A program made the position numbers and the translations under genes. Source: Candidatus Saccharimonadota bacterium (GTDB lineage: Bacteria > Patescibacteriota > Gracilibacteria > UBA4473). Taken from it: 32,000 nucleotides of DNA. The DNA is taken from the NCBI GenBank assembly GCA_965228485.1, contig OZ245819.1, forward strand, positions 1,170,001 to 1,202,000. Reading direction: 5' to 3'. The notes below the pieces were generated by a model. That model saw nothing but the letters and a program-made list of their open reading frames with translations, made no database searches and was not told the DNA's origin. Shown here in pieces: positions 1-32,000 of this stretch; the first letter of the stretch is position 1; the number at the start of each line of letters is the position of its first letter.

Positions 1-1607
1 CTCCAAAATGGGTTTATAGTAGTGGTATTCGTGTTGATCTTTATACAAATGATATTCCGTATGTGCGGATGCAGCAGAACCTTATCTGGTTTCAGAAAAT
101 TAAGCATCCACTTAAATCTTTTCTTTTGGGAGAGAGACCAGCATTTGTGCCGAAGCCAGTAGATTTTGAACCGTATAATAAACAGTTGAATCCTTCTCAG
201 AGAGATTCGATTTCTTCAGCGTTGGGAACTCGGGACATGTTTTTGATTCATGGCCCTCCGGGAACGGGGAAAACGACTACTTTGGCCGAGCTCGTATTTC
301 AGGCCGTTAATAGAAGTAAGCGCGTTCTTGCAACGGCGGAATCCAATACTGCGGCAGATAATTTATTGGTGAAACTTTCTCGGTATCCAGACTTAAAAAT
401 TGTTCGGGTAGGACATCCCGCTCGGATTGTTCCAGGATTTGAAGAGTATTCATTGTTTGCTCATTTTAATCAGCATCCACTCGCTCAAAAAATTATAGAA
501 AAGAAAAATGAGGTATTGGGATTACGTACTCGACAAAAGAAATTTCAGCGACCTATTCCTGCTTTGAGAAGAGGAATGTCTGATGAAGAAATTGCCCGAA
601 GTGCTCGAAGTGGAAAAGGACGAAAAGGGGTGCGTGTTAAGACTATGTGTTTGATGTATGGATGGTTGAAGATTGAAAATCAGGTAAGCCAAAAGATGTC
701 GGCGTTGAAAGAGTTAGAAGCTCAAATTTTCTCTGATATTTTAAAATCGGCTGATGTGGTCATATCCACAAATTCAATGGCAGGGAGCGAGGTAATGACG
801 GATCAATATTTTGATTTGGCAGTGATTGATGAGGGGAGTCAACAAGTAGAACCTTCTACGTTGATTCCGATTTTGAAAGCTCGACGATTTATATTGGCAG
901 GAGATGATTGTCAGCTACCACCAACCGTTATTAATCCAAAAGCTCAAGATTTGAAATATACGCTTTTTGCGCGTTTGAAGTCGGCTTATCCTCAGAATTC
1001 AGCTATGTTGACGGTTCAGTATAGAATGAATGATTCAATTCTTTCTTTCCCGAAACATAAATTTTATTCCAGTCAGCTGCGATCAGCTAAGACCGTGCAG
1101 TCTCATACAATTGCTGATCTTTTGGCTGATCCGCAAAAGGCGGTTTCAGAACTTCTTAATCCAGAGCGGCCAGTAGTATTTGATGATACTTCATTGGTGG
1201 GAGAAGAAGCGTTTGAGCATCGAAATCATCGGCAATTTTCTTATGAAAATAATTTTGAAGTCACTGAAGCACTTCAGTTGGTGGAGGAGTGTTTGAGTTC
1301 AGGTTTGCAGCCCGAGCATATTGGGATTATTTCTCCTTATGCAGCTCAGGTGAGATTGATGAAAAAAACCCTTGGTGATTTATCAGTTGAGGTGGATTCA
1401 ATTGATGGATTTCAGGGACGAGAGAAGGAAGTAATCATCCTATCTCTTGTTCGGGCTAATCTGGAGGGAAATATTGGATTCTTGGAGGATGTAAGACGTT
1501 TGAATGTGGCGATTACAAGAGCGAAAAGAAAACTCATCATTATTGGACATGGAGCAACGGTGAAGCATCACCCTGTTTATAAGGAATGGTTGGAGACTAT
1601 TCGGTAA
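1..1607 (+). CDS. Superfamily 1B Upf1/IGHMBP2/DNA2-like helicase, 5'-partial (frame open to the window edge)
   Basis: The track ORF 63..1607 starts at an internal GTG. The same frame (codon phase from nt 3) has no stop back to nt 1. Motifs seen: Walker A GPPGTGKT, motif II VIDEGSQ, motif III LAGDDCQLPPTV, VQYRMN, DGFQGREKEVIILSLVRAN, motif VI NVAITRAKRKLIIIG. Confidence 0.85.
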   Translation, partial: PKWVYSSGIRVDLYTNDIPYVRMQQNLIWFQKIKHPLKSFLLGERPAFVPKPVDFEPYNKQLNPSQRDSISSALGTRDMFLIHGPPGTGKTTTLAELVFQAVNRSKRVLATAESNTAADNLLVKLSRYPDLKIVRVGHPARIVPGFEEYSLFAHFNQHPLAQKIIEKKNEVLGLRTRQKKFQRPIPALRRGMSDEEIARSARSGKGRKGVRVKTMCLMYGWLKIENQVSQKMSALKELEAQIFSDILKSADVVISTNSMAGSEVMTDQYFDLAVIDEGSQQVEPSTLIPILKARRFILAGDDCQLPPTVINPKAQDLKYTLFARLKSAYPQNSAMLTVQYRMNDSILSFPKHKFYSSQLRSAKTVQSHTIADLLADPQKAVSELLNPERPVVFDDTSLVGEEAFEHRNHRQFSYENNFEVTEALQLVEECLSSGLQPEHIGIISPYAAQVRLMKKTLGDLSVEVDSIDGFQGREKEVIILSLVRANLEGNIGFLEDVRRLNVAITRAKRKLIIIGHGATVKHHPVYKEWLETIR

Positions 1608-1639
1608 CTAAATTCTTTATAGGATTCTTTTTTCTAATA

Positions 1640-1680
1640 AAAAAACAGGCTTGTCGATGTCTTAGACAAGCCTATTTTTA
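1640..1680. terminator. Bidirectional rho-independent terminator between convergent helicase and fda
   Basis: Perfect 9-bp stem AGGCTTGTC (1647-1655) / GACAAGCCT (1665-1673), with an A-tract upstream and ATTTTTA downstream. Confidence 0.7.
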
Positions 1681-1701
1681 ATAATTATATTTTGGAGAAA
1701 A

Positions 1702-2595
1702 CTACGTGATAGAGGCTTGGTAAATTTCTTCGATTGAGTTTGAGATTGTTACCGTGAATTCTTCTTCGCTTTGCTTGGCGGAGAGTCCTTCTGTTAGGGC
1801 TCGCGAGAAACTGGCGATCATTCCTTTGTTTTCGGTAAGTCGTCGATTCGCTTCTTCTCGAGAATATCCTCCAGAAAGAGCGACTACTCGTACTACATTC
1901 GGATGATTGATAGCATCTGCGTAGAAATTAGCTTCTTCTGGAAGTGTTAGTTTTAGCATTACGTATTGACCACTTTTTAGCTGGTTTAGGTGGTTCATGA
2001 GCTCATTCCGAAGAATGCTTTCGGCTTCAGCTTTTTCAGGAGAGTTGATGTCTACTTCTGGTTCGATGATTGGAACCAGGCCATGATCAATAATTTGTTT
2101 TCCAATCGTGAATTGTTGATCTACAACCGCTTGAATTCCTTCTTGGTTTGCCATTTTGATCACTGATCTCATTTTTGTTCCAAATACATCGTATGTTTTG
2201 GCTTTTTCTAGTAATTCGTTTAGACCTGGAATTGGTTTCATGATTTGAACGCCTTGATTTTCTTCGGCGAGTCCTTTGTCTACTTTTAGGAAAGGGGCTA
2301 CGTTTTTTTCTTCCCAAAGGTATCGAGAAGAAGCTTTTCCTTCAACAGTTCGATCAAGAGTGTTTTCAAAAAGAATAGCTCCAAGAATTTTTTCTCCCGT
2401 GAATCCAGGATTAGTCATAATTCGTGTTCTCATGGCATGAACGGTATCGAACATTTCTTCTTCTCCGTTGTATTGATCTTCGTCAATACCATACATCTTA
2501 AGCGCTTTTGGAGTACTCCCTCCACTTTGATCAAGCGCAGCAATAAAGCCCTTGGCGTTTTGGACTTTTTTTAGTTGTTCGTCAGAAGTAGACAT
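1702..2595 (-). CDS. fda: Fructose-bisphosphate aldolase, class I (Fda type, about 296 aa)
   Basis: 297 aa. The N-terminus [42 protein letters not shown] and [14 protein letters not shown] follow the staphylococcal-type class I aldolase family along the full length. Confidence 0.9.
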
Positions 2596-2676
2596 GATTG
2601 TGTGTGGGTTAATTTCTTACTTATTTTGACCAAAATAATGTTTGGAGCAAGTAAAATCTTCACACAGAGCTTGAGT

Positions 2677-3015
2677 TTACTGGAAAATTTTGAGTATTGA
2701 ATAAAAGGTTTTTTCCAGAAGGCTGAGTTCTTTCGAAGGTTCGTTGGTAGTTTCTATCGGAGTTGGGGTTTTCTTGGTCATGACAGGGTCAACTTTTTCC
2801 CAGAAATCATTTTGAGCCTTTATGATAGCAGCTTTTTTTTCTTTTGGGGCTAGCTTTTTTGCCTCCTTGATGGCTTCCTTTCTCTCTTCGATTGAATTTT
2901 GTATTGTTTCTACTTTGGCTTGTTTTTCTAGGGTGTTGGCTTTTGGCGCCATTTGTCTCGCCTGGGCAAAGTTTGAAATTATGAGGAGTGTCAGGATTAA
3001 AACCGATTTATACAT
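2677..3015 (-). CDS. Small secreted Lys/Glu-rich hypothetical protein
   Basis: 112 aa with an N-terminal signal-like segment MYKSVLILTLLIISNFAQA followed by charged low-complexity sequence. It lies directly upstream of fda on the same strand. No family recognised. Confidence 0.5.
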   Translation of the reverse strand: MYKSVLILTLLIISNFAQARQMAPKANTLEKQAKVETIQNSIEERKEAIKEAKKLAPKEKKAAIIKAQNDFWEKVDPVMTKKTPTPIETTNEPSKELSLLEKTFYSILKIFQ

Positions 3016-3109
3016 ATTGAAAATGATTTTTATTCTTAGGCAATAATACCAATTGTGATCGTTTAGCCAAACGATTTAGGGACAACGAGTGTGACATGGA
3101 AAAAATTTC

Positions 3110-3137
3110 TTGATTTTTCTGTAATCGGTTTTACAAT
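3110..3137 (+). promoter_or_regulatory. Candidate sigma70-type promoter upstream of tRNA-Gln
   Basis: TTGATT (3110-3115), a 16-nt spacer, then TACAAT (3132-3137). It sits about 130 nt upstream of the tRNA. Confidence 0.35.
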
Positions 3138-3267
3138 CTGTCGGCTCTTGGAGATTTGTTTCACCGAGCAAAGGCGGAGAGCGAAGCGCGCCTTTGTGAG
3201 GAGAGGAAGCAATAACGATACAAACGAAGTTTTTTTTAAAAACGGAGTGGTAAGTTATTGATGACGA

Positions 3268-3342
3268 TGGGGTGTAGCCAAGCGGTAAGGCAGCTGGTTT
3301 TGGTCCAGTGTACCGGGGGTTCGAATCCCTCCACCCCAGCCA
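3268..3342 (+). tRNA. tRNA-Gln (anticodon UUG), CCA encoded
   Basis: Manual cloverleaf. Acceptor TGGGGTG/CACCCCA has the U1-A72 pair typical of bacterial tRNA-Gln. The D arm is GCC..GGC. Anticodon stem GCTGG/CCAGT carries loop TTTTGGT (TTG at 34-36). The T arm is GGGGG-TTCGAAT-CCCTC, with discriminator G plus CCA. Confidence 0.95.
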
Positions 3343-3354
3343 AAAATTGGTTTT

Positions 3355-3385
3355 AGGACTTTGGTCCTGGAACTAATTTTTATTT
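3355..3385 (+). terminator. Weak hairpin plus T-rich run after tRNA-Gln
   Basis: AGGAC (3355-3359) TTTG GTCCT (3364-3368), followed by ggaactaatttttattt. The stem is short and the T-tract is displaced. Confidence 0.3.
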
Positions 3386-3543
3386 GAAGTCGGGATGAGA
3401 ACCCAGACCCAGGGTTCGATGACAAAGGAACAGAGAGGAAAGCGTCGTAGGCATTTTCCGAATCGTGACCGCAGACACACGGAGTAATCTCTCCCTCCCA
3501 CGCTTTAAAGCTAGTCTTTGATTAACTCTTTTTATGAATTTCC

Positions 3544-3589
3544 TTGATTTATATTTGTTTTTAATGAATAATGAGTGAGTACTCACTTT
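3544..3589 (+). promoter_or_regulatory. Promoter-like elements overlapping a palindromic operator upstream of the hydrolase-TetR operon
   Basis: TTGATT (3544-3549), 17 nt, AATAAT (3567-3572). A perfect 14-bp palindrome AGTGAGT|ACTCACT (3574-3587) lies within ATGAGTGAGTACTCACTTT (3571-3589), 14 nt before the ATG at 3604. Confidence 0.55.
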
Positions 3590-3603
3590 TTAAAATTTAA
3601 ACC

Positions 3604-4581
3604 ATGGCACATAAAAACATCATGAACAAAAAACTAAAACCAGGTAAAAATACGATCTACTTTGATAGCGACGGCTGCCAACTAGAAGGACACCTATTTA
3701 TCCCTAAGGATTATAAAAAGGGAGAAAAACGAGCGGCGATAGTGGTGACTCGCCCCGCCTCAGGCGTGAAAGAGCAAACGGCTGGACTCTATGCCGAAAA
3801 ATTTTCAGAACAAGGCTATATGGCTCTTGCTTTTGATGTAAAGGGGTTTGGTGGGAGTGAAGGCGTGCCACAAATGGAAGATCCTTTTTCTATTATTTCC
3901 GATAATAAAAACGCTTTTGCGTATCTAGCATCGTTGTCAGAGGTTGATGCGGATAAAATCATCAGTGCGGGTATCTGTATGGGAGCCGGTCATGCCATGG
4001 CGGCAGGTTCAGATAATGAGAAAGTTAAAGCGGTTCTGGCTATTAGTCCATACCTAACCTCACACATTGATTATCCTAAAGCCTTTGGTGGCAAACTCTT
4101 AACTCAGATTATGATGGGAATTTCTAATCCATTTATAAACCTATTTCACAAGTTTGGTATTTATTTTTATATTCCTATTGTACCGCTTAAAAAATGGATG
4201 ACTTACATCCCGGCGACGCCAACGCAAGCTGATATGCCTCAGTACTACGGTTACGGTGATAAACCCGGAGCGAGCCCCAGTTGGAAAAATAAAGGTAATT
4301 TTTATCGGGCCAGTAACATCATGACTGGGAAGTACAATCCCTTTAATTTTATCAAAAAATACAAAAACAAACCCTTTTTTATGGCCTATGCCGATGGGGG
4401 ATATTCGACGGAAAAGATTCAAGAGTTTTACGACGCTATCCCAGCAGACAAAAAAGACCTGCTAATTTGCAAAAATGCAACGCACTTTGATTTGTACTAT
4501 AAGCCTGAGTTTGTTGATGACATCGTGGAGCGAGCGAGTCAATTTTTATCCAAAAATAGTTTAAGTGCTAAAACTCCATGA
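3604..4581 (+). CDS. Alpha/beta-fold hydrolase, dienelactone-hydrolase-like (Cys at the nucleophile elbow)
   Basis: 325 aa. The order of alpha/beta hydrolase elements is typical (AAIVVTRPASG...ALAFDVKGFGGSEG). The nucleophile-elbow position reads G-I-C-M-G-A-G instead of G-x-S-x-G. The stop overlaps the next gene's start (ATGA). Confidence 0.7.
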   Translation: MAHKNIMNKKLKPGKNTIYFDSDGCQLEGHLFIPKDYKKGEKRAAIVVTRPASGVKEQTAGLYAEKFSEQGYMALAFDVKGFGGSEGVPQMEDPFSIISDNKNAFAYLASLSEVDADKIISAGICMGAGHAMAAGSDNEKVKAVLAISPYLTSHIDYPKAFGGKLLTQIMMGISNPFINLFHKFGIYFYIPIVPLKKWMTYIPATPTQADMPQYYGYGDKPGASPSWKNKGNFYRASNIMTGKYNPFNFIKKYKNKPFFMAYADGGYSTEKIQEFYDAIPADKKDLLICKNATHFDLYYKPEFVDDIVERASQFLSKNSLSAKTP

Positions 4582-5126
4582 AAACCCGTGATAAAATAAT
4601 CCAAGCGGCTTTAAAACTCTTTGTTGCTCAAGGTATCCATAAAACCTCCACGAGCCAAATCTGTAAAGAAGTGGGAATAGCTTCTGGAAGTCTGTTTGTG
4701 CATTTTAAAACCAAACAAGAATTGATTGACACTATTTATCTTGAAAAAAAGAAGCAAGCCTTCGCGTCCATGCATGAAAACCTCGACTACTCTGAGCCAG
4801 CTAAAACAGTAGTGTTTAAATCGTCAGAGTTTATGGTTGGTTATTATTTGAAACATTTTGAAGAGTTTCAGTTTTTTCAGATGTTAGAAAAAGGGCCGGT
4901 AATTTCTGCTCAGGCGCGAAAACTCTATAAAAAAGAGGCGGCACAGTCAGTTGAGCTTATTAAAGCGTGGCAGAAAGAAGGGGCTTTGAAGTCTTTGGAT
5001 ACACAACTACTTATGGATATTTGGTGGGGCATTTTAAGTGCTTTTATTCGAAACCTACATGAACAAAAGCAAAAACAAGTTAAGCGTTCTGATTTAAAAG
5101 TCATTTGGGAAGCGCTTGGTCAGTGA
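4578..5126 (+). CDS. TetR/AcrR family transcriptional regulator
   Basis: 182 aa. The N-terminal HTH is RDKIIQAALKLFVAQGIHKTSTSQICKEVGIASGSLFVHFKTKQELI. A 4-nt overlap with the upstream hydrolase gene indicates an operon. Confidence 0.9.
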   Translation: MKTRDKIIQAALKLFVAQGIHKTSTSQICKEVGIASGSLFVHFKTKQELIDTIYLEKKKQAFASMHENLDYSEPAKTVVFKSSEFMVGYYLKHFEEFQFFQMLEKGPVISAQARKLYKKEAAQSVELIKAWQKEGALKSLDTQLLMDIWWGILSAFIRNLHEQKQKQVKRSDLKVIWEALGQ

Positions 5127-5127
5127 A

Positions 5128-5212
5128 GTAGGTTTTAGTACAGTCAGTTGATCGCAGAAACGATTAAAAGCTAGTTCTAGCTTGGCTTTTTTGATGTGGG
5201 TAGGTAGACGCC
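5128..5212 (+). repeat. Left copy of an about 85-bp imperfect direct repeat; contains a terminator hairpin
   Basis: The core GCAGAAACGATTAAAAGCTAGTTCTAGCTTGGCTTTTTTGATGTGGGTAGGTAG aligns at roughly 80% with 5815-5870. The hairpin is AAGCTAG (5168-5174) TT CTAGCTT (5177-5183), followed by GGC and T6. Confidence 0.6.
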
Positions 5213-5238
5213 TCACTTTTGTTCTGTACAATAAGTCT

Positions 5239-5790
5239 ATGAAAGATAGAGCAAAAGGATATGTATTTATGGCTATGAGCCTGGATGGTTTTGTGGCCAG
5301 GAAAGACAATGATCTTAGCTGGTTGATGAAGTATGATACCAAAGGAGAAGATCAAGGGTATGATGGTTTTGTAGAAAAAATAGAGGTAATGATTATGGGG
5401 AGCGGTACATTTAAAAAAGTTTTAGGCTTTGAAGCGTGGCCTTATAAAAAACCGGTCATGGTAATGAGCCACTCTATGACAAACGATGATATACCAGAAA
5501 ATTTGCGTCCCACTGTTCAGGTAACCTCTGCTGCCCCCAACGTACTTATGGAAGAGCTTTTTGCTAAGGGTTTAAAGCGGGTTTATGTTGATGGTGGTTT
5601 GGTGGTGCAGTCTTTTCTAAGGGCCGGATTAGTAGAAGAAATAACTCTAACTATTATTCCCCTATTGATCGGAGACGGGAAACGTCTGTTTGGTGAAATC
5701 AATGAAGATATTGATTTAGAATTATTAGACTCAAAAAAACTTAACTGTGGATTTGTGCAGAATCATTATAAAGTTTTAAAACAGGCCTAG
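5239..5790 (+). CDS. RibD C-terminal domain / dihydrofolate-reductase-like reductase
   Basis: YVFMAMSLDGFVARKDNDLSWL, IMGSGTFKKV and VYVDGGLVVQSFLRAGLVEEITLTIIPLLIGDGKRLF fit the RibD_C/DHFR-like fold. The track start at 5182 is a TTG inside the upstream terminator. The ATG at 5239 (MKDRAKGY...) gives a typical 183 aa. Confidence 0.8.
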   Translation: MKDRAKGYVFMAMSLDGFVARKDNDLSWLMKYDTKGEDQGYDGFVEKIEVMIMGSGTFKKVLGFEAWPYKKPVMVMSHSMTNDDIPENLRPTVQVTSAAPNVLMEELFAKGLKRVYVDGGLVVQSFLRAGLVEEITLTIIPLLIGDGKRLFGEINEDIDLELLDSKKLNCGFVQNHYKVLKQA

Positions 5791-5877
5791 TTTTTCTAAT
5801 ACGGGTCAATCGTTTGCAGCCACGATTGGAAGCTAATCTAGGATTGGCTTTTTTGATGTATAGGTGGTTGGGCAGAG
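5787..5877 (+). repeat. Right copy of the about 85-bp direct repeat; contains a terminator hairpin
   Basis: The core is GCAGCCACGATTGGAAGCTAATCTAGGATTGGCTTTTTTGATGTATAGGTGGTTG. The hairpin is AGCTAATC (5831-5838) TAG GATTGGCT (5842-5849), followed by a T-run. Confidence 0.6.
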
Positions 5878-5902
5878 AACTTTTTTCAGTTTTTCTAAAG
5901 TT

Positions 5903-6922
5903 CTAAGTCAAACGTTTAAACAAATTTTTTGTGGCACTCAACTTAGCTATTTGATGGGTGATCAAAAGAATGGCTAGCCCAATGAGTAATGCCTTCCATC
6001 CACTCAAGTTATTACTGTCAAATAACAGTAGGCTCCAGCCAAATAAGAGCCATTGTATGAAGTAAATACTCGTTACATTTTTACTCCAAAAAAGAAGTTG
6101 TTTTTGGATCCATGTTCCTTTCATTTTTTGATTTAGCCAGTAGCAAAGAGGTACCCATAGTATGATGAAGCTCAAAAGAAAAAGGTTAAGTGCTGGGTGG
6201 TTGCGAGAATAGTCTCCAATCGGGAAAAAATTCATCAGTCCAAGGCTTATTACCGTGCCAATAACTCCTATTATTAGCATCTTTTTAAAATCTTTTAACT
6301 GCCTTATATTTAAGGCATAACGACTCAGATACATACCCAGTAGCGGGAAAATGAACCAGGCAAAGAAAGGGAATATTACATTTTCACCTTTTCCCCAAAG
6401 TGTCATTAGGCTCCAGTGATTATTAAAGCTGCCCCAGAGAAAAGGAGATGTAAATATAATCGTAAGAATAATTAAGGGGTAAAATTGAGGAGAAACATAT
6501 TTTTTGAGTAGGGCACCAGCTATAAGAGAAAGTCCTGCCAACTGTAAAATGTCTACCATTAGGAAAAGTTCTAAAGGAGTTTCGTTTTCTAGTAATGCTA
6601 CATTTTCTGGTCCAACAATTAAGATTGGCAGGGTAAGTCGTAAAAAATTTAATATATAGCCTAGTAAAAATATTTTTAGCCCTCTACTAATAGCTGTATT
6701 CAGATTTGCAGAAGACCTCATTATAAAGACCCCCATGATAAACATGAAAATGGGAGCCGCTGGGGCAGTTCCGAGTAATAAAAATATATTTCCTATTAAA
6801 TCGGCCCCTTCTCCTGCATCATATTCATGCATAAGTATGGCATGTTGTGTGAACATGAAAAATATGGCGATACCCCTAGCGATATCGAGATATTCAACTC
6901 TATTTTTCTTTTTGATAGACAT
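5903..6922 (-). CDS. Polytopic membrane protein, DUF1624 / HGSNAT-like acyltransferase family
   Basis: 339 aa with about 9-10 hydrophobic spans. The N-terminal motif RVEYLDIARGIAIFFMFTQHA is typical of this membrane acyltransferase-like family. Confidence 0.6.
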   Translation of the reverse strand: MSIKKKNRVEYLDIARGIAIFFMFTQHAILMHEYDAGEGADLIGNIFLLLGTAPAAPIFMFIMGVFIMRSSANLNTAISRGLKIFLLGYILNFLRLTLPILIVGPENVALLENETPLELFLMVDILQLAGLSLIAGALLKKYVSPQFYPLIILTIIFTSPFLWGSFNNHWSLMTLWGKGENVIFPFFAWFIFPLLGMYLSRYALNIRQLKDFKKMLIIGVIGTVISLGLMNFFPIGDYSRNHPALNLFLLSFIILWVPLCYWLNQKMKGTWIQKQLLFWSKNVTSIYFIQWLLFGWSLLLFDSNNLSGWKALLIGLAILLITHQIAKLSATKNLFKRLT

Positions 6923-6952
6923 ATTATTGATACTATATGTTTCAATTTTTTT

Positions 6953-7207
6953 CTATAAAGCTCCTTCTGCCTCTAATAATTTTCTTTTAGAAGGTCCTTG
7001 AAGACCATTGTAGGGTCCGATGCTTCCATCAGATCGAATAACTCGATGGCAGGGAACGTTTTTATCTTGGTTTTTAGCCATGATAGAACCAACCGCTCGT
7101 GCGGCTTTTGGTGATCCTGCCTTTTGCGCTACATCTTGGTAAGTCATAGTTTTTCCTCGCGGGATGTTTTTGACGACTTGGATAACTTCGTTTTGGAAAG
7201 AGGTCAT
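6953..7207 (-). CDS. Short single-domain methylated-DNA--protein-cysteine methyltransferase (MGMT/Ogt DNA-binding domain)
   Basis: 84 aa. It has IPRGKTMTYQDVAQKAG (HTH) and the active-site motif PCHRVI with the acceptor Cys retained. There is no N-terminal domain. Confidence 0.85.
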   Translation of the reverse strand: MTSFQNEVIQVVKNIPRGKTMTYQDVAQKAGSPKAARAVGSIMAKNQDKNVPCHRVIRSDGSIGPYNGLQGPSKRKLLEAEGAL

Positions 7208-7280
7208 ATGGTTATGATAGAACTTTTTACCTCAAATACCATTTCCATTTTAGCAAAAAACAATTATCTTTTTGGACGCG

Positions 7281-8948
7281 ATGGCGCAGAAACAAAAAGC
7301 GATAAAAGTTCGGCTCAAGCACGGAGATACGGCTCGGCAAGTTTTGGATTTGCTGGAGAAGGTTGGTGCGAAAAATATTTGTTTTGTGCTGGAATCTGAT
7401 TTTTTGCTGATTACTGAGCAGGTTTTTTTGAAGCGTCTTAAAGAATCGGTTTTAAATCTTGGAAAAGATCTGACTTTTGTGACCAAGAAAAAGTATTTTC
7501 AGGAAATACTCACACATCATAAATTTAATGTTTTGGGCTATGAGCCAGAGCTTTTTGCTGATTTGGAGTTAAAAAATTTACAACATTTTTTTGGTAAGGT
7601 TGAAGCGACTAAGAATGAGTTTGAAACTAAAAAAATAGATTTTAAACCGAAAATTTCTTCTGGACCTGTTAGCCGTCCACAGTTTTCGACTAAACGGATT
7701 GAAGACTTGAAGCAAGAGAAGAGCTTGAGAGGGATATATTTCTTTATCTTTTTGTTTTTTATTGGGGCTTTGGGGGCGGTATTTGTCTTTATTGCTCCAC
7801 AGGCAGAGATTACGATTAAGCCCAAAATTTCAACCATTGAGACGACTCAGAATGTGTTGATTGGACTCGCTGATGCGAGCTTTGATGATGCGGATAAAAA
7901 TTTACCAAAACTAGCGGGTATTTTAGTTCAGACAGAAATTGAGGATACAGAGATATTCCCTTCTGGAGGAAGAGAGTATGAAGTCACGAATGCTTCTGGG
8001 AAGGTAACAATTTTTAATGAGACCGAAGAATCTAAGTACTTATTGCCTTCAAGGTTGGCCACAGCCGATGGGGTAATCGTGCGAATGCAGGACGAGGTAA
8101 CGATCCCTCCAAGATCAGAAGGAAAGGCTGGTGAAGGCGTGGTAGAAGTCGTGGCCGATAGTTTTGATGAAGATGAAAAACCGATTGGAAGTAGAGGTAA
8201 TTTGGATGCAGGGACGGAGTTCTTCTTTCCAGCGCTGAGAAGTGAAACTCGAGAGCTTTACTATGCAAAGGCAAACAAGGGGCCTTTGGTAGGCGGGTCT
8301 ACGCTTACAAAGTATTTTGTTCAAGAAACTGATTTTGAAAACGCTCAAGAGTTAATGGCTCAGTCATTGGGAATTAGAGCGGTGGAAAATCTCAAAGCAG
8401 AAATGGAGAAGCGTAGTAATCGTGAAGGGAAAGAATATGTTCTCCTCGAACAATCAAACTTGTTGAGGTCGGAAATGACGGAGTATATTTTTGACGAGAC
8501 AAAAATTGGAGAGCCGCTGCAGACTTTTGAAGTTGGAGGAAAGCTTGTGATGTCTGGAATCGTATTTGATCAAGCGGCAGTGGTAGAGGTGTTGTCTGAA
8601 AAATTAGGAAACAATCAAGATCATCGTAAGAAGATTATCGAAGTTGATGAAAATTCGATTCTTTATCGAGTTTTGGATTCTTCTAATTTTGAAGAAAGTC
8701 GTTGGGTGAAACTATCGGTTTCTCTCAAGGGAGTTGAGACGATTGATTTTGAGGCGGAAAACCAATTTGCTCGAGAATGGCAGCAAAATGTGAAAAAAGA
8801 GATTATGGGTAAAAGTGCGGACCAGGCTCGGGGAATACTACTAAACCATCCAGAAATTGAAGAAGTGCTCAACTTTAAGATTAGTCCTTTTTGGAAAAAT
8901 AGTATTCCGCTACTGTTTGATCAGATAAAACTCAAGGTTCGGTATTAA
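7281..8948 (+). CDS. Hypothetical single-pass membrane protein with a large extracytoplasmic C-terminal region
   Basis: The long ORF has one clear TM segment (GIYFFIFLFFIGALGAVFVFIAP, about aa 160-185). The track start at 7272 is TTG, and the first ATG is 7281 (MAQKQKAIK). No family recognised with confidence. Confidence 0.6.
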   Translation: MAQKQKAIKVRLKHGDTARQVLDLLEKVGAKNICFVLESDFLLITEQVFLKRLKESVLNLGKDLTFVTKKKYFQEILTHHKFNVLGYEPELFADLELKNLQHFFGKVEATKNEFETKKIDFKPKISSGPVSRPQFSTKRIEDLKQEKSLRGIYFFIFLFFIGALGAVFVFIAPQAEITIKPKISTIETTQNVLIGLADASFDDADKNLPKLAGILVQTEIEDTEIFPSGGREYEVTNASGKVTIFNETEESKYLLPSRLATADGVIVRMQDEVTIPPRSEGKAGEGVVEVVADSFDEDEKPIGSRGNLDAGTEFFFPALRSETRELYYAKANKGPLVGGSTLTKYFVQETDFENAQELMAQSLGIRAVENLKAEMEKRSNREGKEYVLLEQSNLLRSEMTEYIFDETKIGEPLQTFEVGGKLVMSGIVFDQAAVVEVLSEKLGNNQDHRKKIIEVDENSILYRVLDSSNFEESRWVKLSVSLKGVETIDFEAENQFAREWQQNVKKEIMGKSADQARGILLNHPEIEEVLNFKISPFWKNSIPLLFDQIKLKVRY

Positions 8949-9607
8949 AATACAGACACAAGCTCTTTAAGGGCTTTTTCTGGGTTTTTAGCTTTACAGA
9001 TGGCGCTCGCTACCAGAAATCCCTGGGCTCCAAGCTTAAGGCTAATTTCAATGTCTTCTGGAGAGTTGATTCCAGCTCCTACGAGGAGGGGGATTCCACC
9101 ACTTCTCTGGACAGATTCTTCAATAGAAGTTGGCTTGGCTGAAGCCACTGAAGCTTTGCTAGAACCAATTAATTCTGGTGGTTCAAAGGCTAGAAAGTCT
9201 GGATCGTACTGACTAAAGTTTTCCACTTCTTCAGGGTTTTCTGCGCAAACAATTCGAATTAAGCTCGATTTTTGGGCGCAGGCTAGACTATTGATAATGT
9301 CTTCTTCTGGGACTCGTCTTTCAGAGTGATTAAGGAGGGTTCCAACTCCTCCAGAGTTTTTTACGTTTGTAGCCATCACATGCCCGGTAAAGCTTCCATA
9401 GTCAATAGGGTCAATGTGTTGAGCAAAGACAGGAATTGATACTTCTTGGCTTATTCTGTAAAGATCTAGATGAGAAACGGCAATCGCAATTGAAACGCCA
9501 GTATCTTGGGCGACTTTTTCGTGAATTTTGGCAAGTGTTAGGGCATTTTTCCCCGTTGATTGCTCGTAGTTTTTGAAGTTGGTGATAAAAATAGGTGTTT
9601 TTAGCAT
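8945..9607 (-). CDS. tpiA: Triosephosphate isomerase, short archaeal-type (about 220 aa)
   Basis: FITNFKNYEQSTGKNAL, GTLLNHSERRV, AFEPPELIGS and VGAGINSPEDI, with a length of 220 aa, match the archaeal TIM pattern rather than the about 250-aa bacterial one. Confidence 0.85.
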   Translation of the reverse strand: MLKTPIFITNFKNYEQSTGKNALTLAKIHEKVAQDTGVSIAIAVSHLDLYRISQEVSIPVFAQHIDPIDYGSFTGHVMATNVKNSGGVGTLLNHSERRVPEEDIINSLACAQKSSLIRIVCAENPEEVENFSQYDPDFLAFEPPELIGSSKASVASAKPTSIEESVQRSGGIPLLVGAGINSPEDIEISLKLGAQGFLVASAICKAKNPEKALKELVSVF

Positions 9608-9693
9608 TTCGAAAAAATTCTAGTCTTTCGTTGATGAAAATGAAAGAATTTGTGTTTTTTTTTATTCTTTTCTTGGTTTGGTTAATATTTAGT

Positions 9694-9721
9694 TTGACAA
9701 ACGATTAAAGCCTACTAATAT
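9694..9721 (+). promoter_or_regulatory. Candidate promoter of the infC-rpmI-rplT operon
   Basis: TTGACA (9694-9699), a 16-nt spacer, then TAATAT (9716-9721). Confidence 0.5.
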
Positions 9722-9761
9722 CACGCGGCTTTTTTAGCATATTAAACCTTTTAATTTTACC

Positions 9762-10328
9762 ATAGCAGTCCCATTTCGCGGCGGTCGACGAAGACGATTT
9801 AAAAGAGAGCGAGAGCCTCAACATCGAATCAATGAAAAGATTCGATCTCAGTCTGTTCGAGTGGTTACCGATGATGGTGAGATGTTAGGGGTAATGCCAA
9901 TAACTGAGGCGCTATCTGCTGCCAAGGCTCGAGAGTTAGATCTTGTTGAGATTTCTCCAAAGGCCGATCCTCCAGTTTGTAAGATTATTGACTACGGTAA
10001 ATATCTTTACGAACAAAAGAAGAAGGAAAAGGCTCAAAAGAAAGCTTCAAAGGGGCATGAAATGAAAGGTATTCGGTTGAGTTTCCGAATTGGTCCAGGG
10101 GATCTGGAACGACAAAGAAAACACGCCGAAGATTTTCTCACGACAGGACATCCAATTCGAATACAGATGGTGATGAGAGGTCGAGAGAAAGCTCATAAAG
10201 ATCTAGCTCTGGAAAAAATGAAGGAATTTCTTTCTTCTCTAGAAGAGTTTGGATCAGTAGATAATCCACCTAGACCAGCAGGTTTTCAGATTGTAGCGAT
10301 TATGAAGCCTAAAGGGGGAACAAAGTAA
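9762..10328 (+). CDS. infC: Translation initiation factor IF-3, probable non-canonical (AUA/AUU) start
   Basis: The track GTG at 9861 cuts off the conserved N-terminus RINEKIRSQSVRVV, which is encoded in frame upstream. The frame is open from 9738 and contains no ATG/GTG/TTG, only ATT 9741, ATA 9762, ATC 9828 and ATT 9840. The remainder (DLVEISPKADPPVCKIIDYGKY...) is canonical IF-3. Confidence 0.85.
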   Translation: MAVPFRGGRRRRFKREREPQHRINEKIRSQSVRVVTDDGEMLGVMPITEALSAAKARELDLVEISPKADPPVCKIIDYGKYLYEQKKKEKAQKKASKGHEMKGIRLSFRIGPGDLERQRKHAEDFLTTGHPIRIQMVMRGREKAHKDLALEKMKEFLSSLEEFGSVDNPPRPAGFQIVAIMKPKGGTK

Positions 10329-10342
10329 ATTAAAACTTTACA

Positions 10343-10540
10343 ATGAAGCAAAAGACACATTCAGGTACGAAAAAGAGAACTCGGGTAACGGGTTCTGGAA
10401 AAATAGTTTTCCAAAAAGCAGCTAAAAACCATCTTTTGAGCTCTAAAAATAAACGAGCGAAAAAATCATTCCGAGGAGGGATCATTGCTCCAAAAGGACA
10501 TATGAAAGTGTTATCTCGGTTATTGAAAATTTCAAAATAA
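10343..10540 (+). CDS. rpmI: 50S ribosomal protein L35
   Basis: 65 aa, MKQKTHSGTKKRTRVTGSGKIVFQKAAKNHLL. It lies between infC and rplT. Confidence 0.95.
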   Translation: MKQKTHSGTKKRTRVTGSGKIVFQKAAKNHLLSSKNKRAKKSFRGGIIAPKGHMKVLSRLLKISK

Positions 10541-10593
10541 TAAATTATAGCCTGTGTTACAGGTTTACTACTCATTAAATTAATTACTAAGTT

Positions 10594-10947
10594 ATGGTAC
10601 GAGTTAAAGGCGGAGTCGCATCAAGAAACCGACACAAGAAAGTGTTAGCACAAACTAAGGGTTTCCGAGGTAAACGAAGTACAACTTTCAAAATGGCTAT
10701 GCAGGCCCTAATGAAAGCTGGAACTAATGCTTACGTTGGACGTAAACAAAAGAAACGAGACTTTCGAGCTCTTTGGATCGGAAGAATCTCTACAGCTCTT
10801 CGAGCAAAAGGTCTTCGATACTCAGCCGTGAAAAATGGTTGGCTGCATGCTCGAATGGAAATTGATCGAAAAAACCTATCAGAATTGGCGGTAAACTATC
10901 CAGCTGTTTTTGATAAAGTGGTTGAAGTAGCGAAAAAAGCTAAATAA
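10594..10947 (+). CDS. rplT: 50S ribosomal protein L20
   Basis: 117 aa, MVRVKGGVASRNRHKKVLAQTKGFRGKRST. Confidence 0.95.
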   Translation: MVRVKGGVASRNRHKKVLAQTKGFRGKRSTTFKMAMQALMKAGTNAYVGRKQKKRDFRALWIGRISTALRAKGLRYSAVKNGWLHARMEIDRKNLSELAVNYPAVFDKVVEVAKKAK

Positions 10948-10972
10948 TAGCACTCTAAAAATTAAAATTATG

Positions 10973-11002
10973 ATCACCAACTTCTTGTTGGTGATTTTTT
11001 TT
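10973..11002 (+). terminator. Rho-independent terminator after rplT
   Basis: Stem ATCACCAAC (10973-10981), loop TTCTT, stem GTTGGTGAT (10987-10995), followed by T7. Confidence 0.8.
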
Positions 11003-11024
11003 ATTAATTGCCTTTACGATCTAG

Positions 11025-12880
<1,856 letters not shown>

Positions 12881-12944
12881 TGATATTAGATTATGGAATA
12901 AAGATTTAGTTTTCAATTCATTTTAACGATACAATGTTGTCTGA

Positions 12945-14270
12945 ATGACACGGGTAACTTATTTTTTGATCGGACTATTTGCTTTCTTGCTTCCTTTGCA
13001 TGGTGGTATTTCGGTTTTTTTCCCTGAAAATTTTCGCTGGTGGAAAGAAATTTTGTTAATGGTATTAGCGGTTCTTTTTGTATTGAATCTCTGTTTAAAT
13101 CGTCATTTTTGGCATCATTTTAGAAGCCAGGTATTTCCATTTAACAAATCTTTTTTATTGATGCCTTGGTTTTGGAGTTTGATGTTTCTTGTTTGGGGAG
13201 TTTTGTTGGTAGTTTTTTCCCAAGATTTACACACTAGTGCTGTGGCTTTTAGGTACTTAGGATTTGGTTTTTTTGCCTTTGTGTTGTGGTTTTTTTGGTG
13301 TAAAACTTTGATGAAATCTGCAAAAAATGAGGAAAGTTTTGGAGATGTTTTTTTGCACATTTTTTGCACATTTTTCGTTTTTGGAGTTACGGTTTCTGTT
13401 TTATTTGGGGGTTGGGCTCAGTTTTGTGGGGGGTTTGAAATTGTTAGTAAATTTTATGCCTCGACTATTTCTAGTTGGGTTCCTGGTCAAACATTGCCTT
13501 TGTATCATGAGGCAGGTGGACAGATTCGTATGCAGGGACTTTCTTCTGGTCCAATTGAGTTGGCACATTTGTGTCTTCTAGGATTAGTATGTTTGATGGG
13601 GTTGCGACAAAAATGGCCGAAATGGAGTCTTTTGTGTTTTGGCGGTGTTTTTCTTTTTGGGATATATTTCACGGCTTCAAGAGCGGTTGAATTAGTCCTT
13701 TTATTGGTAGTTTTATTTTTGGCGTTGAAGCCATTTTTATTTAAATATCTGAGTATTGAATCTTTGCTTTTTATTTTGTTGGGATTGAGTCTTTTTCTGG
13801 GGACAGCAAAGTGGATTTTAACCACAGAATGGGCGGAGAATAATACATGGTTAAATCAAGAAGTGGGAGCTAGAGGGGGGACTATGGATCATTTTACTAG
13901 ACCTGTTGAAGCGGTGAAATCGGGTATTAAAACTCCAATGTTTGGTCAAGTCGGTCAGTGGGGACCTGCAGCTCGTGCTAAAAATCTGGCGGTTAATAAT
14001 GATGATAAAGCTCCAATTGCAGAAAATGTATTTGCCGATTGGTTTGTTCAGTTGGGGATTTTAGGTCTTTTGTTGGGGATAAGTTTTCTTGTGGCCTTAT
14101 GTCGACAGTTTTGGATTGATCAAAGTTTTATTGGAATAGGGCTTATTTCGATGTTTATTATACCTTTGAACTTGGCAACGATTTTTGACATGAGTCCAAT
14201 TAGTTTGAGCTTTTTTACTTTCTTAGCTTTACTTATGGTAAGGTCTGATGAGATTTTGTTGGTAAAATAG
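12945..14270 (+). CDS. O-antigen ligase/polymerase-like (Wzy_C-type) polytopic membrane protein
   Basis: 441 aa with more than 10 TM spans and one large loop. The segment FTASRAVELVLLLVVLFL is typical of the Wzy_C family. It lies next to mraY. Confidence 0.55.
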   Translation: MTRVTYFLIGLFAFLLPLHGGISVFFPENFRWWKEILLMVLAVLFVLNLCLNRHFWHHFRSQVFPFNKSFLLMPWFWSLMFLVWGVLLVVFSQDLHTSAVAFRYLGFGFFAFVLWFFWCKTLMKSAKNEESFGDVFLHIFCTFFVFGVTVSVLFGGWAQFCGGFEIVSKFYASTISSWVPGQTLPLYHEAGGQIRMQGLSSGPIELAHLCLLGLVCLMGLRQKWPKWSLLCFGGVFLFGIYFTASRAVELVLLLVVLFLALKPFLFKYLSIESLLFILLGLSLFLGTAKWILTTEWAENNTWLNQEVGARGGTMDHFTRPVEAVKSGIKTPMFGQVGQWGPAARAKNLAVNNDDKAPIAENVFADWFVQLGILGLLLGISFLVALCRQFWIDQSFIGIGLISMFIIPLNLATIFDMSPISLSFFTFLALLMVRSDEILLVK

Positions 14271-14311
14271 TTGATTATTCGTTGGTTGCTCGCTAAAAGT
14301 ATCTAGAAATT

Positions 14312-15376
14312 ATGGAATCAATTCACGTTGCCAATCTTGCTCAAATTGCTCTGTATGCACTCTTTGCATTTGTTCTTGCTATGGGGGCTTTCCCTCCGTT
14401 TATTCAGTTTGTACAGAACTATAAGCTGACTCAGAAAATCCGAGAAGAAGGTCTGTCTGGAGGGGTGGCAAAGTTGTTTAATAAACTTCACGCTCACAAA
14501 GCTGGTACGCCGACTATGGGAGGGGCGGTTATCATTGGATCAGTTGTGATTACGGTGATTTTTTCTCGTATATTGGCTTATTTTGGTTTAGTAGAGCATT
14601 CATTGCTTAATCGGGGAGAAACTTATTTGCCCATTATTACTTTGATCTTTGTAGGGGTTCTAGGACTTCTTGATGATTATCTAAATATCACTGAAAAATC
14701 AGCTCAGAAAGGTTTATCAGCTCGAGTAAAAATGTGGACACTCTTGGGCTTTGCTTTTGCTGGAGCTATGTGGTTTGTGTTTAAATTGGAATGGTCACTA
14801 ATTCATGTGCCAGGGATTGGAGATTTTGATATTGGTTTGCTCTATTTTCCTTTGTTTATGTTTATTGTGGTAGGGGTTTCCAACTCGGTAAATTTAACCG
14901 ATGGTTTGGATGGACTTGCGGGAGGGCTTTTGGCGATTGCTTATTCCGTATTCGCAGTTATTGCTTATTTTTATGGACTGCCTATTTTGGCTACATTTTG
15001 TGTGGTTGTCGCGGCTAGTATTTTTGCCTTTCTTTGGTTTAATGTCCCCCCCGCCTCTATCTATATGGGAGATACGGGGAGTTTGGCATTGGGGGCGACT
15101 TTAGGAGTTATTGCGATGCTTTGTGATGCCGTAATCGTCTTGGCGGTAGTAGGTTTGATTTTTGTACTGGAAACTATTTCAGTCATGTTGCAGCTTTTCT
15201 GGAAAAAACGTTTTAAGAAAAAATTATTTCTCATTGCTCCATTACATCATCACTTTGAAGCCAAGGGATGGTCTGAGACTCAGATTGTTATGAGATTTTG
15301 GTTGATGGGGGGAGTTTTTGGCATTATGGGACTTTTAATCGGTCTTATTGGTATGGGAGAAGGATTTGGTCTTTAG
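14312..15376 (+). CDS. mraY: Phospho-N-acetylmuramoyl-pentapeptide transferase
   Basis: 354 aa. Motifs seen: KAGTPTMGG, NSVNLTDGLDGLAGG, MGDTGSLALG and APLHHHFE. Confidence 0.95.
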   Translation: MESIHVANLAQIALYALFAFVLAMGAFPPFIQFVQNYKLTQKIREEGLSGGVAKLFNKLHAHKAGTPTMGGAVIIGSVVITVIFSRILAYFGLVEHSLLNRGETYLPIITLIFVGVLGLLDDYLNITEKSAQKGLSARVKMWTLLGFAFAGAMWFVFKLEWSLIHVPGIGDFDIGLLYFPLFMFIVVGVSNSVNLTDGLDGLAGGLLAIAYSVFAVIAYFYGLPILATFCVVVAASIFAFLWFNVPPASIYMGDTGSLALGATLGVIAMLCDAVIVLAVVGLIFVLETISVMLQLFWKKRFKKKLFLIAPLHHHFEAKGWSETQIVMRFWLMGGVFGIMGLLIGLIGMGEGFGL

Positions 15377-15424
15377 AAATTGATTTTAAGGATTATTTTT
15401 TTAGACTCTTTTCAGTTTTTTTGT

Positions 15425-15514
15425 GGAGAGGTGACAGAGTGGTCGAATGTGCTCGCCTGGAACGCGGGTGTGGGGGCAACTCCACCGTGGGTTCGAATCC
15501 CATCCTCTCCGCCA
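15425..15514 (+). tRNA. tRNA-Ser (anticodon GGA), class II with long variable arm, CCA encoded
   Basis: Acceptor is GGAGAGG/CCTCTCC. Anticodon stem CTCGC/GCGGG carries loop CTGGAAC (GGA). The long variable arm is TGTGGGGGCAACTCCACC. The T loop is TTCGAAT, with discriminator G plus CCA. Confidence 0.95.
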
Positions 15515-15633
15515 GAAAAACAGACCATAAGGCATTAAATTAATCTCGGCATACAGAAGATTGATCCCTCTCTCATGGAGATAAATTGAGTCAGTAACCC
15601 AATACTTATCTACCTAAACTTTAAAAAGAAAAA

Positions 15634-16467
15634 CTATTTAATAGTTTGCCCTGGCAAAATAAGATCAAGAACTCCGTGCCCCATCCATTTTTTAATAAAT
15701 TTGGCTACTTTCCCATCTAGGTTTGGCGTGTACCTTCTTTTAGGCGCACTACTTTGAGCTGCATGCAGTACCGCCTTGGCTATTGTGTCTGGGGACGCTC
15801 CGTTATCAACTCCTTTACTCCAGTGGGCTCGAAAATTTTTCATCTGCGTTTTATAAGGCGCGGAATTCGGATGTTTTTCACATTTATCAAGGTAGGGCAA
15901 ACTGGCGTTATCAATATCCGTATCGATATACCCCGGCTCTATAAGCGATACCCTAATACCAAAGGCTTTCACCTCCATTCGAAGTGCATCTCCAAGCGCT
16001 TGTTGTGCATGTTTAGTGGCTGGGTACCAAGCCATACCGGGCAACGAAACATGACCAGCACTTGAAGAACAGATAATAACTCGACCAAATTGTTGGGCTC
16101 TCATATGTGGTAAAACCGCGGTAAGCACTCTAGCATTCCCCAACACATTCACATCAAACTGGTAGCGCACATCTTCAATATCTTGCAGCTCTACTGGTCC
16201 CAAAAGACAAAATCCCGCATTGGCAAATAACGCATCAATACGCCCTTCTTTTTCAATGATCGTATCCACCACTTTTTGCACGGCCTCATCATCGGTTACA
16301 TCACAGTGCATAGCGATGGCTCCAAGAGCTTCTAAATCTTTCATTAGTTCGACACGACGAGCCACCCCATAGACTTTAAATCCATTTTCCTGCAGCATTT
16401 TTGCCGAAGCGTGTCCGATTCCAGTTGAGGCACCAGTAACCAGTGCAATTTTTTGAGAATTTTTCAT
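15634..16467 (-). CDS. Short-chain dehydrogenase/reductase (classical SDR)
   Basis: 277 aa. It has the cofactor motif TGASTGIG, NAG, and the catalytic S...YPATK (YxxxK). Confidence 0.9.
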   Translation of the reverse strand: MKNSQKIALVTGASTGIGHASAKMLQENGFKVYGVARRVELMKDLEALGAIAMHCDVTDDEAVQKVVDTIIEKEGRIDALFANAGFCLLGPVELQDIEDVRYQFDVNVLGNARVLTAVLPHMRAQQFGRVIICSSSAGHVSLPGMAWYPATKHAQQALGDALRMEVKAFGIRVSLIEPGYIDTDIDNASLPYLDKCEKHPNSAPYKTQMKNFRAHWSKGVDNGASPDTIAKAVLHAAQSSAPKRRYTPNLDGKVAKFIKKWMGHGVLDLILPGQTIK

Positions 16468-16477
16468 GAAATTTTAA

Positions 16478-16506
16478 ATGAGTACTTACTCACTTTCTAA
16501 ATTATA
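16478..16506 (-). promoter_or_regulatory. Operator-like motif plus -10 box upstream of the SDR gene
   Basis: On the plus strand, ATGAGTACTTACTCACTTT (16478-16496) differs from 3571-3589 only in the 3 central bases. On the minus strand, TATAAT (16501-16506) precedes it. The downstream leader TTTAAAATTT..ATG is shared with the hydrolase operon. Confidence 0.5.
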
Positions 16507-16833
16507 ACTTGGAAGTCAAATTAATTTTTTAACGCGCTAATGAACTCTCAATTCATTTAAAGCTCTAAAGTTTTTTCCAAATTTTTGATTTTTTAGAAAT
16601 GGTTCTGAGTGAGCATTAACCCGTGTTTTTAGAAAAATATTTTTTCATTGAAAATTTTTTTTGTCAATTAATTTTTTAGTTTTTAGTTTTTTACTTAAAG
16701 GATATCTTCACTTTTTTTTATCGTCTTTTTCTGAGCACAAAAATAGTTCTTAATCTTGACTTAATGTTCACATAGTAGAACTTTAAATAATTTTATGTTC
16801 CAATAAACAGGTACAAAAATGTGATTTTTTAAA

Positions 16834-19800
16834 ATGAATCAAAAATTCCCTCATCGGTTGTTGGTTTCACTGTGTGTCGTATCTTTCGTATTTTTTAATA
16901 ACGCCTCCCTTGCTCTGGCTGCCCCTGGGGGAGTGCAGACTGATCTGGGGTTGTGGCTCAAGGCTAATGCCGGCGTCTTCTCTGATGCGGGGACAACCGC
17001 CGCCATCGATGGAGTGGGTATTCAGGAGTGGCAGGATCAATCCAGTGCCGGTATTGACGCAACAGAAGCAACCAATAGTAATCAGAGACCGACTTTTCAG
17101 AGCGATGCAGCTAACCTGGTAAATTTTAATCCCTCCGTTCTCTTTGATGGGTCAAATGACAGATTTTTGCTGGATAGCAATAGTATAGCCCTGGGAAACA
17201 CGAGCTATTCGTTTCGCGCGGTCAGTACGGTAGGAACCAATAGCAATGGAAACGCCATTCTCGGTAGCGCCGGTACCGGTACTCGAAAAAGTACATTATT
17301 AGAGCTTAACGCGGGGAGTCCTCCGCAGGTGTTTTCTTTCTGGCAGGCTACTAATTTGAGCGCGGATGCCACCAATGTTGACAACGATGATATTGTGATT
17401 GTAGGAGATAATTATGACAATACGGTCGGGCGAACGGTTTTTTCCAATGGTCTGCAAATAGGCTCAAACGCAAATACTAGTCATAGTGCGACAGATGGGC
17501 TCATAAAAGTAGGAGAGTTTTCTACTACTGGGAGTACCGCTGACCGGTTTACTGGGCGAATGATGGAAGTTATCGCGTATTCGAATACTAAAAGTTCAAC
17601 CGAACTTAATAGGATAGATGCTTATCTGGCGCTCAAATACGGAATCACTCTTGATCAAGCGGTCGCCACCGCCTACTTAGCCAGTGATGGTAGTACCAAG
17701 ATGTGGGACGAGACGGTCAATGCTACCTATAACAACGATATCTTTGGTATTGGGCGTGATGACGGATCGAACCTAGATCAAAGGGTATCAAAATCTCTAA
17801 ATGATGATGCCATCCTGACGGTAGCATTAGATAATGACTTTACCAGTGCCAATAATGACGCCAGTCGTACTACAGCCTTTGGTAGTGATTTAAGTTTTCT
17901 GATGTTTGCCAACAATAATGGGGCGGCCACCTTTGCGATAGCCGGTACTAACCAAGTACTTGACCGCGTGTGGCAAGTTCAAGAAGAAGGGACGGTAGGC
18001 TCCGTGCAACTACAGTTTGACATGGATGACGCGGACTTTGACATAGCAACGCTAGACAGATACGAGCTACTGGTTGATACCGATAACGATGCAGACTTTA
18101 GTGACGAAACCCCTGTCAGCATGACTAATACTACGGGAAGTCTCTGGAGCACTTCCTTTGATTTCACTGATGGACAGCTGTTCACGGTAGCCCTTGGAAA
18201 CGCCGCTCCAACTGACATCGCCCTTGATGGAGGTAACAGCGATACGATTATTGAAAATACCGTGGCCAACACGGATATTGGTACGCTCACCACAACAGAC
18301 TCTGATGTTGCAGACACCCATGCTTACAGTTTGGCCTGTAGTGTGGCTGGGGCTGACGACAGCCATTTCGCCATTGTTGGAGATAAACTGCAAAATACGA
18401 CTGTCTTTGATTATGAAACGCCCGTAGACGCTAACACGGACAATAGCTATGAAGTCTGTGTTCGTGTCACTGATTCAGGAGTGGGCAATGCGACCTATGA
18501 TGAAATTCTGACGGTGGCGGTTCAGGATATTGTCGACGAAACGCCACCCGTGATCAGTGAAACCACTCCGGTCGATACCCCTACGAATGATAGCACCCCA
18601 AGCTACACTTTCACTACCGACGAAGCCGGGACTATCACCTATGGAGGTAGCTGTAGTAGTGCCACTACGGCGGCCGTATTCGGACCAAACACCGTTGACT
18701 TTAATACCTTAGCGGAAGGCCCCTACACCGATTGTACAATCACGGTTACTGATGCCGCTAGTAATGTGTCTAATCAAATTACCGTTAGTAGCTTTACGAT
18801 TGATACAACGGCGCCAACGACGACCCCACCAAGTCCAGGAGTAACGACGCCGAGCTCAGGACCGGTGAATGCAATTGTGACCATTCCTGCTGGTAGTTGT
18901 GGAGCGGATTACGCGAACGGAACGGCGATATGGAATACGAATCCAGCGGGACAAATTAATCCTCACCCAACGACGGTGAGTTTGGATGCGAGTGGAGACT
19001 ACCCACAAACGGTACTGGATACTTCTGGTTCTACTGGGACCTTTGATCTCACCTTAACTTGTACAGACCAAGCCGGAAACCCAGGGCCGACGTTAGATCC
19101 AGCGGTGGGGGGCTTTACGGCGGACCATGTGGCGCCAGTAATAGGGATAGATTCGCCGCTGATGGGAGATGATATTTTTAATGCGACAGAAGCCGGAACG
19201 GTGACGATAAGTGGTTCCACTGATGCAGAAAACGGTCAAACCGTTTCCGTTTCCGTCGGCACCGTTAGTGGCAACACGACTGCCTCTTCTGGAACCTGGT
19301 CACTCGTCTTAGACCTCTCTGGCGAAGCCAACGGGTCTTTGGCCATAACCGCAGACGTCAGCGACATCGCTGGTAATGCGGCTACACAAGCAACGGCTTC
19401 TATTACTAAAGATGCGGCCACTCCTACTACAACACCACCTACTCCTGGAGTAACAACGCCTACGGCAGGGCCGGTGGGTGCCACGGTGACGATACCGGCG
19501 GGAAGTTGTGGAGCGGATTACGCGAACGGAACGGCGATATGGAATACGAATCCAGCGGGACAAATTAATCCTCACCCAACGACGGTGAGTTTGGATGCGA
19601 GTGGAGACTACCCACAAACGGTACTGGATACTTCTGGTTCTACTGGGACCTTTGATCTCACCTTAACTTGTACAGACCAAGCCGGAAACCCAGGGCCGAC
19701 GTTAGATCCAGCGGTGGGGGGCTTTACGGCGGACCATGTGGCGCCAGTAATAGGGATAGATTCGCCGCTGATGGGAGATGATATTTTTAATGCGACAGAA

Positions 19801-22800
19801 GCCGGAACGGTGACGATAAGTGGTTCCACTGATGCAGAAAACGGTCAAACCGTTTCCGTTTCCGTCGGCACCGTTAGTGGCAACACGACTGCCTCTTCTG
19901 GAACCTGGTCACTCGTCTTAGACCTCTCTGGCGAAGCCAACGGGTCTTTGGCCATAACCGCAGACGTCAGCGACATCGCTGGTAATGCGGCTACACAAGC
20001 AACGGCTTCTATTACTAAAGATGCGGCCACTCCTACTACAACACCACCTACTCCTGGAGTAACAACGCCTACGGCAGGGCCGGTGGGTGCCACGGTGACG
20101 ATACCGGCGGGAAGTTGTGGAGCGGATTACGCGAACGGAACGGCGATATGGAATACGAATCCAGCGGGACAAATTAATCCTCACCCAACGACGGTGAGTT
20201 TGGATGCGAGTGGAGACTACCCACAAACGGTACTGGATACTTCTGGTTCTACTGGGACCTTTGATCTCACCTTAACTTGTACAGACCAAGCCGGAAACCC
20301 AGGGCCGACGTTAGATCCAGCGGTGGGGGGCTTTACGGCGGACCATGTGGCGCCAGTAATAGGGATAGATTCGCCGCTGATGGGAGATGATATTTTTAAT
20401 GCGACAGAAGCCGGAACGGTGACGATAAGTGGTTCCACTGATGCAGAAAACGGTCAAACCGTTTCCGTTTCCGTCGGCACCGTTAGTGGCAACACGACTG
20501 CCTCTTCTGGAACCTGGTCACTCGTCTTAGACCTCTCTGGCGAAGCCAACGGGTCTTTGGCCATAACCGCAGACGTCAGCGACATCGCTGGTAATGCGGC
20601 TACACAAGCAACGGCTTCTATTACTAAAGATGCGGCCACTCCTACTACAACACCACCTACTCCTGGAGTAACAACGCCTACGGCAGGGCCGGTGGGTGCC
20701 ACGGTGACGATACCGGCGGGAAGTTGTGGAGCGGATTACGCGAACGGAACGGCGATATGGAATACGAATCCAGCGGGACAAATTAATCCTCACCCAACGA
20801 CGGTGAGTTTGGATGCGAGTGGAGACTACCCACAAACGGTACTGGATACTTCTGGTTCTACTGGGACCTTTGATCTCACCTTAACTTGTACAGACCAAGC
20901 CGGAAACCCAGGGCCGACGTTAGATCCAGCGGTGGGGGGCTTTACGGCGGACCATGTGGCGCCAGTAATAGGGATAGATTCGCCGCTGATGGGAGATGAT
21001 ATTTTTAATGCGACAGAAGCCGGAACGGTGACGATAAGTGGTTCCACTGATGCAGAAAACGGTCAAACCGTTTCCGTTTCCGTCGGCACCGTTAGTGGCA
21101 ACACGACTGCCTCTTCTGGAACCTGGTCACTCGTCTTAGACCTCTCTGGCGAAGCCAACGGGTCTTTGGCCATAACCGCAGACGTCAGCGACATCGCTGG
21201 TAATGCGGCTACACAAGCAACGGCTTCTATTACTAAAGATGCGGCCACTCCTACTACAACACCACCTACTCCTGGAGTAACAACGCCTACGGCAGGGCCG
21301 GTGGGTGCCACGGTGACGATACCGGCGGGAAGTTGTGGAGCGGATTACGCGAACGGAACGGCGATATGGAATACGAATCCAGCGGGACAAATTAATCCTC
21401 ACCCAACGACGGTGAGTTTGGATGCGAGTGGAGACTACCCACAAACGGTACTGGATACTTCTGGTTCTACTGGGACCTTTGATCTCACCTTAACTTGTAC
21501 AGACCAAGCCGGAAACCCAGGGCCGACGTTAGATCCAGCGGTGGGGGGCTTTACGGCGGACCATGTGGCGCCAGTAATAGGGATAGATTCGCCGCTGATG
21601 GGAGATGATATTTTTAATGCGACAGAAGCCGGAACGGTGACGATAAGTGGTTCCACTGATGCAGAAAACGGTCAAACCGTTTCCGTTTCCGTCGGCACCG
21701 TTAGTGGCAACACGACTGCCTCTTCTGGAACCTGGTCACTCGTCTTAGACCTCTCTGGCGAAGCCAACGGGTCTTTGGCCATAACCGCAGACGTCAGCGA
21801 CATCGCTGGTAATGCGGCTACACAAGCAACGGCTTCTATTACTAAAGATGCGGCCACTCCTACTACAACACCACCTACTCCTGGAGTAACAACGCCTACG
21901 GCAGGGCCGGTGGGTGCCACGGTGACGATACCGGCGGGAAGTTGTGGAGCGGATTACGCGAACGGAACGGCGATATGGAATACGAATCCAGCGGGACAAA
22001 TTAATCCTCACCCAACGACGGTGAGTTTGGATGCGAGTGGAGACTACCCACAAACGGTACTGGATACTTCTGGTTCTACTGGGACCTTTGATCTCACCTT
22101 AACTTGTACAGACCAAGCCGGAAACCCAGGGCCGACGTTAGATCCAGCGGTGGGGGGCTTTACGGCGGACCATGTGGCGCCAGTAATAGGGATAGATTCG
22201 CCGCTGATGGGAGATGATATTTTTAATGCGACAGAAGCCGGAACGGTGACGATAAGTGGTTCCACTGATGCAGAAAACGGTCAAACCGTTTCCGTTTCCG
22301 TCGGCACCGTTAGTGGCAACACGACTGCCTCTTCTGGAACCTGGTCACTCGTCTTAGACCTCTCTGGCGAAGCCAACGGGTCTTTGGCCATAACCGCAGA
22401 CGTCAGCGACATCGCTGGTAATGCGGCTACACAAGCAACGGCTTCTATTACTAAAGATGCGGCCACTCCTACTACAACACCACCTACTCCTGGAGTAACA
22501 ACGCCTACGGCAGGGCCGGTGGGTGCCACGGTGACGATACCGGCGGGAAGTTGTGGAGCGGATTACGCGAACGGAACGGCGATATGGAATACGAATCCAG
22601 CGGGACAAATTAATCCTCACCCAACGACGGTGAGTTTGGATGCGAGTGGAGACTACCCACAAACGGTACTGGATACTTCTGGTTCTACTGGGACCTTTGA
22701 TCTCACCTTAACTTGTACAGACCAAGCCGGAAACCCAGGGCCGACGTTAGATCCAGCGGTGGGGGGCTTTACGGCGGACCATGTGGCGCCAGTAATAGGG

Positions 22801-25800
22801 ATAGATTCGCCGCTGATGGGAGATGATATTTTTAATGCGACAGAAGCCGGAACGGTGACGATAAGTGGTTCCACTGATGCAGAAAACGGTCAAACCGTTT
22901 CCGTTTCCGTCGGCACCGTTAGTGGCAACACGACTGCCTCTTCTGGAACCTGGTCACTCGTCTTAGACCTCTCTGGCGAAGCCAACGGGTCTTTGGCCAT
23001 AACCGCAGACGTCAGCGACATCGCTGGTAATGCGGCTACACAAGCAACGGCTTCTATTACTAAAGATGCGGCCACTCCTACTACAACACCACCTACTCCT
23101 GGAGTAACAACGCCTACGGCAGGGCCGGTGGGTGCCACGGTGACGATACCGGCGGGAAGTTGTGGAGCGGATTACGCGAACGGAACGGCGATATGGAATA
23201 CGAATCCAGCGGGACAAATTAATCCTCACCCAACGACGGTGAGTTTGGATGCGAGTGGAGACTACCCACAAACGGTACTGGATACTTCTGGTTCTACTGG
23301 GACCTTTGATCTCACCTTAACTTGTACAGACCAAGCCGGAAACCCAGGGCCGACGTTAGATCCAGCGGTGGGGGGCTTTACGGCGGACCATGTGGCGCCA
23401 GTAATAGGGATAGATTCGCCGCTGATGGGAGATGATATTTTTAATGCGACAGAAGCCGGAACGGTGACGATAAGTGGTTCCACTGATGCAGAAAACGGTC
23501 AAACCGTTTCCGTTTCCGTCGGCACCGTTAGTGGCAACACGACTGCCTCTTCTGGAACCTGGTCACTCGTCTTAGACCTCTCTGGCGAAGCCAACGGGTC
23601 TTTGGCCATAACCGCAGACGTCAGCGACATCGCTGGTAATGCGGCTACACAAGCAACGGCTTCTATTACTAAAGATGCGGCCACTCCTACTACAACACCA
23701 CCTACTCCTGGAGTAACAACGCCTACGGCAGGGCCGGTGGGTGCCACGGTGACGATACCGGCGGGAAGTTGTGGAGCGGATTACGCGAACGGAACGGCGA
23801 TATGGAATACGAATCCAGCGGGACAAATTAATCCTCACCCAACGACGGTGAGTTTGGATGCGAGTGGAGACTACCCACAAACGGTACTGGATACTTCTGG
23901 TTCTACTGGGACCTTTGATCTCACCTTAACTTGTACAGACCAAGCCGGAAACCCAGGGCCGACGTTAGATCCAGCGGTGGGGGGCTTTACGGCGGACCAT
24001 GTGGCGCCAGTAATAGGGATAGATTCGCCGCTGATGGGAGATGATATTTTTAATGCGACAGAAGCCGGAACGGTGACGATAAGTGGTTCCACTGATGCAG
24101 AAAACGGTCAAACCGTTTCCGTTTCCGTCGGCACCGTTAGTGGCAACACGACTGCCTCTTCTGGAACCTGGTCACTCGTCTTAGACCTCTCTGGCGAAGC
24201 CAACGGGTCTTTGGCCATAACCGCAGACGTCAGCGACATCGCTGGTAATGCGGCTACACAAGCAACGGCTTCTATTACTAAAGATGCGGCCACTCCTACT
24301 ACAACACCACCTACTCCTGGAGTAACAACGCCTACGGCAGGGCCGGTGGGTGCCACGGTGACGATACCGGCGGGAAGTTGTGGAGCGGATTACGCGAACG
24401 GAACGGCGATATGGAATACGAATCCAGCGGGACAAATTAATCCTCACCCAACGACGGTGAGTTTGGATGCGAGTGGAGACTACCCACAAACGGTACTGGA
24501 TACTTCTGGTTCTACTGGGACCTTTGATCTCACCTTAACTTGTACAGACCAAGCCGGAAACCCAGGGCCGACGTTAGATCCAGCGGTGGGGGGCTTTACG
24601 GCGGACCATGTGGCGCCAGTAATAGGGATAGATTCGCCGCTGATGGGAGATGATATTTTTAATGCGACAGAAGCCGGAACGGTGACGATAAGTGGTTCCA
24701 CTGATGCAGAAAACGGTCAAACCGTTTCCGTTTCCGTCGGCACCGTTAGTGGCAACACGACTGCCTCTTCTGGAACCTGGTCACTCGTCTTAGACCTCTC
24801 TGGCGAAGCCAACGGGTCTTTGGCCATAACCGCAGACGTCAGCGACATCGCTGGTAATGCGGCTACACAAGCAACGGCTTCTATTACTAAAGATGCGGCC
24901 ACTCCTACTACAACACCACCTACTCCTGGAGTAACAACGCCTACGGCAGGGCCGGTGGGTGCCACGGTGACGATACCGGCGGGAAGTTGTGGAGCGGATT
25001 ACGCGAACGGAACGGCGATATGGAATACGAATCCAGCGGGACAAATTAATCCTCACCCAACGACGGTGAGTTTGGATGCGAGTGGAGACTACCCACAAAC
25101 GGTACTGGATACTTCTGGTTCTACTGGGACCTTTGATCTCACCTTAACTTGTACAGACCAAGCCGGAAACCCAGGGCCGACGTTAGATCCAGCGGTGGGG
25201 GGCTTTACGGCGGACTTAAGCAAACCGACTCCCCCAGTAGTGTATCCTATCACTACGACTACGGACCCGATCACGGGAACCAGCGAACCAGGTTCGATTA
25301 TTACGGTTTCGCCGCTAACTTGTGATAACACTCCCGTAGTGACTGATACTTCAGGGAATTGGAGTTGTGATGTGACGACTTCTTCTCCACTCACTGCTTT
25401 AACAACGATAGATGTGACCGCCACTGATTCAGCCGGGAATGTCAGTGATCCAACAATGACCACTGTAGTTGACCACACTACAACGACCGTACCACCAACC
25501 GTCGACCCTACTGATGGAGACCCCGTAACCGGTACCGGAGAACCGGGGGCCCTGATTACCGTTAAAGACAACTTGGGAAATATTCTCTGTCAAACATCCG
25601 TTTTCCCAAACGGCACTTTCATCTGTAGTCCGGTCAGTCCAGCTCCAAGTCCTGGAGATACCCTTGAGGTGACTCAAAATATAGCTCCGAACGGCGAATC
25701 AGCGCCAACAGAATTGATGGTTATCGATCCAACAGCGGTTGTGTTACCGCCTACCATCAGTCCAACCGACGGAGATGTAATAACCGGAACGGCAGAGCCA

Positions 25801-27438
25801 AATGCTACGGTGCGAATTATTGATCCAACTTCGGGATTAACGTTGTGTACGGCTACGGCGGATGGATCCGGGAACTTTAGCTGTGATCTGAGCCCAGACC
25901 TTACTGATGGACAAACCGTCAACGTCACCGCCACCGTAGATGGAACCTCTTCATTGCCAACTACTATTACGGTTGATAGTAGTGATTCTGATGGAGACGG
26001 AATAGATAACACTGATGAGACAGGGGCCATTAATGGCGGAGATGGAAATGGTGATGGGACGCCTGATGATGAACAAACATCAGTCACCTCTGTCACGAAC
26101 CCCGTTACCAGCCAACCAGTCACTATGTCAGTCACGGGTGGAAACTGTCGTGTGATTGATGGTTATGATGTCGAGTTTGAAAGTACTCAAACAGCTCAAG
26201 ACAGTGCCTTTGATTACCCGATCGGGTTGTTTGATTTTGAACTCTATTGTACTAACGTCGGACAGAGTACGGACGTAACGTTCTATCTAGATAAAGAGTA
26301 TGATACCACGGGATGGGTCTGGAGAAAGATCAATCGGAGCGCGGGAGTTTATAGCACTTTTAATGAAACAGTTACCTATGGAACCGCTACTATAGGCACT
26401 GATACGGTGACAACCGTAAATATTGTAGTAGCGGACAATAATAGCGATGATGAAGATTCTACAGCTAATGCTCGTATTCTTGATCCCTCTGGACCGGCTT
26501 TGCCAGCACCTACTAGTTCCGGCTCCGGAGGTGGCGGAGGCAGTGCTCCGATTCGTCATATAATTACTATGTGTAGCTATGACACAGGGAAGTGTGAAAA
26601 TATTTTCCCTACGGGAAATGATGAAACTTATAAAACGTACCGAGACTGTTACCAATCTGGTAGTAAATCCGGGACAGAGTGTGCCACTGAGTGGGCGTTG
26701 GCCAAAAATTATGTAGCGGTAGAAGACTTCGTACCGACCACGGTTCAACCGGCTCAAACCGGTTCTCAAGCCGAAGAGATTTCGACTTCTGGCCTAGAGG
26801 AATCAAAATCAGTTATTAGTGACGATGGCCGCTGTGAGACCATCACCTACCGACGTTATCCAGGTCGACGAGGCTCTGGAGCTTCTGCTGGCTTATTTGG
26901 CGACACGCTTGAGACGCATGCGGCTTACCCTTATTTGGTAGACCTAAACGAACAAAACATTGTAAATGGTGACGCAGAGACGGGGAATGCTCGGTTGGAT
27001 AGTGAAATTAGTCGGGCGGAGGTGATGAAAATTATGACGATAGCCCGTCAAGATTCACTAAAACAAGGCGAATGCGCTGAGTTAACAACTTTTCCAGATG
27101 TTAACACTGGAGCTTGGTATCACCACTTTGTCCAAAATATGGAACAGCAAGATATAGTGCACGGTTATAATGATGGTCTCTACCGACCAGGTAAAAATAT
27201 TATTAAAGCCGAAATTTATAAAATTCTGGCCCTCTCGTTTGGCTACATTACCTATGATGAAGCGAAACAAATAGCGGCTGAACGTGGCATTGAATGGTAT
27301 GTGCCTTATATTGAGGCCTTGGAAAATAATGTTGCTCTACCAAGCGCAATCAGGGCAGCTGAGCCCGGCGAGGGAATGACGAGGGGAGAGATGTTTACCA
27401 TGCTCTCGTTGGTGCTCCAAAAGGTTGACGAACTTTAG
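16834..27438 (+). CDS. Giant (3534 aa) secreted, SLH-anchored repetitive adhesin-like surface protein
   Basis: A single uninterrupted ORF. The signal peptide ends ...ASLALA/AP. A LamG/ConA-like region spans about aa 35-280 (IQEWQDQSSAG...NQRPTF...FDGSNDRF...YLALKYGITLDQ). A cadherin-like module is NAAPTDIALDG...TDSDVADTHAYSL...FDYE...VQDIVDE. The stalk has 10.4 copies of a 203-aa two-module Ig-like repeat. Three further Ig-like modules follow (P.V.PTDGD.ITGT.EP). Next comes a TSP3-like Asp-rich stretch, DSDGDGIDNTDE...GDGNGDGTPDDE. The C-terminal SLH-type repeats read FPDVNTGAWYHHFVQNMEQQDIVHGYNDGLYRPGKNIIKAEIYKIL. Confidence 0.85.
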   Translation: MNQKFPHRLLVSLCVVSFVFFNNASLALAAPGGVQTDLGLWLKANAGVFSDAGTTAAIDGVGIQEWQDQSSAGIDATEATNSNQRPTFQSDAANLVNFNPSVLFDGSNDRFLLDSNSIALGNTSYSFRAVSTVGTNSNGNAILGSAGTGTRKSTLLELNAGSPPQVFSFWQATNLSADATNVDNDDIVIVGDNYDNTVGRTVFSNGLQIGSNANTSHSATDGLIKVGEFSTTGSTADRFTGRMMEVIAYSNTKSSTELNRIDAYLALKYGITLDQAVATAYLASDGSTKMWDETVNATYNNDIFGIGRDDGSNLDQRVSKSLNDDAILTVALDNDFTSANNDASRTTAFGSDLSFLMFANNNGAATFAIAGTNQVLDRVWQVQEEGTVGSVQLQFDMDDADFDIATLDRYELLVDTDNDADFSDETPVSMTNTTGSLWSTSFDFTDGQLFTVALGNAAPTDIALDGGNSDTIIENTVANTDIGTLTTTDSDVADTHAYSLACSVAGADDSHFAIVGDKLQNTTVFDYETPVDANTDNSYEVCVRVTDSGVGNATYDEILTVAVQDIVDETPPVISETTPVDTPTNDSTPSYTFTTDEAGTITYGGSCSSATTAAVFGPNTVDFNTLAEGPYTDCTITVTDAASNVSNQITVSSFTIDTTAPTTTPPSPGVTTPSSGPVNAIVTIPAGSCGADYANGTAIWNTNPAGQINPHPTTVSLDASGDYPQTVLDTSGSTGTFDLTLTCTDQAGNPGPTLDPAVGGFTADHVAPVIGIDSPLMGDDIFNATEAGTVTISGSTDAENGQTVSVSVGTVSGNTTASSGTWSLVLDLSGEANGSLAITADVSDIAGNAATQATASITKDAATPTTTPPTPGVTTPTAGPVGATVTIPAGSCGADYANGTAIWNTNPAGQINPHPTTVSLDASGDYPQTVLDTSGSTGTFDLTLTCTDQAGNPGPTLDPAVGGFTADHVAPVIGIDSPLMGDDIFNATEAGTVTISGSTDAENGQTVSVSVGTVSGNTTASSGTWSLVLDLSGEANGSLAITADVSDIAGNAATQATASITKDAATPTTTPPTPGVTTPTAGPVGATVTIPAGSCGADYANGTAIWNTNPAGQINPHPTTVSLDASGDYPQTVLDTSGSTGTFDLTLTCTDQAGNPGPTLDPAVGGFTADHVAPVIGIDSPLMGDDIFNATEAGTVTISGSTDAENGQTVSVSVGTVSGNTTASSGTWSLVLDLSGEANGSLAITADVSDIAGNAATQATASITKDAATPTTTPPTPGVTTPTAGPVGATVTIPAGSCGADYANGTAIWNTNPAGQINPHPTTVSLDASGDYPQTVLDTSGSTGTFDLTLTCTDQAGNPGPTLDPAVGGFTADHVAPVIGIDSPLMGDDIFNATEAGTVTISGSTDAENGQTVSVSVGTVSGNTTASSGTWSLVLDLSGEANGSLAITADVSDIAGNAATQATASITKDAATPTTTPPTPGVTTPTAGPVGATVTIPAGSCGADYANGTAIWNTNPAGQINPHPTTVSLDASGDYPQTVLDTSGSTGTFDLTLTCTDQAGNPGPTLDPAVGGFTADHVAPVIGIDSPLMGDDIFNATEAGTVTISGSTDAENGQTVSVSVGTVSGNTTASSGTWSLVLDLSGEANGSLAITADVSDIAGNAATQATASITKDAATPTTTPPTPGVTTPTAGPVGATVTIPAGSCGADYANGTAIWNTNPAGQINPHPTTVSLDASGDYPQTVLDTSGSTGTFDLTLTCTDQAGNPGPTLDPAVGGFTADHVAPVIGIDSPLMGDDIFNATEAGTVTISGSTDAENGQTVSVSVGTVSGNTTASSGTWSLVLDLSGEANGSLAITADVSDIAGNAATQATASITKDAATPTTTPPTPGVTTPTAGPVGATVTIPAGSCGADYANGTAIWNTNPAGQINPHPTTVSLDASGDYPQTVLDTSGSTGTFDLTLTCTDQAGNPGPTLDPAVGGFTADHVAPVIGIDSPLMGDDIFNATEAGTVTISGSTDAENGQTVSVSVGTVSGNTTASSGTWSLVLDLSGEANGSLAITADVSDIAGNAATQATASITKDAATPTTTPPTPGVTTPTAGPVGATVTIPAGSCGADYANGTAIWNTNPAGQINPHPTTVSLDASGDYPQTVLDTSGSTGTFDLTLTCTDQAGNPGPTLDPAVGGFTADHVAPVIGIDSPLMGDDIFNATEAGTVTISGSTDAENGQTVSVSVGTVSGNTTASSGTWSLVLDLSGEANGSLAITADVSDIAGNAATQATASITKDAATPTTTPPTPGVTTPTAGPVGATVTIPAGSCGADYANGTAIWNTNPAGQINPHPTTVSLDASGDYPQTVLDTSGSTGTFDLTLTCTDQAGNPGPTLDPAVGGFTADHVAPVIGIDSPLMGDDIFNATEAGTVTISGSTDAENGQTVSVSVGTVSGNTTASSGTWSLVLDLSGEANGSLAITADVSDIAGNAATQATASITKDAATPTTTPPTPGVTTPTAGPVGATVTIPAGSCGADYANGTAIWNTNPAGQINPHPTTVSLDASGDYPQTVLDTSGSTGTFDLTLTCTDQAGNPGPTLDPAVGGFTADHVAPVIGIDSPLMGDDIFNATEAGTVTISGSTDAENGQTVSVSVGTVSGNTTASSGTWSLVLDLSGEANGSLAITADVSDIAGNAATQATASITKDAATPTTTPPTPGVTTPTAGPVGATVTIPAGSCGADYANGTAIWNTNPAGQINPHPTTVSLDASGDYPQTVLDTSGSTGTFDLTLTCTDQAGNPGPTLDPAVGGFTADLSKPTPPVVYPITTTTDPITGTSEPGSIITVSPLTCDNTPVVTDTSGNWSCDVTTSSPLTALTTIDVTATDSAGNVSDPTMTTVVDHTTTTVPPTVDPTDGDPVTGTGEPGALITVKDNLGNILCQTSVFPNGTFICSPVSPAPSPGDTLEVTQNIAPNGESAPTELMVIDPTAVVLPPTISPTDGDVITGTAEPNATVRIIDPTSGLTLCTATADGSGNFSCDLSPDLTDGQTVNVTATVDGTSSLPTTITVDSSDSDGDGIDNTDETGAINGGDGNGDGTPDDEQTSVTSVTNPVTSQPVTMSVTGGNCRVIDGYDVEFESTQTAQDSAFDYPIGLFDFELYCTNVGQSTDVTFYLDKEYDTTGWVWRKINRSAGVYSTFNETVTYGTATIGTDTVTTVNIVVADNNSDDEDSTANARILDPSGPALPAPTSSGSGGGGGSAPIRHIITMCSYDTGKCENIFPTGNDETYKTYRDCYQSGSKSGTECATEWALAKNYVAVEDFVPTTVQPAQTGSQAEEISTSGLEESKSVISDDGRCETITYRRYPGRRGSGASAGLFGDTLETHAAYPYLVDLNEQNIVNGDAETGNARLDSEISRAEVMKIMTIARQDSLKQGECAELTTFPDVNTGAWYHHFVQNMEQQDIVHGYNDGLYRPGKNIIKAEIYKILALSFGYITYDEAKQIAAERGIEWYVPYIEALENNVALPSAIRAAEPGEGMTRGEMFTMLSLVLQKVDEL
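18895..25215 (+). repeat. Tandem array of 609-bp (203-codon) in-frame repeats, 10 full units plus 231 bp, apparently 100% identical
   Basis: The identity run begins at agttgtggagcgg (18895, next copy 19504) and ends at ggctttacggcggac (25215, first copy 19125). The forward translation and antisense shadow ORFs in two further frames recur with identical sequence at exact +609 steps. Confidence 0.9.
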
Positions 27439-27607
27439 GGTTTTTGACCTAGCTAAGTTTGTCTTCCTCCTTTTCATGCCTATATTCCTGCTGAGACTTC
27501 GTCAGAGACTCTGATTGTGTAATGAAGCGACAAACCACGAAAAATATCTTTTTTAACGTGGTTTATGGCGGCCTCAATTATGTATTATTCATTAAATATT
27601 ACCCTGA

Positions 27608-28025
27608 ATGGTCACCACCAAAAAAACATTTAACTTTCCCGCTAAACTGAAACCGGCCAAAGAAGACAACGGTCGTTGTTTCTTCACAGCTGAAGTCGAA
27701 TCGGATTTTCTTTGTGCCAAATGCTTTAGTGTCGGGGGTGTACGGCACTAAAATGATTCCCAAACGAGTGGTTTGGCTCGAATTTGAGACCGATAGGGGT
27801 GATCTCGTCTGGGTGAAGTTTGCGCTGAAACAAAGAGACATTAAGAGGCTTTCTTAATTCAGTCCTACGAAGGAAAAAAACTTTGATAAGTCATGAAATT
27901 TGAAACTGAAACAAGAATGGTTAGATTTATTAAATATGAAGGATTTTTGAATAGAAACGTATTTGATCCTCAGTTAGCCCCTAGATTGTCTGGAGAAACT
28001 TTCTTGCCCCCTTTCACACGAAATT
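27608..28025 (+). pseudogene. rpoB: Decayed, internally deleted relic of an rpoB 5' region
   Basis: The ATG at 27608 gives MVTTKKTFNFPAKLKPAKEDNGRCFFTAEVESDF, against real RpoB MPKVTKKLNLPAKLKPMKTENGRCFYTSEVGDNF (19/34 identical). After a +1 shift, IFFVPNALVSGVYGTKMIPKRVVWLEFETDRGDLVWVKF aligns with RpoB IFFAPNTALPGAVTGKMIPKRGAWLEIESDKRGLIWVKV. Further weak matches (SYEGKK / GYESNKE; FLNRNVFD / FLDSMFFD) are interrupted by stops. Confidence 0.65.
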
Positions 28026-28199
28026 AATCTAAAAGCCTTTCATTATTACATGGGAGCAGATGTGACTTGTGAGTTGACATATGAAGCAAACCCTAATCGC
28101 TCGGAGGAAAATGCCCGCCACAAATTAAAATCATTTATCTTTTCTTTACTCGTAATGGAGGATTTGTAATAATCAAACTAGCTTTAAATTTTACACGAA

Positions 28200-28781
28200 A
28201 TGAAACAAAAATTATTACTACTTTCGTTGGCTTTGTTACTTCCAAGTTTGGCTCTGGCTCACAGCGGAGAGGGGGTGATGGGAGGTTTTGTTAGTGGTTT
28301 TAAACACCCGATCATGGGATGGGACCATCTGGTAGCTATGGTGGCAGTTGGTCTCTGGGGAGCTATTTTACTCCGCCCTGCTATTTGGGTATTGCCTATT
28401 ACATTTCCAATGGTGATGGCGCTTGGAGCAGTTTTAGGTATATTAGGTCTCCCGGTGCCGTTTATAGAGCCTGGAATTGCTTTGTCAGGATTGGTTCTTG
28501 GTCTAGTTATCTTATTGGCTTGGAAGGCTCCTTTGTGGGCGGCTATGGCTTTGGTTTCGATTTTTGCAATTTTTCATGGACATGCTCATGGTACGGAACT
28601 TCCAGAAGCGGCTAATCCATTAACTTATGCTGTAGGTTTTGTATTGGGAACAGGATTGCTGCATTTAGCGGGTATTGGGCTTGGATTTTTGGACAAATTA
28701 CCAAAAGGAATCTATTTGATTCGAGGTTTTGGGGGGATAATTGCTGTTTGTGGTTTGGCTTTTTTAATGGGATGGTTGTAA
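28200..28781 (+). CDS. hupE: HupE/UreJ family metal (Ni/Co) transport protein
   Basis: 193 aa. The signal peptide ends in ALA/HSGEG, leaving His at the mature N-terminus. Motifs GFKHPIMGWDHLVAMVAVGLW and FHGHAHGTE are family hallmarks. Confidence 0.85.
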   Translation: MKQKLLLLSLALLLPSLALAHSGEGVMGGFVSGFKHPIMGWDHLVAMVAVGLWGAILLRPAIWVLPITFPMVMALGAVLGILGLPVPFIEPGIALSGLVLGLVILLAWKAPLWAAMALVSIFAIFHGHAHGTELPEAANPLTYAVGFVLGTGLLHLAGIGLGFLDKLPKGIYLIRGFGGIIAVCGLAFLMGWL

Positions 28782-29368
28782 GTAATTTGAGAAAAATACT
28801 TTTTTATTTATGTGCCTTATGTTTGCAACCGCTGAACATAGCACAAGCACATAACTTTTTTGGTGATACTCAGCCTTTACTTAATGGGATAGCTCATCCA
28901 TTTCTGACGATTTCTCATTTATTGTTAATCATCTCATTGGGACTTGTTTTGTTTTCTCAGAAAAAACCAGAACAGTTTCTTGGTGTTTTTTTGATAACAT
29001 TATTAGGAGGTTTTTTGGGGCAATGGTTTTTATCTGGAGTGCCATTTGAGCTTGGGTTTAGTTTGTTGTTGATTCTTTGGGGAGTGGTGGTGGCGCTACA
29101 CTATTTAATGTCTTTTCGTATACTAATTCTACCGCTAGCTGTGTCGGGCTTGATTATTGGTTTAGATACTGTCTCAGAGAGTCAGGATGTCATTATGAAT
29201 TTAGTCTTCTATTTGGGCTCAATTTTTGGAGTCGTTGCTTTTTTTAGTTATGTGTTGATTCTTAAAGATTTCATAAAGCAAGAATGGCACTGGGTAATCA
29301 TAAGAACTTTGGGAGGATGGATGTTTGCGGTGGGATTGATGATGTTGGCATTTTATTTTAGTGTCTAA
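28772..29368 (+). CDS. Divergent HupE/UreJ-like membrane protein (second tandem paralog)
   Basis: The signal peptide ends AQA/HNFF. GIAHPFLTISHLLLIISLGL parallels the HP..G.DH motif, but the HGxAHG motif is absent. The ATG at 28772 is preferred over the track TTG at 28748 and overlaps hupE by 10 nt. Confidence 0.6.
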   Translation: MVVSNLRKILFYLCALCLQPLNIAQAHNFFGDTQPLLNGIAHPFLTISHLLLIISLGLVLFSQKKPEQFLGVFLITLLGGFLGQWFLSGVPFELGFSLLLILWGVVVALHYLMSFRILILPLAVSGLIIGLDTVSESQDVIMNLVFYLGSIFGVVAFFSYVLILKDFIKQEWHWVIIRTLGGWMFAVGLMMLAFYFSV

Positions 29369-29379
29369 GTCCTAAGTTT

Positions 29380-30240
29380 TTAATTATTGGAAATTCTTGC
29401 TCCAAAGCTAGAAGGGAGATCGTTCCCTGTTTTAGATTTTATTTTGAGATCTAAAGTCTCAGCTTTTTTTCCTTTGAATTGAGGGATCTTTTGGAGTTGT
29501 ATGGCTAGGTCTTTTGGGGAAAAAGAATCTGGAGCATGACAGGTCAGAATCACAAATAGTGGTTTGTTGGTTAGCAGTTTTTTGACACATTCCATAAGTT
29601 CAAAGAGGTCTCGTTCGATGTGCCAGTCTTTTTTTGCTCCTCGCCCGAAGGCTGGAGGATCAAGTATAATGCCATCATAGGTGTTTTCTCGACGAATTTC
29701 TCGTTTCATGAAGCTGATAACATCATCACAGATCCAACGAATTTTATTTTGGTCGAAACCAGAGAGCTCCGCATTTCGTTTTCCCCAATTATTGGAAGCT
29801 TTGGCGCCATCAACGTGAGTGACTTCTGTGTTTTTGGTGCTTGTAAATAGTGTAGCGATTCCGGTGTGAGCAAAGGTGTTAAGAATTTTTAGTGGCTTTT
29901 CTTTTTGAGTAATTATTTTGTTCAACCAGGTCCAGTTTTCGTATTGTTCTGGGAAAATTCCAATTTGTCCTTGAGCGGCAAATCGACATTCTGCGGTGAT
30001 GTGACTAATTTTTGTCTGCCAGTCTTTGGGTACATCGGTATGAAATCTCCAACCTTTTTGGTTTTTACTGCGCTTGAATATAGCATCGGTTTTTATGCTG
30101 CGATTTTTGAGTGGCCAGTGAGCTTGGGGGCATGGGCGTTCTAGTATGAAGTCGCCAAATCGTTCGAATCGTCGGAAATCTCCGCAATCAATAAGCTCGT
30201 AGTCAAATCCGTTGGTTTTCATTTGTTTTTCAAAAACCAT
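29380..30240 (-). CDS. Class I SAM-dependent methyltransferase (RlmI/COG1092-like, no PUA domain)
   Basis: 286 aa. It has the motif IV-like ILDPPAFGRG, the Rossmann segment ILNTFAHTGIATL, and the N-terminal ELIDCGDFRRFERFGDFILERPCPQAHW. An alternative start lies at 30222 (MKTNGF). Confidence 0.7.
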   Translation of the reverse strand: MVFEKQMKTNGFDYELIDCGDFRRFERFGDFILERPCPQAHWPLKNRSIKTDAIFKRSKNQKGWRFHTDVPKDWQTKISHITAECRFAAQGQIGIFPEQYENWTWLNKIITQKEKPLKILNTFAHTGIATLFTSTKNTEVTHVDGAKASNNWGKRNAELSGFDQNKIRWICDDVISFMKREIRRENTYDGIILDPPAFGRGAKKDWHIERDLFELMECVKKLLTNKPLFVILTCHAPDSFSPKDLAIQLQKIPQFKGKKAETLDLKIKSKTGNDLPSSFGARISNN

Positions 30241-30288
30241 ATTAGAAAGTTTTTGAAAATTTTCGAGGAGGGTTTATGCTTTTTCGTG

Positions 30289-30951
30289 ATGAAAAAATTA
30301 AGTTTACTACTTTTGGTTTTGATTACCTTGTCAGCGTGTCAGAAAAAAGACCCAAATGCTCCAACAAATACGACGATGCTACCGGATAAAGTGGCTCAAG
30401 ATTTGCAGGCAGCAGAAACGGTTGTAGAGATTGAAGACCCACAAGAAACTCAGAATAATGGGAATTCGAACTCTGAGACAGCAAATTCGGGGGTTCAGAA
30501 TTACAGTAATGAGATGTTTCAGTTTGAGTTTGTAAAACCGACAGGATGGGAGGAATCTATAGATCAACTTGGAACTTTGGTGGCTTATATGGAACCAGTG
30601 AAAGAGGGCGATGATTTTCAGGCGAATGTAAATGTGGTAGCTCAGCATTTAACTCAAGAGTTAGAGGTGGTAAGTTTGGATGATCATGTGCAGGCTTCAA
30701 TTGCTCAGGTGAAACCATTTTTCGACAGTCTAGAGATTGTTTCAGAGGAGAGTTCAATGTTTGGTGGAGAGGATTCTCGTTTGGTGACATTGCTTGTAGT
30801 GAGAGAAGGGGTAGAGCTAAAGTTGACCCAACGAATAGTCTTTCATAATAATATCGTTTATGTTATTACCTACGCGGCAGCGACCACTGAATACGATGAG
30901 TATTTTGATAAATTTAAAATTATCGAAAATACATTTCGATTTAAAGGTTAG
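30289..30951 (+). CDS. Lipoprotein, possible PsbP/DcrB-like fold
   Basis: MKKLSLLLLVLITLSAC contains a lipobox (LSAC), followed by a low-complexity linker and a globular domain. The track start at 30223 adds an implausible 22 aa. Confidence 0.65.
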   Translation: MKKLSLLLLVLITLSACQKKDPNAPTNTTMLPDKVAQDLQAAETVVEIEDPQETQNNGNSNSETANSGVQNYSNEMFQFEFVKPTGWEESIDQLGTLVAYMEPVKEGDDFQANVNVVAQHLTQELEVVSLDDHVQASIAQVKPFFDSLEIVSEESSMFGGEDSRLVTLLVVREGVELKLTQRIVFHNNIVYVITYAAATTEYDEYFDKFKIIENTFRFKG

Positions 30952-31100
30952 AAAAGTTTGACTTTTCCCTGTTCTGAAGTAGATTTTAGTCGAATTTTGC
31001 CTCAGAATAAATAGATGAGTAATGAGACGGGCGGAAACTTACACTTGTTTTGTATGTTTTTGCTCGGCATTTTTTTATTTTTTTAACCACTTAAAAGTCC

Positions 31101-32000
31101 ATGCCAAAAGTTACGAAAAAACTCAACCTTCCGGCTAAACTAAAGCCAATGAAAACTGAAAACGGTCGGTGTTTTTACACGAGCGAAGTTGGAGATAATT
31201 TTCCATTTCCAAACCTTATTGAAGTTCAGTTGAAATCTTATCAATGGTTTTTACAAGAGGGAATCCAAGAACTCTTGGACGAAATTAATCCTATCGAGGA
31301 TGCGACGGGGAAAAAACTTCGCCTAGAAATTCTTTCTCACGAAGTAGAAGAACCAAAACATGATATTGATTTTTGTAAGCAGAAAGGTCTTACTTACGAA
31401 GCTTCAATTCGTGCTCACGTAGCGCTAACGAATCTAGAAACTGGGGAAATTAAAGAACAAGATGTTTACTTTGGACAAGTTCCACTGATTACTTCTATTG
31501 GGACTTTTATCATCAATGGTATTGAACGGGTGATCGTTTCTCAGATTGTGAGAAGCCCTGGGATTTTCTTTGCGCCTAATACAGCTCTACCAGGAGCTGT
31601 AACGGGAAAAATGATTCCAAAACGAGGAGCTTGGCTAGAAATTGAAAGTGATAAACGAGGTTTGATCTGGGTGAAAGTTGATCGAAAACGAAAAATCCCA
31701 GTGACTATGTTCTTGAGAGCTTTTGGATATGAATCGAATAAAGAGATTCTAGACCTTTTCAAAGATGTGATTGAAAGTGAAACTGAAAATCCAATCCTAA
31801 AAACATTGGAGAAAGATGAGTCAGAAGATGCAAAAGGAGCTTGGCAAGGAGTATATAAACGAATTCGACCAGGAGATTTGGCAACACCTGACAATGCTAA
31901 AGCTTTCTTGGATTCAATGTTTTTTGATTTCAAAAAATATGACCTTGGGCCGATTGCTCGATATAAAATTAATAATCGATTTGGTCTAAAAACCGAAGAT
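31101..32000 (+). CDS. rpoB: DNA-directed RNA polymerase beta subunit, 3'-partial (first 300 codons)
   Basis: My translation from the ATG at 31101 gives MPKVTKKLNLPAKLKPMKTENGRCFYTSEV...NLIEVQLKSYQWFL...GTFIINGIERVIVSQIVRSPGIFF. The frame is open to the window end. The track shows only the antisense shadow ORF 31541..31933. Confidence 0.9.
   Translation, partial: MPKVTKKLNLPAKLKPMKTENGRCFYTSEVGDNFPFPNLIEVQLKSYQWFLQEGIQELLDEINPIEDATGKKLRLEILSHEVEEPKHDIDFCKQKGLTYEASIRAHVALTNLETGEIKEQDVYFGQVPLITSIGTFIINGIERVIVSQIVRSPGIFFAPNTALPGAVTGKMIPKRGAWLEIESDKRGLIWVKVDRKRKIPVTMFLRAFGYESNKEILDLFKDVIESETENPILKTLEKDESEDAKGAWQGVYKRIRPGDLATPDNAKAFLDSMFFDFKKYDLGPIARYKINNRFGLKTED

What the first reader, a model, noticed from the sequence alone, without database searches (positions are those of the whole stretch)
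16834..27438. 10.6-kb gene for a 3534-aa SLH-anchored, LamG/cadherin-tipped giant surface protein
One uninterrupted ORF occupies a third of the window.

Module order read from the translation:
- Sec signal peptide.
- LamG/ConA-like jellyroll.
- One cadherin-like module.
- About 2100 aa of Ig-like stalk.
- Three different Ig-like modules (PTDGD.ITGT.EP pattern).
- An Asp-rich TSP3-like Ca-binding stretch (DSDGDGIDNTDE).
- A beta-sandwich-like region (FDYPIGLFDFELYC).
- A Gly linker and a Cys-rich segment.
- C-terminal SLH-type repeats.

SLH at the C-terminus implies anchoring to the wall polymer. The putative binding modules (LamG, cadherin) would then sit at the far end of a long stalk. In a small-genome organism such an investment suggests cell-cell or host attachment. 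This exact architecture is not one I can assign to a described family.
Basis: partly seen in the sequence, partly recalled or inferred. Interest (0 to 1): 0.7.

Follow-up and report, generated by a model that had tools for sequence, protein, structure and literature searches.

The report
Giant wall-anchored adhesin with identical repeats
This is a real 3534-residue cell-surface adhesin of a small-genome Gracilibacteria-type bacterium: a sugar-binding-like tip held on a stalk of ten identical repeats and fastened to the cell wall by an SLH anchor, which makes it an ordinary member of a known class found in an unusual host lineage.

Summary
The ORF is real: 16834..27438, + strand, 3534 aa, TAG stop. 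A complete 1.33-Mb "Candidatus Altimarinota" chromosome carries an intact orthologue of 2715 aa.

- The N-terminal 440 aa fold as a ConA/LamG-like jelly roll, but match no LamG profile. Database homologues carry Pfam PF26628.
- One cadherin-like module follows.
- The "FDYPIGLFDFELYC" region is a choice-of-anchor U domain.
- The C-terminus is a three-repeat SLH trimer. Its model matches only the SpaA and Sap SLH structures. The residues of two of their three ligand grooves are invariant in 32 relatives.

Nine units are 100% identical in DNA. The orthologue has 6.5 copies.

The gene therefore fits the fibrillar-adhesin / "Periscope protein" class, here SLH-anchored, in Patescibacteria. Large surface proteins and SLH proteins are already reported in that group.

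The 5' tract (tRNA-Ser end, SDR gene, tip) is 96-100% identical to the relative, against 66-75% for housekeeping genes. That indicates recent lateral exchange.

Copy number needs read-level confirmation. Ligand and host are unknown.

The parts
15425..15514 (+). tRNA-Ser(GGA). The tract shared at 96-100% identity with the relative L004 starts inside its 3' end, at 15496.
   Evidence: ARAGORN; Rfam; alignment; identity profile
15634..16467 (-). SDR-family oxidoreductase gene, divergently oriented. It lies inside the near-identical shared tract (16 differences in 834 nt against L004). No functional link to the adhesin is shown.
16834..16920 (+). Sec-type signal peptide, aa 1-29 (MNQKFPHR / LLVSLCVVSFVFF / NNASLALA|AP). 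The conserved mature domain of the family starts at PGGV.
   Evidence: read from the translation and the family consensus; no signal-peptide predictor was available
16921..18240 (+). Tip, aa 30-469: a ConA/LamG-like beta-jelly roll followed by a second beta domain. The hits carry Pfam PF26628, which is not in the local Pfam copy.
   Evidence: 264 homologues in many phyla; AF2 pLDDT 90, pTM 0.92; Foldseek against PDB; no Pfam, NCBIfam or PDB sequence hit
18247..18522 (+). Cadherin-like domain, aa 472-563
   Evidence: Pfam PF00028, E=2.3e-5 and 25.1 bits alone, 40.9 bits for the whole protein; 5 of 32 anchor-family relatives also carry Cadherin
18550..18816 (+). Single Big_13-type Ig-like domain, aa 573-661
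   Evidence: Pfam Big_13
18820..25218 (+). Stalk, aa 663-2795: 10.5 tandem copies of a 609-nt / 203-aa unit. Each unit holds two Ig-like domains, the first with two Cys and the second of Ca_tandemer / MpIBP-RII type. Units 2-10 are 100% identical in DNA.
   Evidence: Big_13 with 13 stretches and 253.8 bits; Ca_tandemer 43.7 bits; PDB 4P99 at E=2.7e-5
25234..25974 (+). Three non-identical Big_6 Ig-like domains, aa 2801-3047
   Evidence: Pfam PF17936, 3 stretches, 106-126 bits
25975..26058 (+). Asp-rich, Ca-binding-like motifs: DSSDSDGDGIDNTDE and NGGDGNGDG
   Evidence: sequence only. No TSP3 profile hit. Relatives have TSP3_bac repeats at this position.
26203..26502 (+). Choice-of-anchor U domain, aa 3124-3223, containing FDYPIGLFDFELYC
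   Evidence: NCBIfam NF041766, 45.7 bits against a cut-off of 32
26515..26715 (+). Gly linker followed by a conserved four-Cys helical hairpin, aa 3228-3294
   Evidence: conserved in relatives; two helices modelled at pLDDT about 91-94
26830..27435 (+). Cell-wall anchor, aa 3333-3534: a conserved lead-in (C..Y.RYP..RG.G) and three SLH repeats forming a pseudo-trimer

Best explanation
The gene encodes a fibrillar ("Periscope"-type) adhesin of a monoderm, small-genome bacterium of the Gracilibacteria/Altimarinota type (Patescibacteria).

Proposed mechanism:
1. The protein is exported by Sec.
2. Its C-terminal three-SLH trimer binds non-covalently to a secondary cell-wall polymer, most likely one carrying pyruvylated ManNAc.
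3. About 26 Ig-like or cadherin-like beta-sandwich domains form a rod. These are 21 domains from the 10.5 identical 203-aa units, one Big_13, one cadherin and three Big_6. I infer a length of about 100 nm from roughly 4-5 nm per domain.
4. The rod is probably stiffened by Ca2+ and projects an N-terminal ConA-like, lectin-type tip away from the wall.
5. The tip binds a glycan or surface ligand on another cell (host or prey) or on a particle.

The DNA-identical repeats allow unequal recombination, so stalk length changes between lineages: 10.5 units here and 6.5 in the orthologue. The tip-encoding 5' tract has recently been exchanged between diverged genomes.

Shown here: the ORF, the module identities, the SLH fold, conservation of the groove residues, repeat identity, the copy-number difference and the identity contrast. 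Inferred: export, wall binding, rod geometry, the ligand, and a role in host attachment.
For: - ORF and orthologues.
- SLH sequence evidence: Pfam; Sap 3PYW at E=7e-9.
- SLH relatives: 24,085 at E<=1e-3. Of these, 35 score <=1e-30, and those listed match near the C-terminus of 127-2715-aa proteins, most over nearly the whole 200-aa query. All 32 aligned relatives match Pfam SLH and carry varied passengers: DUF285, LRR, FG-GAP, TSP3, cadherin and Big domains.
- SLH fold: the model matches only SpaA/Sap SLH trimers.
- Groove residues: the residues that form the two ligand-binding grooves of SpaA (SLH-Arg43, Gly29, Trp13; PMC6081394) correspond to R3394/G3444/W3488 and R3517/G3379/W3428. All six are invariant in the 32 relatives. 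The third groove is degenerate, as in SpaA.
- Tip: ConA-like fold.
- Stalk: identical repeats, homologous to the Ca2+-rigidified MpIBP RII extender (Ca_tandemer).
- Copy number: 10.5 against 6.5 units.
- Selection on the repeat unit: 52 synonymous against 13 non-synonymous codon differences between genomes, which indicates purifying selection.
- Taxon: the closest relatives found (the three genome-collection loci) are all Gracilibacteria/Altimarinota MAGs.
- Literature: related Absconditicoccaceae encode 8-10 SLH proteins and surface proteins >1500 aa with ConA and Ca-adhesin repeats (PMC13059738). The class is defined in PMC8286594 and PMC8201768. Lectin tips on Periscope proteins are described in the abstract of PMC9999234.
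Against: - There is no expression, localisation or binding evidence.
- SLH1 and SLH3 are not detected by Pfam on their own.
- A survey of 15 CPR genomes reported loss of SLH and of the pyruvyltransferase CsaB in CPR (10.1101/2021.05.31.446380). The window contains no csaB, so the wall ligand is unverified.
- The tip matches no LamG profile and no solved structure by sequence. Its conserved residues (E216, Y235, Y240, G241, Y252, D280 of the 440-aa query) lie in a stretch running from the end of the jelly-roll domain into the second beta domain, and their role is unknown.
- Perfect identity of nine 609-nt units could partly reflect assembly or polishing.
- The two genomes compared for copy number belong to different species, not strains.
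Confidence: 0.75

Rival explanations
1. It is the S-layer protein itself (or a structural envelope protein): the SLH trimer anchors a self-assembling lattice rather than a protruding adhesin.
For: - SLH trimers are the classic S-layer anchors (Sap, SpaA).
- The authors of PMC13059738 interpret SLH proteins of related Patescibacteria as S-layer components.
Against: - The best-scoring relatives share the anchor module but carry unrelated adhesin-type passengers (LRR, DUF285, FG-GAP, cadherin). That pattern suits a general anchoring module, not one lattice protein.
- The architecture (terminal lectin-like domain plus an array of identical Ig-like domains homologous to an adhesin extender) is that of fibrillar adhesins.
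- From my own knowledge, the SLH trimer is N-terminal in Sap and SpaA, whereas here it is C-terminal.
Confidence: 0.08
2. It is a wall-anchored enzyme or nutrient-capture protein. The ConA-like N-terminal module would be a glycoside hydrolase, lyase or carbohydrate-binding module acting on polymers, as in SLH-anchored glycanases of Firmicutes.
For: - The ConA-like fold is shared by GH16-type hydrolases (my own knowledge) and by carbohydrate-binding modules such as AbnA domain 4.
- Invariant acidic residues E216 and D280 occur in the family.
Against: - The top structural matches are non-catalytic lectin or receptor-binding domains: the trans-sialidase lectin domain, tetanus/botulinum neurotoxin receptor-binding (Hc) fragments and the PilC lectin module.
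- No enzyme family is hit in Pfam or NCBIfam.
- A 2100-aa spacer is not typical for enzymes.
Confidence: 0.1
3. The gene is real, but the array of ten perfectly identical units is an assembly or polishing artefact. The true copy number or inter-unit variation would then differ, so the 3534-aa length is unreliable.
For: - There are no mismatches over 5.7 kb of unit-to-unit comparison. The orthologue in a finished chromosome shows 1-7 differences between units.
- Homologous genes are broken by contig ends or an N-gap in short-read MAGs.
- The exact protein is not on record elsewhere.
Against: - The frame is kept across every junction. The array has a diverged first unit and a defined half unit at the end, as the orthologue does.
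- DNA-identical repeats are the defining trait of Periscope proteins seen in long-read genomes (PMC8201768).
Confidence: 0.2

Closest known systems
Periscope proteins / fibrillar adhesins (SasG, Aap, Pls, Sgo_0707, Rib/alpha C; PMC8201768, PMC8286594, PMC9999234)
   Same: - Signal peptide, N-terminal ligand-binding domain (legume/ConA-like lectin in Aap, SasG and Pls), rod of tandem folded domains with very high DNA identity, and a C-terminal wall anchor.
- Repeat number differs between genomes.
   Different: - The anchor is a non-covalent SLH trimer, not LPXTG/sortase.
- The repeat unit is a 203-aa double Ig-like module, not G5-E, SHIRT or Rib.
- The organism is an uncultured Patescibacteria lineage.
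- The copy-number difference is seen between two diverged genomes, not between strains.
MpIBP (Marinomonas primoryensis ice-binding adhesin) region II extender, PDB 4P99; NCBIfam Ca_tandemer
   Same: - The second half of each repeat unit is homologous (E=2.7e-5 to 4P99; Ca_tandemer 43.7 bits).
- It is also a long run of identical Ig-like extender domains carrying distal binding modules.
   Different: - From my own knowledge, MpIBP is a type-1-secreted RTX adhesin of a diderm, held in the outer membrane by its N-terminus with ligand-binding domains near the C-terminus. Here the polarity is reversed, export is by Sec and the anchor is SLH.
- The Ca_tandemer score is below the curated cut-off of 50.
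SLH anchors of SpaA (Paenibacillus alvei, 6CWC/7SV4) and Sap (Bacillus anthracis, 3PYW/6BT4)
   Same: - Three-repeat pseudo-trimer fold (TM 0.73-0.83).
- Arg43/Gly29/Trp13 triads of grooves G1 and G2 are conserved and the third groove is degenerate.
   Different: - Only 15-18% sequence identity.
- The trimer is C-terminal and is preceded by a lineage-specific cassette: choice-of-anchor U, Gly linker, four-Cys hairpin.
- The wall polymer and CsaB are unknown for this organism.
Large surface proteins and SLH proteins of Absconditicoccaceae (Vampirococcus, Absconditicoccus, Strigamonas; PMC13059738)
   Same: - Same broad clade and lifestyle.
- Signal-peptide-bearing proteins >1500 aa with ConA, Ca-stabilised adhesin repeats and integrin-type domains; 8-10 SLH proteins per genome.
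   Different: - The passages I read list large adhesion-domain proteins and SLH proteins separately. They do not describe this combined architecture or DNA-identical repeat arrays.
- This window shows no sign of UGA recoding.

Membership tests
Fibrillar adhesin / Periscope protein class | Adhesive or ligand-binding domain at the terminus distal to the anchor | tested here: met
   N-terminal ConA-like lectin fold followed by a cadherin-like domain. This is met at the level of fold; binding itself is untested.
Fibrillar adhesin / Periscope protein class | Stalk of tandem, highly similar folded domains with high DNA identity | tested here: met
   10.5 units of 609 nt, nine of them 100% identical; Big_13 in 13 stretches
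Fibrillar adhesin / Periscope protein class | Cell-surface anchoring motif or domain | tested here: met
   C-terminal SLH trimer
Fibrillar adhesin / Periscope protein class | Repeat-number (length) variation between genomes | tested here: met
   10.5 units here against 6.5 in L004. The two genomes are diverged species, so strain-level variation is not shown.
SLH cell-wall anchor (Pfam PF00395; SpaA/Sap type) | Profile match above the gathering score | tested here: met
   SLH2 scores 33-39 bits against 20.8. SLH1 and SLH3 alone give no Pfam hit, but they align with SLH repeats of relatives and of Sap.
SLH cell-wall anchor (Pfam PF00395; SpaA/Sap type) | Three repeats folding into the three-pronged pseudo-trimer | tested here: met
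   AF2 model with pLDDT 89. The 15 significant PDB matches are all SpaA or Sap SLH trimers, TM 0.73-0.83 over 175-187 columns.
SLH cell-wall anchor (Pfam PF00395; SpaA/Sap type) | Conserved ligand triad SLH-Trp13 / Gly29 / Arg43 in at least one groove | tested here: met
   R3394+G3444+W3488 and R3517+G3379+W3428 are invariant in 32 relatives. Residue roles are taken from PMC6081394. The correspondence is by repeat position, not by a superposed ligand.
SLH cell-wall anchor (Pfam PF00395; SpaA/Sap type) | Pyruvylated secondary cell-wall polymer and CsaB pyruvyltransferase in the same genome | not testable with these tools
   Only 32 kb of the genome is available, and none of the 20 flanking ORFs scanned hit a pyruvyltransferase family in Pfam. 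A survey reported CPR as lacking SLH/CsaB.
Laminin G / LamG (Pfam PF00054, PF02210, PF13385) | Profile match to a LamG family | tested here: not met
   No Pfam hit for aa 1-469 even at E<=10. Homologues carry PF26628, and a minority also carry PF13385.
Laminin G / LamG (Pfam PF00054, PF02210, PF13385) | ConA-like beta-jelly-roll fold | tested here: met
   Foldseek E about 1e-8 to ConA-like lectin or receptor-binding domains, TM up to 0.65 normalised by target length
Cadherin domain (PF00028) | Profile match above the gathering score of 28.8 bits | tested here: inconclusive
   40.9 bits for the whole protein, but 25.1 bits and E=2.3e-5 for the isolated region. The motifs ENT, DSD and D..DETP are visible by eye.
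Choice-of-anchor U domain (NCBIfam NF041766) | Profile match above the cut-off of 32 bits | tested here: met
   45.7 bits at aa 3124-3223, immediately upstream of the anchor module
Ca_tandemer / MpIBP RII extender (NCBIfam NF033510) | Profile match above the cut-off of 50 bits | tested here: not met
   43.7 bits. Homology is still likely, given PDB 4P99 at E=2.7e-5.
Bacterial TSP3 repeat (PF18884) | Profile match | tested here: not met
   No hit at E<=10 for aa 3045-3223; only the DSDGDGIDNTDE motif is present. Relatives have true TSP3_bac arrays at this position.

The most novel reading that the evidence does not exclude
The tip-encoding 5' part of the gene is a horizontally exchangeable host-recognition cassette. 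A tract running from the 3' end of tRNA-Ser through the SDR gene to the ConA-like and cadherin tip is 96-100% identical between two Gracilibacteria genomes whose housekeeping genes are only 66-75% identical. Episymbiotic lineages may therefore swap attachment specificity while keeping their own SLH anchor. The conserved pyruvate-binding grooves would also imply that an SLH / pyruvylated-polymer anchoring system operates in a CPR lineage reported to have lost it.
Probability: 0.3. Interest if true: 0.65.

Novelty: new member of a known kind. Interest (0 to 1): 0.4.

Why it matters
Patescibacteria are thought to live attached to other cells, yet few of their attachment molecules are defined. This gene is a concrete, testable candidate. 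It has a clear anchor (SLH trimer with conserved ligand grooves), a length-variable stalk and a lectin-like tip. It also shows that about 35 clusters of relatives, the closest of them in Gracilibacteria MAGs, reuse one C-terminal anchor module for many different passenger domains. The sharp identity contrast with a related genome suggests that attachment genes move between these lineages. None of this overturns current ideas. It extends the fibrillar-adhesin / Periscope concept to an uncultured phylum.

Tried and rejected
- **Foreign origin from base composition: rejected.** My first codon-position table gave GC3 = 0.62 for the repeats, but that segment was read out of frame. The in-frame values are GC1/2/3 = 0.56/0.62/0.46, against GC3 of 0.27-0.39 in neighbouring genes. 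The high GC (0.54) is therefore mostly amino-acid composition (Thr, Ala, Gly, Pro, Asp), with only a modest GC3 excess.
- **Genetic code 25 (UGA=Gly): no support.** This was expected for Gracilibacteria. No adjacent table-11 ORFs are joined by an in-frame TGA, and TGA occurs only at or outside the ends of the table-11 ORFs. The gene limits are unaffected either way.
- **Classical tRNA-integrated island: incomplete.** No second copy of the tRNA-Ser 3' end (23-mer, up to 3 mismatches) occurs anywhere in the window. No integrase-type Pfam hit was found among the 20 flanking ORFs scanned.
- **Homologues of the repeat unit:** none at E<=1e-3 in the word-indexed 5.8-billion-protein search.
- **Exact-protein look-up:** not on record.
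- **Metagenome scans:** a 31-mer from the tip region and the anchor alignment both returned nothing.
- **"PF26628" in the literature:** no papers.
- **Promoter and terminator scans around the gene:** at chance level.
Full report
**Observation**

The window holds one open frame from ATG 16834 to TAG 27438 on the + strand. It is 3534 codons long and covers 33% of the window. The stop is TAG, and the nearest upstream in-frame stop (TGA) lies 12 nt before the ATG. The limits therefore hold under code 11 and code 25. The 102-aa antisense ORFs that recur every 609 nt are a by-product of the repeat.

- The "2100-aa Ig-like stalk" is a tandem array of a 609-nt (203-aa) unit. Tandem Repeats Finder missed it because the period exceeds 500. 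The repeat finder and a direct comparison show 11 in-register copies.
- There is no mismatch between position i and i+609 over 18895..24606.
- Units 2-10 are 100% identical in DNA. Unit 1 differs in its first ~75 nt. Unit 11 is a half unit that leads into different sequence.

**Organism**

- The 20 flanking ORFs scanned include IF3, L20, Obg, TIM, class I aldolase, MraY and two HupE/UreJ genes.
- The genome-collection scan with the C-terminal region returned three loci, all in MAGs labelled Candidatus Gracilibacteria or Candidatus Altimarinota (Patescibacteria). One is a complete 1.33-Mb chromosome, OZ246423.1.
- The window gives no sign of UGA recoding.

**Orthologues**

- L004 (OZ246423.1) carries an intact 2715-aa orthologue with the same module order. 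It has 6 full units plus a diverged seventh half, and its units differ from each other by 1-7 nt.
- L003, from another Gracilibacteria MAG, has a 1768-aa homologue with the same order (ConA-like N-terminus, Ig-like repeats, Big_6, choice-of-anchor U, Cys-rich segment, SLH). Its repeats have diverged (34% identity).
- In a short-read MAG the homologue is interrupted by an N-gap.
- The gene is therefore real and conserved. The exact copy number here still needs read support.

**Modules, N-terminus to C-terminus**

1. aa 1-29 read as a Sec signal peptide ending ALA|AP. The conserved mature domain of the family starts at PGGV.
2. aa 30-469 hit nothing in local Pfam, NCBIfam or PDB sequences.
   - They have 264 homologues across Bacteroidota, Proteobacteria, Chloroflexi and others. 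All listed hits carry PF26628, and some also carry Laminin_G_3, T9SS or SLH domains.
   - An AF2 model built on 63 sequences has pLDDT 90.
   - Its first half matches ConA-like lectin or receptor-binding domains: trans-sialidase lectin domain, tetanus/botulinum neurotoxin receptor-binding (Hc) fragments, AbnA domain 4, the PilC lectin module and a phage tailspike.
   - "LamG/ConA-like" is thus right as a fold, but not as Pfam LamG membership.
3. aa 472-563 are cadherin-like (25 bits alone, 40.9 for the whole protein, cut-off 28.8).
4. aa 573-661 are a single Big_13 domain.
5. aa 663-2795 are the repeat array.
   - Each unit has two Ig-like halves.
   - The unit matches the Ca2+-rigidified MpIBP region II extender (4P99, E=2.7e-5). 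Its second half matches NCBIfam Ca_tandemer (43.7 bits, cut-off 50).
6. aa 2801-3047 are three distinct Big_6 domains.
7. DSSDSDGDGIDNTDE is TSP3-like by motif only.
8. The "FDYPIGLFDFELYC" region is a choice-of-anchor U domain (45.7 bits, cut-off 32).
9. A Gly linker and a conserved four-Cys helical hairpin follow.
10. aa 3333-3534 form the anchor.

**Anchor**

- Pfam detects one SLH repeat above threshold.
- The region aligns over two repeats with the Sap SLH domain (E=7e-9).
- An exhaustive HMMER search finds 24,085 relatives. Of these, 35 score E<=1e-30, and those listed match near the C-terminus of 127-2715-aa proteins, most over nearly the whole 200-aa query.
- All 32 aligned relatives match SLH and carry different passengers.
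- The AF2 model (pLDDT 89) matches only SpaA and Sap SLH trimers, with TM 0.73-0.83.
- In SpaA the ligand 4,6-pyruvyl-ManNAc is held by Arg43 of one repeat, Gly29 of the next and Trp13 of the third. Two grooves work and one does not (PMC6081394).
- Here the equivalent triads R3394/G3444/W3488 and R3517/G3379/W3428 are invariant across the 32 relatives. The third groove is degenerate (K3458, no Gly in SLH3, no Trp in SLH1).
- This is good indirect evidence for binding of a pyruvylated wall polymer.
- Caveat: a survey of 15 CPR genomes reported loss of SLH and CsaB, and I could not look for csaB outside this window.

**Evolution**

- Against L004, housekeeping genes are 66-75% identical in DNA.
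- The tract 15496-18895 is 96-100% identical. It covers the last 19 nt of tRNA-Ser, the SDR gene, the intergenic region and the tip.
- Within that tract there are 16 differences in 834 nt in the SDR gene and 31 in 2040 nt in the tip.
- The repeats are 87.6% identical and the Big_6-to-anchor 3' part (25213-27438) 89%. Similarity ends at the stop codon.
- The unit consensus differs between genomes at 73 of 609 nt, with 52 synonymous and 13 non-synonymous codon changes. Within each genome the units are identical or nearly so.
- Together this means concerted evolution under purifying selection, plus a recent lateral exchange of at least the 5' tract.
- Across the deeper comparison with L003, the anchor is the best conserved part.
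- The [SDR-adhesin] block is inverted relative to the MraY-Obg-IF3-TIM block between the two genomes.
- The gene's high GC (0.46-0.54 against 0.38-0.41) is mainly amino-acid composition. My first GC3 figure for the repeats was out of frame and is corrected.

**Interpretation**

- The protein fits the fibrillar-adhesin / Periscope class: terminal binding domain, rod of DNA-identical folded repeats, wall anchor and variable repeat number (PMC8286594, PMC8201768).
- Staphylococcal members of that class also carry lectin tips (PMC9999234).
- Related Absconditicoccaceae are already reported to encode several SLH proteins and surface proteins >1500 aa with ConA and Ca-adhesin repeats (PMC13059738).
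- I rate it a new member of a known kind, of moderate interest.
- The most interesting open points are the apparent lateral exchange of the tip and the implied SLH/pyruvyl-polymer anchoring in a CPR lineage.

Noticed in passing
window 15425-15514; L004 1707-1725 and 1844-1862: The near-identical tract shared with L004 begins inside the 3' end of tRNA-Ser(GGA). L004 has no complete tRNA there. It has two direct copies of the tRNA 3' end, one exact and one with 3 mismatches, about 120 nt apart, just upstream of the shared tract. This resembles leftover attachment sites of an integrative element. However, no second copy is present anywhere in the window, and no integrase-type Pfam hit was found among the flanking ORFs scanned.
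   Followed up: partly
whole window: There is no sign of UGA=Gly recoding, although the nearest relatives are labelled Gracilibacteria/Altimarinota. No adjacent table-11 ORFs are joined by an in-frame TGA, and TGA occurs only at or outside the ends of the table-11 ORFs. The genes at 3604-4581 and 4578-5126 end in TGA, the first with an ATGA overlap.
   Followed up: partly
window 11049-27438 versus L004 1982-16874: Gene order differs between the two genomes. The [SDR-adhesin] block is inverted relative to the MraY, Wzy-like, Obg, IF3 and TIM block.
   Followed up: no
window 27439-28199: A 760-nt stretch downstream of the adhesin has no ORF over 80 aa, no Rfam match and no similarity to the sequence downstream of the orthologue.
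   Followed up: partly
window 7272-8948: A 558-aa protein with no Pfam or NCBIfam match lies next to TIM. ORFs of 556-559 aa sit next to TIM in the two related Gracilibacteria loci L001 and L004, and the L004 one aligns in DNA at 67%.
   Followed up: no
window 28200-28781 and 28748-29368: Two adjacent, slightly overlapping HupE/UreJ-family genes. The second matches much more weakly.
   Followed up: no
L001 about 120-210: The homologous adhesin gene in the short-read MAG JAHDBZ010000036.1 is interrupted by a run of N inside a repeated motif. Such genes are evidently fragmented in short-read assemblies.
   Followed up: no
relatives P0127-P0158 (search): One C-terminal cassette (choice-of-anchor U, Gly linker, four-Cys hairpin, three SLH repeats) recurs in many of the 14 relatives whose sequences were read. 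A few lack the choice-of-anchor U or Cys-rich part. It follows unrelated passengers: LRR, DUF285, FG-GAP with cadherin, and long TSP3 arrays. It looks like a lineage-specific anchoring module.
   Followed up: partly

Follow-up and report, generated by a model that had tools for sequence, protein, structure and literature searches.

The window analysed here, a 32-kb stretch of DNA, carries a giant surface-protein gene (16834..27438, plus strand) in which a 609-bp unit is repeated ten times without a single mismatch. This array is most probably real and forms the recombination-homogenised, variable-length stalk of a giant secreted adhesin of the Periscope/MpIBP type, belonging to a Patescibacteria-group (Candidatus Altimarinota-like) bacterium. 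On this reading, the protein adds a new case to the "periscope" adhesins, a known kind with stalks of variable length. Attachment to host cells is the presumed lifestyle of Patescibacteria (the candidate phyla radiation), but the machinery for it is largely unknown. The giant gene provides a concrete attachment candidate, a predicted ~355-kDa SLH-anchored fibre with a lectin-like tip, whose length would change in steps of 203 residues.

When each base was compared with the base 609 positions downstream, 18895..24606 formed one unbroken match run of 5,712 nt, and chance cannot yield so many matches in a row. The region 18895..25215 (6,321 nt) is exactly periodic, comprising 10 x 609 + 231 nt with 0 mismatches. 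A blastn search of unit 1 against the window aligned 10 full-length copies and a further one of 231 nt, each at 100% identity and without gaps. The preliminary description had given this period and length and, from the recurring translations and spot checks, apparent complete identity of the copies; the single match run confirms the former, and the exhaustive offset comparison and the alignment of units, with zero mismatches, establish the latter. The period corresponds to 203 codons and is in frame with the open reading frame 16834..27438. The array, made up of ten identical units and a terminal 231-nt module, begins at codon 688 and covers 59.6% of the gene. Outside it, identity at the 609-nt offset drops at once to ~30–36%, except for a diverged edge copy at 18795..18894 (plus strand). 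This edge copy corresponds to the last 100 nt of the unit and has not been homogenised, sharing ~70% identity overall with the unit end (56–80% per 25-nt window) and encoding the same peptide. The array was missed by TRF because the maximum period of that program (500) is shorter than 609. The copy count of 10.4 and the perfect identity are as given by the assembly.

The sole close relative was found on a Candidatus Altimarinota chromosome (L001). The genome scan retrieved only L001 and two distant DUF8202 fragments, a scan of JGI metagenomes with six 8-mer peptide patterns retrieved no relative, and an exact protein look-up in the assembly collection gave no record for the giant protein and two neighbours. 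Housekeeping genes of the window and L001 share 72–78% nucleotide identity, indicating distinct lineages. The L001 array contains 5 units plus 523 nt (5.9 units), compared with 10 units plus 231 nt in the window. Its copies are 99.3–100% alike and differ among themselves at 4 sites, whereas they share ~88–89% identity with the window's unit and differ from it at 73 of 609 sites. Between the two genomes the unit has a dN of 0.034 and a dS of 0.48 (dN/dS ~0.07), with 94% amino acid identity versus 88% nucleotide identity. These values indicate that the copies evolve together within each genome and that the protein is under purifying selection. The flanks of the two arrays have diverged with a dS of 0.05. 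Each unit has ~162 synonymous sites, and the zero differences among the 10 window copies imply that the ancestor of the array is far younger than the divergence of either the arrays or the flanks. The edges of the array escape homogenisation, as seen in the edge copy, in the left boundary of the homogenised tract, which extends 15 nt further left in L001 than in the window, and in a diverged terminal module A' in L001. Collectively, the sequences point to concerted evolution with a different copy number in each lineage. Recent amplification or ongoing homogenisation, as previously proposed, agrees with this pattern. Copy number does differ (10 + 0.38 versus 5 + 0.86 units), but this is variation between lineages, and the polymorphism predicted earlier was within a population.

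The giant gene encodes 3,534 aa (~355 kDa, pI ~4), as determined from the ORF list, translation, code check and composition, and it ends with a TAG stop and has no in-frame TGA. Genetic code 25 (UGA = Gly) is known from Gracilibacteria/Altimarinota; it was ruled out here because the real genes contain no in-frame TGA. No convincing plus-strand promoter was detected upstream of the giant gene by the promoter scan and no terminator after it by the terminator scan. The domain order is signal peptide, DUF8202 tip, (A–B–Pro/Thr linker) x10, A, three Big_6 domains, choice-of-anchor U and SLH, all encoded on the plus strand. The predicted Sec signal peptide (16834..16920), MNQKFPHRLLVSLCVVSFVFFNNASLALA with cleavage before AP, was judged by eye from the translation without a predictor. 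The N-terminal DUF8202 domain (16921..18228), a predicted lectin-like tip, was assigned from homologues with PF26628, an AF2 model and Foldseek. Among 8,000 candidates scored, 732 homologues were identified (E ≤ 1e-5), and nearly all of the best 120 of these carry a precomputed PF26628 annotation. The homologues listed typically share 30–40% identity over ~25% of the query (the N-terminal ~430 aa). A PDB sequence search gave no match for this domain, and information came from the fold search alone. In Foldseek, the tip as modelled by AF2 (pLDDT 80.6, pTM 0.88) matches tetanus/botulinum Hc receptor-binding domains, the trans-sialidase lectin domain and a phage tailspike.

The tip is followed by a weak Cadherin-like domain (18247..18522; Pfam Cadherin, E 3.3e-5, 24.6 bits, below the 28.8 cut-off). 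Downstream of the array, three diverged Big_6 Ig domains (25216..25989) were matched by Pfam Big_6 in three stretches (3e-35), and a choice-of-anchor U domain (26203..26502) by NCBIfam NF041766 (41.6 bits versus a cut-off of 32). An SLH (S-layer homology) motif, the predicted cell-wall anchor, lies at 27088..27213 (Pfam SLH, 33.7–35.3 bits versus a cut-off of 20.8). SLH anchors usually have three SLH domains in tandem; in this region one motif is above the Pfam cut-off and two flanking SLH-like segments were recognised by eye only. Pfam and NCBIfam searches of the C-terminal 770 aa gave no match to HemolysinCabind or other RTX families, with SLH and choice-of-anchor U present there instead, and Pfam scans of the protein gave no match to the Rib domain. 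The protein is thus predicted by computation to have a wall anchor at one end and a receptor-binding or lectin-like domain at the other, as in Periscope Proteins.

Each unit encodes two modules and a linker, and translation upholds the previously described anatomy, including the two Cys residues of module A. In unit 1, the module A core (18895..19125; 77 aa) contains both Cys residues, and the first strand of the module derives from the final 30 nt of the unit before it. Module A has no Pfam match even at E 10 and none in NCBIfam, and was detected only in P0001, P0156 and P0084. It appears to be a rare, lineage-restricted and uncharacterised two-Cys beta module. Module B (19126..19419; 98 aa) matches Pfam Big_13 (2.6e-9), NCBIfam NF033510 Ca_tandemer (53.6 bits versus the curated cut-off of 50, E 2.1e-14) and, by sequence, the MpAFP RII structure 4p99 (E 2.8e-5). 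The top Foldseek matches of an A–B–A model are 4p99, 5irb, SiiE and the Bap C region, placing it among the tandem Ig arrays of MpIBP, SiiE, Bap and GhpA. Domain profiles and fold comparison thus support the earlier suggestion of an adhesin-type Ig-like module and assign module B as a Ca2+-tandemer/Big_13 domain of the MpIBP RII extender type. The linker (19420..19473; 18 aa) is the Pro/Thr-rich TPTTTPPTPGVTTPTAGP, modelled with pLDDT <50. These 18-residue linkers are longer than those of classic rigid periscope stalks. The linker and the module A first strand recur in the edge copy. The array closes with a terminal module A (24985..25215) identical to the A of the array; L001 has the 50%-diverged A' at this place. 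AF2 models both modules of the unit as all-beta; the model is only of moderate confidence (pLDDT 67.7, pTM 0.36, 4-sequence alignment), and its inter-domain geometry is unreliable. The unit is acidic and almost devoid of Lys/Arg, with 9.4% Asp+Glu and a single Lys.

In the explanation favoured here, the C-terminal SLH region would anchor the protein to the wall. The lectin-like DUF8202 tip would be projected from the cell surface as an adhesive end on 21 beta-sandwich modules, (A–B)x10 + A, separated by Pro/Thr linkers, and Ca2+ may rigidify these into a rod. By analogy with ~4.5 nm per RII domain, the stalk would be ~90–150 nm long here and ~55–90 nm in L001. Misaligned homologous recombination or replication slippage between units would add or remove whole A–B units, leaving the reading frame intact because the units are identical and in frame. 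The same turnover would keep wiping out differences between copies, which is concerted evolution, and stalk length would be a rapidly evolvable trait.

Alternatively, the repeats may themselves be the working part of the protein, with each A or B binding a ligand (a host-cell glycan or a Ca2+-bridged partner) and copy number tuning avidity instead of reach. The strong conservation of the unit protein is compatible with this, as are the rarity, restricted distribution and two Cys residues of module A, and some arrayed domains have ligand functions according to the Periscope paper (PMC8201768). However, the module B family has been characterised as an extender, a separate lectin-like tip is present, and fold stability alone would also produce purifying selection. 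We regard a binding role of the repeats as rather unlikely.

The protein resembles several known systems. Long DNA repeats of high identity that give variable stalks define the Periscope Proteins (PMC8201768), which include SasG/Aap, Rib/alpha-C, Sgo_0707, CdrA and Esp (Whelan et al., 2021). Like them, the giant gene has long and highly identical DNA repeats, and the folded domains that these encode separate a predicted functional domain at the N-terminus from a predicted wall anchor at the C-terminus. Repeat number differs between relatives, in this case between two lineages whose housekeeping genes share 72–78% identity. As in the G5-E repeats of SasG/Aap, the unit is a pair of unlike modules. 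The Rib/alpha-C (Alp) family serves only as an analogue. Periscope Proteins known so far are from cultured Firmicutes, Actinobacteria and Proteobacteria and are mostly LPXTG-anchored, whereas this protein belongs to an uncultured Patescibacteria-group bacterium and combines an SLH anchor with a DUF8202 tip. Region II of MpIBP (MpAFP) from Marinomonas primoryensis has ~120 identical 104-aa Ca2+-dependent BIg "tandemers", compared with 10 copies here. The resemblance extends to module B, with its Ca_tandemer score above cut-off and its agreement with 4p99 in sequence and fold, to the acidic unit, and to a separate ligand-binding region, here predicted, projected from the cell. MpIBP differs in being an RTX adhesin, secreted through the type I route by a Gram-negative bacterium, with C-terminal binding domains, whereas this protein has no detected RTX, an N-terminal tip and a C-terminal SLH, and its repeat is an A–B pair with a linker. 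SiiE (Salmonella) and Bap (Staphylococcus) are grouped with the A–B–A model by the fold search and lack the tip and anchor domains of this protein; the 53 BIg domains of SiiE are diverged and not identical, and the C-repeats of Bap are nearly identical in an LPXTG-anchored protein. The giant T9SS proteins of Bacteroidota (such as those of Roseivirga and Chryseobacterium) have the N-terminal DUF8202 in common with 30–40% identity, but most of them terminate in a T9SS sorting domain (PF18962) and have neither module A nor an identical array nor SLH. With this locus, the Periscope, or identical-extender, principle reaches an uncultured lineage of phylum level and a protein with an SLH anchor. The two-module repeat, one part of which is an uncharacterised two-Cys domain, is new.

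Assembly errors are known to arise at perfect 6.3-kb arrays (PMC6868369), and the array here, although real, could have a mis-estimated copy number or have lost its inter-copy differences during consensus polishing of ambiguously mapped reads. The window's genome is absent from the searched collections, and the independently assembled L001 has a few inter-copy SNPs where the window has none. Short-read assemblers collapse such arrays, so the 10 copies written out make the use of long reads almost certain, and a typical long read can span 6.3 kb. In addition, both ends of the array are clean, in frame and placed at domain boundaries, and the multi-copy, near-identical array of L001 with its scattered copy-specific SNPs shows that such arrays are biological. 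An assembly or polishing artefact is accordingly improbable. The alternative of an assembler construct, raised in the preliminary description, fails for the existence of the array, and the exact copy number rests on the assembly. Short-read bins of these organisms will collapse the array; with long reads, the locus could serve as a strain-typing marker.

Identity could also reflect youth alone, if one unit was amplified once, very recently, and has had no continuing turnover. The zero differences among the window copies fit such a burst, as does the distant relative P0156 with A–B–A only, but P0156 is on a 4-kb contig, which could be a collapsed array if it comes from a short-read assembly. 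The window and L001 are both multi-copy, in the same phase and with nearly the same left boundary, yet their units are 12% different, which implies repeated sweeps or re-amplification in each lineage. Moreover, the base at unit position 179 in L001 switches from copy to copy (C,T,C,T,C,T); the resulting higher-order period of 1,218 bp is what block duplication would produce, and this two-unit structure together with the scattered new variants gives a snapshot of ongoing turnover. A one-off burst is therefore quite improbable. Antisense ORFs had also been reported to recur at +609 offsets; this was found for those of 82 and 102 aa (73 aa is below the 80-aa listing cut-off), but it follows automatically from identical DNA copies and is not independent evidence. 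Despite 10 recurrences, the antisense ORFs have practically no chance of being real overlapping genes that constrain the sequence, as 58 of the 73 window–L001 differences are at sense-strand third codon positions, showing that only the sense frame is constrained.

The differences between the two arrays are also directional. They comprise 56 transversions versus 17 transitions (77% transversions), and 52 of the transversions are purine in the window and pyrimidine in L001, with 4 in the opposite direction. At four-fold sites, the G:C frequencies are.34:.19 for the unit of the window and.09:.37 for that of L001, and the flanks have.27:.27 in both genomes. Each array thereby follows the skew of its local strand, a pattern that the unique flanks do not show. 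Relative to the young flanks, the arrays are ~2x as diverged by transitions and ~50x by transversions, and the variants still segregating within the L001 array are all transitions (4/4). We tentatively suggest that the homogenised array may be under another evolutionary regime than the adjoining unique DNA, with each array, on opposite replication strands, recoded toward the local skew almost entirely by one-directional transversions. Polarising the substitutions with the upstream edge copy as outgroup was uninformative (8 sites match the window, 6 L001 and 3 neither). A third lineage as the donor of the entire array does not fit, since in unique parts of the gene with equal divergence transitions outnumber transversions and the changes have no preferred direction. 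If the suggestion holds, tandem arrays under concerted evolution would amplify strand-asymmetric fixation or mutation bias (molecular drive) and would be fast reporters of replication-strand context. Confirmed in more genomes, array-specific recoding would be a clean natural experiment on concerted evolution and replication-strand mutation bias.

Within the 32-kb window, recA and wall-polymer genes are absent and no CsaB (pyruvylated secondary cell-wall polymer) gene was seen; Wzy-like and GT4 genes are nearby. A tRNA-Ser(GGA) gene (15425..15514, plus strand; ARAGORN) directly abuts the cassette and is identical to the L001 tRNA-Ser at 90/90 positions. The near-identical block common to the window and L001 begins at the 3' end of this tRNA, and L001 has two extra partial copies of the tRNA-Ser 3' end flanking a 5.6-kb insert. 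Between the tRNA and the giant gene, and divergent from the latter, lies a short-chain dehydrogenase gene (15634..16467, minus strand; Pfam adh_short, 1.6e-46). It shares 98.1% nucleotide identity with its L001 counterpart, compared with 72–78% for the housekeeping neighbours, and its GC3 skew (+0.28) is unusual for a gene on the minus strand of the window. These features mark the short-chain dehydrogenase gene as co-inherited with the giant gene.

The preliminary description had reported that the giant gene carries perfect 609-bp tandem repeats. Comparison of each base with the base 609 nt downstream gives one unbroken run of matches over 18895-24606, and the stretch 18895-25215 (6,321 nt) is exactly periodic, comprising ten 609-bp units plus 231 nt, as had been counted. 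A blastn search of the window with unit 1 as query yields ten full-length matches and one of 231 nt, each gap-free and at 100% identity, which bears out the claim of zero divergence. The period of 203 codons is also in frame, the unit being in register with a single ORF at 16834-27438 (+) that encodes 3,534 aa and ends in a TAG stop. Outside the array, self-identity at the 609-nt offset falls immediately to approximately 30-36%, except in the 100 nt directly 5' of it (18795-18894), which are approximately 70% identical to the 3' end of the unit and specify the same linker peptide via different codons. This segment is an old, diverged copy of that 3' end. The antisense ORFs that had been listed in the units do recur; their recurrence merely follows from the identical DNA, however, and is not evidence for the identity of the copies. 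Between the window unit and that of the relative L001, 58 of the 73 differences lie at sense-strand third codon positions, and therefore only the sense frame is constrained.

Each unit encodes a module A core (77 aa, with two Cys), module B (98 aa), a Pro/Thr linker (18 aa) and the first strand of the following module A. Module A has no match in Pfam or NCBIfam and is rare: among 269 retrieved proteins it was found only in P0001 (the L001 counterpart of the giant protein) and in P0156 and P0084. Module B belongs to the NCBIfam family Ca_tandemer (53.6 bits, cut-off 50); it also matches Pfam Big_13 and, at the sequence level, 4p99, the MpAFP RII tetra-tandemer. Like MpIBP RII, the unit is acidic; it contains a single Lys and lacks Arg. 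When linker-A-B-linker-A was modelled with AF2, the structure was all-beta and the linkers were disordered, at moderate confidence (pLDDT 67.7); in the PDB, the model most closely matches the tandem Ig arrays of MpIBP, SiiE, Bap and the GhpA grappling hook.

The giant protein begins with a putative signal-peptide-like leader, read from the sequence, followed by a DUF8202 domain of approximately 430 aa assigned by homology and a weak cadherin-like domain. C-terminal of the array are three diverged Big_6 Ig domains, a choice-of-anchor-U domain and, at the C-terminus, an SLH motif that scores over the Pfam cut-off. The DUF8202 domain is common to hundreds of giant proteins, mostly from Bacteroidota, with 30-40% identity. 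Its AF2 model, built on a 13-sequence alignment, is confident (pLDDT 80.6, pTM 0.88), and the best structural matches are tetanus and botulinum toxin Hc, a cyanophage tailspike and a trans-sialidase lectin domain. The matched folds are receptor-binding or lectin modules, and the DUF8202 domain is predicted to form a lectin-like tip. The G+C content of the giant gene is 52%, and that of the window 43%.

In the model that we propose, the giant protein would be exported and then held at the wall via its predicted SLH region, and a chain of 21 beta-sandwich modules would carry the lectin-like tip at its end. Since identical units follow one another in frame, whole A-B units would be gained or lost by slippage or by misaligned homologous recombination, and the same process would maintain the identity of the copies. 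The same principle has been described for Periscope Proteins (PMC8201768), and it is also that of the Ca2+-rigidified extender of MpIBP. With approximately 4.5 nm per domain, as in the MpIBP work, the window protein would have a stalk on the order of 100 nm, and the relative one that is roughly 40% shorter. The giant protein would fall within the Periscope class by its sequence-level features. It is a known kind of protein; its phylogenetic and anchoring context is new. An RTX adhesin was ruled out, as RTX repeats were not found and the predicted anchor is SLH. The group to which this organism belongs is believed to live attached to other cells, and a host-attachment fibre would be the natural reading for such a group. 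The repeats might instead serve as binding sites that provide avidity rather than as a spacer, a reading that we consider unlikely, and that is compatible with the stalk model.

P0001 (2,715 aa) is the closest relative of the giant protein found, and its gene lies on a chromosome of 1.326 Mb, which was deposited as a Candidatus Altimarinota MAG of the Patescibacteria group. The L001 array has the same phase as that of the window and contains 5 units plus 523 nt. Just four sites vary among its copies (0-4 differences in a pair), and the copies differ from the window unit at 73 of 609 sites (88% nucleotide and 94% amino acid identity; dN 0.034, dS 0.48). As copies within a genome are far closer than copies between genomes, the arrays appear to evolve in concert, with purifying selection acting on the protein. 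Within the L001 array (12062-15629), position 179 of the unit reads C,T,C,T,C,T across the units, which corresponds to a two-unit (1,218-bp) higher-order period, and a Val-to-Ile replacement occurs in one of the units. At its left edge, the homogenised tract of L001 extends 15 nt further upstream than that of the window. The terminal module A' of L001 is diverged (50-52% nucleotide identity to A), whereas the terminal A of the window is identical to the A of the array, with the junction precisely at the domain boundary. The alternation at position 179, the shifted left edge and the diverged A' are probable marks of ongoing turnover. Because an independent assembly resolves a similar array with copy-specific SNPs, the existence of the array is not an assembly artefact; an error in the exact copy count or in the absolute perfection of the copies, for which PMC6868369 is cited, is improbable. 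A single recent burst with no continuing turnover is slightly less probable still, and fits poorly with two arrays that are in the same phase and have units 12% diverged.

The identity between the window and L001 is mosaic. The housekeeping flanks share 72-78% nucleotide identity. The stretch that runs from the tRNA-Ser 3' end across the dehydrogenase gene and 2 kb into the giant gene shares approximately 98% (dS 0.05-0.07). Further along the gene, the array shares 88%, 25216-25500 and the 3' end of the gene approximately 82-85% overall (63-91% in local 150-nt windows), and 25501-26560 approximately 97%. The cassette as a whole (window 15496-27347, L001 8663-18057), which comprises the tRNA-Ser 3' end, the dehydrogenase gene and the giant gene, is 88-99% identical, against just 72-78% for the housekeeping genes, and it looks like a horizontally exchanged mosaic island adjoining tRNA-Ser. 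In L001, a full tRNA-Ser and two partial 3'-end copies (2958-3047, 8520-8544 and 8662-8681) were identified, and these bracket a 5.6-kb insert between tRNA and cassette that encodes an ABC transporter and two HSP20 proteins. The partial copies are att-like remnants, which suggests that integration has a hot spot at this tRNA. No integrase was detected.

With the conserved Obg-Wzy-GT4 and PsbP-rpoB blocks as reference, the segment from tRNA-Ser to the giant gene (window 15425-27438, L001 2958-19207) is inverted between the two genomes, and therefore the window carries the giant gene on its G-rich strand and L001 on its C-rich strand. The third-position GC skew is very strong in both genomes (approximately +0.4 to +0.65 on one strand and -0.05 to -0.5 on the other). 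The skew of the dehydrogenase gene (15634-16467, -) is +0.28, opposite to that of the other minus-strand genes of the window, and fits its strand context in L001, suggesting that the cassette either took up its window orientation recently or was imported.

The two units (window 18895-19503, L001 12062-12670) differ by 17 transitions and 56 transversions, of which 52 are purine-to-pyrimidine from window to L001 and 4 the reverse (binomial p = 1e-11). The young unique flanks contain 75 transitions and 11 transversions. Older unique segments of the same gene contain 123 transitions and 72 transversions (38 purine-to-pyrimidine vs 34 reverse), a spectrum distinct from that of the array (Fisher p = 5e-9). 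The array bias is seen in A, in B and in the linker, and at each of the three codon positions. At four-fold sites, G:C is.34:.19 in the window unit and.09:.37 in the L001 unit, with.23:.09 and.14:.32 in the co-oriented local genes of the window and L001, respectively; in the N-terminal flank it is.27:.27 in the window and.28:.29 in L001. Agreement with the local strand skew is seen in each array and is absent from the unique flanks within the gene. The variants segregating within the L001 array are all transitions (4/4). With two genomes and unpolarised changes, we favour the reading that strand-biased changes are fixed much faster in arrays than in unique DNA. It is possible that recombination, its breakpoints lying at the edges of the array, recently re-imported the flanks, or that the array derives from a third allele. 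Both, however, predict a transition-rich spectrum as in other diverged segments, contrary to that of the array, and faster fixation of strand-biased changes is favoured for this reason.

The distant relative P0156 (L006 221-3919, JGI 3300039274), with 1,232 aa, contains DUF8202, A1-B-A2 with diverged A1 and A2, and three Big_6 domains. Its gene lies on a 4-kb contig, and it could represent a one-unit stalk state or, if the contig derives from short reads, a collapsed array. Another relative, P0002 (L002 6642-13760, GCA_964434585.1), with 2,372 aa, has three serial DUF8202 domains, approximately eight Big_6 domains, among them a 771-bp duplication with near-identical copies, a choice-of-anchor U domain and an SLH-like tail, and is devoid of the A-B array. 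A second giant SLH protein is encoded near P0002.

Candidatus Altimarinota includes lineages in which UGA encodes Gly. The real genes of the window have no in-frame TGA and two ORFs terminate in TGA, which indicates the standard code; code 25 was rejected. The neighbouring genes encode Obg, a Wzy-like protein, a GT4/MraY-like transferase, tRNA-Ser, a short-chain dehydrogenase, two HupE/UreJ proteins, a methyltransferase and a PsbP-like protein. In the approximately 760 bp 3' of the giant gene (27439-28199), no plus-strand ORF of at least 80 aa and no similarity to L001 were found, and the region holds only an 80-aa minus-strand ORF (27599-27841). The two HupE/UreJ-family genes adjoin at 28200-29368 with a 34-nt overlap, the second being far more diverged (E 2.8e-12 vs 5e-59). 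The pair is missing at the corresponding place in L001, where a Zip transporter gene follows the giant gene. A short perfect tandem repeat, TTTTTTGCACA x2.5, is located at 13349-13375 in the Wzy-like gene and is the sole array reported by TRF.
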